Assembly: GCA_965649825.1 (NCBI GenBank)
Contig: OZ287697.1
Span: 186,001-250,000 of the forward strand
DNA: 64,000 nucleotides
Origin: Penicillus capitatus
Lineage: Eukaryota > Plantae > Chlorophyta
Direction: 5' to 3'
This document shows positions 1 through 64,000 of this stretch, piece after piece. Made by a program: the position numbers and the translations under genes. Within the stretch, counting starts at the first letter, position 1. Each line of letters begins with the position of its first letter. The notes beneath the pieces are model-generated. The model was not told the DNA's origin, did not search any database, and worked only from the letters and a program-made list of their open reading frames with translations.

Positions 1-11
1 GATGTATGTAC

Positions 12-224
12 CTTCATGAGCTTCGGGTAGTTCAATTCTTCGAGGGCGTGACCGACCCAACGCGTGATGTTGTCGCCGGCGCGACCCGTCATGAAGTCCA
101 AAGCATTTCCAAGCAACGGAAGTCCGCGCGGCGAGGGTATTTTGTGTAGGTCATATTTCCATCTTTTCGGCAGCTGACGCAGCAACAGCGCGAGGAGAAG
201 GAGACAGAGAATCTCGGTAAGCAT
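12..224 (-). CDS. Cytochrome P450, exon 1 only (gene runs off the left edge); paralog of the P450 at 8081-9713
   Basis: ATG at 224-222, 71 codons (MLTEILCLLLLALLLRQLPKRWKYDLHKIPSPRGLPLLGNALDF...YPKLMK), then donor GTACAT at 11. Near-identical to 9501-9713 (offset 9489). Confidence 0.85.
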
Positions 225-811
225 CGTTCAACGTAACAAGCGAGGCTGCGGCGTTGAGAAGATCTCGAAGAACACAACGACGTGTCAGGCACAGAAGCGC
301 TTTAAAGTGTTTCGAGCACAGCGCCTCTGTCGCATCCGCCAGCCACAAAAATGGGGATGATGCGATTTGTAGAGGATCTCTGTCTCTAAGATCTTCTGCG
401 TTTACATTCGTCTGTTCCCGAGAGAGCGATAACTGACTTCTTCGGTTTTAGCGCAGCGCGGATTTCGGATCTGAGAACTTTAAAAGAAGAACATGTAGAA
501 TCACGATTGCTGCTAAGAATATCCCATCGACTGTTCTAGAGAAAACAATACGACAGACGCAGATACGCCAGAGCATGGTAGTAGTGGTGTAAGACCAGCG
601 GCACTAATGGTAGGTACTCATAACTCGGGCTCGGCCTACTCCTAACACAAACAAACTTAGAGAAACCGAAGCCATTATCCGAATCAGAACAGTTCAGTTT
701 TATCAAAGAAACTGGCTCCAAGGGAAGACGAGGTTTCCAATTCCTGAATACTATCTAATCAAATTGCATCTGGAAACGCTTTATTTGGAACGCCACATGG
801 TGTCATGTTTC

Positions 812-964
812 TGTCAATGGAGACAGCTGTTAGCTTCAAACTGTCTTACTATTTGGACAGCTGTTCCCTTCCGGTTTCCATCAGCGTCTACCTATATAAA
901 CAGTCTCTTGTTACGCATTCTACTCTCTGTAATTCCGTTGTGTTTGTGGCAGTATACCTCGACG
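812..964 (+). mobile_element. 153-bp solo-LTR-like insertion
   Basis: Absent from the duplicated copy near 10355. Starts TGTC, ends GACG (GACA expected). Flanks GTTTC/GCTTC (5-bp TSD, one mismatch). Contains TATATAAA followed by TGTAA. Confidence 0.5.
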
Positions 965-1043
965 GCTTCTCGTCATGATTTATGCCATATTTATCTCATG
1001 CATAAAAAATGCCTCACCAACGTCACACGATTCATCATGAATC

Positions 1044-1853
1044 TGTGAAGATCGTTTGCTACTACTCTCCCGCTCTACCGCGTCTACGATGTCCTCGGGC
1101 CTAACGCGAAACCTTCTCTTGGTTGCGCGACACGCGAGAACGCCGAGGGGGAGAAGCAGAGGGGTCGTGCTCATCTTCGGAACGACTCATCTCACAAACG
1201 CAGCAGAAGTCTTGAGGTAAGATGATGATATGCGGGCAAGAATGGCGAAGACCTGCTCAGAGATGCAGCCAAGAGAGACAACTTGTTACAGCAACGATAG
1301 ACAGCAGAAGTTTTGAACGACAGACTAAATGATAGCAAACACAAATCTTAATGGAGATGCTGTGCGTCAGTAGTCGATGAGGTGGGAGAAACAAGAGGTG
1401 AAGGATCGCGAAACAAATGTTATACGAAAGATTGTTGGACTTCCCTTTTAATGTCCTCTAGTTCATTTTATTGCTTCAACTTAAATCATTCATTTCCACA
1501 ATGCAAAGCGAAAGACGTGTTATCTGTAAAGTCTTGGCTTTTATACTTTTCTATGGTTTGGACCAATAGGACAAAGTAGGAACACTCAGGAAGTTCAAGA
1601 GTGAGTTCCCGAGGAAAAAGTTCAAGAGTGACTTTGAAAAGTTCAGCATGACATTCTAAAAACTTTCGAAGAACTTCAATGTGAATTCCAAAAGAGTTCA
1701 CAGCCCTCGTCATCACGCCTTCCTCCCAGCAACCGGTTGGGGCAATGGTTCGTCGCTCGGCCAAAGGCAGAAACTCGACAAATGACAAACAAATGCTCAA
1801 GTTAGAATGCTGTCCCATCACCGTCAGGCCAGAGGTGGTGCCATTCTTTTACA
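1044..1853 (+). mobile_element. 810-bp LTR-like insertion (solo LTR or non-autonomous derivative)
   Basis: TGTGAAGA...CTTTTACA termini and a perfect 5-bp TSD GAATC (1039-1043, 1854-1858). The paralogous site near 10600 is empty. A diverged relative lies at about 18270-18530. Confidence 0.65.
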
Positions 1854-2620
1854 GAATCGTCCGCCTCTTCACAAGTCTTCTGTCGACAGAAGTTCCAAAG
1901 TAAAATACACCGCCAATTTTTCATCAACAGGTATCCGATGAAAACCATCTCGATAGTGAAGGCACGTAACAATTGCCGATGACGCAGCAATTCTTCCACC
2001 GCATGCATAGCGCAAGGAAGCTCGTGGTCTAACTTCCGTCAAGCTTAGTAAGTGTTCCGCGACTACTCGGTAGACGGATGCAGTCTGTCATTTCACTTTC
2101 CTTAAGCATAACCGGAGACATTCTGGCTAGTTCTACTCAGAAGAATCTTTTAATATACCATATGACCTCCAAATTCTTCGACGGAGCTTGTATCTTTTCG
2201 TTTGCGGCGAACCCATTATTTCAGATGAGTCGTTATTCGATGGAGCTATACGTTTCACGTCCCGCTGAAATTCGTATAGTCGACATAAAACCTAGTCTTC
2301 TCTTACCTATCTCGTCTTGATCATTCTACATCCCGAACAATAAAGAAGCGCGTTCAACACACTCACCGATATGAAACAAGATGGAATCTCGTCCTGCTGT
2401 TTATACCAATTCTTCTCGTACGACACTTCCGTTCCTCCTGCCAAAATCCCTTGCTGAAGGTCGGTGTTCGACCGCGCGAATCTCGCACGATGCAGCAGTC
2501 CGGTCACAACTCGAAGGCTCTGGCACCGCCCCCGACCCGGTGCGCACGGCGGTAGCCTAAGCGGCTCACACGGTGCGGTACCGGCGCGATCAGCGTCAGT
2601 CCCTTGAGGTACTCGACGCC

Positions 2621-4108
2621 ATGAGCAAGGATGAACTCCTGGCTGTGAACGTTGCGCTCCGGGCCTGTACCACACAAATGGCCGCCACTTTGGATCCAGC
2701 TCAGTTCGTTCAGAAGATCAAGGCATATCTGACAGTCCATGAACGAAGAGACGTCGCACAGATCCATCTCGCCCGACTCCTTGAACGCACCCGTGACCAA
2801 CTCCTTTTGACTCCCGAGGCTCCAGACACGGATGCTCGGAACGAAATGTCCAACATTACGCAAATCTGCCGCTCACGTCTATCGGTGCCTCCCAGCCAGT
2901 TTCTCAGAGCCCTCTCAGACGATCTACGCCGTGCTCTCTTTGAGGTCGAGGCGACCTCAACGTTCCCCCCGGACGGACCACTGAAGACGCGGGTTACGCA
3001 ATCGATTTTCCGTATGCATGAAATACACACCTGCATGTCTTACTACCTCAGTATTACCAAGTCCACCCAATACGTCGCTCAAGCAGCGCCCTCAGACCCA
3101 GCGGCCAGCTCCTTAGCAACCCCAGCGACCGGCACCGCTCGCGAAGCAACCCGTTCGTATCGCGATGCCGCGCGTCAGAATATGCCCCCGGGCACGCCCT
3201 TACCCATGACCCTCGCCCAGAAGCAGAGAATCGCCAGGGCTCGCGAGATTCGCAAGCAAACCCGAGCGATCAAGGCCCAAGATCAGATGCGACGAACGCA
3301 GCTTCCAGCTGTGCCTAGTGACCCTGAAGGGTGCACGCTTATCGTTTCGTCGACTCGGCATCAGTCTGGAACGAAAGTTGAAAATGTCGGACCTGAAGGA
3401 CTACATAGACGACATCCGGGCTGATCACAGAGGCAGATTCCATTTGCAGATCCAGGCCGACTGGCTCAAGAAGTTCGAGACGGTGCTCGATCGATGCCTG
3501 GAATGCGAGGATGCCGGATGGAATCTGACGGGTGTAGGACAACGGTTGCGGCCCCGCCGACCGGACAGGCTGTCCGCGGGTGCCAGGGGTATCTAACCGG
3601 CTGCACGCCCTGTGTAAATAGTGTTAGCTTCGACTCTTCGCAGTTCCTCCGTTTCCGCACACCCGTCGGCGCGTTCGCGTCGCACCGGATTCTGTCGCAT
3701 CCCCGTCAGAATCTTAAGCTGGACGACATCGGCACCTTCGAATTCAATGACCCGTATCTCTCGCCCACCAAGTATGAGACCCCCGTCGTCATCGGAAATG
3801 TGGACACAGACATCGAAGCTGAAGCGGCCATCGTTGAACAGAACGCCACCCGTTGGAACCTCTCGAGTATTGAGCTTCAAGAAACGCACTTCGCGGCTCT
3901 GCACAGACTGAACCGCAGAAAATGTGACCCATCCGGATAGCCTTCACAGGACTGGACTCCGAGCCGGAATCTGAAAGTGTACATCTCGAAGACATTACGC
4001 GAGAAGCTGTTCGAAGGACAGAAGACCCAGTACGCTACGCTGGATTACGTGATTTTGCCAATATGTCTTTTTGTTCGACTCACCTGTACATCACGTGGAG
4101 ACACCTGA
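2621..4108 (+). pseudogene. Disrupted ~430-aa ORF resembling non-LTR retrotransposon ORF1
   Basis: Three lesions: extra A at 3279/3280, nested 183-bp insert plus TSD, and TAG at 3938-3940. Each is absent from the copy at 36960-37720, and removing them gives a continuous ORF ending at TGA 4106-4108. Motifs SYRDAAR and PVVIGNV...RLNR resemble ORF1 proteins (inference). Confidence 0.5.
3526..3708 (+). mobile_element. 183-bp solo-LTR-like element nested in the ORF1-like gene
   Basis: TGACGGG...CCCGTCA termini and 5-bp TSD GAATC (3521-3525, 3709-3713). The copy at 37310 reads WNLELDD straight through. Contains TGTAA. Confidence 0.65.
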
Positions 4109-4449
4109 TCACCCCGCCCCTCTTCGCTAGAGAAAACGAGATCCGTCGCCTTTTCTGACTGCGCGTCAGCGTGTCCACCTGATTATCCGATCTTATACAT
4201 TTTATTCTTCGCCCTAGTCATCTTGTCTCTACTTCTCTGTTTGTTGGTCTTGTACAGAACACAGACGCGCCTCTGATGTTTAACCTAAAAGGGGTTGTAA
4301 GAACGACCAACTTTATATAACTTCATATGCTGCTGTTTATCGAACTTTGCCGAACACCGTTCGCATACAATGGTAGTCAAGACGAGTCTCCCCTTTATAA
4401 GGGCTCTCACCAACTGAGTGTTCAGGGCAGGTGACATCGTAGACGAGCT

Positions 4450-4913
4450 TGTCGCCAAGATTTGGTTTGGCGATGGGACTGCCTCGTTTTCGATGAGGCC
4501 ACCTGGTGGGGGCGGGGGTTGAATCATCGGAGGCACTGATTTCTGGTTCTGGCGTTAGGATGACTCACTTACCCAGAGGGTCACATCACTTGGAACGGAT
4601 AAAAAACCCCGAACTTGTGCATTTTGTAAGCTTTTGTGTTTTCTGCGAACGTGCGTGTGTGAGTAAATTCCACCCTGGCTGACGACGAAACGCAACCACC
4701 ATCGCGTGCCGTTGTCCCCTACCCACCGTTATATCAAAATACGCCATATCTGTCGGCGCTCGACTTCTTTCGACGCGCAGAACAAGGCAGCCCTGATATA
4801 CGGCAGGATATCATCCAAACCGAGAACCAACGGCGTGGCCCTGTGGAAGAGGGACCGATTGACGTAGAGGTTGACGAAGAAAGTGTCCAAGAGGCTTTTA
4901 ATCCTGGGCGACA
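4450..4913 (+). mobile_element. 464-bp solo LTR
   Basis: TGTCGCC...GGCGACA terminal inverted repeat and perfect 5-bp TSD GAGCT (4445-4449, 4914-4918). Empty site GACGAGCTAGCG at about 11258-11269. Confidence 0.75.
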
Positions 4914-5247
4914 GAGCTAGCGAGAGTTAACTTGGGACACATATAGATACGCGCAAATATCGAACTCGTAGAAACGAACAGACAAATTGTTAAAGATCAT
5001 CGTCGTTCTCAAATAACCCCCATTTATATGGTTTCTTTACATGACGTTATGATTGCGTCATGCTTCATGTCATGCTGTCATCTTCTCCTTCAGTTCTTCT
5101 TCCTTCCTTGGCTTCGCGGCGGTGACAGTATCTTCACTCTTTCTGCAACAGGCTTCTTTTGTTGGAGTAAGAGGCAGATAGATGGCTGCAGGTTGCGAAC
5201 GACATCCGAATTATCAAGTAAGATGCATTCGGTCAACCTGCATTGCA

Positions 5248-5252
5248 TTACA
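5248..5252 (-). promoter_or_regulatory. Putative TGTAA polyadenylation signal of the P450 at 5430-7029
   Basis: Lies in a conserved block (CAACCTGCATTGCATTACAAAG on +) 150-180 nt past the stop of four P450s (also 11407, 34091, 52757). UGUAA is the known chlorophyte poly(A) signal. Confidence 0.45.
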
Positions 5253-5429
5253 AAGGAATATTCGTTAAAAAGCGACAATCCTTTTACTCCACATTGCAGG
5301 AGAGATGAATAGTCAGCCCACAAATACACTTTCTGTTCTTATCGTTCAGTGCCTCCATTCAGAAGACAGTGACAGAAGGAGAAGCTTTGCAGCATTGAAC
5401 ACTGAACGTCGAAAAGGATTGTAACCGTG

Positions 5430-7029
5430 CTAAAAAGTGTTCCTGGGCGCGAAGCTCAACCAGATGCCGTTTTCAGCTTCGGTGACGAGTCCTTCCACAG
5501 TATTGTCCGCCAAATCTGCATACGATCCGACCAAGGAGACCTCGTACTTTTGAAGAATAACAACGATGATAACTCGCATCTCCAGCATCGCCAACTTCTG
5601 GCCGGGGCAATCTCTGGGACCCGAAGAGAACTGTATGTTGCGTGAACGGCAGATTGCTTCGTTGCTGAGCCATCTCTCTGGCTTGAAGCTATCCGGGTCG
5701 TTCCAGTCGGTGTCAATGTTGAACGCGCGGTTGCTAGCTCGTGAAATCAATGTTCCTTTCGGAATTCTGTAACCGAGAATAATCATGTCTTTTGGAACCT
5801 CTCGACGGAAGGGAAAAGCGACAATGTGAGCCACTCGCATCCCCTCTTTAACGACCGCACCAAGGTAGTCCAAGTTTGACAAATCATCGAACTGCAAATC
5901 CCTTTGAGCTCTTCCGTACAGACCGTGCTGCTCCAGCTCGTCCAAGATCTTTCGCATGACATCGGGACGAGTGGCTAAGAGAGCAAAAATCCATGCGAGT
6001 TGATGACCGGTAGTGTCCATCGCGGCAACCACCACACCGGCAACCTCGGCAAGAAGGAGGTCGTAGTCCAGGGGCTTCTTCGTTTCTGGATCCGTCAGAT
6101 GCTTCAGTCCGTACCAGATGGGCTCTTCGCCGTTGGCGGGGTCGTCTCGGGACAGTATCTCGTCCGTAAGCCATTTCCACTCGCTGTACAGTCTGCCGAT
6201 AACCGAGGTTCGATGCCGCCCAGCCTTTGAGTTTGGAAAGAGCTTGGCGTAAACTGCTTTGAGTGGATTGAAGAGCGCTTCTCCTATGACATATCCTGCT
6301 GCCAGGATGAGATCATGCATTTCTCGGCTACCATCCAAACCCCCCAGGTTCTCGTCGAAGGCAATGGAACCGATGGCATCCAGCGTCATCGAAACAAACA
6401 ATTTCTGAACTTCGATCGGTCCGTTCTCTCTTGCAGCTTCGATGACGGAGATCATCTTTCGCATGACATCGTTGATCTTCGGCATTGCCATCTTCAGATT
6501 GTTCGATTGAAACGCGTTTAGGTAAACTCTGCGAACGGCCTTGACGTATGGCGTTGCTTCAGCATGCAGAAAAAGTGATCTCGCTTGTGGATTGTTGCCT
6601 ATCATCTGAACATAAAATCAAGTGATCTGATCTAACATCCAGCGGCTCACCGGAAGAAAGAAAGCTGTGTTCTGAATGTCTCGTGGAAAAGGATCGGTGT
6701 TGGACAGCAGCGTGTTTCGTATGAACTCGTCATCTGTGACCACTAACGAAGCTTTGCCAAAAGCGTCAATCTACAGCGACATTTCTTAGAGCTAAAACTG
6801 ACAGCAAGCATCAAACCCGCATCAGCTTCGGATAATTGAGGTACTTAAGACCTTGTCCGACATATTTCGCGGGGTTTCTGATTGCGTTGCCACAGAGAAA
6901 GTCGGGAGTGTGGCCCAGAATCGGCCAGCCAGGCGGCGTCGGTACCTTGTGGAGGTCATACCGCCATCTCCGCCAGAGAATACGCGTCACGAATACGACG
7001 AGCAGAGAACAGAGGACAGCAGTCCACAT
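5430..7029 (-). CDS. Cytochrome P450 (P450-1), ~502 aa
   Basis: Exons 7029-6817, 6770-6651, 6605-5430 with 46- and 45-bp GT-AG phase-0 introns. TM anchor plus PPGWP hinge, I-helix AAMDTT, KEGMR, PERW, heme motif FSSGPRDCPG. Confidence 0.93.
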
Positions 7030-8080
7030 GGCTTTCGCGTCGAATGACCCAACGAAACTCGAAGCTGGCAGTGCGGCCTCACAACGAGAGAAGACTGGTG
7101 TTCACAGGGGAAAAAATCCAGATGACTAATGCTGACTCTGTCTACCCTTTATCATTATCTCCATCTCTTACAATCGTTAGACGAGTTCTTAGAAAGAGAT
7201 GAGGTCCGCAAAGTCGCAACGAGCGAACCGTTGAAGTGACAGCGTCCGCTAGCCTTTGACACTGTAGTTCGTTTGCAGTAAAACTGCGAGAACCAAGAAC
7301 ACTGACGTGTATCGTTTTTTCGCGGTTTCTTGAACCAGGCCTGTTTGCTGAACGGAGAGTTTGACGCGTACAACGCGCGAACTAATGAAAAGACGTCATA
7401 TCCTTCGACGAGCGTGAAAGCGTAGATGGGACTTTGAACAATCCGCTGTCAAAATGTTCCTTAAACAGGAGTAGGTTTGCGTGGGGGGCTTTGCTCGCAC
7501 TTAAGGACTCGAATGAAATAGCTGTTGTGATGTTCTTTCGTGTGCTATTAACTAACAATTCGGCAGCACGACGTTGGAGACGCAAGATCCTTTTTCGTAG
7601 ATTTGGAGACAGATCGAGCTGTTCCTCTTGCTGTTTGTCCACATCCAGATCTGGGAGGGTTCGATCTGTGCCACCCCGACTACGCCATTGAGTGAATCTC
7701 GGCCATAGATCATCGGCGTTCGCAGCTCCTGGGATGGTCCGTCTGACTCCCATGTGTCGGCAGCGATGATGTGATCCGTTTCTGCAAAGATGGCGACATC
7801 GCAAGTCCTCCATCATCAAAGTACACGCACGCACGTCTCGAAGTGCGAATCGAGTTCCGAGTCTTTTTTTCTCATGACACGCAAACGCAAGTCTTGTGAA
7901 CAACACTTGTTCGGTGAGTGTTCTTAATTAATCAACAATGCCGTCTGTGGCAAGTAAAGTAAAAAATGTCTGCGAGACTTAAGCACAAGAATCGTCGTTG
8001 ACTGAAGTAATTAAAGCAAAACGCCCGGCGTTTGCTAAAGGTGAACTGAAGGAAAATCAAAAAGACTTCCACGATTTGCA

Positions 8081-9713
8081 TCACGCATCCGCATGAATAA
8101 ACAAATGAGATTCTCTGGGTGTCACATTCACCCGTATGCCGTGTTTCGCCTCGATCACAAGGCCAGTGACGGCACTGTCGTCAAGTTCCCGGTAACTGCC
8201 GATCAGTTGAAGCTCGTATCTCTTCACGAGGGTGATGATGGTGAGGCGCATCTGGAACATCGCCAGTTTTTGTCCGGGGCAATCCCTCGGACCCGTCGAG
8301 AACATCATGTTCTCTTTGTAACAGGAAGGACGATCGGTCAACCACTTTTCCGGAGCGAAGGTCGATGGATCTTCCCAATCGGCGTCTGTGTTAAATGCTC
8401 GATTCCCGATGCGCATGATGCGTGTCCCTCTGGGAACTCTGTACCCGAGAATCGTCATGTCACGTGGGACGGTTCGAGCAAAGCTCGCAGAGCTGACGTG
8501 GGCCACTCTCATGCCTTCCATGATGACTGCTGTGAGGTAACGCAGCTCGGACAGATCCTCGAACTGCAGGTCTCTTGCTTCGGGTCCAAACAGTCCGTGT
8601 TCGGCCAGTTCTTTCAGGATCTTGTCGACCACGTCGGGGCGATCGGCCAGGAGGGCCAAGATCCAGGCCAGCTGGTTTCCTGTCGTGTCCATTCCCCCGA
8701 CAACGACGGTACCCACTTCCAGAGTCAACGCCGAAGCAGAGATGGGCATTTTCGTCACGGGATCCACCAAGTTTCTGAGTTTGTACCAAAAGGGCTCCTC
8801 GCCCGCCTCAGGATCGTCTCGGTCGATGATTGTGTTCGTCAAGGACTTCCATTCGTTCACCATCCTGAAGTACACTTGAAAGTTTTTTTGTGCCTCCTGG
8901 CACTTAGGGAAGAGGTAGCAGTAAAGGGCCTGGAGAGGATTGGCCATGACTCTGCGAATCACATTACCGATTTCAATGATAACGTCATGAAATTTGCGAC
9001 TGCCATCTAAACCGCCAAGATTGGTATCAAAAGCCACAGTGCCAATGACATCGATCGTCAGACGGTTGCACAGATTCTGAAAATCTATCGGGCCATCGAG
9101 TCTTTCGGATTCGATAATGTCTGTCATTGTCTGGATGACATCCGATAACTTTGACATGGCCGTTCTTAGATGACTCGACTGAAACGACGTCGCGTAGATG
9201 CGACGAACGGCCTTGACGTGGGGTGATGACCCAGCGCTAAACAGGAGGCACTTTTCTTTGAGTTCATCTCCCAAAAACTGTAGCATCGTGTTTTTGAGAG
9301 AGCACTAGGTGCCGAATTTGACTTACGGGTAGAATGATTCCTCCGTCACCGACGAGCTTCGGAAACGGTTCTCTCGGCGACATCATGACCGTCTTGATAA
9401 AATCGTCGTCTGTCACGACGAGCATCGTCTTACCCATGACATCAAACTAAACAAGCCGTCCGGGTTTCTGCGTCAGTGCGTTCGAGAGTGATGTATGTAC
9501 CTTCATGAGCTTCGGGTAGTTCAATTCTTCGAGGGCGTGACCGACCCAACGCGTGATGTTGTCGCCGGCGCGACCCGTCATGAAATCCAAAGCATTTCCG
9601 AGCAACGGAAGTCCGCGCGGCGAGGGTATTTTGTGTAGGTCATATTTCCATCTTTTCGGCAGCTGACGCAGCAACATCGCGAGGAGAAGGAAACAGAGAA
9701 TCTCGGTAAGCAT
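8081..9713 (-). CDS. Cytochrome P450 (P450-2), ~509 aa
   Basis: Exons 9713-9501, 9446-9327, 9277-8081. Motifs GGMDTT, MEGMR, PEKW, FSTGPRDCPG. Confidence 0.93.
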
Positions 9714-9811
9714 CGTTCAACGTAACAAGCGAGGCTGTGGCGTTGAGAAGATCTTGAAGAACACAACGAGGTGTCAAACACAAAAGCGCTTTAAGAAAAG
9801 GTCCTTTATGG

Positions 9812-9904
9812 ACAGCACGGACTTCGGTTCCACTGCATCGCAATGCTGTACAGCACAGCACGGACTTCGGTTCCACTGCATCGCAATGCTGTACAGCACA
9901 GCAC
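9812..9904. repeat. 43-bp perfect tandem duplication (2.2 copies)
   Basis: ACAGCACGGACTTCGGTTCCACTGCATCGCAATGCTGTACAGC at 9812-9854 and 9855-9897, 100-190 bp upstream of the P450-2 ATG. Confidence 0.85.
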
Positions 9905-10412
9905 AGAATGCATATTTCAGAACTTTCTAGAGTGTTCAAAGAGCGATTATCTTATGTCAAAATCGTGTTCATGAATGACATCTGTCGGATGATGGAACGT
10001 CAGCTTCGATTGACGTGACTGCGACATCTAAAACGGTGTTGCTGCGTCGCTGTTAAGAATATCTCATCGACTGTTCTAAGCACGAAATGTGGCAGACGCA
10101 AATACAAGGAGGTACTAATGGCAGTGGTGTAAAAGATCAACGACACTAATGGTAGCTAATGATACCATGGCCCATCCTACTCCGAACACAAACAGACTTA
10201 TAGAAACCGAAGACATTATCCGAATCAGAACAGAATTCAGCTTTATCAAAGAAACTGGCTCCAAGGAAAGACGAGGTTTCCAATTCCCGATTACAGTCTA
10301 ATCCCATTTGCATCCTGAAAAGGTCTACTCGGAACGCCACATGGCGTCATGCTTCTCATCATGCTTCATGCCATGTTCATCTCATGCATTAAAAATCTCT
10401 CGCGAACGTCAC

Positions 10413-10576
10413 TGTCAGTGAACAGCTGTCCACCTTCGTGCAGCTGCTACGGAGACGCGTTGATATCACGTTCGTATACGTCTGAAGCGTATATAATCCA
10501 AACTAACAAACGTTAGAACAGTCTTTGTAACCAATATGCCTTCGTCGTAATCGCGTCGTTCGTCGACTGCGCGACA
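10413..10576 (+). mobile_element. 164-bp solo-LTR-like insertion related to the TRIM LTR
   Basis: First 34 nt match the TRIM LTR start at 51159 with one mismatch. Ends GACA, flanks GTCAC/GGCAC, absent from the paralogous site near 1026. Confidence 0.55.
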
Positions 10577-11588
10577 GGCACACACACGGGTTCGTCATGA
10601 ATCATCTACCTCTTCACAAGTCCTCTGTCGAAAGAAGTCCCAACCTGAAAAACGCAGCCAATCCATCATCGACCGGTATCCGATGAAAACCATCTTGATA
10701 GTGAAGGCACGTAACAATTGCCAATGACGCAGCAATTTTTCTATCGCATGCATAGGACAAGGAAGCTCGTGGTCTAACTTTTGTCAAGTTTAGTTAGTGT
10801 TCCGCGGCTACTCGGTAGACAGATGCGGTCTGTTATTTCACTTTCCTTAAGCATAACCGGAGACATTTTGACCAATTCTTCTCGGGAGAGTTTTCTACAC
10901 GCTTTTTGGCTGCCAAATCGTTCAACAGAGCTCGGATCATATAGTTCGCGATGAACCCAATGATTTAGATTAGTCCGCTGCTATTCAATGAAACAGCTAC
11001 ACGCTTAGCATTCCGCTGAGATTCATCATACTCCACATAAAAGCCGATCCTTCTCTTACGTATCTCATCTTCATCATTCAGCATCCAGAACAATAAAGTA
11101 ACTCATTCAACACACTCACTTATATGAAACAAGATGGAATCTCATCCTGCTGTTTATCGAACTTTGCGGAATATTGTTCGACCGCAATGGTAGTCAAAAC
11201 GAGTCTCCCTTTAAAAGGCTCTCACCAACAGAGTGTTCAGGGCAGGTGACATCGTAGACGAGCTAGCGAGAGTTAACCTGGGCAACGTATCTTCACTCTT
11301 TCTGCAACAGGCTTCTTTTGTTGGAGTAAGAGTCAGATAGATGGCTGCAAGTTGCGGACGACATCCGAATTATCAAGTAAGATGCAATCGGTCAACCTGC
11401 ATTGCATTACAAAGGAATATTCGTTAAAAAGCGACAATCCCTTTACTCCACATTGCAGGATAGCAGAATGGACAGACCACAAATACTCTTTCTGTTCTTA
11501 TCGTTCAGTGCCTCCATTCAGAAGACAGTGACAGAAGGAGAAGCTTTGCAGCATTGAACACTGAACGTCGAAAAGGATTGTAACCGTG

Positions 11589-13194
11589 CTAAAAAGTGTT
11601 CCTCGGCGCGAAGCTCAACCAGATGCCATTCTTGGCTTCGATGCCGAATCCCGCCACCGCACCATCTGCTAAATCTGCATACGATCCGGCCAAGGAGACC
11701 TCGTACTTTTGAAGGATGGCGACGATGGCAACTCGCATCTCCAGCATCGCTAACTTTTGTCCAGGGCAATCTCTGGGACCGGAGGAGAACTGCATGTTAT
11801 GCGAACGGCAGATTGCGTCGTCACTGAGCCATCTCTCTGGTTTGAAGCTTTCTGGTTCGTTCCAGTCTGTGTCGAAGTGGTACGCACGGTTGCCAATCTG
11901 CAGAATCTTGGTCCCCTTCGGAATCCTGTATCCGAGAATGTTCATGTCCCTTGGTACGCGTCGCGTGAAAGCTGATGCAAGAACATGCATTACTCTCATC
12001 CCCTCCTTAACGACAGCATTGAGATAGACCAGCGTTGACAAATCTTCAAAATGTAGTTCTTTTTGATTTGCTTCATGTAGATTGTGCTCCTCCAGCTCGT
12101 CCAAGATCTTTCCGACAACGTCGGGGCGAACAGCCAAGAGGGCCAAAATCCATGCGAGTTGATGGCCAGTTGTCTCCATCCCGCTGGTCACGACAGTCGC
12201 CACTTCCGCCAAAAGGACGTCATAGTCCACGCGCTTCTTTGTTTGTGGATCTGTGAGATGTTTCAGTCCGTACCAGATGGGCTCTTCGCCGTTGACAGGG
12301 TCGTCTCGGGACAGAATCTCATCAGTGAGAATTGCCCACTCGTTGTTCATTTTGCCGATAACAGAGCTTCGGTATCTTCCAGCCTTGGAGTATGGAAAGA
12401 GCCTGCAGTAGACATCCTTCAGTGGATTGATGATTGCCTCTCTTGCAACATGTTGTGCTTTAATGAAAGAGTCGAGCATCTCTCGACTTCCGTCCAAACC
12501 CCCCAGGTTCTCGTCGAAGGCAATGGAACCGATGGCATCAAGTGTCATCGAGACGAAGAGCTTCTGCACTTCGATCGGTCCCCTCTCTCTTTCAGATTCG
12601 ATGAAAGAGACCGTCTTTCGCATGATGTTTCGAATTTTCGGCATCGCCGCCTTTAGAGTTTTTGATTGAAACGCGACTGCGTACACTCTGCGAACGGCCT
12701 TGACGTACGGCGTCACTTCCGTAAGCAGAAAGAGCGATTTTGCTTGTGGGTTGTTACCCAACAGCTACGATCACAAAATCACGCAATCATGCGATCCGAA
12801 CAAGCTTTTTGCTCACCGGAAGTAAAAGAGCTCCGTCTAAATCGACTCGAGGAAAGGGATCTCTGCTGGACAACATACTTCTTTTTATGAACTCATCATC
12901 TGTGACCACCAGCAATGATTCGCCCAAAACGTCGACCTACAGGGACAGTTCGCGCAGCTCCACAGTCAGCAAGCATCAAACTTTCATCAGCTTCGGGTAA
13001 TCGAGGCGTTTGAGACCGTGTCCGGCCCATTTGGCTATGTTTCTGATTGCTTCGCCGCTGACGAAGTCGAGTGTATGCCCCAGAATCGGCCAACCAGGTG
13101 GACTCGGTACCTTGTGGAGGTCATACCTCCATCTGCGCCAGAGAATACGCGTCACGAGTGCGACGAGCAGAGAACAGAGGACGGCAGTCCACAT
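11589..13194 (-). CDS. Cytochrome P450 (P450-3), ~502 aa
   Basis: Exons 13194-12982, 12936-12817, 12764-11589. Motifs SGMETT, KEGMR, PERW, FSSGPRDCPG. Confidence 0.93.
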
Positions 13195-14360
13195 GGCTTT
13201 CACGTCGAGTGGCCCGGCGAAACTGAAAACGGACAGCGCAGCTCCACACGGCAAGAGCCTCGTTTTCACGGCAAAACAAGAATCCAAATATAATCCACGC
13301 AGCAGAACGAAAACCCAAGTGACTAATGCTGACTCCTTCCTCTACTGTCATCTCCGTCTCTTACGATCGTCAGACGAATTCATGGAAGGAAGGACGACGT
13401 CTGTGAGGTCCATCGGCGCAACAGGACGATGGATCGCATTTGGGAGGCAAATCTATCTGAATGATACGTCGCTTCGGATGTGTAACCTCGATGGCGCAGA
13501 AACGCCGTAAAAGTGTCCCGAGGAACGTGTGTGGGTTTCTGACGCGAGTGTAAAGACCAGTTCATCTCTGACGTTTAAGCGTCCCCGATCCGGCGACACC
13601 ATCTGCGAACAATCGGAACGATGCATGCGCCAGTGTTTTTTGCTACCTAATGTCCTTCCAAAGACACCGATTTTAGACCTTAAGCGGTCCGTTCTCTCGA
13701 ACACATTCAACGGCAGATGTCATTTTCTGCGAGCGCCTGTGCAGTCCGATGTGCAAGTCGCTCTACTTAATACAAATGCCAGGACTGAGTATGATCATGA
13801 TCTGGGACGACCATCTCGTGTGGTAGAACACGCATTATCTTCCTGGGTCGTGACTACTCGTCCACAAAGAGGTTACTCAATCACCCCGCTGAACACAGAC
13901 AACTAAACGTACCAGTGATGCGATTTATGGATGATTGATCTGTTCTTTCAGAACGGATCCGGCAATCTGCTCTGTCTGCTGACACCTCTGCCGCGAACTT
14001 GTCTAGATACCTACGCCAGACAGTTCGTTCTTTCAAGAATCCTCTGCGTCATTCAGCGTCGGAACTAGGTCGTTTTGCTTCTTAGCCTAGCCATCACTAG
14101 TTCAGACTTCGATTGACTTTCATGAGTTCTGAATCGGCGATCAATGAAACGACGTGTCGGTTTCTGATGCACTTCGCATTGAAGAAACGCACTTAACGCT
14201 GAAGTGACTGTTGAGAACGACGGGTATCTTGGACACGTGCCCAGCTTCGCACAACTTCCCAACGGCTGACTATTCGGAGCTTTAAAAGCCGTTCTCTGTG
14301 TCGGGTTTCCGATTTCACCAGAAGCTTTCACTTTAATTCGCTGGTCTGTGGATTCCAGGA

Positions 14361-15213
14361 ATGTCGAAGCTGGCACTTGTGGTTGTGCTCACCGTGTCGT
14401 TGAGCGTCGTCTCGAACGGTAAATCTCGTCTTTGTCACCTGCTAGACGACACTGTGTTGTTTTTAGCGCAATACGAGGAAAGGTGTCCCTGGAAGGTCTT
14501 AGAGGCTGCTCGATATCCCTCCAACGGAGTGGCAACGGGGTTAAATATTACTTACATCAACGGGAACGAACGCACTGAAAGCTTCAGTAAAAACGACGGC
14601 GCAAAAACAATTGGCGGCGAACCAGTTCCGCTGTCGAGTTACGAAGGCACTCATAGCGTATGGAATGGCGTCAATTGCTCGGCGACGTTGTCCAATTCTC
14701 CTAAAGTAAACCCAATACAAAAACGCGAATCTCTGACGGTGTACTTTCCAGGATTTCGCATACACAACGGATGCGTGCTTCAGGACGAATCAACAACCGT
14801 CTCAGACGGAGTGCCGCAACGTTAACGTCCAGAAAGACGCGGAGTGCTTTTGCAAAGCCGTCACGAGTACACTCGGGGATGTGTCGGTTGTTTGTCCTCC
14901 GGGAAACGTCGCCGTGCTTTGCGCTGCGGTCTCGCAGAATCCGGTCGAAGTCTCATGCCTCGTCGGCCAAGCTATTCGGGATGTTGCCGAGAGAGTGAAT
15001 ACGTTTGGCGATTCCATTTGCCAACAGAACATCGTGGCAGTGATTGACGCTGCGAAAAGCGTTTATGCGAAGCTCAGTACTGACGATGGTATTTGCAGGA
15101 CACCAGATACGCCCTCCGTAAGTACAGAGACCGAGTTCATCGCAGCTGTGCAAGACTTAGCTGCAAAGGCATTCGATTCTTGCTGGAAGTACTGCGAAGG
15201 CTTCGGTCTCTGA
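14361..15213 (+). CDS. Secreted cysteine-rich protein of unknown function, ~252 aa
   Basis: ATG 14361 with a signal-peptide-like start (MSKLALVVVLTVSLSVVSN). A 46-bp GT-AG intron (14706-14751) joins the two tracked ORFs in frame, and a 48-bp in-frame intron is likely at 14419-14466. About a dozen Cys; stop at 15213. Confidence 0.7.
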
Positions 15214-16090
15214 CGCTGCCGATTGACGGATGGCATCACGGGCGTTGTCATTGCTTACCATCACTACACACTCACTGCCTAACACACATTGCCGCAAAGC
15301 TAAATTCTACTGTTTAACTAGATTTGGGATTCAATGGACGGAAGCTGAAATGATCGTTTTGGACATATCTAACTTGATGTACAGGGAAATGCTCATCTTA
15401 ATTTTGGTACGATCATGTCGGGTGGTCGACGATAGATGGGAAGCTTCTGAGACAGGATCTGAGCAATAGTTATTACCTCCTCTTAAGCATCTTATATGCT
15501 GCAAACAATTCTGAACGCATTCTTGTTAGCACGGACTACTAGAAGTCCTGCATTTAAATTCATTAGATTCAAGAGGCTGGCTTCGGCGACCCAGAACACC
15601 TCGCTTGGTCATTGCAAATACAAATACAAACGAGACGATTGCGATGATATGCACCAAAGGTTTACCTGACTGGGTACTGCGGTCAGTCCAGCATTCGCTT
15701 TCGGTCCAGAACGTCATGTCGCTCTGCGTGACCGTCTCAACGGAGGCAATCAATCGGACCGTTTTTCAACCGTCCTGTCTTTTCGAACACCATCACCGTC
15801 ACCGTCACGCCGCCGACGGCTCCGACAAAACTCACAGTAGATGCTGTGGTGGCATCTGGAGAATTGTCCTTGTCGTCGAAAACCGATGAGGATCGATCAT
15901 GGACATGCGTTTGTTACGTCCCGACATCGGTGTTCGCTGAACGAGTCGCGAGCCTTGTAGAAAGAAAAAAATTAATGAACATGTGGTTTGCGTTTCGAGC
16001 AGTTCTTTCCGAAAATCATTACCCCTCCTCGATCAATGAAATAATGCTTGCTTCTCCAGTTATTGGAATCTGGAGATGATGCTTTAAAAC

Positions 16091-17692
16091 TCAAAGATTC
16101 TCCCTTGGCACCACGTTGATCCATATACCGCCCTCTACTTCAATGGTTCCGCTTGTGAGAACGTTGTCCATCAAATCTTGAACAGTACCAACCAGCGAGA
16201 GTCTATACTTCTGTAAGAGAGAGATGATGGCAAGGCGCATTTCGAGCATGGCCAGCTTCTGGCCAACACAATCTCTCGGACCCGATGAGAACATGACATT
16301 GCACCTGTTGCGAAGATCATCCTCTGCGAATTCTCCTTCTGGATCAAATGAATTTGGGTCGTTCCAGTCGGTATCGACCTGAAATGCTCTGTGTCCAAAT
16401 CGTGTGATCTTGGTGCCTTTTGGCACCCTGTATCCCAGAATCGTCATATCCTCTGGAACGATGCGAGGAAATGAGGCGGCACCCATCCAGGCCACTCTCA
16501 TTCCTTCCTTAATGACAGCTGTCAGGTAAGTCAGATTGGCCAAGTCTTCAAACTGCAGTTCTCGTGCGTTTTCGCCATAGAGCCCATGTTTGTCCAGCTC
16601 TGTGACAATCTTTTCTGCCACGTCGGATCGGGATGCGATGAGAGCCATAACCCATGACAGCTGTTGTCCAGTTGTCTCTGTACCCAGCGAACACGACGGT
16701 GGCGACTTCTGAGAGAAGTCTGTTGTAGGGAATGGGTTTCTTCGTTTCGGGATCTACCAGACGCTTCAGTCCATACCAGATGGGGTTCTCTCCTGTGGTC
16801 GGTGCCTCTCTCTGCAAGATGTCGTCTGTCAGTTCCTTCCACTTACGATTCAGATTCTCTATGGTCTTGCGCCGTTGCTGAGCCGTCGATGAGTTTGGGA
16901 ACATTCGACAGTAGATTTCGCCCAGGGGATTCGAGAACCTCTGCCTTCCGATGTATGCTGCAGCCCTGAGCAGATCCAGGAACTCGCTGCTGTCATTCAG
17001 ACTGCCCATGTTGACATCAAATGCCAGCGCACCGATTCCATCCAGCGCCATACTTAGGAACAGCTTCTGAAGTTCGACCGGACGATCTTTTCTTTTGGAC
17101 TCGACAACTGAAAGCATTCTCCGCATGACGTTCTGAAGTCTGGGCATTGCTGCCTTAAGACTCGTCGACTGCACAGCTTCTGTGTAGATCCTACGAACCG
17201 CCTTCACATATGGTGTAACTTTGGTGGTCAACACAAGACTCTTTGCTTGTGCATCGTCTCCAATCGTCTAAACAGCTCATCCTAGGAATCTATTTTTGCA
17301 TTCCTGCTTACTCACTGGCAGTACGAAATGCCCATTTGCTGCCGTGGGAAACTTGTTTTTTGACGAAAACAACACCGTTTTGATAAAGGCGTCGTCCGTC
17401 ACGATGATTTCCAACGTGCCCATGACGTCCAACTGAAACCATTCTCTTTAAACGCGACTCAAACTTGAGAATCGCTCACCCGCATCAACTTCGGGTAGTC
17501 AAGTTTCTTGAGCGCGTTACCCACCCATCTTGCGCAATCTCTCAGTCCCTCGCCGCGCGTCAACGAAAGCGTGTGGCCCAAAATTGGCAGTCCGGGAGGA
17601 CAAGGTATCTTGTGCAGGTCGTATTTCCATCTTAACCACAGAAAGCGCGAAAGCCATACGGTGACGAGCGACCAAAGCAATGCCGTCCACAT
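16091..17692 (-). pseudogene. Cytochrome P450 (P450-4) with a +1 frameshift in the I-helix
   Basis: Exons 17692-17480, 17432-17316, 17267-16091. An extra G at 16683-16685 breaks FAGTETTGQQ, and the PERW motif reads PEGE. Heme motif FSSGPRDCVG is intact. Confidence 0.8.
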
Positions 17693-18269
17693 TTCTTTTT
17701 GCGGTGCTCGGTACTGACAGTGGCTGCGTTGAGCAAACGAACACACGCAGAAACGAAATCTCAAAAGCAGAAAATGTACGTGCTATCTGTGAGCGTAAGG
17801 CGACGCCGTAAACGGGAACGCGGAACAATACTAAATCAAAGTTCGTTTTCGTCGCGTTAACGGTTCGACCACAATTCCGACGATCGACAGTACACCTGCA
17901 CGCGGGAGCAGATTCTGCAGACAACTCCGGAAACCAGATTTCGTCTTTTGTTACAATATCGCTCGGTACCTGTCTGCTGGTCCGATGACACCGCTCAAAT
18001 CACCCACTCGGAGAACAACTCTTTTTCGGTTTCGGAAGAAACGCTCTCTTAATTGCACACATACCTTGCTGACCTGCACTCGCACTTTTCTTCGGCATTA
18101 AAGGCTCTACAGTTTCGTGTAAGTCAAACAGACAAGTGCCACATCCATTGTGGGACGGCACTGCACTATACTTTACACAACACGCACAGTCGAAGTACGC
18201 GTGCTTGGCGCTGAGATACCAAAGAGGAGCGGAGGAGTCTCGCCCGTTTCCGGATTGACTCACCTTATT

Positions 18270-18530
18270 AGCGCAGGAAGTCTCGAGGTAAGATGGAAGC
18301 GGGAAGGTGAGGATGACGACAACAAACCGCAAAGTGTAGACAACAGATAGCTTTGCTACAACAACAGACTGTATGGAACAGATAAGCACACATAAAACTG
18401 CCATTGTGAACCGAAAGATGTCTTACGTCTCGAATCCCTCGCTTTCGCACTCTTCTAGTGATGGGACCGATAGGACAAGGTAAGAAAAGCTAATTTTACT
18501 AAGTTCAAGAGTGATTTCTTCACGAAACCC
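18270..18530 (+). repeat. Diverged fragment of the 1044-1853 element
   Basis: Shared blocks in the same order: GCAG(G)AAGTCT(T/C)GAGGTAAGATG, GGACC(A/G)ATAGGACAA(A/G)GTA, AAGTTCAAGAGTGA. Ends not defined. Confidence 0.4.
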
Positions 18531-20174
18531 GCGGTGGGACTGGGAAATTTTCAAACTGACTACTAAGAACTTCGACCAGAAGCACACTAAGAAAGCTAGA
18601 AAGGACATTGAAGATCGTCTGTGATGAGAAAAAAAAGCTTGATTCGAAACGAGACGTTGCATTGCTTTTTCAATTTGTCAGTGTTCAGTAAAACTTGGCT
18701 ACAAGGAGAATTCATAAGAGAAAACGTTCGTATAAATGCTCTTGTAGACACTGAGACACTGATAATTTTGTTGTTTGTTTGCGGTTTTCGTGTAATTAAA
18801 TGTCAATCTTTCCGCCGTTCTTCCAGCCGAATCCATCGACTTGACCTGAATACCAGTGTCTCCTCTTCGTTTTACGTCGTTGGTGATAGGTCTTACTACC
18901 GCGTTCTCTTTATCTGTAGCCTAACCCGATTAGAAGCCCGGGACGGTTTTTACGCTTAATTCCCAACTCTCTCAAAAGAGAAGCCTTCACTTGATTAAAA
19001 GCCCCCTCACCTCATAGAAGGTTGTATACGAGTACCGTATGTTATTAACCCTGTCACGAGTCTTTTGCTATCGCCGACATTTTATTCGAGATGGACTGGT
19101 CGAAGACCGTTCGAGATGAAGCAAACTTCGAAGCCGGGCCTGCTTGTTGGGGTAAAAAGGTGCTTCGCCGAATCTCCCAATGCAACACAGCCCTACCTAA
19201 TTAGAAACTCTGTTTCTGCGAGTACTGCTCTATTTTTTACAAGCCCGGGTTACAAATCGGGAGAACACGGTATAACTTCTGTAGCACATGTAGAACTGCC
19301 TCTTCAAACTTTAGAATTTTGTGAGGAATCATGAAACCGGACTATGCACGTATACAATCGATTACACGCAGCAGCCCACGAGGTGCTTTTGATCATCATT
19401 TGTCCCAGGTCTCGGATCGCACTGCGAAGAATGCCTGGGGCCATCGAGGTAAAGATGCAAACCTTGAACGAGGCATGATGTCATGCATGAGATGAGATGA
19501 CGACAACAGGATCGCGAGAAACATGACACCATAATGACTGGTTTATGGTCTTTTAGCGCACAATCTGTTGTATACGTACACGAGTTAGGTCTGAGTATTG
19601 TCAGGTAGTTTCCGTCCGGTGGGACTCGCCTCCAATGAAGTTTTTTGTTGAAGGTATTCTCACGTTCCACGACACATGACGATTACAAGCTAGGTAGAAC
19701 ACATCATTTCATGTTCTTACATCCTTCGTATAAGCCAAAGGGTAACGGATCTGACTGGCAGGAACACAGTAATTGATGTCGAGGTGGTTGCATCGGCTAC
19801 TTGCCGTTGTCTAGATCGAGAAGATCCATCGGAAATGTGACAAATTCGCGCGGCTCGAACAACAGCAAAAAATTGCGGCCCGACGACGACGCATTTGCAG
19901 AGGATATATCATTGATCTGCTCAGTATACAGATGGCTACACGTGGGAATGACCAGACATAACAAGAGAGGTGCATTATACTAACTTGTATTCTTCCTTGC
20001 AGGGTAACTCCGTTGGGAGGGGACATTCTTCCTAACTTTAACGTTCGGAAAAACAACGGATACACAACACATTCTTTAACGCCTATCATTAGTGACCCCA
20101 ACACGCAAGGAAGTGAGAATATAAAAGGGTTTTCTGGTACGATAAAAAACAATGAGAAATGTGAGTTGAATGCA

Positions 20175-21782
20175 TTACGCGGAAGGCATTCTTGGCGTGA
20201 AGTTCAACCAAATACCATCCTTCGCCTCGACAACGAGTCCGGTCACAGCATTGTTCGCCAGATCTGTATACGACCCGATCAAGGAAAGTTCATACGTCTG
20301 CACGAGAGCGATAATAGCGAGGCGGATTTGGAGCATCGCCAGTTTTTGTCCTGGGCAATTTCTGGGGCCTGTCGAGAACGGATAATCGCGCACACGACCG
20401 ATATCGTTCTCCGTGAGCCATCTCTCTGGCTTGAAGCTTTCTGGGTCGTTCCAATCGGCGCTGATGTTGAAGGCACGACTGCCAATTTGAAGGATCCTTG
20501 TTCCCTTAGGGATTCTATACCCCACAATGTTCATATCCCTCGGGACCTTTCGACTGAACGACATGGCAATGATGTTTGCCACTCTCATCCCCTCTTTGAC
20601 AACAGAATTGAGGTAGGCTAACTCCGACAAGTCTTCGAACTGCAGATCGCTCTGAGTGTCCCCATACAGGCCGTGCTGCTTCAACTCATCCAAGATCTTG
20701 CCGACGACATCGGGACGAGTAGCCAAGATAGCAGAAATCCATCCAAGCTGGTGACCGTTGGTATCCATCCCGCTGGTCACGACAGTCGCCACTTCAGCCA
20801 AAAGGACGTCATAGTCCACGCGCTTTTTCGTTTCTGGATCTGTCAGATGCTTCAGTCCATACCAGATAGGCTCTTCGCCGTCGACAGGGTCGTCTCGGGA
20901 CAGTATCTCATCCGTCAGCAGTTTCCACTCGTTGTTCAATCTGCCGATAACCGAGCTTCGGTGCTGTCCAGCCTTCGAGTTTGGAAAGAGTTTGTTGTAG
21001 AGAGCTTTGAGTGGATTGTAGAGAGCCCCTCTAGAAATGTGCCCCGAAGCCAAGATAAGTTCGAGCATCTCTTGACTGCCATCCAAGCCGCCCAGATTCT
21101 TGTCGAAAGCGATAATACCAATGGCGTCTAACGTCATCGACACGAACAGTCTTTGGACTTCGATCGGTCCGTTCTCCCTTGTAGATTCGATGATGGAGAT
21201 CATCTTTTTTATAACCTCCTGAGTCTTTGGCATTACTGTCTTCAGATTATTCGACTGAAACGCGTTTAAGTACACTCTGCGAATGGCCTTGACGTACGGA
21301 TTCACTCCGGCATGCATAACGAGAGATTTTGCATGTGGATTGTCGCCGATCATCTAAGATCATACCGTTATATGATGCGACACCCTACAGTTTAGCTCAC
21401 TGGAAGTATCAGACCGCCGTCTTCGACCAGCTTAGGGAAGGGATCTCTCGCCGACATCATGACGTTTCGAATAAAGTCGCCATCTGTGACCACCAGCCAC
21501 GGTTCGCCCATTAAGTCGAACTACAACACCATTTTATACGACTCACACTGTCAGTAAACATCACACTCGCATGAGCCTCGGGTAATTGAGGTGTTTAAGT
21601 CCTTGTCCGACCCATTTCGCGACATTTCTGGTTCCTTCGCCGAAGACGAAGTCCAGGGTATTCCCAAAGATCGGCCAGCCAGGCGGCGTCGGTACCTCGT
21701 GGAGGTCGTACCTCCACCTCCGCCATAGGATACGCGTCACGAGTGCGACGAGCAGAGAGCATAAAATAGCTGTCCATGTCAT
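20175..21782 (-). CDS. Cytochrome P450 (P450-5), ~504 aa
   Basis: Exons 21782-21567, 21520-21401, 21353-20175. Motifs SGMDTN, KEGMR, PERW, FSTGPRNCPG. Confidence 0.93.
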
Positions 21783-22515
21783 AGTCGAGTTTAGAACTCG
21801 TGTCGTCGAACAAACAAACGCGTTGTGTTCGATCGACGACGGATACCAAAATACCGCATATGCTACGGGTCAGCTGACGGCACCGAATCGAAGGCGTTGA
21901 CTGTTGAATCATGACTCCATCTGCTCGAAACGGGCACAGTATCAGCGCGACTAGCTGAAGTGCCGAGGATGTCGGTGACCATCATCAGGAGGCAACGTTT
22001 CTAGAAATGGCTTCGTTTCCGGAGCTCGTCGGGAAACCCCAGTCAAGAAGGACGTGTCTTGGAGAAAGCACAACGATCTTGCTCTTCTCAAAGCGATGGA
22101 CTCGATCGGATTCAAGCTGATCGTCACTCCGCCTGGTCGTTTCCTCTTTCACACCTAGTCATTTACGGAGATCGGTTAAAGAGCCTTCAACGGTGAGGAG
22201 CAGCCACTGTTGTCGGCATTCTCGTGAATCCGTGGACTCTAACAAAGTTCAGACCTGCAGTTCTTATCCCTGAGTAATGTCACGTCAAAGCTGCGTTACA
22301 CCATGTACGATGACATGAGTCCAGGAACTGTCAACGGAAGCCGTTGTGACATGAGAAATGTCCGGAGGACCATACACCAATATGACTGCATTCGTCGTCC
22401 GTCTGTCAGTTTCTTGACACCGTTACTCTTCTGCTGAATCTGTCTCTCCGTTCGTCCAGTGCACATCAACAGGACACACATGTGCTTCAGAGACGACACA
22501 CGTTTCGATCGTGGA

Positions 22516-24121
22516 CTAAGCGGATCTCAGCTTGAGGTGCATCCAGATTCCATCGATAGCTTCGATGACAATGTTGTTGCGAGCATTCATCATAAGATCG
22601 TCGAAAGGAATGGTCAAAGAGAACGTGTATCTCTGGACCAGACGGAGTATGGCGAGACGTAATTCCATCATCGCCAGTCGCTGACCAATGCAGTCTCGTG
22701 GCCCGCTCGAGAATCCAAGGTAATGCTTGAGCGACAGGTCCTCTCCAGTCAACCACCTTTCCGGCTTGAAGGTCGCCGCGTCCTCCCAGTCATCCTCTGA
22801 ATGCATCCACCTGTTACCAGGCAGTGCTATCTGAGTGCCCTTTGGAACGCGGTAGCCCGAAACGGTAGTATCCTTGGTGGTGATGCGATGAAAACTGCCG
22901 ATGATGACGGTGCAGATTCTCATGCCTTCCTTAACAACTGCCGTGAGATATGGCAAGTCGGCCAGATCCTCGAAAGTCACTTTCCTTGCTCCAGGCTCAT
23001 GCAATCCGTTCTCTTTCAGGTGCTGCAGAATTTTATCTGTGACGCGTGGATTATCTGCCAGCAAGGCCAGGATCCATGCCAACTGGTGTCCCGTAGAGTC
23101 CATTCCGCCGACCACCATCGAAGCCAACTCGGACCTAAAGTCCTTGTACGGCAGCTTCTTGCCAGTTTCCGGATCCACGAATGTCCGCAACGCATGCCAC
23201 ATTGGCAACTCTCCTGCTGGAGGATCCTCTTTCTTCAGAACATCTTCAGCGATCTTATCCCATTCAGCCGTGAGCAGACGGATATTCTCCTTCTGTGCCT
23301 TGGCCACCAAAGATCGAGGGAAGAGGGTGCAGTACAGTTTCTTGAGAGGATTGAGAATGCCGTCCATGACAATGTATCCCACCTCAATCAAGAGCCTGTG
23401 CAGATCCTTGCTGCCATCCAAGCCGCCGAAGTTCTCATCGAAAGCGACCTGTCCGATCACATCGAGTGTGAAGCTCACACAGAGATGCTGCACGTCCACG
23501 GAGCCTTTCTCTCTTGCCGAATCGATTCGGTCGAACAACTGATCGATCACACTGTTTACCTTCGGCACCATGATCTTGAGATTTGCAGAATCCATCGTCG
23601 AGGAATAACAACGGCGAAGGGCTTTGACAAAGGAAGTCGTCGCTTGGACGGTCGATAAGGTCTTGACGTTAGGATCTCCACCAGACATCTGCAAACAGAA
23701 GCGTCGACCGGGGGGCGGCACATTACAAGAAGAATCGCACATTGTATATACCGTCCAGGGTATGTTTGAGGAGCACGTCTGTCTTGGAAAAGAGCACGGA
23801 CTTTGCAAACTTCATGTCCTTGACATAGAGAACTGAAAGTCCCGGGAGATTCACCTGAGGCACGCGGATACAAAGTGCGTTCAGCTGCGCGCTGTTTTGC
23901 GGTACCTTCATGATGTTTGGCCAGCCGAGACGTTTCCACCAGTAGGCACGGGCATAAGTGAGTTCCTTTTCGCCTTTTGAACCCACGAAGAGAAAAGCGT
24001 GTCCCAGAAGCGGCCACCCGGGCGGCGACGGTATCTTGTGAAGGTCATACCTCCACCTCATCCAGAGCATGCGCGTGAACAGAAAGGCCAGTAGTAAGGC
24101 CGCTAAACATTGGAAGAACAT
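22516..24121 (-). CDS. Cytochrome P450 (P450-6, divergent subgroup), ~500 aa
   Basis: Exons 24121-23906, 23854-23741, 23688-22516. Motifs GGMDST, KEGMR, PERW, FSSGPRDCIG. Confidence 0.92.
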
Positions 24122-24644
24122 AATACGCTATCAACGATGCGTCGACGTTCGCATATAGAACAGCGCTAAATGCATCGGTCGCTGTCTGACTGCCGCCTGT
24201 CCGACGTGTCGGACAGGAGGGCCGATTTGCTCATACGTCACAATCGCCTTCCGTTAGACATTTGTTGGAGGGGTACACGCTCTGAAAAACGGTAAGGCGA
24301 TCTTCCATCTCGAGTCTCGCAGTAGAAACAAGTCTTCGCTCCAGGATGATGGATTTGATGCCATTCTGTCATCAGAATCCATCTGCATTGTTGAAGGACC
24401 TTCGTGATCTGAATCCTGCACACATTTGTGCTCAGCTATAGCGACGAACGAATGTGACGTATCCATCAATGCCTCGCATTCAGGCCACCTCTCTATCCAG
24501 ACAAGGCTGGCGATGAGCATCATATTTGTCCAAAGTGTACTACATAGAAACAAAAGGGGTTTGCTCATGGGCATGTCATGAGCACCACGAAAAAGTCCGT
24601 TTCTGCAAATATACTCCAAAAGAAGACAGAGCCCACGTTTTTGT

Positions 24645-27600
24645 TCACTTCACCCTTGGATGGATCTTTATCCAAATGCCGTCCATTGATTCAGTGACCA
24701 GGCTATTCCGAGCCCTCATCATGAGATCGCCGAAAGGAATGGTTAACGACAATGTGTAATGTTCGACCAAACGGACGACGGCCAATCGCATCTGCAGCAG
24801 CGCCAATCGCTGTCCGACGCAGTCCCTTGGTCCATGCGAAAATCCGAGATAGTGTTTCTGAGATGTGTCCTCTCCATTCAACCATCGCTCCGGTCTAAAC
24901 TCCTTTGGACTTTTCCAATCGTCTTCTGCATCTAGCCATCGGTTACTGGCCAGAGCGATCTCAGTGCCGGGTGGCACACGATATCCCAGGACGTCCATGT
25001 CCTTTGTGGTGACGCGTGCAAAGGTCCCGGTAATCACATCGCAGATCCTCGTGCCTTCCTTCACGACGGCATACAGGTACGGCAAATCTGTTAGATTCTC
25101 CATACGGATCTCTCGCGCAGCTGATCCACTGGGTCCCTTATCCTTCAACTCCTTCAGAATGTTCTCAACGACGTGGGGATGAGAAGCCAGTAATGCGAGA
25201 ATCCATGCCAGTTGATGACCTGTCGTGTCCATTCCTGTCGTCACAACCGAAGCAACCTCCGCCCTCAGATTCTCGTACGAGATTGCTTTTCCGGTATCGG
25301 GATCAATCAGCGATCTTATCGTATGCCAGAAAGGCATTTCTCCTTGAGGCGGATCGTCTCTGCTCAGTACATCTTCCGTCACTCTGTCCCACTCGGCAGT
25401 GAGATCATCGATCATTGACTTCCGCAGCCGAGACATCGGAGTAAACGGAAAGAACGTGCAGTATAGTAATTTCAATGGGTTCACCTCTTCTTCGACAGCA
25501 AGGCGCCCCACTTCGATCAAATGTCGATGCAGATCTCGACTGCCGTCGAGTCCACCAGCGTTGACATCCAAAGCGACGCGACCAATGATATCCAATGTAA
25601 ATCTTGTGCAGAGTTGCTGCATATCTACTGCTCCATTGCTCCTTTCTGCTTCGATGCAGTCGATCATCTGATCGATGATGTCATGTGTCATTGGTATGGC
25701 GAGTTTCAGGTGTTTTGTATCGAAGGCTGTAAGGAAGCATTGACGAATGGCTCGGACAAAGGGCGTCGTTTTGGTGATGTTGAACAGATTCTTGGTACCG
25801 CTACCCCCGATCATCTGTCACATCAAAGAGTTTTGGCATAAACATACCAAACAGGATTCGATACTAACGATCTGGGCAGAGCTGAGGGTGACCTTCGGCA
25901 GCGCGCTTCTCTTCGACAGAAGAACGGATTTGGCGAAGTCCATGTCTCTGACAAAGAGTACCACCCGTCCGAAAAAGTTCAGCTGTGAAATTGTTCGCGA
26001 TCAGTGTAGGAAATGAACATCTAACTGTCATCTGTGTAACCACCGGAAGCGGTGGAGCCGTCACATAACCATCCAGGCGCGCCGACCATCGGTCGCGACG
26101 GATGTCGGCTCTCGACCTAACTTCCCCATAACGTAAGGGGTGTGGTTATGCTGCATGCACTAGGAGTTCGCAGCTGTTAGGACGTAAGGTTAGGAAGTCC
26201 ATAACCACCCTGGGTATATAAGGTCGACATTTCACCTTGTAACAACTCCTATTCGTATTGCCTCAAATCTGATTGCGTTTCTGTCGTGACGTTGCGCGAA
26301 GACTCGACTATCGTCTGAACCACTCTTACATACGATTCCCTACATTTGGTGGACCTCCGGGGCAACTGTCGAGCGTTTCCTATCGCTTCTGACGCAGCAT
26401 GCGCATCGAGTCGATTGCCTTCCCGCGTTACGATGGACGCACTGACCCTAGGAGATGGGTCAGCAAGATGACCTCGCTCTTCCGCCTGCAGCAAATAGAG
26501 GACCAGCCCGGGACGCGAGCCGAAATCGCAGTCACCTTGCTTGACGGACCAGCCGCGGATTGGGCTGAACTGCACCATGACGCCGACGCCCATCTGAATA
26601 TCGACTGGGCCGATTGGAGTCAGCTGGTGATCGACCGTTTTGTTCGCGACCAGGACCCTGACCGCGCCAGAGACCAGCTCAGACACATCTTCCAGAAGCG
26701 ACGGGAATCCTTGATCGCGTACGCTGAGCGCTTCGCCTTGATGTGTTCTAGAGCTCAGCCTGCTGTCGACCCAGACGATTACTACAAGTACTGGCTGAGA
26801 GGCCTCCGGAATGACCGCGCGGCAGAATACGCATTCACTCGACTTGCTGCAAGCAACAACGCGCCAACCTACGAATATGCCGTTCGCTATGCGAAGTACG
26901 CGACGGAGGCGCGCAAGAATGTCCGAGGGTACGAGGAGACCGACGAAGAGGAAGACGAACCTGAACCTCAACATGAAAATCGTAACCATCCGACGGTCCT
27001 CAAGGAGAACGGAGCTCGTCGCCTTGCGAAGACAGGGCGAAGAACCACAACCATCGTGGCTGAGGAACCGGCGGCGGATGACTCCGAAGACGAAGAACTC
27101 CGTCAACTCATCTCCGGACTGACAGGCCTGCTTGCGAAGAGGCAGGAAAAGCGACGCGCAAGACGCGCAGAATGCAACGCGTCTCGCTTCGTTGAGTCTG
27201 TGTCCGAGGATGAAGACAACGAGGGGGCTGAAGCAACCGCCAGAATGGCGGATGAAGATGAGCAGCAACCCAGTAAGCGACGCCGAGGTGCGCCAGGGAA
27301 GAAAGCGCGAAAGCCGCGCAAGAAACCTGAACTTGACCGAGAATGGGCGGACTATGCTGCGCAAGCATGGGCCATTCCACTGCGTTTCCTGAAAGGACGC
27401 AGCAAACGTGAGGTGTACTCCCAAGTGATACTGGCGCTGAGAGACGCGTTCGGTTTCACTCCAAAGCCCAAAAAGAAGAAGGGCGAAGATGAGCCTTCTG
27501 CTTCAGCACCACCGCAGCAGACCGACGTGTATATGGAACCGGCAGCGCAACAACCGCAAGGACCGCAACCGTACCAAGCCACCCTCGCGCAAAAACGAGG

Positions 27601-30600
27601 CGGCAGGGACTGGCTCGAGCGATGCAAGGTATTCGTCGCAGGGCAGTTCGTGCCCAAGGTGATTGTAGACCCTGGCTCCTCGAACTCCATAATGGATGCG
27701 GAGTTCGCCCGTCAATTCCGCATCAAGCACACTACGCCCAGCCAAGGAACGTTACTGCTTGCGGATGGTTCTGTCCAGAAACCGCTAGGACGCACTGACG
27801 AAGTTCGCGTCGAAGTGGGCGGTGTTTGGATACATCAAGCTTTCAGTGTCCTGCCGACGAAGAATTCATATGACATTCTTCTCGGTACGGACTGGCTGCG
27901 CACCGTCCGCAGCCGAGCCGACTTCGAAGAAGGAACGTATACCTTCGGAGTGAAGAAGCGCATTACGGTCGTGCCGAGGTGGCGCAAACTGTTTTTCGCG
28001 AAAAAGCAACCCACAGCAGTTGAAGACGATACCTCCGATGCCAGCAGCGAATCCGATATGGCCGCTGCATTGGAGGAGTTGATCGAGCAAATGCAAGCCC
28101 TCGCCAGCGATAGCGAGAGTGAGGACGAGGACGAATGCTTCCTTGCACTGAGCGACCAGGTGCTTGGCGAATTGCACGTCAACCCGAAATTGAAGCCTGA
28201 GGTGCTTTCGGATATCCGCTCTCTCGTCAGTGAATACGTAGACTGTTTTGCATTAACCTTTCAAGACATGGTCAGGACGCCTTTAATGCAATTCGAGATC
28301 GAGTTGCGTCAAGGAGAAGTCGCGAAGCGCTGTGGCCGGACGCGACGCCTGGCGCCAAAAGAAACTGAGTTCGTCAAGGCACAAATTGACGAGCTGCTTG
28401 AAGCCAAGCTAATCATCCCTTGGGAAGAGGCCGCGAGAAAATATGGCTGCCCAAAACGCAAGGATCGTTGGCTGTCGCCAATCACCATCGCACCAAAGAA
28501 AGACGGTACCTTTCGATTCTGTTGTGCGTACCAGCGCCTCAACGACGCCACCATTCCAGACAAGTTCGTTCTGCCACGAGCGGACGACCTGCTGGACCGC
28601 GTCATGGGTCACGCGTGGTACTCGGCCCTCGATGGATTCAGTGGGTATTACTCCCTTGGGCTGCATCCTGAATCCGTACTAAAGACGGCCTTCGCCACGA
28701 GCTTCGGTGTCTACTGCTGGCTTGTCCTCCCCTTTGGAGTGACGAACGGTCCGGCTGCCTACTCGCGCTTGGTCGAGCAAGTCTATGGCGGATTGGACCG
28801 AGTCGGCGTCTTCATCGACGACGTCTGTTGTGCACACCAAGACGAAACCGGGATCATTGAAGACTTGCGACATGTGTTTCAGCGCTGTCGCAATGGAGGT
28901 CTCCGCCTGAAACCGAAGAAGTGCTTTATTGGCTATCGAGAAGTCGACTTCCTTGGCCACCGGCTGTGCCCAGAAGGGATGAGAATGGATGAAGCCAAAG
29001 TTGAGAAAATCGCAAGGATGCCCTCGCCGACGGACAGAAAACAACTGCAATCTCTTTACGGCATGTTCTCCTATTATCGCCGCTTCCTGAAGAACTTCGC
29101 GGGCGTAAGTGCGCCGATGTCAAGTCTCCTTTCGACACGACGAGACTTCTTGTGGACTCCCGACGCCCAGAAGGCACTGGAGGAGTTGAAGAAGCTCCTT
29201 GTCGACGGAGCGGTTTTGGCGGCAGTCAACGAAGACCTGCCCTTTCTCGTCGACACGGATGCCAGCGCTTACGGAATCGGGGCCGTTTTGTCACAGGAGA
29301 AAGACGGTGAAGAGCGTCCGATCTACTTCTACTCCAGACTCCTAAAGGATGCTGAGACACGATACTCAGCCACCGAGCGAGAAGGATTGGCATTGGTTGC
29401 CGGGCTCAAGAAATTTCGCATCTATGTCTTAGGACGCAAGGTGGTCGCTCGAACCGACCATGCAGCATTGTCACATATGCTGCGCAAAACAGACCTGACG
29501 GGTCGTATTGCCCGTTGGAAGCTCATCTTGTCCGAGTACGACGTCCATTATGTGACGAGGCCCGGAGAGAGACACCGCAACGCTGATGGACTGAGTCGCC
29601 TGGTCGATGAAGATTCGGAACCTCGACCAGTCAATAAAGAAGAGGAATGCGATGAATGTCCAGCGCTCGTGGCCGAAGACGTTGCTTCCGCTTTCCAAGC
29701 CTGCCGCGAGTACGCAGAAATCCTCCCCTCGGTCAACGAACAGGACAGTCGATTTCGGTGGGGTGAGCGCAAACTTTTCTTTGAAGACTTAGATGGACGG
29801 CGCAAGATTTGTCTGCTGCCGAACCAAGTCCGCGCAGTCGTCGGTGAAGAACACTGCGTCGGACACTTTTCTGCCGAAATAACATTACAACGAGTAAGGC
29901 AAAGATATTGGTTTCCGAAGATGCGCAAGCAAGTACAAGATCTCGTGAAGACCTGCCAAACCTGCCAGTTATTCGGTTCCAAGCCCCCCATCCGTAGCAC
30001 TATCCCCATTGCCATCGAAGAACCATGGGAGCTGGTCGAGTTGGACACGGTCGTCGGCTTGCCGGCGACGCCGAGGAAGGCAGTAGGGTTCGTCACGGCG
30101 ATCGACTGCTTCACAGGATTCGTAATAACAGATGCATTGACGTCCTTGGGAGCTGCGAAGACCCTCAAGTTCTTTATCAATAAAGTTGTTTGCGCTTGGG
30201 GCGTGCCGCAGAGAATCCTGACGGACAACGGGACGGAGTTCCAAGGTGTCTTTGGTGAGACGGTGAAGAATCTCGGGATCGAGCATCGATGGTCGACGCC
30301 ACGATACCCCCGCAGCCATGGCAAAGTCGAGAACGTACAACGCCTCGTCCTTGACCGCCTGAGGAAGTGCCAGAATCCGAGAAGCTGGGACGAGAACCTC
30401 CCGGCTGCGACGTTTGCTGTGAACGCACGACGAGGCAAGTTCCTGTCGCCACTCGAACTTCTCACAGGGGTCGTGCCGAAAAGCCGCACTGAAGTGAATC
30501 TGTTAGCCGGCGAGAGCAAAGGGGATGCAGAGCCCTTGCAGACCGCCCTTGCAGACCGTCTGACCGATCTTGCGCTTTGTCGCGAGCGTTTTCGTGACTC

Positions 30601-31522
30601 TGCGAGGAAGATCCGCGAGTCCTGGACTGCAGAAGCCGCGATCCCACGCATCGAGCCTGGGAAAGAGGTCCGCGTCTATCGACTTGAAGACCACGGGAAA
30701 CTCGAAGCAGCGTTCGAGAAAGGTGTCGTGACGTGGTGGGGGAATCAAGGAGCTTGCAGAGTACGGGTCGATGGCCGCATGAAGAGAGTACCGCAGTTCT
30801 GCGTGAAGCCGTGGATCGCTCCCCAATAAAGTTTTAATAACGCTCAATGGTTCTACCTTTTACCCGAGTTTTGTGTTTCGTTCATTCTGTCACTTAAACG
30901 TCGGGACCTGACGTGTTAAGTGAGGAGGAGTCACTGTAGGAAATGAACATCTAACTGTCATCTGTGTAACCACCGGAAGCGGTGGAGCCGTCACATAACC
31001 ATCCAGGCGCGCCGACCATCGGTCGCGACGGATGTCGGCTCTCGACCTAACTTCCCCATAACGTAAGGGGTGTGGTTATGCTGCATGCACTAGGAGTTCG
31101 CAGCTGTTAGGACGTAAGGTTAGGAAGTCCATAACCACCCTGGGTATATAAGGTCGACATTTCACCTTGTAACAACTCCTATTCGTATTGCCTCAAATCT
31201 GATTGCGTTTCTGTCGTGACGTTGCGCGAAGACTCGACTATCGTCTGAACCACTCTTACATACGATTCCCTACAATCAGCTTTGTGGAAGAAAGGGCGTT
31301 TGGTGATACCTTTATGATCTTTGGCCAGCCGAGACGCTTCCACCAGTAGGCGCGTACGTACGTGATCTCTTTTGCGCCGCTGCCGCCGAGGAAGAGCAGC
31401 GTGTGGCCGAGTAGAGGCCACTCGGGCGGGGAGGGTATTTTGTGAATGTCGTACTTCCACCGTACCCAAAGCGCTCTCGCGCAAAGAATGGCCACGAAGG
31501 CAACAAAGAGTTGCAGAAGCAT
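24645..31522 (-). CDS. Cytochrome P450 (P450-7, same subgroup as P450-6), ~498 aa; intron 1 contains the Gypsy element
   Basis: Exons 31522-31310, 25982-25869, 25814-24645, all open. Motifs TGMDTT, KEGTR, PERW, FSHGPRDCVG. Removing the element and one TSD leaves a 52-bp intron. Confidence 0.88.
26005..26344 (+). repeat. 5' LTR
   Basis: Identical by eye to 30935-31274. TATATAA at 26215 and TGTAA at 26238. Confidence 0.95.
26347..26362 (+). promoter_or_regulatory. Primer-binding site, probably for tRNA-Ala
   Basis: TGGTGGACCTCCGGGG 2 nt after the LTR. The complement ends ...GUCC-A-CCA, giving U70-C71-C72-A73 as in tRNA-Ala acceptor stems. Confidence 0.6.
26399..30829 (+). CDS. Gag-Pol polyprotein, 1476 aa
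   Basis: Gag (FPRYDG...W...RF), protease (IVDPGSS), RT (LDGFSGY, LPFG, VFIDD), RNase H (TDASAYGIGAVL, TDH, ADGLSR), integrase (H-H-C-C; ELDT, TDNGTEF, GKVE). No stops or frameshifts. Confidence 0.96.
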   Translation: MRIESIAFPRYDGRTDPRRWVSKMTSLFRLQQIEDQPGTRAEIAVTLLDGPAADWAELHHDADAHLNIDWADWSQLVIDRFVRDQDPDRARDQLRHIFQKRRESLIAYAERFALMCSRAQPAVDPDDYYKYWLRGLRNDRAAEYAFTRLAASNNAPTYEYAVRYAKYATEARKNVRGYEETDEEEDEPEPQHENRNHPTVLKENGARRLAKTGRRTTTIVAEEPAADDSEDEELRQLISGLTGLLAKRQEKRRARRAECNASRFVESVSEDEDNEGAEATARMADEDEQQPSKRRRGAPGKKARKPRKKPELDREWADYAAQAWAIPLRFLKGRSKREVYSQVILALRDAFGFTPKPKKKKGEDEPSASAPPQQTDVYMEPAAQQPQGPQPYQATLAQKRGGRDWLERCKVFVAGQFVPKVIVDPGSSNSIMDAEFARQFRIKHTTPSQGTLLLADGSVQKPLGRTDEVRVEVGGVWIHQAFSVLPTKNSYDILLGTDWLRTVRSRADFEEGTYTFGVKKRITVVPRWRKLFFAKKQPTAVEDDTSDASSESDMAAALEELIEQMQALASDSESEDEDECFLALSDQVLGELHVNPKLKPEVLSDIRSLVSEYVDCFALTFQDMVRTPLMQFEIELRQGEVAKRCGRTRRLAPKETEFVKAQIDELLEAKLIIPWEEAARKYGCPKRKDRWLSPITIAPKKDGTFRFCCAYQRLNDATIPDKFVLPRADDLLDRVMGHAWYSALDGFSGYYSLGLHPESVLKTAFATSFGVYCWLVLPFGVTNGPAAYSRLVEQVYGGLDRVGVFIDDVCCAHQDETGIIEDLRHVFQRCRNGGLRLKPKKCFIGYREVDFLGHRLCPEGMRMDEAKVEKIARMPSPTDRKQLQSLYGMFSYYRRFLKNFAGVSAPMSSLLSTRRDFLWTPDAQKALEELKKLLVDGAVLAAVNEDLPFLVDTDASAYGIGAVLSQEKDGEERPIYFYSRLLKDAETRYSATEREGLALVAGLKKFRIYVLGRKVVARTDHAALSHMLRKTDLTGRIARWKLILSEYDVHYVTRPGERHRNADGLSRLVDEDSEPRPVNKEEECDECPALVAEDVASAFQACREYAEILPSVNEQDSRFRWGERKLFFEDLDGRRKICLLPNQVRAVVGEEHCVGHFSAEITLQRVRQRYWFPKMRKQVQDLVKTCQTCQLFGSKPPIRSTIPIAIEEPWELVELDTVVGLPATPRKAVGFVTAIDCFTGFVITDALTSLGAAKTLKFFINKVVCAWGVPQRILTDNGTEFQGVFGETVKNLGIEHRWSTPRYPRSHGKVENVQRLVLDRLRKCQNPRSWDENLPAATFAVNARRGKFLSPLELLTGVVPKSRTEVNLLAGESKGDAEPLQTALADRLTDLALCRERFRDSARKIRESWTAEAAIPRIEPGKEVRVYRLEDHGKLEAAFEKGVVTWWGNQGACRVRVDGRMKRVPQFCVKPWIAPQ
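30918..30930 (+). promoter_or_regulatory. Polypurine tract
   Basis: AAGTGAGGAGGAG 4 nt before the 3' LTR. Confidence 0.75.
30935..31274 (+). repeat. 3' LTR
   Basis: Direct repeat of 26005-26344 at offset 4930. Confidence 0.95.
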
Positions 31523-32777
31523 GTGAAACTTCTGCGGCAAGATAGCGACTTGATGGCGCAATGCGTTCGAAGGAAAGCGATTCACAGGGGCGGTCCAGAT
31601 TGATACTTTTTTTCTGGTTTTGATGCCACAATGATGAATGAATCAGTGAGCACCGTACGTTTCCAGTCGTACTGCAAACGAATGTCGTAGAAAAATTCTG
31701 TTACAGAGAGGACAGGGAGATCTCTCGCCGCCGTTGTTGATGCGACAGGGTGGACAGGGTGAACGTGGAGGCATATGTCGAGGCCATAAGTTGACCGAAA
31801 GAAAAATTGCGACCGTCGTAGGGGACAGCTGGTAGTTTCGCTGTCGCCTCAATAGGACAGCTGTCTCCTTCCGCGTCACGTCGTTAGTACGCTACGTAAA
31901 CGCACCCGTGTATGGAACTCTGCCTCGTCTGTAATCCATCAGTGTTGTCGTGTCTTATCTTCGGCGGTGACAAAATGATATGTTAAAGCCACCGCGTCTC
32001 AAATCGACACAGATTCGAATGGAGATGGCGTTTAATCCTCGCCTGTACGGTCTAGAATAAGTTTCCCCCCAGTCGATCCGTATCCGACGTCTGTGGACAT
32101 CCGCATGTCTTCGAGTCTTGGACATGAACATGCGCTCGCAACGTCCAACCTTATGCTTGTTGCCTTTAAGTGCGTGTCCTCTTGCGGAAACCAGGCCTGA
32201 CGATAGCATCTGTGACGGATGCGAGTCGTGCGGGGAACTTCGTGGCAATTAGTTATTTAACTAACTGGCAAGCGTACACAACAAAAGGGTCCGCTTAAAT
32301 ACTTGGAATCCCCATGACCGGGGCATCACGTCATGCACGGCGTCATGCCTCCGGCGCCTCGATGACCTGAGGCATCCTTTACAGTCTGTCCACTGTTTTC
32401 GCCTATCAGCCGTAGACCATTGCAGCGAGAGACGAGTTGCATGAGCGTTGTCGCTGTGCACATGCGTTAATTCGACTCGGTTCCTAAGCATTACAACCGC
32501 ATCCTCACATCCATCAGGTAGCCACGCGTCAGGGTGCTTCACAACGATTTCATTTGCGGCAACTGTCGCCAGCCGGGCCGCGCAGAAAAGAACAAGCAGC
32601 GGAAGACTTCGCGTTTTACAGAGCGGGGTACTGAATGGTTTAGACTGTCCATTAAATACGCGCGTGATGACGCGACTTCCTAGGCAGGTGAGTCAGAACG
32701 CTGCCATCACCATAGAAAACGGCCGTTTGGCCCTCCGCTGACCCGGTATGACAAGACAGCCAGCGCCTCTGACGACA

Positions 32778-33112
32778 TGTTGGAAATGTAGCGTCCTAGC
32801 CGTTGTTCGTAGCCATCGGAAGCGGTCCGCTGTCCTGGTAACCACCCTGGAGCGCTGACCATCAGACGCGACGGGTGTTAGCCTCCGAGCCAACTTCCTC
32901 ATAACAGTAGGGCGATGGTTTCCGGACGTGCCTTGAAGTTCGCGACTGTTAGTGCTGCGGTTAGGAAACTCTTAACCACCGTGGATATTTAAGGTTGACA
33001 TTCCTGTTGTAATTATTCTCGAGTTCCTGTGCCAAGTCTGAGCGTTCGTCTATCGTCGTCGTCGCGTGTGATTCGACTCTGTTCTTTGAACATCGTTACA
33101 TCGATCCCAAAA
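32778..33112 (+). mobile_element. Diverged solo LTR (335 bp) related to the Gypsy element
   Basis: Collinear similarity to the 340-bp LTR (GGAAAT, CGGAAGCGGT, GACCATC..CGCGACGG, AACTTCC.CATAAC, GGTTAGGAA, TGTAA). TSD CGACA at 32773-32777 and 33113-33117. End CCAAAA (CCAACA expected). Confidence 0.8.
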
Positions 33113-34262
33113 CGACACCTGACCCCTGTTCAACAAGACAGTCCACATCGACAAGGAAACCTTGGCGACATCAACATACAGGGTTTCTCTGTTCTGTTCT
33201 GTTCATTCCATAGATCACTCTTGACATGGTGCGTTTTCCGTTTTGTCGATATAGATGAAGTGTCTATCCAGCTTTGTGTGTCGAAATGGTGCCTCGGAAC
33301 AGTTAGATGGTTGACTGTAGTGGGGAGTTTACTCTGGTGTTGAAAGCTCGATTATGTGGACCGACTAATCAGTCGTATCACCGCGTAGGTATCTAAAAGA
33401 TGAGTCTGAAATTCTCACGACCGCGATCAGAGTACCTGTAAGCTTTCCGTGTGCTTCTCACTCTCGATGGGCGACCGACAGGGCGACAGTTTTACGAGAT
33501 TTGCATCAAAGTCGACTGCACAACACATACGATCTCGGTGAAAGGTGATCTCCTTTTCACCACATGCGGAGTATAAGTCTGTCTGATGAAGAATTTTAAT
33601 GTAAAACCGAATCACTCACTCCATATAGTTAGTGCCTCGCATGTCGGTTGACATCTCTGCGATGTAGAGTAATCGGGGAGTACAAAATCTGAAATGCAAA
33701 AAGGAGCCATTGTCCAGCGGATCGCATTCCGCTCATTGATGTGTTGGAATCTATCGGCTGAAGCGATTTGGGCTGAGTAATCAAGAAGACGCCAGCTGCT
33801 CTCTAGGTAAGAGGCAGGCGACAAGCTATCTTATAACACATCTATTGTGGTCGCACAGTTCCGCCATATCTAGCTGACCTCACATCTATGTTCGATTGTC
33901 GCTAAAGAAAGAAGGCATCGGTTACAAGAGTTTGTCTGTGGATGTCTTGAAATAACCTGCTTCTCTCACAATTACGATGTCCATGTGGAGAACATCATTC
34001 ATTTAAGCGTTGGTCAGATGGTCAGATTGTGACGCATGGCAAAGCGACAGCCGGACGATTTAGAGAGATTATTAGTCAACCTGCATTGCATTACAAAGGA
34101 TTATTCGTTGAAGGACACATTTTTTACTATGCATTGCAAGAGAGACGAATAGTCAGCCCACACACTTTCTGTTCTCGACATACAATGCTTCCATTTAGAA
34201 GACACGCATTAGATAAGCTTTGCAGTACCGGACATTAAACGTCCAAAAGGATTATAACCGTG

Positions 34263-35865
34263 CTAAGGAGAAGTCTTCCTCGGCTCGAAGTTCAGCCAGA
34301 TACCATTCTCTGCTTCGATGACGAGACTAGTTACCGCGTTGTGTGCCAGATCCGCATACGACCCGACCAGGGAGACCTCGTACTTTTGAAGAATTGCGAC
34401 GATGGCGACGCGCATTTCCAGCATCGCCAACTTCTGTCCAGGGCAATCTCTGGGGCCTGAAGAAAACTGCAGGTTATGCGAACAGCAAATTTCGTCGTTG
34501 TTGAGCCATCTCTCTGGCTTGAAGCTTTCCGGATCGTTCCAGTCTGTGTCGATGTTAAAGGCGTAGTTGCCAATTTGCATAATCCTTGTCCCCTTCGGGA
34601 TCTTGTATCCGAGAATGTTCATGTCCCTTGGCACACTTCGACTGAGGATCGCAAAAATGACGTGTGCTACCCTCATTCCTTCTTTGACAACAGCGTTCAG
34701 ATAGGCCAGCTTCGACAAGTCTTCAAACTGCAGATCCTTCTGAATGTCTCCATGCAGACCGTGCTGTCTTAACTCGTCTAAGATCTTTCCCACGACAGCC
34801 GGACGGGCACCCAAGAGAGCAAAAATCCATGCAAGTTGATGACCGGTAGCGTCCATCCCAGCAACAACTACATTTGCGACCTCGGCCAACATGACGTCGG
34901 GGTCCACAGGCTTCTTCGTTTCTGGATCCACCAAATGTTTTAGTCCGTACCAAATGGGTTCTTCGCCGTCGACAGGGTCATCTCGGGCCAGTATTTCATC
35001 TGTTAGCAGTTTCCACTCGTTGTTCAATTTGTCGATAACCGAACTTCGGTGCAGTCCAGCCTTCGAGTTTGGAAAGAGCCTGCAGTAGGCATTGTTGAGC
35101 GGATTGATAAAAGCTTCTCTTGCCACATGTCCTGCTGCCAAGATAAGATCGAGCATTTTTCCACTGCCGTCCAAACCACCCAGATTCTTGTCGAAGGCGA
35201 TAACGCCAATGGCATCCAACGTCATCGAGACGAACAGCCTCTGGACGTCGATTGGACCCTTCTCTCTCGCAGATTCGATGATGGAGATCATCTTTTGCAT
35301 GACACCGTGGATCTTCGGCATTGCCATCTTCAGATTGTTCGATTGAGAGGCGGTTAAGTACACCCTACGAACTGCCTTGACATACGGCGTCACTTCAGCA
35401 TGCAGAAAATGCGACATTGCTCGTATATTGTTTCCTAACGCCTGCGAGCGCAAAACCACGTGATTTTACACGTCATTCAACTCACCGGAAGCACGTAAGG
35501 TTTTTTCTCGACCATTCGATGAAAGGGATCCGTGTTGGACAACATACAGTTCCTTATAAACTCGTCGTCTGTGACCACCAGCCACACTTCGCCCATTAAG
35601 TCGAACTACAACATCATTTTGTACTTCTCATACTGACAACAAACATCAAAACCCGCATCAGCTTCGGGTAACCAAGGCGCTTGAGACGTTGTCCGATCCA
35701 CTTCGCTAGGTTTCTGAGTCCTCCGCCGTTGACGAAGTCGGGAGTGTGACCCAGGATCGGCCAGCCAGGCGGCGTCGGTACCTTGTGGAGATCATACCTC
35801 CATCTGCGCCAAAGGAAACGCGTCACGATTGCGACGAGCAAAGAGCAGAGGACGGCAGTCCACAT
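34263..35865 (-). CDS. Cytochrome P450 (P450-8), ~503 aa
   Basis: Exons 35865-35653, 35605-35486, 35441-34263. I-helix AGMDAT, KEGMR, PERW, FSSGPRDCPG. Confidence 0.93.
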
Positions 35866-36959
35866 CTCTTTAACGCAGAACGACTCGACGAGACTCGAAA
35901 CAGGTAAGGTTGCTTCACACGGCAGGCAACACGGATTCTTGCTCACAAGACAGAACGGCAATTCAAACGTCGACCGCTGACTCCACTCTCCATCATTGTC
36001 CCAATCTCCTACAATTGTAACATTTTCGTGGACAGACGATGACATCTGGAAAATCTTTACCTGCGAACAGTCGGCAAGACGGCGTCCGCCACTCTCCTTT
36101 GGCTTGGCTGTTTGAGGGGGCGAAGCTGCGAATGTATACAGACAGACTAGAGGCTTGAGACATCTCTTCTGTTTTTGCTGCGTGTTATAGTTAAAACAAG
36201 GAACTTGAACGATTGTTGAGTATGATTTTAGACGACATCAGTTCTGCAGACAACCGCCACACTACCAGGTACCTGAATAGTCCGTCACTTCTACGTTTGG
36301 CGGGTTTCCGAAAACTCTATTTTTCTTTCGTCCAAAAAGGGCAAGGAAGACTGATGTGTGGCAACCAACGGACAAATCCCTTGTCATTGAACTATAGGAT
36401 TTCTTGAAATGAGCGATTCCAGAACGGGTACGAGGTAAAATAAAACAGAGTGCACTCTTATAGTTTACCTTAGGAGAAGCTGTGCGAACTCTTGTACAGA
36501 TATGGACTCAAGTGATGACTTGATAGATTCGACGTCCAGGAAACATACGTGTCATTTGCATTCGAAAAACGGCGAAGATAACGTCCCACTACCAGCTGCT
36601 GTCCAGCTTAGCTTCACTCACTCTTTTTCAAACTCATTTGAGGTATTTGGAGACGAAACGCGTGGATAGAGTCTCGAGCTGTCGAAGATTAGTGACTGTT
36701 TTCCAGATGACTTCCGCAGCTATTAGATGTTCAGCTGGCAAAGGAGTTTTGTCTACCTACCGCACGTGTTTGTACAGATGATATGCAAGGTATCTTTTCT
36801 GTCGATCAAAAGCAACGCGTGGGCAAGAAGCAAGGAATACAACGTCGACACGACAGCCCGTGCGTGATGTTGACTACAGAGCCATCTGCATTTTGCATCC
36901 TTCACAACGAAAGCGGATACCTTGAATGATCTGCCACTCCTCTTCTCTCAATCACACCT

Positions 36960-37850
36960 AATCAGCACATATCCCCGGAAACGCCCCCAACAACGACTCC
37001 CATCCAGAAGCAGAGATTCGCTTAGGCCTGCGAGATCCGATAGCAAACCCAAGCGATTAAGGCCCAGATCGGATGCGACGAACGCAGCTTCCAGCTGTGC
37101 CTAGTGACCTTGAAGGGTGCACGCCCGTCGTTCCGTCGACTCGGCATCAGTCTGGAACGAAAGTTGAAAATGTCGGACCTGAAGGACTACATAGACGACA
37201 TCCGGGCTGATCACAGAGGCAGATTCTACGTACAGATCCGGGCCGAACGGTTCAAGAAGTTCGAGACGGCGCTCGACCGATGCTTGGACTGTACTGATGC
37301 CAGATGGAACCTGGAACTGGACGACATCGGCACCTTCGAAGTCAACGACCCGCATCTCTCGCCCACCGAAGACAAGACCTCCCGTCGTCATCGGCAATGT
37401 GGACACAGACATTGAAGCTGAAGCGGCCATCGCTGCTATCGCCGACCACAACGCCGCCCACTGAAACCTCTCGAGTATTGAGATCCAAGAAACGCACTTC
37501 GCGGCCCCGCACAAAATGAGCCGCAGGAAACGCGACCCATCCGGACAGCCCATGCAAGACTAGATCCCGAGCCGAAATGTGAAAGTGTATATTTCGAAGA
37601 CGTTACACGAGAAGTTGTTCGTAGAACAGAACATCCCGTACGCCACGCTGGATTACATGGTTTTACCAATCCGTCCCTTCGTTCGCCACACCGGTGCACC
37701 CCGGGGTGACACCTGATCACTCCGCTCACCTCCTGTCTTTCTTGGCTTCACTAGTGCGCCCACGAAGAGACAGCTGTTCGCCTCGCCTTTCCCGCTCCTC
37801 TAACTGTTGCCCGGCTTCTTCCATCCTACACATTTCATTCTTGCTTGCCA
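36960..37850 (+). pseudogene. 5'-truncated second copy of the ORF1-like element
   Basis: Aligns by eye to about 3170-4210 (LERKLKMSDLKDYIDDIRADHRGRF shared). Has its own stop and frameshifts, and the same terminal GAC ACC TGA. Confidence 0.7.
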
Positions 37851-38471
37851 CTGAACTCATCTGTGCACCAAATACAATGGGAACGGTCCTTCAACTGTTG
37901 TTAGACGCCCTCCCGATCTTTCCGAAAGGGAGATGTAAAAGCCTTAAAAGGAAAAAGAACCCATTTTAGTGTAGGCGGCGATGTAATTGACAACCATTTG
38001 TTGCCACAGTCGAGCACAACCATTCAGATGTTCTGATTCTACCCTTCATCGTTATCTTTATCCCCTACAATCGTAAAACTATCTCGAAAAGCAACCGAGG
38101 TCGACGAATTCATCATAGGAACCATCAAAGCGACTGTTTCGCCAGTTTCATCTGCGGCGGTTTGTTTTGGGTAAAAGTCCGTGGTAATTGATGGATTGAA
38201 AATGACGGCATGGTAGTGTCAGGGGAAATCTTCACTGTGTTACAGAGCACAGTATCTACAGGGCCACGTTCCCGTATTTGTAAGGATCCCGAGGTGACGT
38301 AAACCCTTAGTAAGTGCCCCCTCGGAGACAGAACCCTCGGAAATCTAGGCAGTCACGATGTGACTGCTCTAGTCATTCTGACAGGTAGCGAAGACACTAC
38401 GAAATGGACATCAGAAAGAACATTAACATTAATCCGCGTTCGTTCGTCGTTTCCCGCCGCCTCGCATCCGC

Positions 38472-39187
38472 TGTCGTGTTTGTCAACGGACGAGTTAACG
38501 ACGAAGGCGTAAAGCTTACAAAGACTGTTTGTACATTAAATATTAGAATTTAAACAATTCTTTGGACAGCTGCACGAAGGTGGACAGCTGTCCACTGACA
38601 TGGGCCCACCCCCTTTCCGTTGTGCAGACTCCGAATGATGCGAACGGAACACATTTCACGACAGTCGGGATGTCCTCAGGCTGGCCAGGAGTCGAGCCAG
38701 GGCCATCGTCACGTGGCTTCTCCCTCTGCGGCCCATTCGCCGCAGCTTTGTAGCTCTTATGTCTCTGAGACTTCAACGCCGACTCTGGAAATTTGAACCG
38801 TACTTCACAGCGACAACACGTCCGTGATGACCCAGATAGAAAACGTAAACACAGACAAAGTAACAACGAACGTAAACACAACAATGCGCAACAGTACGCT
38901 TATCGCAGCGTGAAACTGAAACGCAGCAACTCGGACGATGGAACGAACTACAGAATGCAGGTGGTAGGTAGAACGCTGTCACCACGGACGTGTCTTGGAA
39001 AGTCTTCAGTCTTCGATGACGGGATTCTATCGCCGGAATCTTTGTCGCTCCGAAACCATGTCGTGTTTGTCAACGGACGAGTTAACGACGAAGGCGTAAA
39101 GCTTACAAAGACTGTTTGTACATTAAATATTAGAATTTAAACAATTCTTTGGACAGCTGCACGAAGGTGGACAGCTGTCCACTGACA
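38472..39187 (-). mobile_element. TRIM (terminal-repeat retrotransposon in miniature), 716 bp
   Basis: Identical 129-bp terminal direct repeats (38472-38600, 39059-39187) with TG...CA ends and 4-bp TSD CCGC. On minus: PBS TGGTTTCGGAGC and PPT GGAAAGGGGGTGGG. Confidence 0.85.
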
Positions 39188-39346
39188 CCGCATGCGCGCC
39201 GACGGCGTCCGGTGCACCGCGCCGCGCGCATGACAGTAATAGTAACTGATTAACTAAAGACGACTACAACAGAACAATGTCATTCGGTCGAGCGCGTTTG
39301 GCATCGGCCACGGGTGCCGTAGTGAATATTTTAAAAGCCAAAACGT

Positions 39347-40003
39347 TTGACACCGAATTCATCATGGAGTCTCTATTTATTGCTTCGAGCGCAGCATCCC
39401 ATCGGTCTTGTCTATCGCATCAGACTGTCATCTTTCCGATCCCTCGTCACCAATGTGACTATCATGGTTCCGCACCATGAGGAGTTCACAACAGTTATGT
39501 TTAAATACGTGGAATATCCCCTTGCGTCGTTCTACTACCCTCCGTCGACATTACGTGATCACGCCAGCCTCTCGATTACTCAACCTCTTATCGATGCCCT
39601 GCCTCGTCCGAAGCACGCTTCCACCGCCTCGATGACTCAAGACACTGTTCACTGCTGCCAATTTCCCCTTTTGTTCAGCGAATGCGGACAACAAGACGCG
39701 AAAAGCTCCAACATGTCCACGAAGTTGCCCATCGATCGAATCCACACATCGTTGGGTCGCACATGGGATGATCCAATCAATATCTTCGAAAATCAAGGAA
39801 CGGATTGGAGTCCTTTAATCCTTTGCAGTTTCCTTTACCATCAACAAGAAGGCCTGGACTTCTCGATCTCGCAGACAAAATCTCGAGGCAGTCAACAGCC
39901 AACTCGTTTACCTGATGCCAAAAACAAACTTCTCGCTCCAAGGAGAAAGAACTCTTATTACTCATACTTGACTGGTCAAGAGCTGAGTTGTAAAAAAACA
40001 TGA
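39347..40003 (+). pseudogene. Possible decayed AP-endonuclease domain of a LINE ORF2
   Basis: Motif order FYYPP ... DRIHTSLG ... PTR loosely matches APE motifs YxPP, GDFNAHHxxWG and PTR. Lies downstream of the ORF1-like copy. Confidence 0.3.
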
Positions 40004-40769
40004 AACGTCCAAGCCGTTAGAGTTGTCTCCACAAGACCTCCCCATGAGCTGTCGCGTCCTTGTGCGATCTCATTGTGAACTTACGAAGTTCCTGTGATTT
40101 CGATTCCTTGTTTCGTCGGTTCCATCTCTGAAAGGACTACAAGGCAGAGTTGTTGATACCAAACACTCTTAAAAAACATTAGCATTGTTCTCTACCTCTC
40201 TTTCTTTGACCCTAGTCGTCTGATAGTTTCTATTAGCTCGCAGGAGCCGTGTGTTGGTATACAAATCCGAATTGACTTGGCGTCTTCACTTCGACGTCCT
40301 TCGACCCACTTAGACGTATACTGCGATTAAGAGCCGAGTCGATTTGGAGACGCGCATTGCTCTTCTTCTCTTTCATTGCGTCTTGGTCCACAACCGTCGT
40401 CTTGAGGAGAGCGCTCCTTCACACCGCGTTCAGAAAGATCACACAGTGGGCGAGATTGCTCGAAAAAGCGCGGGCGACCGGCATTTCTTCGCTGCTCTTA
40501 TGGAAGATCTCGTTTATCGAAGTGCCAATCAGATTACTGTAGGTAACAAAGATGTCGGACAAACAGAATAAATGCCATAAATCAACCTGCGCGGCCATTT
40601 GAAAGGAAAATCGCTGGGAAGCGGCAATCCATTCGGCACATGTCACAGGGAAAAGAATCATCGTCCCTCACTGCTTTCCATGCCCATAATTCAGCGCACC
40701 ACACACGCATGAAGAAGCAAAAGAAGAAAAAACGCTAACATGGGAACACCATAAGAAACTTCATTTGTA

Positions 40770-42371
40770 CTAAGTGGAAGTCTTTCTCGGCACAAAGTTC
40801 AACCAGATGCCGTTCTTAGCTTCGATGGCTAGTCCGGCTGTCACATTATCTGCCAAGTCTGCGTACGAGCCAACCAAGGAGACCTCGTACTTTTGAAGAA
40901 TAACAACGATGGCAACTCGCATCTCCAGCACCGCCAACTTCTGTCCGGGACAATCTCTGGGACCGGAGGAGAAATATATGTTGTGTGAACGGCAGATTGC
41001 TTCGTTGTTGAGCCATCTCTCTGGCTTGAAGCTTTTTGGATCGTTCCAGTCTGTGTCGATGTTGAACGCGCGGTTGCTAGGTCGTGTAATCAATGTCCCT
41101 TTCGGAATCATGTAGCCGAGAATATTCATGTCTCTTGGAACTTTTCGACGGACGGGTAAAGCAACAATGTGAGCCACTCGCATCCCCTCTTTAACGACCG
41201 CACTAAGATACTCCAAGTTTGACAGATCTTCGAACTGCAGATCCCGTCGCGTGCTTCCGTACAGACCGTGCTGCTCCAGCTCATCCAAGATCTTTCCCAT
41301 GACATCGGGACGACTGGCTAATAGAGCAAAAATCCAGCCGAGTTGATGACCAGTGGTGTCCATCCCACCAACGACGACACCCGCAATCTCGGCTAGGAGG
41401 AGGTCGTAGTCCACGCGCTTCTTCGTTTCTGGATCTGTCAGATGCTTCAATCCGTACCAGATGGGCTCTTCGCCGTTGACGGGGTCGTCTCGGGACAGTA
41501 TCTTGTCCGTAAGCTTTTTCCACTCGTCGTTCAATTTACTGACGATCAGGGTTCGATGCCGTCCAGCCTTTGAGCGTGGAAAGAGTTTGATGTAAAGGGC
41601 CTTGAGTGGATTATAGAGCAATTGTCTCGAGACGTATCCTATCTGCAGGATAAGATTGTGTATCTCTCGACTGCCATCCAAACCTCCCAGATTCTCGTCG
41701 AAGGCAATGGAACCGACGGCATCCAACGTCATCGACACGAACAGTCTCTGGACGTCGATTGGACCCTTCTCTCTCGCAGATTCGATGATGGAGATCATCT
41801 TTTGCATGACATCGTGGATCTTAGGCATTACCATCTTCAGATTATTCGATTGAGACGCGGTTAAGTACACTTTGCGAATGGCCTTGACGTATGGCGTCGC
41901 TTCAGCATGCAGCATGATTGATTTTGCTTGTGGATTGTTGCCCATCATCTGAACACAAAATCAAGTGATCTCATCCAACATCGGCGGCTCACCGGAATAG
42001 CGATAGCTGCGTTTTTAGTTTCTCGTGGAAAAGGATCAGTGTTGGACAACAGGTTGTTTCGTATGAACTCGTCATCTGTGACCAGTAACAAAACTTTGCC
42101 AAAAGCGTCAATCTACAGCAGAATTTCTTAGAGCTAAAACTGACAGCAAGCATCAAACCCGCATCAGCTTCGGATAATTGAGGCCTTTGAGGCCTTGTCC
42201 GACAAATTTCGGAAGGTTTCCGATCGCGTTGCCACAGACAAAGTCGAGAGTGTGACCCAGGATCGGCCAGCCAGGCGGCGTCGGTACCTTGTGGAGGTCA
42301 TACCTCCATCTGCGCCAGAGGGCACGCGTCACGAATGCGACGAGCAAAGAGCAGAAGACGGCAGTCCACAT
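40770..42371 (-). CDS. Cytochrome P450 (P450-9), ~503 aa
   Basis: Exons 42371-42159, 42112-41993, 41948-40770. Motifs GGMDTT, KEGMR, PERW, FSSGPRDCPG. Confidence 0.93.
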
Positions 42372-43259
42372 CTCTTTCACGTAAACGATTCGACGAGACT
42401 CGAAACAGGTGATGCTGCTTCACACGGCAGGCAACAAGATTTTTGCTCACAAGACAGAACGGATATTCAAACGTCGACCGCTGACTAAACTCTCCATCAT
42501 TGTCCCAATCTCCTACAATTGTAACTTGTTTGTGGACAGACGATGATATCAGGACAATCATTATTCGCGGACAGTCGAAACGATCGCGTCCGAGCAACAG
42601 CATGGTTCTGGAGCTAAGCGGTGCTCGGCACCTCGGAGACAGGCTTACCGCGTACCGTTCCGAACTAGATAAGTGGCCTTGAGTTTTCGTCTGCCTCAAA
42701 GATTCCGAAGAAAGGAACCGAACTGAGTGATGACTCTGAACCTCTCTCCCTCTAAACAAAGATCGACCTTCGGTTAATGCCTACGTTGTCGACAGCATCA
42801 TCGAAAAGATGACAGTAGTGTCTGCACGTAATCTTCCATTCCCTTCGATTGCACTGAATTCCGTGCGGCAATGCTAAACTCGAATAGATAGGTGATATCT
42901 TTCCCGTCCATACTCTCCCATTTTAGTGTCGTAATACAGATCAGAGAATAAGCTTGAGAGTGAAAGGGACGTTCGGCCGGATTTTCATGCTCCAACGCTC
43001 CTTTACACATTCAAAACTCATTGGCCAAATCTTTCAGGTTCGTTCAAAATGAAATGAGATTTTAATTGAGCGTTTGTTGAAATTGAAGCTTGATCTCTTC
43101 CAAACAAGAATGACAATACAACCCATACATGTCTCAACCCCGATTCCTAAAAAACAATACTCGCAAAATCGAGCAGCTCGTGTGAAACCATGCCACCGAC
43201 CTATAAATCCTGTTTGCTGTCCTCGCAGAAATACGAAAAACGAGAGGAGCAATTCATAC

Positions 43260-46200
43260 TCATGGAGCAAGGAGATGGATAAGAGCAGTATACGTTTCAT
43301 GGGAACAGTCGGAATCCCTTTCGGCGCATACGACATCCAACGGAATTAATCCAAAATTACCAGCGACCTGCTTCGACGCGCCGGCTGTCACCAGATCCTA
43401 TCACCAACCACAGAATCACATCTCATCATCAAGGCATGCGATGTATCTCGCCTCTGCTACTCCTAGCGCTCCAGTGAACGATGCGAGATGAAGTGGTGTC
43501 CATCCACCCTTCTCGGCAGCATTGACGTCTGCATGGTGATTGATCAGAGCCTAAGAAGACAGATTCATAAAAGAATGAGAAGGGAAGCTGCCCAGAAGTC
43601 TGCCTTTGCAATGTTGTCGTATCCGAAGTATGCGGCTTGATGAAGTGCCGTCCATCCATCATTCATGACCTTGTTGACATCTGCTCCATGATCCATGAGA
43701 CACTGTTAACGCAGGTGCAGTGCGGGAGAGACAACAGATCGGATGGAACTTTTGCGGCGAGGAAATGGCCTCGAGATGTTGCTCGATGGAGCGGTGTCCA
43801 TTGATAGGCGTCCAGTACATCGCACATTGCTCCATGGTCGATCAGAATCTAACAATGGATGTCTCAGACAAAACAAGAATCCTCCGGAATTCAAGTTCAC
43901 CTCAACACCTTTCGTGTATCCATAATCAGCTGCAACATGGAGTGGTGTCCATTTGCTCACGTATTCAACTGCATCGATCTGAGCGCCGTGGTCAACAAGA
44001 AGCTACAGGTATACGTTGAGGCAGCGAGCAGGGTGGAATTGGAAAGGAGGCGTGCCATGACAATATCGGTGTATCCAAGAGCAACAGACATATGAAGAGG
44101 GGTCAACCCTTCGAAGTCAGCAGTATTGATCTCTGCGCCTTGATCGATAAGAAACTGCGAAAGACAGCGCGTGGTGTTGGATTATTAGAGAGACGGACGG
44201 ATGGGTTAACCTTAGACATCTCTGTATGACCGTTCCGCACTGCCTTGCTCAGTGCTGTCTTGCGTTCCACGTCGAAGGCATTCACACGTGCACCGTGATC
44301 GATGAGGAGCTGCACATAGAAATGCTGTTGGTCCGTGGTGCAGAAGACGTTTATTTTTCACCTTTGCCATCTCTATAAATCCATAACGAGCAGCGCAATG
44401 CAACGGAGTTCTGTTATCGATCGACAACGCTTCGATCTTCGCTCCGTTATCGACGAGTATCTGTCGGCAGGTATCTCCTGATCGCGCGACCCGTATGGAG
44501 CAAGAGCGCTTCACCTTGGCAATTTCGAGATATCCTTGACATGCTGCCTGATGAAGCACGGATTGGCCATTATTCATGGATGCATTGACATCCGCTCCAT
44601 GATCCACAAGCACCTATGCATGTCAGTCAGTCTGATACCATAGAGCATGCGACCCCCGGTCGATCGCACTTGCACACTCCGAATGTGATTGTTTTCGATT
44701 GCTGCATGAAGTACCGACATGCCTTTGCCGTCAACAGCGTCAATCTTTGCTCCACGATCCAGAAGGATCTGTGAACAGACACACGTACCCACCCATACGT
44801 TATCCGGAACTCCTTGAATGCATTGTTGAGTCTACCTCAACCAAGTCCGCAAACCCTGAGAACGCTGCAATGTGAAGTGGCGCCCATCCAATGTTCTCTG
44901 CCAGGTCGATGTCTGCTCCTTCATCGATCAGTATCTTGTGTGCGTACACAGCAGCCACTGTCGATCTGTCTTGAGTCGAGAGAAACTCACCACGGCCATC
45001 CCTGTATGTCCATAACGTGCGGCCAGATGGAGGGCTGTCCATCCGTTGTTCTTGACGATCCTGACATCAGCTCCATGTTCGATAAGAAACTGCAGATGTC
45101 CAGCACTCATCACTGCAGTTCGGATATTGAAGAGCATTTCTCACTTTCACAACGTCGGTGTGATTGAATCGCGCTGCTCTGTGAAGTGGTGTCCCGCCTT
45201 CTATGCTTAACGCATCAACCTCTGCGCCGTTGGCAACCAGAATCTGTCAACCACCCGCTTCCTGAGTCTATTGCCATACAGTACTCGGCATCCACCTTGA
45301 CGATACTCGTGTGCCCTTCATTTGCCGAGAGATGCAGTGGCGTCCATTTCTCGTTGTCCCTGGGGTCAATCTCGGCTCCGTGACGGATCAGGACCTGTGA
45401 GTAGAGACATCAGCTGCCGCCATTACTGGATGCAATCCGTGTTCACTTTGGCGACCTCTGTGGTTCCTTGATGCGCTGCGCCGTGAAGAGGCGTCAATCC
45501 TCGGTATTCAACGGCTTCGATGTTTGCTCCATGCTCAATGAGCAACTGCCACAACGCACCCATTGCCCAAGGGGTTTGCAATAGCGATAGAGTTTACTTC
45601 TGCGATCTTGGAATATCCGTACTTCGCTGCACCGTGAAGTGGCTTCTGTTCTTCCGTGTAGACAGCATCGGGATCTGCCCCGTGTTCAAGAAGTATCTAC
45701 ATCGATGCTCATGGACTGGACGAAACGATCTTAGAATGTGCCTGAACGACGCTGGCGTGACCCTTAAGAACTGCCATATGAAGTGGAACAAAGTGGTGAA
45801 CAGTGGTGGCATTGACACGCGCTCCATGCTCCAACAGAATCTGCAGATGAACATCTGCCATAACATGTGCGACCCCGCTATCGATTTCGACGCCACCTTT
45901 GAGATCTCTAAGGATCCTTGAAACGCCGACATGTGAAGCGCTGTCCAGTTTTGATGATCGACCGATTCGAGATCGGCTCCGTGATTGACCAGCTCCTGCC
46001 GGCACACATGAACAGCGTTCAGGCCATCTGGACAGTACCTTGAGAATTTTAACGTATCCACGAATCGCTGCGAAATGAAGAGCTGTCGTTCCATCATTCG
46101 TCAGAGGGATGTTGACATCGGCTCCATAATCCATAAGAACCTGTACACGTGTGACGGCTGTGTCCGACTTCCTTTGATCGGCACTGACCTTTGCCGTTTC

Positions 46201-48463
46201 ATTGTGTCCATAGTAAGCTGCGTGATGCAGTGCGGTATCATTGTTCTTCATGACAGCATTGACGTCTGCCCCAGATTCCAGAAGAACCTACACTTATGGA
46301 CTTCCCTTCCCCCCATACCATAACTCGATTTCCCCCACCTTCACCACGTCAATGTGTTTGTTGATGGCAGCCTCAAACAATGGCGTCTCTCCATCGTTTG
46401 CTCTGCTGTTGACGTCAGCTCCATAGAGGATCAATATCTGTCAAATGCTTTCGAGATCAGCTGCTAGACGTAAAGAGTGATCAGCACCTCGACGATCACT
46501 TTGTGTGCGTTCACCGCTGCTCTGTGCAACGGACGTCGGCCGTTTTTGTCTTTGACATTGACATCAGCTCCGCCAACGATAAGAGCCTTCAGCGAGATAT
46601 CATCGACAGCAAAGGACACAGGAGCAGTCATACATGCACTGCCTCAAGATTTCCGTTCGATGATGCTTTGTGCAATGGCGTGTCGCCCTCTGGATTGACG
46701 GCACTGACGTTTGCTCCTCTCTCTATAAGCACCTGCATCACATCGATCTGTTCAATCGTGCGCCAGCAGCGCGAGATGTACTGGAATGACAACACTGCCT
46801 CCCTCTGTTGCCATATGCAAAGCACTGACACCCATTTCGTTCAGAGCATTCACATCTGCTCCATTATCCAAGAGCCACTGATACGACACTTGGTTCAGGA
46901 TATGGAGTTGCAAGGGACGTCATCTCACACCTTCACGGTACGCAGATCTCCATTGCTGGCTGCGATATGAAGAGGATGGCGTTCATTTGCTTCCGTTCTT
47001 GTTTGCTCCGTGGCATTTTCTGTAAACAACTGAAACGAGAAGTGTGATCTGATTGTTCATTGATGGTCGGTCACACCTTTACGAGGTCGAAGTGTTTATT
47101 GTCCGCGGCTACGAACAGAGGCTTCCATCCAGCGTCATCCGACGCTTCTATATCAGCACCCTTTTCGATGAGCACCTGATGCGACAGTTTGATCAAGGCA
47201 AGTAGACTCGGCGTATATCGGATCTCGCTTTCGCAGAAGCTAGTTGCCCCGATGCTGCTGCCATGATCAGCGGCGTCTGTCCCTCTGTGTCTCGTGCGTC
47301 AACGTTCGCTCCATTCTCGATCAGCACCTGTCGATCCTATGCTAGAAACGGAGAAGGGCAAAAGTGCGATGCTCACGCTGGCAACATCGACATGTCCTTT
47401 CTCTGCTGCAATGTGTAAGGCAGTCTGTCCATCTTTTCGAAAAGCGTTAACGTCTGCTCCCTCTTCGATCAGGATCTGTTTCATGCTGGCATTGTTTGTT
47501 GGTTTGCATTAAGTGATCGCACTTTTGCGGAGGCGTTTCTTCCTTGAGAAGCAGCGTTATGGAGGGATGTTCTTCCGTAGTGATCGGCGGCATTGATACC
47601 AGCGCCGTACTGGATAAGCACCTAGAAACCGCAAGGGTCGATGCCTCCTGGCTTCTTTGTGATTCTGGAGTCGCACTTTCATGACAGAGCGTTGTTCGTT
47701 CTTTGCACTCAGACTCAATGGACTCTCTCCATCTACGTTCATTGCATCTAACATCGCTCCAGATTCTGCCAAGTACTAGATGACACAGACACGTATGCAG
47801 ATCTACAGGATGGAGACAAGAGAGACAGAGATGCACCCGACATTCGAGAAGTCCATCCGCAAAAAACTGTCCACGCGCATTGCTAATCACAACCAAACGG
47901 GAACTCTTGTCTCGAAGAACATCAGCCGATTGGACGATGCATTCTGGTCAAGAAAGACAGGTGACTGTTCGCAGCTGACCTTTGCCACAGCTGCGGATCC
48001 ATAAGTTGCCGCCACATGTAATGGAGTCATCAGCCGTTCGTTCATTTGATGGATGTCCGCCTCGTGCTCCACTAGAACCTTCACACAAACGGGTCAGTGT
48101 CCCAAGACGCGTCAAGGAGACAGACGTGGTGTACCTTGACACAGTCGAGTGCATCGAACGCCGATGCCCAGTGCAGCAGCGTCGAGCCTTGGCCAAGGGA
48201 GCCGTGCTTCGTATTGTCAACGTGGTAGGTGGCGTTGGATGAGAGGCCTTCGGCGAGAAGATCAGCAGCTTTCCAGTTTTCATCCTTCTCGAAGGCTTTC
48301 AACATTTCCTGAAGGTATTGGCAAAGCGCAGATAGTGTTTAGATGGAATAAATAGGCAGTGTGTTTGTTGTACGAGTAGTTCTTGCTGCCGAGGCGTCAC
48401 TGTCTTGGTTTTGAGAGATGTGGCAAGATCATCTCTGTTCGGATTTTTGACGGATTCGAATAC
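43260..48463 (-). CDS. Long ankyrin-repeat protein (~31 repeats); possibly the C-terminal part of a protease-ankyrin fusion
   Basis: Exon 48308-48135, then 30 phase-0 exons of 96-102 nt (48078-47980 through 43550-43452), each LI..GADVNA....G.TPLH.AA..G, then terminal exon 43397-43260. Likely upstream exon 48463-48374. Confidence 0.85.
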
Positions 48464-48611
48464 CTACAAGACACGAGTTAGTGCGTGCATCTGATTTACA
48501 GCGAGGGGCATGTCAATAGGCAAACTCGATCTCGATCGTGTCCAGAGGCAACTGGATTTGCAGGGAAGAGAGATAGAGAGGAGGTGCAATTGTAATCGGA
48601 AAGGGGGGTGA

Positions 48612-49883
48612 TCACAGAGCAGTAAGATTTCCTACCGTCGATTCTTTCTGCATAATGTCTTTCATCCAATCCAGGAAATCTGATACTCTAGTATATACGG
48701 CAGGGGTCTCCCCACTACATCCGGGTGATCCGAATGAGGTGATCCCGACGATGATATCATATCGTGGCTGTTCTTGTGATATACCGTATTTATGTGTGCC
48801 CTTTCGGATCAACGGACCTCCTGAATCACCTAAATGCGAAAGAAGGTCGAAGCAAGATAAAAGAAGGGCCAGTATTTCGACTGCCTACCACGACAGCTGT
48901 CCATGCCTCCGCCGCCAGCACAGATCATATGAGCATCGAGAGTTTCGTTAAGAGCCTCTTCGCATGCACTCGACGGAACAATTGGAAGCTTCTCAGCGAG
49001 CTGCAACACGCCTGATGTCTTAGTCGTTTTTGTGGAACCCCATCCAGCCGACGCCATTAGATCTCCAAATTCCAGCACAGACCCGACGCCGTCAACGAGT
49101 GGACGGGCGAGAGGGGCCTTCCTGTCCAGCCTTATCAGTCCGATATCGAATCCCTCGACGATGTTGCCAGTCCATCCCGAAGGCCAGTACGCCTTCTTCG
49201 ACTGGTACAGCTACAAGGGCAGCGACAGGTTCAGTTCTCCTTCGAGATCGACCCTCTCCGGCTTGCTTACGCTCTCCGGGTCGCTGGTGTCGATCTCGTG
49301 GATGCCGCAGCGGACGACGCCGTAGTGGCCGACGCCGTTGTGCCGGTCGTTGGACAGACAGTGCGCCGCCGTCAGGACCCACTGCTCGTCGATCAGCGCC
49401 CCTCCGCAGACGTGCTCTTCGGTCCCGCGCCGACGCAAACTGCACACGTAAGGGAACCTCTCTCTCGGCGCCTGGATTCCGCCCTGTGCGAATGCCAATC
49501 GCGCACATGCTCGGCGACTGCACCGACCGCACCGCGATCCTCGGCTCGCCGCGGTTGGCTTGGACGTCGACTTCGTCGGAGTTTTTGCGGAAGGCGGATG
49601 CTCTCGGCGGTTTAGAACGCGCGGCCAGGCTGCCTGACGTCGCATCCTCCTCCCCCCTCTGCCGGACGACAGCAGACAGTCGTCAGCGGAGCGGTTGGAA
49701 GGCGCAAAAGCACCTCGATTTCTCCGAAGGCGAGGACGTCGGACAGACTGTCGGCGCCCTGGCCTGGAGACACAGGGCGTGACCGACCCGCGAGACGACG
49801 CTTCGCGAACCGTGGATGGCGGCCGTCGGTGCCGGCGAATGCAGCAGGAAGCAGAAAAACACGAAGAGAAGCGGCCGCTTCAT
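48612..49883 (-). CDS. Trypsin-family (S1) serine protease with signal peptide
   Basis: Hydrophobic start MKRPLLFVFFCFLLH. Splicing 49532-49484 creates the activation site EPR|IAGG. Triad motifs LTAAHC (His 49361-49363), DIGLIRL, and DSCRGDSGGP across intron 48888-48830 (Ser 48822-48824). First-intron boundaries uncertain. Confidence 0.9.
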
Positions 49884-51158
49884 GTTGGCAGAACGGAAAC
49901 CGCGGGTGCTGCGGACGCAAAGACTCCACTCTCTCTTCGAGATGTACAGGGAATGAACGCCGAGATCGTTCGAGGAAGTCTGTCTCTAAATGGACATCAT
50001 CATGCAGCGCATGCACTGTCGATAGCGGCGAAGACGATTTCCCCGCGGTTCGCGCCGAAGGAACCGTTGTCGCAGGCGCTTCTGCTGGAGCGCGAGGGAA
50101 CGAGATGGTGTTTCACGAGATAAGCGACGCAGCAAGCGCACACCGATCTCCAAGTGAACACGCTGAACAGCTGACGCCATCTCCGTCCTCCGAAACGTTC
50201 CCATGTTCCTTGTACGATAGTTGGGAACAGTGCCTTGGGCCATCAAGGCAGTGGACGCGTGCCTCGGACGATCTTTGACAGCCAGGAGATGGGCGATCAA
50301 AAGGGTGGTGTGCATGGCGTGCGACGACAGGCGAGGTGACACAAGGGGATCTCGGGACCAAACCGGGCTTTTCTGTTGTGTGCGCTTGTAGCAGATCAGC
50401 TCCTGTCGCGATGCGTTTTCCCAAACGGCTCGCAACCGACGGAACTTCTCTCGTGGCTAACTTCCACAACCGTAACGTGCCGTCCGGAAAGAGTCGAGGC
50501 GTGCAGATTGCAAGGATCATCGAAACGAAATCAAAGAGCGATAGAAGATGAGAAAGCTGAAAACTCTCACGGGCTGCGCATTCGCGTCGCATACGTACAG
50601 CCATCTCTCGGAAAAAGTTTCAACGTTGCAACAGATGGTGAAGGACAAAAGCTGCTCAAGACTGGAAGAACACTCTTTTCTTATCCATTATAACTTCGTG
50701 GCCAGTACGAATGGTGAGAGTAAACCGACAACAAGTGCAGACACATGCACAGTACAAGAAAACGAGGGCGAGTGAGTAAGCAGCCCATGTCGCATCCCGT
50801 TGACGAACTCGAGCAAAGATGTACCTTGCGTTCCCGCCGAATCCAAAGTGCGTCTTGTGGTTGCCGTTGTCTCATCGATCATGTATTGTATAGAAGGCTT
50901 ACGCAAAGTTGGCGCGAGGAATGCCTGCAGACTAGAGGGTTTACTTTGTGTCCGCTCTTCTCTTTCCGTACTTCTCCGGAATTCTTTCAGTTTTGCAGAT
51001 TAAGGCGTTGTACGCAACTAGCGACACACTGGCTGATTTGTCCATAGAAAGCAACCGATTTTTAATGCGGTCAATGAAGGAAGTACTAATTGAGCTCTAC
51101 GAAATCTTCCACTCCGTCGTCTATGCAAGAAGACGAAAACAAAAAAGTAAACGTACGT

Positions 51159-51869
51159 TGTCAGTGGACAGCTGTCCACCTTCGTGCAGCTGTCCAAAGA
51201 ATTGTTTAAATTCTAACATTTAATGTACAAACGGTCTTTGTAAGCTTTACGCCGTTGTTAACCCGTCCGTTGGCAAACACGACATGGTTTCGGAGCGACA
51301 AAGATTCCGGCGATAGAATCCCGTCATCGAAGACTGAAGACTTTCCAAGACACGTCCGTGGTGACAGCGTTCTACCTACCACCTGCATTCTGTAGTTCGT
51401 TCCATCGTCCGAGTTGCTGCGTTTCAGTTTCACGCTGCGATAAGCTTACTGTTGCGCATTGTTGTGTTTACGTTCGTTGTTACTTTGTCTGTGTTTACGT
51501 TTTCTATCTGGGTCATCACGGACGTGTTGTCGCTGTGAAGTACGGTTCGAATTTCCAGAGTCGGCGTTGAAGTCTCAGAGACGTAAGAGCTACAAAGCTG
51601 CGGCGAATGGGCCGCAGAGGGAGAAGCCACGTGACGATGGCCCTGGCTCGACTCCTGGCCAGCCTGATGACATCCCGACTGTCGTGAAATGTGTTCCGTT
51701 CGCATCATTCGGAGTCTGCACGACGGAAAGGGGGTGGGCACATGTCAGTGGACAGCTGTCCACCTTCGTGCAGCTGTCCAAAGAATTGTTTAAATTCTAA
51801 CATTTAATGTACAAACAGTCTTTGTAAGCTTTACGCCTTCGTCGTTAACTCGTCCGTTCAAACACGACA
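51159..51869 (+). mobile_element. Second TRIM copy, 711 bp
   Basis: LTRs 51159-51284 and 51743-51869, 4-bp TSD ACGT, PBS at 51285, PPT before 51743. Near-identical to 38472-39187 in the opposite orientation. Confidence 0.85.
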
Positions 51870-52910
51870 ACGTCTCGTGCGAAACTGTGCAGCTTTCAAT
51901 TTGCTTGTGTTTGTTTTGATTTGCTACAGTGCTTATCTTCGTTTTACCACGGAATATCGCGTCCGTCTGCTAAACCAATTCAACGATATAGAAACTCTCT
52001 CGCGCATGCAGAAGTTCTTCTCTTTTCTCCGCAAGACCGATCTATCCCTTTCACAATTCGACGGCATTGACAGCGTTTATGATTTTCTTCCGCTTTTTTA
52101 AACAGAGAGTAAAGCCCTTTTTGATTGCTCTCACGATTGTTGGAATCGGAGATAAATCTCAAGTTTTTTCCCGGTCGTGAACTATTGAAAGCTTTGGAGA
52201 GTCTTCAAATACTCGCTCGCTTTCTGTCTATCGCTATCTTACCGTAATTTTCGTCAGAAACAATGTCAGAGGAGCCGTCTTTCATAGTGTTTGTATAATT
52301 AAGTCAAAGACATAATAATAATAACGATGGAGGTTTTACATGACTTTTGTTTGTTCAACATATCGGCCGTGCGAAGTCAAAGACATGGAAGCGCGCACGA
52401 CAAAAATCACGAGCCGAATCCAAAACGAGACGAGACCAAAGACAATAACTGCGTGATTGCTTGACTTTTTGGTCAAGAAGCTTGCATGTTTGACAGTGAC
52501 GATAAGCATTCTGTGCGGCCAAAGATCTCCACGACGAATACTAAATTTCATGCATGTATACGGCGATCTCTAAGAAAAATGCACTTCAGACAAAAATGTA
52601 GCCGTGCACATCACAGAGTGATTGGCACGCATCACACTGGAAGACGATTTTTTTGCAGAGGATACAGTCCATTCGAGCGTCAACCGGCGCAATGACACTC
52701 GGACAGGCAGAGGAAGACATCCACTAGTGATGTATTACGGTAACCTGCATTGCCTTTTACAAAGACGTTTCAATGTATACTGACATTCCTTTCATTTTTA
52801 AATCGAAGGGAAGATGGATAATTGGGCTATTCACTCTTCTTGTGTTCATCGTTTAGGTACCCCACGCACAAGAAAGTGGTACGATCAATACAAAACAAAT
52901 CTTAATCGTG

Positions 52911-54527
52911 CTATGGAGAAGTTTTCCTCGGAACGAAATTCAACCAGATACCGTTCTCCGCTTCGGTGACGAGTCCCTCTACCGCATTGTGTGCCAAGTC
53001 CGCATACGACCCGACCAAGGAGACCTCGTACTTCTGAAGGATAATGGCGATGGCGACACGCATTTCCAGCAGTGCCAGTTTCTGTCCAGGACAATCCCTG
53101 GGACCTGTCGAGAATTGCATGTTGTATAGACGGCAGGTTTCAGCGTCACTGAGATATCTTTCTGGCTTGAAGCTTTCTGGATCGTTCCAGTCGGTGTCAA
53201 CGTTAAACACACGGTTGCCAGCTTGCATGATCGTTGTTCCCTTTGGGATCCTGTACCCGAGAATGTTCATGTCGCTCGGGACTCTTCGTCGGAAGCTGAC
53301 AGACAAAACGTGAGCCACTCGCATCCCCTCCTTAACGACTGCGTTGAGGTAATCCAAGTTTGCTAGATCTTCGAACTGCAGATCCCGTCGAGTGCTTCCA
53401 TGCAGACCGTGCTGCTCCAGCTCGTCCAAGATCTTGTTCACGACGTCCGGACGAGTGGCTAATAGAGCAAAAATCCAGCCGAGTTGGTGACCAGTGGTAT
53501 CCATCCCACCAACGACGACACCCGCAATCTCGGCTAGGAGGAGGTCGTAGTCCACGCGCTTCTTCGTTTCTGGATCTGTCAGATGCTTCAGTCCGTACCA
53601 GATTGGCTCTTCGCCGTTGTCAGGGTCGCGTCGGGCCAGTATCTCATCTGTGAGCCATTTCCACTGGTTGCGCAGCTTACTGATAATCGAACTTCTGTGT
53701 CGTCCAGCTTTCGAGTACGGAAATAGCTTACAGTAGACAGACTTGAACGGATTGTCATAATTTTCTCCGGCGATGTACCCTGCTGCTAAGATGAGGTCGA
53801 GCATTTCTCGACTTCCATCCAACCCGCCTAGATTCGCATGGAAGGCGACAGCGCCAATGACGTCGAGGGTCATCGAGACGAAGAGTCTCTGGACGTCGAT
53901 CGGACCGTTCTCCCTCGCCGATTCAATAACAGTGATCACATTTTTAATGATACCTTGAATCTTCGGCATGGTCGCCTTCAGATTCTTTGATTGAAACGCT
54001 GCTGTGTACACTCTGCGCACGACTTTGACGTATGGCGTCAATCGCGTGTGCATCAATATTGATTTTGCATGCGGATTATCACCCAGAATCTGAGACCACG
54101 CCATCACATGATGTGACATCCTCCGATTCCACTCACTGGTAGCACGAATTCTGCATCTTTGCGGACACGGGGAAACGGGTCTCTGTTTGCCATCATGACT
54201 GTTTTGACGAATTTCTCGTCTGTGATCAGCAGCCATGGCTCGCCCATAACATCGAACTAGAGCATTGCGTTACACAGCTGACAAGTACGGCATGCGACAA
54301 ACTCGCATGAGCTTCGGATAGTCGAGGCGTTTGAGTTCGCGTCCGAGCCATTCTGAAAGCTCTTTCATTCCTTGACCGTCTTTGCCGTAGAGAAAGTCCA
54401 GCGTGTTCCCCAACAGCGGCCAGCCAGGCGGCGACGGCACCTTGTGGAGGTCGTATCTCCACCTCCGCCACAGCGTACGCGTCACAAGCGAAACCAGTAA
54501 GGTTGTAGCGAGGACTGTCCAGAACAT
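52911..54527 (-). CDS. Cytochrome P450 (P450-10), ~507 aa
   Basis: Exons 54527-54303, 54256-54137, 54089-52911. Motifs GGMDTT, KEGMR, PERY, FSTGPRDCPG. Confidence 0.93.
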
Positions 54528-57500
54528 GGTTTCCTAAAAACTGCGCAGACAAAAAAGGATACAGCAGTGCCGTTACGTAAACCTCCTCCCGTCTTTTCGT
54601 TCGCCTTTGCTTAACGAAGCATTTAGCAGCGTCCACGATTGATGGACGGACCGTGGCGGCTTGAGTTCCCTTAACAGGTCTTGGTAATCTTGTGTAGTTA
54701 CTTACTTTTCACCTTCCAATTGTTCGGTTCTATCTCAGCGATACGACTAGAAGTAGGTGTTAGCTGAATCACATTTACGAAAAGATACTTTAAAAAAGAA
54801 GAAAAGCTGCACGCTTCTTTCACATCTTACTGTGACCGTCTATCCTCTGATGTTGGCAAAAGGCGGTTATTTGATGTTACGCGCGTTTATCATTCAAAGT
54901 CTGTTGACACTAAATGTGAATGACAAGAACGGTTTTCAGATGCCAGAAATCTCTTGTCCTGTTTGCGATTTCAGATTTTTTGGTTACGGCGCTGTTTAGG
55001 CGACAGACGATGAACAATTCTTCGTCCGAGTGCAGTGATACCAGGATAGTGTCATTCACTAACAGCGAGATGCTTCTGAGCACAACTCAATCGTTGCTTG
55101 GCTTTCCAACTCTACGAAATTGGGTATCTATAACTGCCGTGGCCCAGAGGCACCGTAAGTTATCGCGATTCGATTGTGCAAACGTCGTTACGGAGTCGCG
55201 AGGCAGAATCGAAAAGCACTCGACTTCATCCAACGATCAAACAACACCTTGCAATGATCGACTGAAGAAGATAATGGAACACTCTTAAGATTCGACGATC
55301 AAGAGGGAAGGAGCTTTGCCGTTCGCACCAATTGAATGGTTAATCGCGAAGGTAAAACCCGTTGCTTGTCTTGATTCGATTCAGAGTTTTCTTGGACTGG
55401 ATAATCGAATAATCGAAACGTCAACGGTTAGAATCTATCGGTTAGAGAGTCTCTCCCATGCATGCACATATCATTCTTATCTCTTCACGAAACCGATTCT
55501 TCCTTTTTGTCATTGTACCGAATTCACCGTGTCCCGGTGTTCAAAGCATTGTATTGAACAGAGAACACAAACCTTCATTACCTTCATGATCGTTGAAACT
55601 GAAGACATCTTTATGCCGTTCGTCTTTCGCTTACACTAGGAAGAGCTTGTGCGCGTTTAAACACTCTCGAGAACGATCCGAACACTGAATGTCTATCGCT
55701 GTTTTTTCATCTTCACGCAATCCTTTCTTTGAAAACAGAGTCAAAGTCATCTTCGCGATGTTGACATAGTGAAAAAAAAGAAACCGCGTGGGGTTGACAC
55801 AAGATTGACGAGTCATCGCAATCTGCTGACGCACTGTTAGGACCGATAGGGTCGGCGATTGGTCCGAGCGCTTAGAGGCCGCGATGCGAGAAGAGCCAGA
55901 CGGGTATTCTTTACAGGTGCTCAGTACGTCGTTATATAGGTAAACGTCCCGTCATTCGACAGTGACGTTTCCTGATCCAACAGCACTAACTAACATCTGT
56001 GTGCAAAACTCACAACATCTGTTCTGTCTACCTAAAGGACAAGTCGACAAACGCCTTGTTCGTAGATTTATACACCGGACAGCCTTCCGACGTGAGCGAA
56101 CTGACAAGAAAAGTCGGTGCAGTTTCCATCCAGCGTCGGGCCCGCTAAACGGCTGTTTCGGCGAGTGGCGGGGAAGCGGAGAACGGTGATATACAGTATC
56201 CGCAGCTTTGTGCCTACCGTATTCTACGTATCCCACGTGACGGCCCGAAGTTAAAGCATCCGACGCATGGCAGCGCTGTTTCGTTGCTCCATCAAGACCC
56301 TGCCAAAGCTTAAGAGTGCGTCTTTGTTACAAACGCTTCTTTAAGAATCGCAGGCCCACACTGGAAGCGAGTAGACTTGTTCACAACATCACTGCAAACG
56401 ACGGCAGAGTAGTTTAAACAAACCAATCATGAAAGGATACCTGGGCTTAAATCACCCTCGACGCGTGTCGATGAAAAATCTTGTGCCGTCAATCATTATC
56501 ATCTGCACCCGGCCATGCAAAGCGCCTTAATCTCGCGACCGCTATTCCTTGCACGTTAGTACTCGATCTTGCTGATACGGAGTTTCCAGTTCTTAAGTTC
56601 CCGTGAAATCGCTACTGCGGCCAATGACGTTGCGTTCGTACAGACGCCCGAACGCCCACAGTTACACTTGATCGAATCAAGATCACGAAGGTGCGTTATC
56701 GCGTATTCAGAATGTTCTTTTTATGCGATCGATGTGACTAGAATCCTTCCGAAATAACTGTTTTGTCTCATCCTCGATCTTCATTTCCATAAAGTTCTTA
56801 CACTCGCACCCACTAGTTTTAGCAGCGCCTTCTTTGTCGTTAATGTGATCCCATGGTGATTGACATCTTTCCTAAAAAACGATGTTGCTGTTAGAACATC
56901 GGATCGTCGATACCGGAATATACACTCTTTATAATCTGTCATCGCATTTGTGAGTATCAGTCACATCAGTTCGCCTGGCCTCGACAACATTAAGTGCTTT
57001 ACTTCGTTTGAGGGTAAAAATATCGCCAGATTCTGAGAAACGAATATCATTGGTGCAGAGGAAATTCTTGCATGCATTTTTGGATCCTTTTCTCTGTCGC
57101 GCGGAGGCGCCGCGTTTGAACGAACTCACAGCGGAAGATTTACAGTTTTCAGAGCAAGGTCTGGAATCGTATGGTTTCTCCATTAAGTACCCACGCGGTG
57201 AGGTGACTTCTATAGGCAGGTGAGTCACCCTAGCGCCAGAACCAGAGAAAAGCGCCTCAGATGACTCAACCTGCGTCCCCCCACACATGGACCCCATGAC
57301 AACAAGACAGTAGTCCCCTCGCCGGGCGACACTCTCCTCTATGCAAAGCCGAACTATCTCTCTCATGAACGATTACATCGCATTCGCAGCGTTCGGGATT
57401 TTCTTCCGCTTGGTTGAACGGAGAACAAGACTTTTTTTACTAGCACCGAAACGGAAGTTATAGATGAGCTGAGCTTTTCTTCTTAAGTCTCAATCTAAAG

Positions 57501-58176
57501 ATCATGGATGTTTTCGAATACTCACTTGCTTTCTACCTACCTATATCTCACCGAAGTTTTCGTTGGAAACAACGTCAGAGGAATAGCCCTTCGTGGTGTT
57601 GGCATAATGAAGCAAAGGACATGGAATCGTGCAGTACAGAGAATAATATAGCGACTAATAAATCCAAAACATGAGCGAAAAAGAAAGTCGCGATAAACAG
57701 ACGGATCTATTTTTTGCTTGAAAAACCGTTAATGTTGTACAACAGGGAATAATACCGTACCTAGATGAATACTATTTCGTCATCGACATCAGATACCTTG
57801 CCTCCTTATGAAGTTGTGAAGATCCATAAAGAACGATGAACTGTGAATATGAGTGTGTCTGTAATACTGTGGTGCGACGTGCTTCATACACGAAGACGGT
57901 GTTCACGTGGTGTATATCGTTCCGTCGAGCGTTGATCAAATGAATACACGCTCGGCCGCAACGCAAGACAACTATCAGTTAGTGATATTTTAGGATAAAA
58001 AACCTGCACTTACTCTTACAGAGTTGGCTCGTTTTGAGTGGTTGGTATTCATCCTAACGCATAATGCAGGAAAAAGAATAGCTGGCCACGCAACATTCCC
58101 GTGTCCATTGTTCGTGTACCCCCACTCACAAGAAACGTTGTCTTAATGCTGCTGCAGACAACGCGTCTTGGCTGCG

Positions 58177-59800
58177 CTACGGAGATGTTTTTCGCGGAAC
58201 GAAATTTGACCAGATGCCATCTTTCGCTCCAATGACGATTCCATCCACCGCGTTGTGTGCCAGATCCGCATACGAGCCGACCAGGGAGATCTCGTACTTC
58301 TGAAGGATAACGGCGATGGCGACGCGCATTTCCAGCATTGCCAGCTTCTGTCCGGGACAGTCCCTGGGGCCTGTCGAGAATTGAAGGTTGTGTGAACGGC
58401 AGATGTCGTCGTCGTCGCCGAGCCATCTCTCTGGCTTGAAGCTTTCTGGATCGCTCCAGTCGGTGTCAATGTTGAACGCGCGGTTGCCAGGTTGCACGAT
58501 CAGTGTTCCCTTCGGGATCCTGTACCCGAGAATGTTCATGTCTGTCGGGACTCTTCGTCGGAAGTTGGAACTGCTAACGTGAGCCACTCGCATCCCCTCC
58601 TTAACGACTGCATTGAGGTAATCCAAGTTTGACAGATCTTCGAACTGCAGATCCCGTCGAGTGCTTCCGTACAGACCGTGCTGCTCCAGCTCGTCCAAGA
58701 TCTTGTTCACGACGTTCGGTCGGGCGGCTAATAGCGCGAAAATCCAGCTGAGTTGATGACCGGTGGTGTCCATCCCGGCAATAACGACACCGGCAACCTC
58801 GGCCAGAATAAGGTCGTAGTCTACGCGCTTCTTCGTTTCTGGATCTGTCAGATGCTTCATTCCGTACCAGATGGGCTCTTCGCCGTTGACGGGGTCGTCT
58901 CGGGCCAGTATCTCGTCCGTGATCAGCTTCCACTCGTTGCGCAGTTTGTTGAGAACCGAGCTTTGGTGTTGTCCAGCCTTCGACCGCGGAAAGACCTTGC
59001 AGTAGACCGACTTGAGCGAACCTCTGTAGATATCTCTGGTGATGTGTCCTCCTGCCAGGATAAGGTCGAGTGTATCCCGACTGCCATCCAAACCACCCAT
59101 GTTCATGTCGAAGGCTATCGCACAAATGACGTCGAGGGTCATTCCGAGGAACAGTTTTTGAATGTCGATCGGCCCTTTCTCCCTGGCCGATTCAATGATG
59201 CCGATCACTTTTCTCATGACGTCGTAAGTCTTCGGCATCGCCGCCCTCAGATTATTCGACTGAACGGCTTTTGTGTATACTCTGCGAATAGCCTTGACAT
59301 AAGGAGTAACTCCAGCATGCGTCGCGATTGGCTTTACATGCAGATTGTTACCCATCATCTGTGAGCACACTGTCAGTTGAGGTGACATCCTCCTATTCAC
59401 CTCACTGGAAGCACAGATTCTCCGTCTCCAGTGATACGAGGAAAGGGTGCTCTATATGACATCATCACAGTTTTGATAAATTTCTCGTCTGTGACCAGCA
59501 GCCACGGCTCTCCCAGGATATCGAACTAGATCGAGCACGACTTAGTACGACGACTAAGTACGGCGTGCGACAAACGCGCATGAGCTTCGGATAGTTGAGG
59601 GATTTGAGTCCGCATCCGACCCATTTTGAAAAATCTTGCATTCCCTGGCCGTCTTTGCCGTAGAGGAAATCCAACGAGTTCCCCAACAGCGGCCAGCCAG
59701 GCGGCGACGGCACCTTGTGGAGGTCATACTTCCACCTCCGCAACAGCGTACGCGTCACCAGCAAAACCAGTACGGTAGTAGCGAGGACCGTCCAGAACAT
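58177..59800 (-). CDS. Cytochrome P450 (P450-11), ~508 aa
   Basis: Exons 59800-59576, 59525-59406, 59358-58177. Motifs AGMDTT, KEGMR, PERW, FSTGPRDCPG. Confidence 0.93.
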
Positions 59801-60823
59801 TGTTTCCTAAAAAAAATCTGCGCGAACACGAAAAGAGATGCTGTACGACCGTTACGTAAACCTTCTGTCTTTTCGAACGCCTTTGTATATGTAAGCCTGT
59901 AAGCATGCAGCCGCTTTTGCAGTTTGTGGACGAGTGCATCTTGACTACCTCATGCATTACGCTCTGTTAATACCTCTTTGAAGTGGAGGGACGTTTTCAG
60001 AGTATAAGACCTTGTCAACTATCTCTCTCTAACAGTGATTAGTCTTCTACGTCTCCCTGTCTTTCGTTCCCGGTCTCATAACAATAGAGATGCCTAGAAC
60101 GTCAAAAGAAGATGTCAGCAGCATAAACACCATACTAACCTGTCTTGTGCAGGTGAATATTCTCGAAAAGAACACTCATAAACACACGTCAACTGCCTTA
60201 AGGCTCGTTTCACATAAGGCAAGACATTTGGGAATAACCATACCTCTGCTCGTGGACATATCCAGACTCGTCTCGGAAACACCCATCTCATGCAGAACAG
60301 ATGTTTCTTACATAGATGACGTAATCCACAGTGACGAACACGTGACGCATCCTCACGTTAGGCGTGGGAGTGTCTGCTAGAAACAACTCTTTCCCGGATA
60401 GCGATGCATTCACAATGATCTCATAGAGGAGTCGATCGAACTGGAAAAGGCAGAGTTCCGTGCAGTTGCAGTGTTCGTTTCAGTAAGATCTCGTCAAGCA
60501 TCCCCAGTGCACTACTCTATTTCTAAGTGATCCTGTCGAGGATCAGTCTGGAGGGTCCTCTGGTGCCATCGAAAGGCCGCTCGTTCGCTACCTTCGGCGA
60601 AGGGACGTCAAGAAAGCCAAAAGTAATATTCTTTCCCTTTTAAAGGACATGTCTAAGAAGCGAGTATCTTTTGCATAGACTACACTTTACTGCTTGAGCC
60701 ATCACATCATTTTTAAGAGTGGCTTCTTGTGTGATGACTGGCTTAATGACCACAACGAACAACGAAAACGTGGTGCTTTGCATTGTTCGTAGATTTTCTT
60801 TATGCAATCATGAGAGCTGTTTG

Positions 60824-60931
60824 TTCTTTGAGACAATGAAATGCAACTTGAGCTTGAAAAGGCAAACTGAGTTAATCGGAATGGTTCTTTGAGACAAGGA
60901 AATGCAACTTGAACTTGAGAAGGCAAACTGA
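60824..60931. repeat. Imperfect 47-bp duplication, period 61
   Basis: TTCTTTGAGACAA(T/G)GAAATGCAACTTGA(G/A)CTTGA(A/G)AAGGCAAACTGA at 60824 and 60885. Confidence 0.7.
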
Positions 60932-60963
60932 TTTGGGCAAACTCGATATGCGAGATGCGACTG

Positions 60964-63900
60964 CTAAACAACTGGCACAGTTGGATACAATAACGCAGCA
61001 AGGGCATATCGAGTCTTATCGGAGCAATTGGCATCATCCGCAACACAGACAAGGTTGAACGGGATCATTCCGAAAATGTTTACACTCAGCTTCGATGCAC
61101 CAGCTGCAACAAGATCCTGTCCAGACAGAGTTTTATTCTACTGGCAATGCGAGTGAGGCAAGTTACTCTTGCAATGGCTAAATGTCCGTTGTACGATGCG
61201 AGATGAAGTGGCGTCCATAATCTCTGCTCAACGGCGTTGACATTCGCTCCATGGTCGACGAGAATCTATGACGAAATATTTACTTTACAGTGATGTGGAT
61301 AAGGCTTGCGGTCGACCTTTGCGATCTCTCTGTGCCCCTCGCTTGCTGCGCAATGCAACGGAGTCATTTTGGTGTTGCTAGCGTGAACGTCGATCGTTGC
61401 ACCGTGATCGATGAGGATCTGCGAACAGACACCCACTAGTTGTGTCGTAGGGTAAAGCGACGAAGAGCAACCAACCTTTGTCGTCTCGATCTGTCCATCG
61501 AGGACAGCCAAGTGAAGTGGTGTCTGTTCTGTTTCTCCAACGCTGTCAACGTCAGCACCGTGCTCGATCAAAACCTGGACAGTTATCGATGACGGGTGCT
61601 GGAGAGGTTAGATGCCTGAGAATGTACCTCAGCTGCTCGGATGTGTTTTCCAACAATAGCCTCAATGAGTGGTGTCAAATTATTCTGGTCAACAGCCTCG
61701 GTATCTGCTCCGTGATTGATGAGCAACTGTGATCAGATATCCGCTGCAAATGTTGTCTGGATGTGTGATGGTTTACTTCGATCAGTTTAATATTTCCTCT
61801 CTGTACCGCTTGATGCAGCGAAGTCCGTCCATCGCATGGTGTAGCAGTGACATCCGCTCCACGCTCCATGAGAATCTGTGGATGTTGGCCCAGTTTGCAG
61901 AAAAGCTACTCTTAACAGATAGGCCTCCACCTGTGCAATGACGTTGTTATTCTGCAACACAGCTTTATACAGTGGCTGATGTCCTTTGTTGTCAACGGCG
62001 TCAATTTTGGCTCCGTTGTCAATCAACAACTGCAGATCATTCTATGCTCAAAGGTTGTTATCGAACAGATAAGGAGCCCACCTCAACGATTTCAATGCAG
62101 TTATAATACGCCGCCTGGTGCAAAGGAGTCCATCCATCTGGCATGACAGCAGTAACGTTCGCTCCGTGATCAATGAGAAACTGGATGGAGGTGAGTGTGA
62201 TCGTTCGGAGGAATTGGAAGCTCAATGTGACGTCACCTTTGCAACCTTGACATGACTATTTCGGAGAGCTGTGTTCAGCGGCTGATATCCTCTATTGTTC
62301 ACTGCGGCTATATCCGCACCGTGATTTACGAGAATCTATGCATGTGCAGAAGAGTGACCAGATCAGATCGGACATTCAGTACCTCTGCAGTCTCGATATG
62401 TCCGTCATAAGCTGCCATATGGAGCGGTGTATTTCCCTCGATACCAACGGCCTGAATGTTTGCTCCGTTATCGACGAGGATCTATAGAGGCCACATATGC
62501 AATCTCGCAAAGTAAGAGGTAGGAGCTGAAGTTCACCCTGGCGACTTCGACGTGTCCTGCAAAGACTGCGACGTGCAGTGGGGTCATATGATAATTTGCA
62601 ACAGCATCAATTGCTGCCCCATGATCGATAAGACTCTGGGAACATATACTGAGTGCCCTTGAAGGAATGGATGAGAGATTACTTGTGCGATTTCTGCATT
62701 TTCTATTGAGGCTGCACAATGGAGCGGCGCCATTCCATCTTGCCCCACACTGGCGTTCACATCTGCTTCGTGATCGAGGAGAATCTGCCAATAGATCACC
62801 AATGCACGAGCGACGTTTACTGGATCCAATACATTCACCTCGACGATTTTTAGGTATCCACGTGAAGTGGCTAGATGAAGAGGCGTTTCTCCAAAGACTG
62901 AGGCTGGACTAACTTCTGCCCCATTGTCAAGAAGAAGCTGCACAGCGAACCACAGATCTACAGATTGCCCCTCACCACCGTTGCCGTACCTCGACGATCT
63001 CGATGTATCCGAAAAATGCTGCCTTATGGAGGGCACTCCAATTGCCGAGAAGACGGCCATTGACATCCGCTCGATACTCGATAAGGAGCTGCGTATGGAT
63101 GACCGGGCTCAGGGTAGAAACGCATTCGATACGCCATTCACCTTTGCTATTTCAGCGAAATCATGAGACGCTGCATAGAGAAGACTCGTCCATCTATTAT
63201 CCTTGGTAAAATTGGCATCCGCTCCACTTTCCAGAAGTGCCTAGACATCTCACGCTCACATAATCTCCATGCAACGGCGGAGATCCCAATGCACTTTCAT
63301 GACAACAAAATGTCTGTTAACGCATGCCTCGAACAAAGGAGTTTCGTCCCTATTGCTCACAACATCGATGTTGGCTCCGTGTGAGATCAGGATCTGTGAG
63401 TCACTCACGAGGTCCAGATCACGATAGGGATGCGATGTTACCTTTGTCACACTCAAATGCCCTTTGGATGCTGCGCCGTGCAAAGAACAGCGGCCATCGT
63501 TGTCGACAGCGTCGACATCGCCTCCGTTTTCCAGTAGCACCTTCAGCGATCGGATTATCGGATCAGACAGCAAGATCGATCCCTATGTCTCACCTCCACT
63601 GTCTCGCCCTGCCCATTGAGTGACGCTAAATGCAGCGGTGTTTGACCCTCTTTGTTGACAGCATCGGTATGCGCTCCGTTTTGGATAAGTATCTGATCAG
63701 AATCGACCATGGCGTCGAAGAGTGCAATGTGGAGCCGGTCTACCATGATGATCTGACTGTGTCCTCCTTCTGCTGCCTTGTGCAGGGCCGTTGCGCCTCC
63801 CTGTTCCACAGCGCTCACATTGGCTCCACGATCCACCAGCCACTGTTGCCGTTTGAATCTCCGTGACAAGCATCTCGGCGTGGCGATGTCTCACCTCGAC

Positions 63901-63996
63901 AACCTCTGTGACGCCGGCACTCGCGGCCACGAGAAGAGCCGTCCAGCCAAACTTGTCGGAGCTTTCTATATCGGCGACATCCTCCTCAAGGAGCAA
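60964..63996 (-). CDS. Second ankyrin-repeat gene, 3' part (continues past the right edge)
   Basis: 19 phase-0 exons of 99 or 102 nt (63996-63895 through 61265-61167), plus terminal exon 61116-60964 homologous to the terminal exon at 43397-43260. Confidence 0.85.
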
Positions 63997-64000
63997 CTAA

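What the first reader, a model, noticed from the sequence alone, without database searches (positions are those of the whole stretch)
43260..49883. Candidate secreted trypsin-ankyrin fusion: an intact S1 protease joined to ~31 ankyrin repeats
Seen: the protease has a signal peptide, R|IAGG activation site, full His/Asp/Ser triad and an S1-pocket Asp (DSC), and it ends only ~170 bp before ankyrin-gene exons on the same strand. A phase-0 donor (ACG|GTAGGA, 48635), exon 48463-48374 and exon 48308 splice in frame with canonical GT-AG sites, giving about 1450 aa. Little room remains for a separate promoter. Known: S1 proteases are extracellular zymogens, whereas ankyrin arrays are mostly intracellular binding scaffolds. 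Inference: a modular recognition-plus-proteolysis protein (defence, wound response or wall remodelling) with variable repeat specificity. This is the strongest novel-system candidate here.
Basis: partly seen in the sequence, partly recalled or inferred. Interest (0 to 1): 0.8.

Follow-up and report, generated by a model that had tools for sequence, protein, structure and literature searches.

The report
Secreted trypsin fused to 31 ankyrin repeats
A green-algal gene appears to encode one secreted protein that joins an intact trypsin-type protease to a very long ankyrin-repeat binding arm; shorter relatives exist unnamed in siphonous seaweeds, and nobody has described what they do.

Summary
On the minus strand there is a five-exon S1A (trypsin) gene with a signal peptide, an R|IAGG activation site, the His/Asp/Ser triad and an Asp189 pocket. 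It is followed by a 90-nt linker exon, an N-cap exon, 30 one-repeat ankyrin exons and a C-cap exon. Joined at the phase-0 donor at 48636|48635, these 38 exons give one 1465-aa reading frame.

No transcript data for this organism could be found, so the fusion rests on comparison:
- Three paralogous or related loci keep the same phase-0 donor, a stop-free linker exon of exactly 90 nt, and the N-cap. One is the second copy, whose protease half lies just beyond base 64000.
- The read-through sequence after the trypsin donor is not conserved.
- In both copies from this species the linker exon has no ATG and follows an in-frame stop.
- Signal peptide–trypsin–ankyrin proteins with homologous linker, N-cap and a C-cap carrying two invariant cysteines occur in Bryopsis and Caulerpa, and in an mRNA-like contig.

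I judge a single fused gene about 75–80% likely. It is a mosaic secreted protease with an ankyrin arm acting as an exosite or anchor. Its target and biological role are unknown. It is a new variant of a known kind, of moderate interest.

The parts
49714..49883 (-). Exon 1: start codon at 49883, signal peptide (MKRPLLFVFFCFLLHSPAPTAA) and the start of the propeptide.
   Evidence: The hydropathy maximum is at residues 4-24. The tandem copy in L003 is nearly identical.
49533..49656 (-). Exon 2: propeptide, ending ...NRGEPRIA, which is the first half of the R|IAGG activation site.
   Evidence: L001 has an intron at the same position (ARIA|...|GGS).
49271..49483 (-). Exon 3: GGIQAPRERFPYVCSL...TAAHC, carrying catalytic His139 (His57 in chymotrypsin numbering).
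   Evidence: The His is invariant in alignment A2.
48889..49210 (-). Exon 4: catalytic Asp191 (DIGLIRL) and the S1-pocket Asp273 (MDSCRG).
48636..48829 (-). Exon 5: GDSGGP (Ser279) to ...DIMQKEST. It ends at the phase-0 donor ACG|GTAGGA.
   Evidence: An equivalent phase-0 donor sits after ES[T/E/G] or EDA in L001, L002 and L003.
48464..48635 (-). Intron A (172 nt), the junction intron. If it is retained, the protease ends ...VGNLTAL at TGA 48614-48612. A TGTAA motif lies at 48500.
   Evidence: Neither the read-through tail nor the TGTAA is conserved in the three related loci.
48374..48463 (-). Linker exon: 90 nt, 30 aa (VFESVKNPNRDDLATSLKTKTVTPRQQELL), phase 0 at both ends. It has no ATG and is preceded by an in-frame TAG.
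   Evidence: All four loci have an open exon of exactly 90 nt here. It aligns with the linker of the Caulerpa fusion proteins.
48135..48308 (-). N-cap exon: EMLKAFEKDENWKAADLLAEGLSSNAT...DALDCVK. It contains the only candidate independent start codon, ATG at 48305.
43452..48078 (-). 30 ankyrin-repeat exons (27 of 99 nt, one of 96 nt, two of 102 nt), one repeat per exon. All introns are phase 0; 29 of them are 43-67 nt and one is 204 nt. GC donors follow the exons ending at 47229, 45742, 44056, 43604 and 43452.
43260..43397 (-). C-cap exon: DLVTAGASKQVAGNFGLIPLDVVCAERDSDCSHETYTALIHLLAP, with the stop codon at 43262-43260. It has two family-invariant cysteines.
60964..64000 (-). 3' part of the second, tandem trypsin-ankyrin gene: 19 ankyrin exons plus the C-cap exon at 61116-60964. 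Its first six ankyrin exons and its protease half lie beyond the window end.

Best explanation
The interval 49883-43260 (minus strand) is one 38-exon gene for a 1465-aa secretory-pathway protein. The domains, in order, are a signal peptide, a propeptide of about 74 aa, an S1A trypsin-type catalytic domain, a 30-aa linker, and an ankyrin solenoid made of an N-cap, 30 repeats and a disulfide-type C-cap.

It belongs to a family of signal peptide-trypsin-ankyrin proteins found in siphonous green algae (Bryopsis, Caulerpa). In this lineage the ankyrin arm is greatly lengthened: 17-30 repeats, against about 2-12 in the relatives seen.

Likely mechanism:
1. The signal peptide takes the protein into the ER.
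2. Cleavage after Arg96 frees the Ile97 N-terminus and switches on the Arg/Lys-directed active site (Asp189-type pocket).
3. Because the ankyrin arm is C-terminal to the catalytic domain, it stays covalently attached after activation.
4. The arm then acts as an exosite or anchor that selects the substrate, or fixes the enzyme to a partner or matrix.
5. Paralogues with different arms would have different targets.

Shown here: the exon structure, the intact catalytic residues and disulfide cysteines, the conserved in-frame junction, and the fused homologues. Inferred: that the junction intron is actually spliced, that the protein is secreted, and that the ankyrin arm provides targeting.
For: 1. 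Gene model. The 38 exons have consistent phases and give one 4398-nt ORF. Pfam finds Trypsin plus ankyrin repeats.

2. Conserved junction. In L001, L002 and L003 the trypsin exon ends at a phase-0 GT donor. A stop-free linker exon of exactly 90 nt follows, then the N-cap exon (E/K)ML..FE.D.NW.
- The flanking introns vary in length (121-172 nt and 52-65 nt in the three loci measured) and do not align better than shuffled sequence.
- The chance that a 30-codon frame stays open is 0.19-0.23 per locus, or about 0.002 for all four.
- Codon position 2 is more conserved than position 3.

3. Linker exon needs an upstream exon. In both copies from this species it starts GTA or GTG, has no ATG, and follows an in-frame TAG. 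It can be translated only if spliced to the protease.

4. No conserved C-terminus for a stand-alone protease. Read-through tails after the donor are 7, 35, 80 and 2 codons long and unrelated in sequence.

5. Fused relatives.
- The closest trypsin homologues are Bryopsis sp. KO-2023 and Caulerpa lentillifera proteins. Many of them carry Trypsin plus Ank domains.
- They align colinearly through the linker and N-cap.
- The C-cap has two invariant Cys in 9 of 9 members.
- A Bryopsis exon runs from GDSGGP through the end of the trypsin domain into the linker without a stop.
- Logan contig L004 carries an uninterrupted 594-aa signal peptide-trypsin-ankyrin ORF with UTRs, and a TGTAA 12 nt before its end, so it looks like an mRNA.

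6. The second ankyrin gene of the window is also preceded by a trypsin gene.

7. Location and integrity.
- No hydrophobic segment lies between the protease and the ankyrin repeats, so both domains share one compartment.
- The three canonical S1A disulfide pairs are invariant.
- The repeats keep the ankyrin consensus. Variability is concentrated at binding-surface positions: 3.37 bits against 2.01 bits.
Against: - No transcript, EST or peptide from this organism could be found. The junction query found only a genomic ORF, and two JGI scans found nothing.
- An in-frame stop lies 7 codons past the donor. A TGTAA motif, the green-algal polyadenylation signal (from my own knowledge), lies 115 nt further on, at 48500. 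A stand-alone 348-aa protease mRNA is therefore possible.
- The N-cap exon has a conserved Met at 48305. In L001 and L002 the linker exon begins with ATG, so independent ankyrin translation cannot be excluded.
- Five ankyrin introns need GC donors, which are weaker sites.
- Ankyrin arrays in the secretory pathway are rare.
- Secretion was judged from hydropathy alone, without a dedicated predictor.
- The AlphaFold model of the Bryopsis relative shows two domains joined by a disordered linker. It gives no information on how they cooperate.
Confidence: 0.72

Rival explanations
1. Two separate genes. A 348-aa secreted trypsin ends at TGA 48612. A cytosolic ankyrin protein of about 1093 aa starts at ATG 48305 (MLKAFEKDENW...). 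Their adjacency would be a leftover of an ancestral fusion that has since split, or a co-duplicated gene pair.
For: - There is a stop 7 codons after the donor and a TGTAA at 48500.
- A Met is conserved at the N-cap in all four loci, and ATG is the first codon of the linker exon in L001 and L002.
- Ankyrin arrays are normally cytosolic (general knowledge).
Against: - The linker exon stays open, at exactly 90 nt and in phase, in four diverged loci. In the two copies of this species it has no start codon.
- The trypsin tail after the donor is not conserved.
- Only 148-306 nt would be available for a terminator plus a promoter.
- The N-cap and C-cap are homologous to those of proteins that are fused in Bryopsis, Caulerpa and an mRNA-like contig.
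- The invariant Cys pair in the C-cap fits an oxidising compartment (the disulfide itself is inferred).
Confidence: 0.13
2. One locus, two products. Regulated retention of intron A, or polyadenylation within it, gives a free secreted protease. Splicing of intron A gives the protease-ankyrin fusion.
For: - Intron A (172 nt) is three times longer than the typical ~50-nt introns and contains an early stop and a TGTAA.
- Caulerpa and Bryopsis have close paralogues that are trypsin-only or carry only a remnant of the N-cap (P0002, P0005, P0006).
Against: - The TGTAA is absent from the equivalent intron in L001, L002 and L003.
- The read-through tails vary from 2 to 80 codons, so no conserved short isoform is evident.
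- No expression data are available.
Confidence: 0.12
3. A decaying or non-functional repeat array, that is a pseudogene. On this reading the GC 'donors' mark dead splice sites.
For: - Five of 37 donors are GC.
- The related locus L001 has a retroelement integrase ORF directly after its array, and no C-cap was detected there.
Against: - All 38 exons are open and in phase over 4.4 kb, with every ankyrin exon 96-102 nt long.
- The repeats keep the structural consensus.
- GC donors recur in all four loci, often in the classic GCAAGT-like form, which suggests genuine GC-AG introns.
Confidence: 0.03

Closest known systems
Predicted trypsin-ankyrin proteins of Bryopsidales: Bryopsis sp. KO-2023 BSKO_04795, BSKO_04705 and BSKO_04697, and Caulerpa lentillifera g5115 and g5122. 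All are unnamed hypothetical proteins.
   Same: - Same order of parts: signal peptide (where the model is complete), S1A domain, linker, N-cap, ankyrin repeats, C-cap.
- Homologous N-cap (…L.EGL…NA…) and a C-cap with two invariant Cys and a terminal …LL.. motif.
- 33-40% identity in the protease domain.
   Different: - Those proteins have about 5-12 repeats and are 455-742 aa long. The window gene has 30 repeats plus caps and is 1465 aa.
- The Caulerpa and Bryopsis linkers contain cysteines; the window linker has none.
- None has been studied experimentally, as far as the searchable literature shows.
Animal mosaic S1A serine proteases: complement and coagulation factors, CLIP-domain proteases, and hepsin, matriptase and enteropeptidase.
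   Same: - Secreted zymogens activated by cleavage before I(V/A)GG.
- Asp189 trypsin-type specificity.
- Non-catalytic binding modules that confer target selectivity.
- The closest solved catalytic domains are elastase, kallikrein, hepsin and matriptase.
   Different: - The animal accessory modules are N-terminal, extracellular-type domains (CUB, EGF, kringle, LDLa, CLIP, SRCR), held to the protease by a disulfide after activation.
- Here the module is C-terminal, contiguous with the catalytic domain, and built from ankyrin repeats.
- No solved structure covers both domains in one chain.
The S1 peptidase expansion in Ostreobium quekettii (Iha et al., bioRxiv 10.1101/2020.07.21.211367).
   Same: A siphonous green alga with 159-189 S1/trypsin-domain genes, about 40% of them with signal peptides. 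The authors interpret this as expanded external proteolysis. Genome GC of 52.4% is similar to the window's ~50%.
   Different: The paper does not mention ankyrin fusions. The window's organism could not be identified, and no Ostreobium-named protein appeared among the hits.
HtrA/DegP proteases (S1C protease with C-terminal PDZ domains).
   Same: The same logic: a trypsin-fold protease followed by C-terminal protein-binding modules that recruit or gate substrates. This comparison is from general knowledge.
   Different: A different subfamily (S1C, with no zymogen N-terminus), PDZ rather than ankyrin modules, and an oligomeric cage. No sequence relationship was found here.
Canonical ankyrins (ANK1-3 membrane-binding domain, 24 repeats) and other long ankyrin solenoids, including extracellularly acting latrotoxins.
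   Same: A long uninterrupted ankyrin solenoid. The one-repeat-per-99-nt-exon organisation is like the human ANK genes (general knowledge). The Bryopsis model's ankyrin part superposes on ankyrin-1, AnkB and DARPins.
   Different: Ankyrins are cytosolic adaptors with no protease domain and no signal peptide. Latrotoxins have no S1 domain.

Membership tests
Peptidase family S1A (chymotrypsin/trypsin) | Full-length match to the trypsin domain profile. | tested here: met
   Pfam PF00089, E=1.5e-45, profile positions 1-220 of 220. The best PDB matches are elastase, kallikrein and hepsin over residues 1-243 of the query.
Peptidase family S1A (chymotrypsin/trypsin) | Catalytic triad His57/Asp102/Ser195, plus Asp194. 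| tested here: met
   His139 (TAAHC), Asp191 (DIGL) and Ser279 with Asp278 (GDSGGP). These are invariant in the family alignment.
Peptidase family S1A (chymotrypsin/trypsin) | Zymogen activation site that generates an I(V/A)GG N-terminus. | tested here: met
   R96|IAGG forms across the exon 2/3 junction. The same intron position occurs in L001. The cleavage itself was not tested.
Peptidase family S1A (chymotrypsin/trypsin) | Conserved disulfide cysteines (42-58, 168-182, 191-220). | tested here: met
   Cys124/140, Cys252/266 and Cys275/314 are invariant in alignment A2. That they are bonded is inferred.
Peptidase family S1A (chymotrypsin/trypsin) | Proteolytic activity with Arg/Lys preference. 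| not testable with these tools
   Asp273 (position 189) is present. Position 226 is Ala rather than Gly. The effect of this on specificity is unknown.
Ankyrin-repeat proteins | Tandem repeats of about 33 residues matching the ankyrin profile, with the TPLH/GA.. consensus. | tested here: met
   Pfam Ank/Ank_2 with 20-24 stretches, E down to 0. The consensus is xLIxxGADVxAxxxxGxTPLHxAAxxGHxxxAK.
Bryopsidales-type signal peptide-trypsin-ankyrin fusion family | Colinear homology through the linker and N-cap to proteins known to be fused. | tested here: met
   Alignment A1.
Bryopsidales-type signal peptide-trypsin-ankyrin fusion family | Family-specific C-cap with two invariant Cys and a terminal LL motif. 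| tested here: met
   Alignment A4, 9 of 9 sequences.
Bryopsidales-type signal peptide-trypsin-ankyrin fusion family | Protease and ankyrin parts on one mRNA or polypeptide in this organism. | not testable with these tools
   - No transcript-derived protein of this species is in the databases.
- Indirect support comes from the conserved junction.
Secreted / secretory-pathway proteins | Cleavable N-terminal signal peptide and no downstream membrane anchor. | tested here: inconclusive
   - The n/h/c-region pattern is present and the hydropathy maximum is at residues 4-24. No other segment exceeds 1.5 on a 19-residue Kyte-Doolittle scan.
- Homologues have similar N-termini.
- No dedicated predictor and no experiment was available.

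The most novel reading that the evidence does not exclude
Siphonous green algae may possess a diversifying family of 'addressable' extracellular or luminal proteases. A constant trypsin warhead would be coupled to a rapidly evolving ankyrin solenoid that recognises different targets, for example microbial, wound-exposed or matrix proteins. This would be a recognition-plus-proteolysis system analogous in logic to immune protease cascades. The one-repeat-per-symmetric-exon layout, together with frequent weak GC donors, would allow exon skipping to vary the length of the arm.
Probability: 0.12. Interest if true: 0.8.

Novelty: new variant of a known kind. Interest (0 to 1): 0.5.

Why it matters
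If the fusion is real and secreted, it would show an ankyrin solenoid, normally a cytosolic scaffold, working as the targeting arm of an extracellular zymogen protease. It would do so at a length (30+ repeats) matched by few proteins.

It would also add a domain-architecture dimension to the known but unexplained expansion of S1 proteases in siphonous green algae. These are giant single cells with striking wound-healing ability and, in Ostreobium, a substrate-boring way of life.

The family gives a direct handle for asking what these proteases cut: pull-downs with the ankyrin arm. Finally, it offers natural long ankyrin arrays that have adapted to an oxidising compartment, which is of interest for repeat-protein engineering.

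Tried and rejected
1. Transcript evidence.
- A homology search with the junction peptide found only one genomic ORF, P0121.
- Exact-match scans of JGI metagenome contigs for the spliced junction and for an N-cap exon 30-mer found nothing.

I did not try to work around this. I modelled the Bryopsis relative P0008 instead. That model confirmed only two folded domains joined by a disordered linker. The fold search matched each domain separately.

3. Family census. The profile search of 1.84 billion representatives was swamped by giant ankyrin and poly-trypsin proteins. It added only three more Bryopsis-like members, so it is not a usable family count.

4. Organism identity. A RuvBL1 fragment from the co-assembled contig is too conserved. 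Its best hits were Chara and angiosperms at 80-85% and a gene-model protein g5250.t1 at 83%. I can say only that the organism is in the green lineage, with its nearest protease relatives in Bryopsidales.

5. Selection test. The window and L003 are identical across the ankyrin part of the second gene (0 differences in 3.18 kb), so this gave no information.

6. A transmembrane segment between the domains would have put the ankyrin repeats in the cytosol. None was found.

7. Literature searches for trypsin plus ankyrin in Bryopsis, Caulerpa, Ostreobium or Halimeda found no description of this architecture.
Full report
**What is in the sequence**

The window is eukaryotic, about 50% GC, with short introns. 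On the minus strand an S1A protease gene starts at ATG 49883 and has five exons with GT-AG introns. The translation has the following features:
- a typical signal peptide (MKRPLLFVFFCFLLHSPAPTAA), which is the hydropathy maximum of the protein;
- a propeptide of about 74 residues;
- the activation site R96|IAGG, formed across the exon 2/3 junction;
- His139, Asp191 and Ser279, with Asp273 at the base of the S1 pocket;
- the six cysteines of the three canonical S1A disulfides.

Pfam Trypsin matches end to end at E=1.5e-45. The nearest solved structures are elastase, plasma kallikrein, hepsin and matriptase. If the last exon is read through its donor (ACG|GTAGGA, exon end 48636), it stops after seven codons at TGA 48614-48612.

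Downstream on the same strand I assembled the following exons:
- a 90-nt exon (48463-48374);
- a 174-nt N-cap exon (48308-48135);
- thirty exons of 96-102 nt, each encoding exactly one ankyrin repeat;
- a 138-nt C-cap exon that ends at the stop 43262-43260.

All of these introns are phase 0. They are 43-67 nt long, apart from one of 204 nt. Joined to the protease at 48636, the 38 exons give a 4398-nt ORF of 1465 aa with a single terminal stop. Pfam reports Trypsin plus 20-24 ankyrin stretches.

**Is it one gene?**

No expression data for this organism could be reached, so the test is comparative.

*Related genomic loci.* The trypsin search recovered genomic ORF fragments from long ENA metagenome contigs, and I fetched them. 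L003 matches window 64000-54689 at 99.5% and is identical over the 3.2 kb of it compared base by base, so it is the same species. It shows what lies beyond base 64000. The window's second ankyrin gene (C-cap at 61116-60964) is preceded by a second trypsin gene with the same signal peptide and propeptide. L001 comes from the same sample at the same coverage. L002 comes from another sample. Both carry more distant copies, about 50-60% identical in protein.

*The junction is conserved.* All four loci share these features:
- the last trypsin exon ends in a phase-0 GT donor after ES[T/E/G] or EDA;
- an intron follows, 172, 121 and 142 nt long in the window, L001 and L002, and unalignable between loci;
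- then comes a stop-free exon of exactly 90 nt behind a TGTAG/TATAG acceptor;
- then a short intron (65, 52 and 53 nt in the same three loci);
- then the N-cap exon (E/K)ML..FE.D.NW.

The linker exons are only about 30-37% identical in protein, yet all remain open. The chance of this is 0.19-0.23 per locus, or about 0.002 for all four. Codon position 2 is better conserved than position 3. The flanking introns are no more alike than shuffled sequence.

*The linker needs an upstream coding exon.* In both copies of this species the linker exon begins with GTA or GTG, contains no ATG, and is preceded by an in-frame TAG. It can be translated only as a continuation of the protease. The tails produced by reading through the donor are 7, 35, 80 and 2 codons long and unrelated in sequence. 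There is therefore no conserved C-terminus for a stand-alone protease.

*Relatives elsewhere.* The best-scoring named homologues of the protease are from Bryopsis sp. KO-2023. EukProt entries that a cluster look-up identifies as Caulerpa lentillifera also score highly. Many carry Trypsin plus Ank domains.
- Their sequences show signal peptide, trypsin, linker, ankyrin repeats and C-cap, in that order.
- They align colinearly with the window's fusion model through the linker and N-cap.
- Nine of nine family members, including both window genes, L002, Caulerpa, Bryopsis and Logan contigs, share a C-cap with two invariant cysteines and a terminal LL motif.
- In Bryopsis one exon runs from GDSGGP through the end of the trypsin domain into the linker without a stop, and two such genes sit side by side.
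- A 2256-nt Logan contig holds an uninterrupted 594-aa signal peptide-trypsin-Cys-rich-ankyrin ORF with 5' and 3' UTRs and a TGTAA 12 nt from its end. It looks like a green-algal mRNA.

The fused architecture is therefore real in relatives, and the window's ankyrin gene is the ankyrin half of that family from cap to cap.

*What remains against it.*
- The early stop after the donor, and a TGTAA at 48500, could support a short protease mRNA. That motif is absent from the other three loci.
- A Met is conserved at the N-cap.
- The linker exon starts with ATG in L001 and L002.

I put a single fused gene at about 0.72. Splicing that yields both a short and a long form, and two separate genes, are the main alternatives. 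A pseudogene is very unlikely given 38 open, in-phase exons.

**How it probably works**

No hydrophobic segment separates the two halves. The ankyrin arm therefore travels with the protease through the secretory pathway. The invariant cysteine pair in the C-cap fits that, although the disulfide itself is inferred.

Activation at Arg96 would free Ile97 and form the active enzyme. The arm is C-terminal, so it stays attached after activation.

The repeats keep the structural ankyrin consensus. They vary most at the positions that form the binding surface in designed ankyrin proteins: 3.37 bits against 2.01 bits.

Paralogues differ in repeat number: 30 and 25 in the two window genes, and 17 or more found in each of L001 and L002. 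They also differ in sequence. Only repeats 1 and 3-9 are colinear between the two tandem copies.

The most economical reading is a mosaic protease whose ankyrin arm serves as an exosite or anchor that sets target selectivity. An AlphaFold model of the Bryopsis member shows a trypsin fold, a disordered linker and a confident ankyrin domain. It says nothing about how the domains are oriented relative to each other. The target and the biological role (nutrition, wall or matrix remodelling, wound response, defence) are unknown.

**Comparison with what is known, and novelty**

The protein passes every sequence-level test for S1A and for ankyrin repeats. It works like the mosaic serine proteases of animals, but its accessory module is C-terminal and of a type not used there. 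No solved structure contains both domains.

The Ostreobium genome paper reports a large expansion of S1 proteases, about 40% with signal peptides, in a siphonous alga. It does not mention ankyrin fusions. The Bryopsis and Halimeda genome papers mention neither domain. Targeted literature searches found nothing on this architecture.

Fused homologues are already public as unnamed hypothetical proteins, and the principle (a protease plus a binding module) is familiar. I therefore rate it a new variant of a known kind, with interest 0.5. The 30-repeat arm is the longest among the family members I saw, which have about 2-12 repeats.

**Limits**

- The organism is unidentified. It belongs to the green lineage, and its nearest protease relatives are in Bryopsidales.
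- The signal peptide was judged from hydropathy only.
- The first two protease exons are less certain than the rest of the model.
- The GC-donor introns are inferred from the regular 99-nt exon length and from their recurrence in all four loci.

Noticed in passing
window 64000-60964 (-); L003 8441-14260: A second, tandem trypsin-ankyrin gene with 25 ankyrin exons. Its protease half lies beyond the window end and was recovered from the 99.5%-identical contig L003.
   Followed up: yes
window 50796-47894 (-) compared with L003 7543-10413: The two tandem copies show mosaic identity.
- Upstream region, trypsin exons 1-4 and part of exon 5: about 90% nucleotide identity.
- N-cap and first ankyrin exon: 95-100%.
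- The stretch between them (window 48727-48364: the end of exon 5, intron A and the linker exon): unalignable.
- The rest of the ankyrin arrays: only about 50% protein identity.
This looks like patchy gene conversion that skipped the junction.
   Followed up: partly
window donors after 47229, 45742, 44056, 43604 and 43452 (-); also L001, L002 and L003 ankyrin introns: GC-AG introns are unusually frequent in these ankyrin arrays: 5 of 37 introns in the window gene, and about 14 of roughly 95 ankyrin-exon donors across the four loci. They often have the GCAAGT-like form. All the exons are symmetric and phase 0, so skipping one would remove exactly one repeat.
   Followed up: partly
window minus strand: 6614-5436, 9280-8108, 12764-11595, 17264-16100, 21518-20181, 23691-22534, 25796-24654, 35615-34266, 41951-40776, 54269-52914, 59529-58180: Eleven cytochrome P450 paralogues lie in tandem, 44-74% identical in protein to the copy at 54269-52914. 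The copy at 17264-16100 is split by a frameshift near 16683. The trypsin-ankyrin genes are embedded in this array, and a P450 gene lies just upstream of each copy, which suggests a shared duplicated unit.
   Followed up: partly
window 26001-31274 (+): A Ty3/gypsy-type LTR retrotransposon. It has a 1478-aa gag-protease-RT-RNaseH-integrase ORF (26393-30826), flanked by 344-bp LTRs that are 99.7% identical, so the insertion is probably recent.
   Followed up: partly
L001 14542-15856: In the paralogous locus L001 an integrase (rve) ORF follows the ankyrin array directly, and no C-cap was detected. A retroelement may have truncated that copy.
   Followed up: no
window 51875-51743, 51284-51152, 38469-38600, 39059-39196: A dispersed repeat of about 140 bp, 83-86% identical to L003 6899-7049. 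It occurs upstream of the trypsin gene and again near 38.5-39.2 kb in the opposite orientation.
   Followed up: no
L002 18878-18750 (-): Another trypsin-like exon (…CSGTLIKDKYVLTAASCL) lies about 4.5 kb downstream of the L002 trypsin-ankyrin gene, on the opposite strand. This fits local clustering of S1 genes.
   Followed up: no
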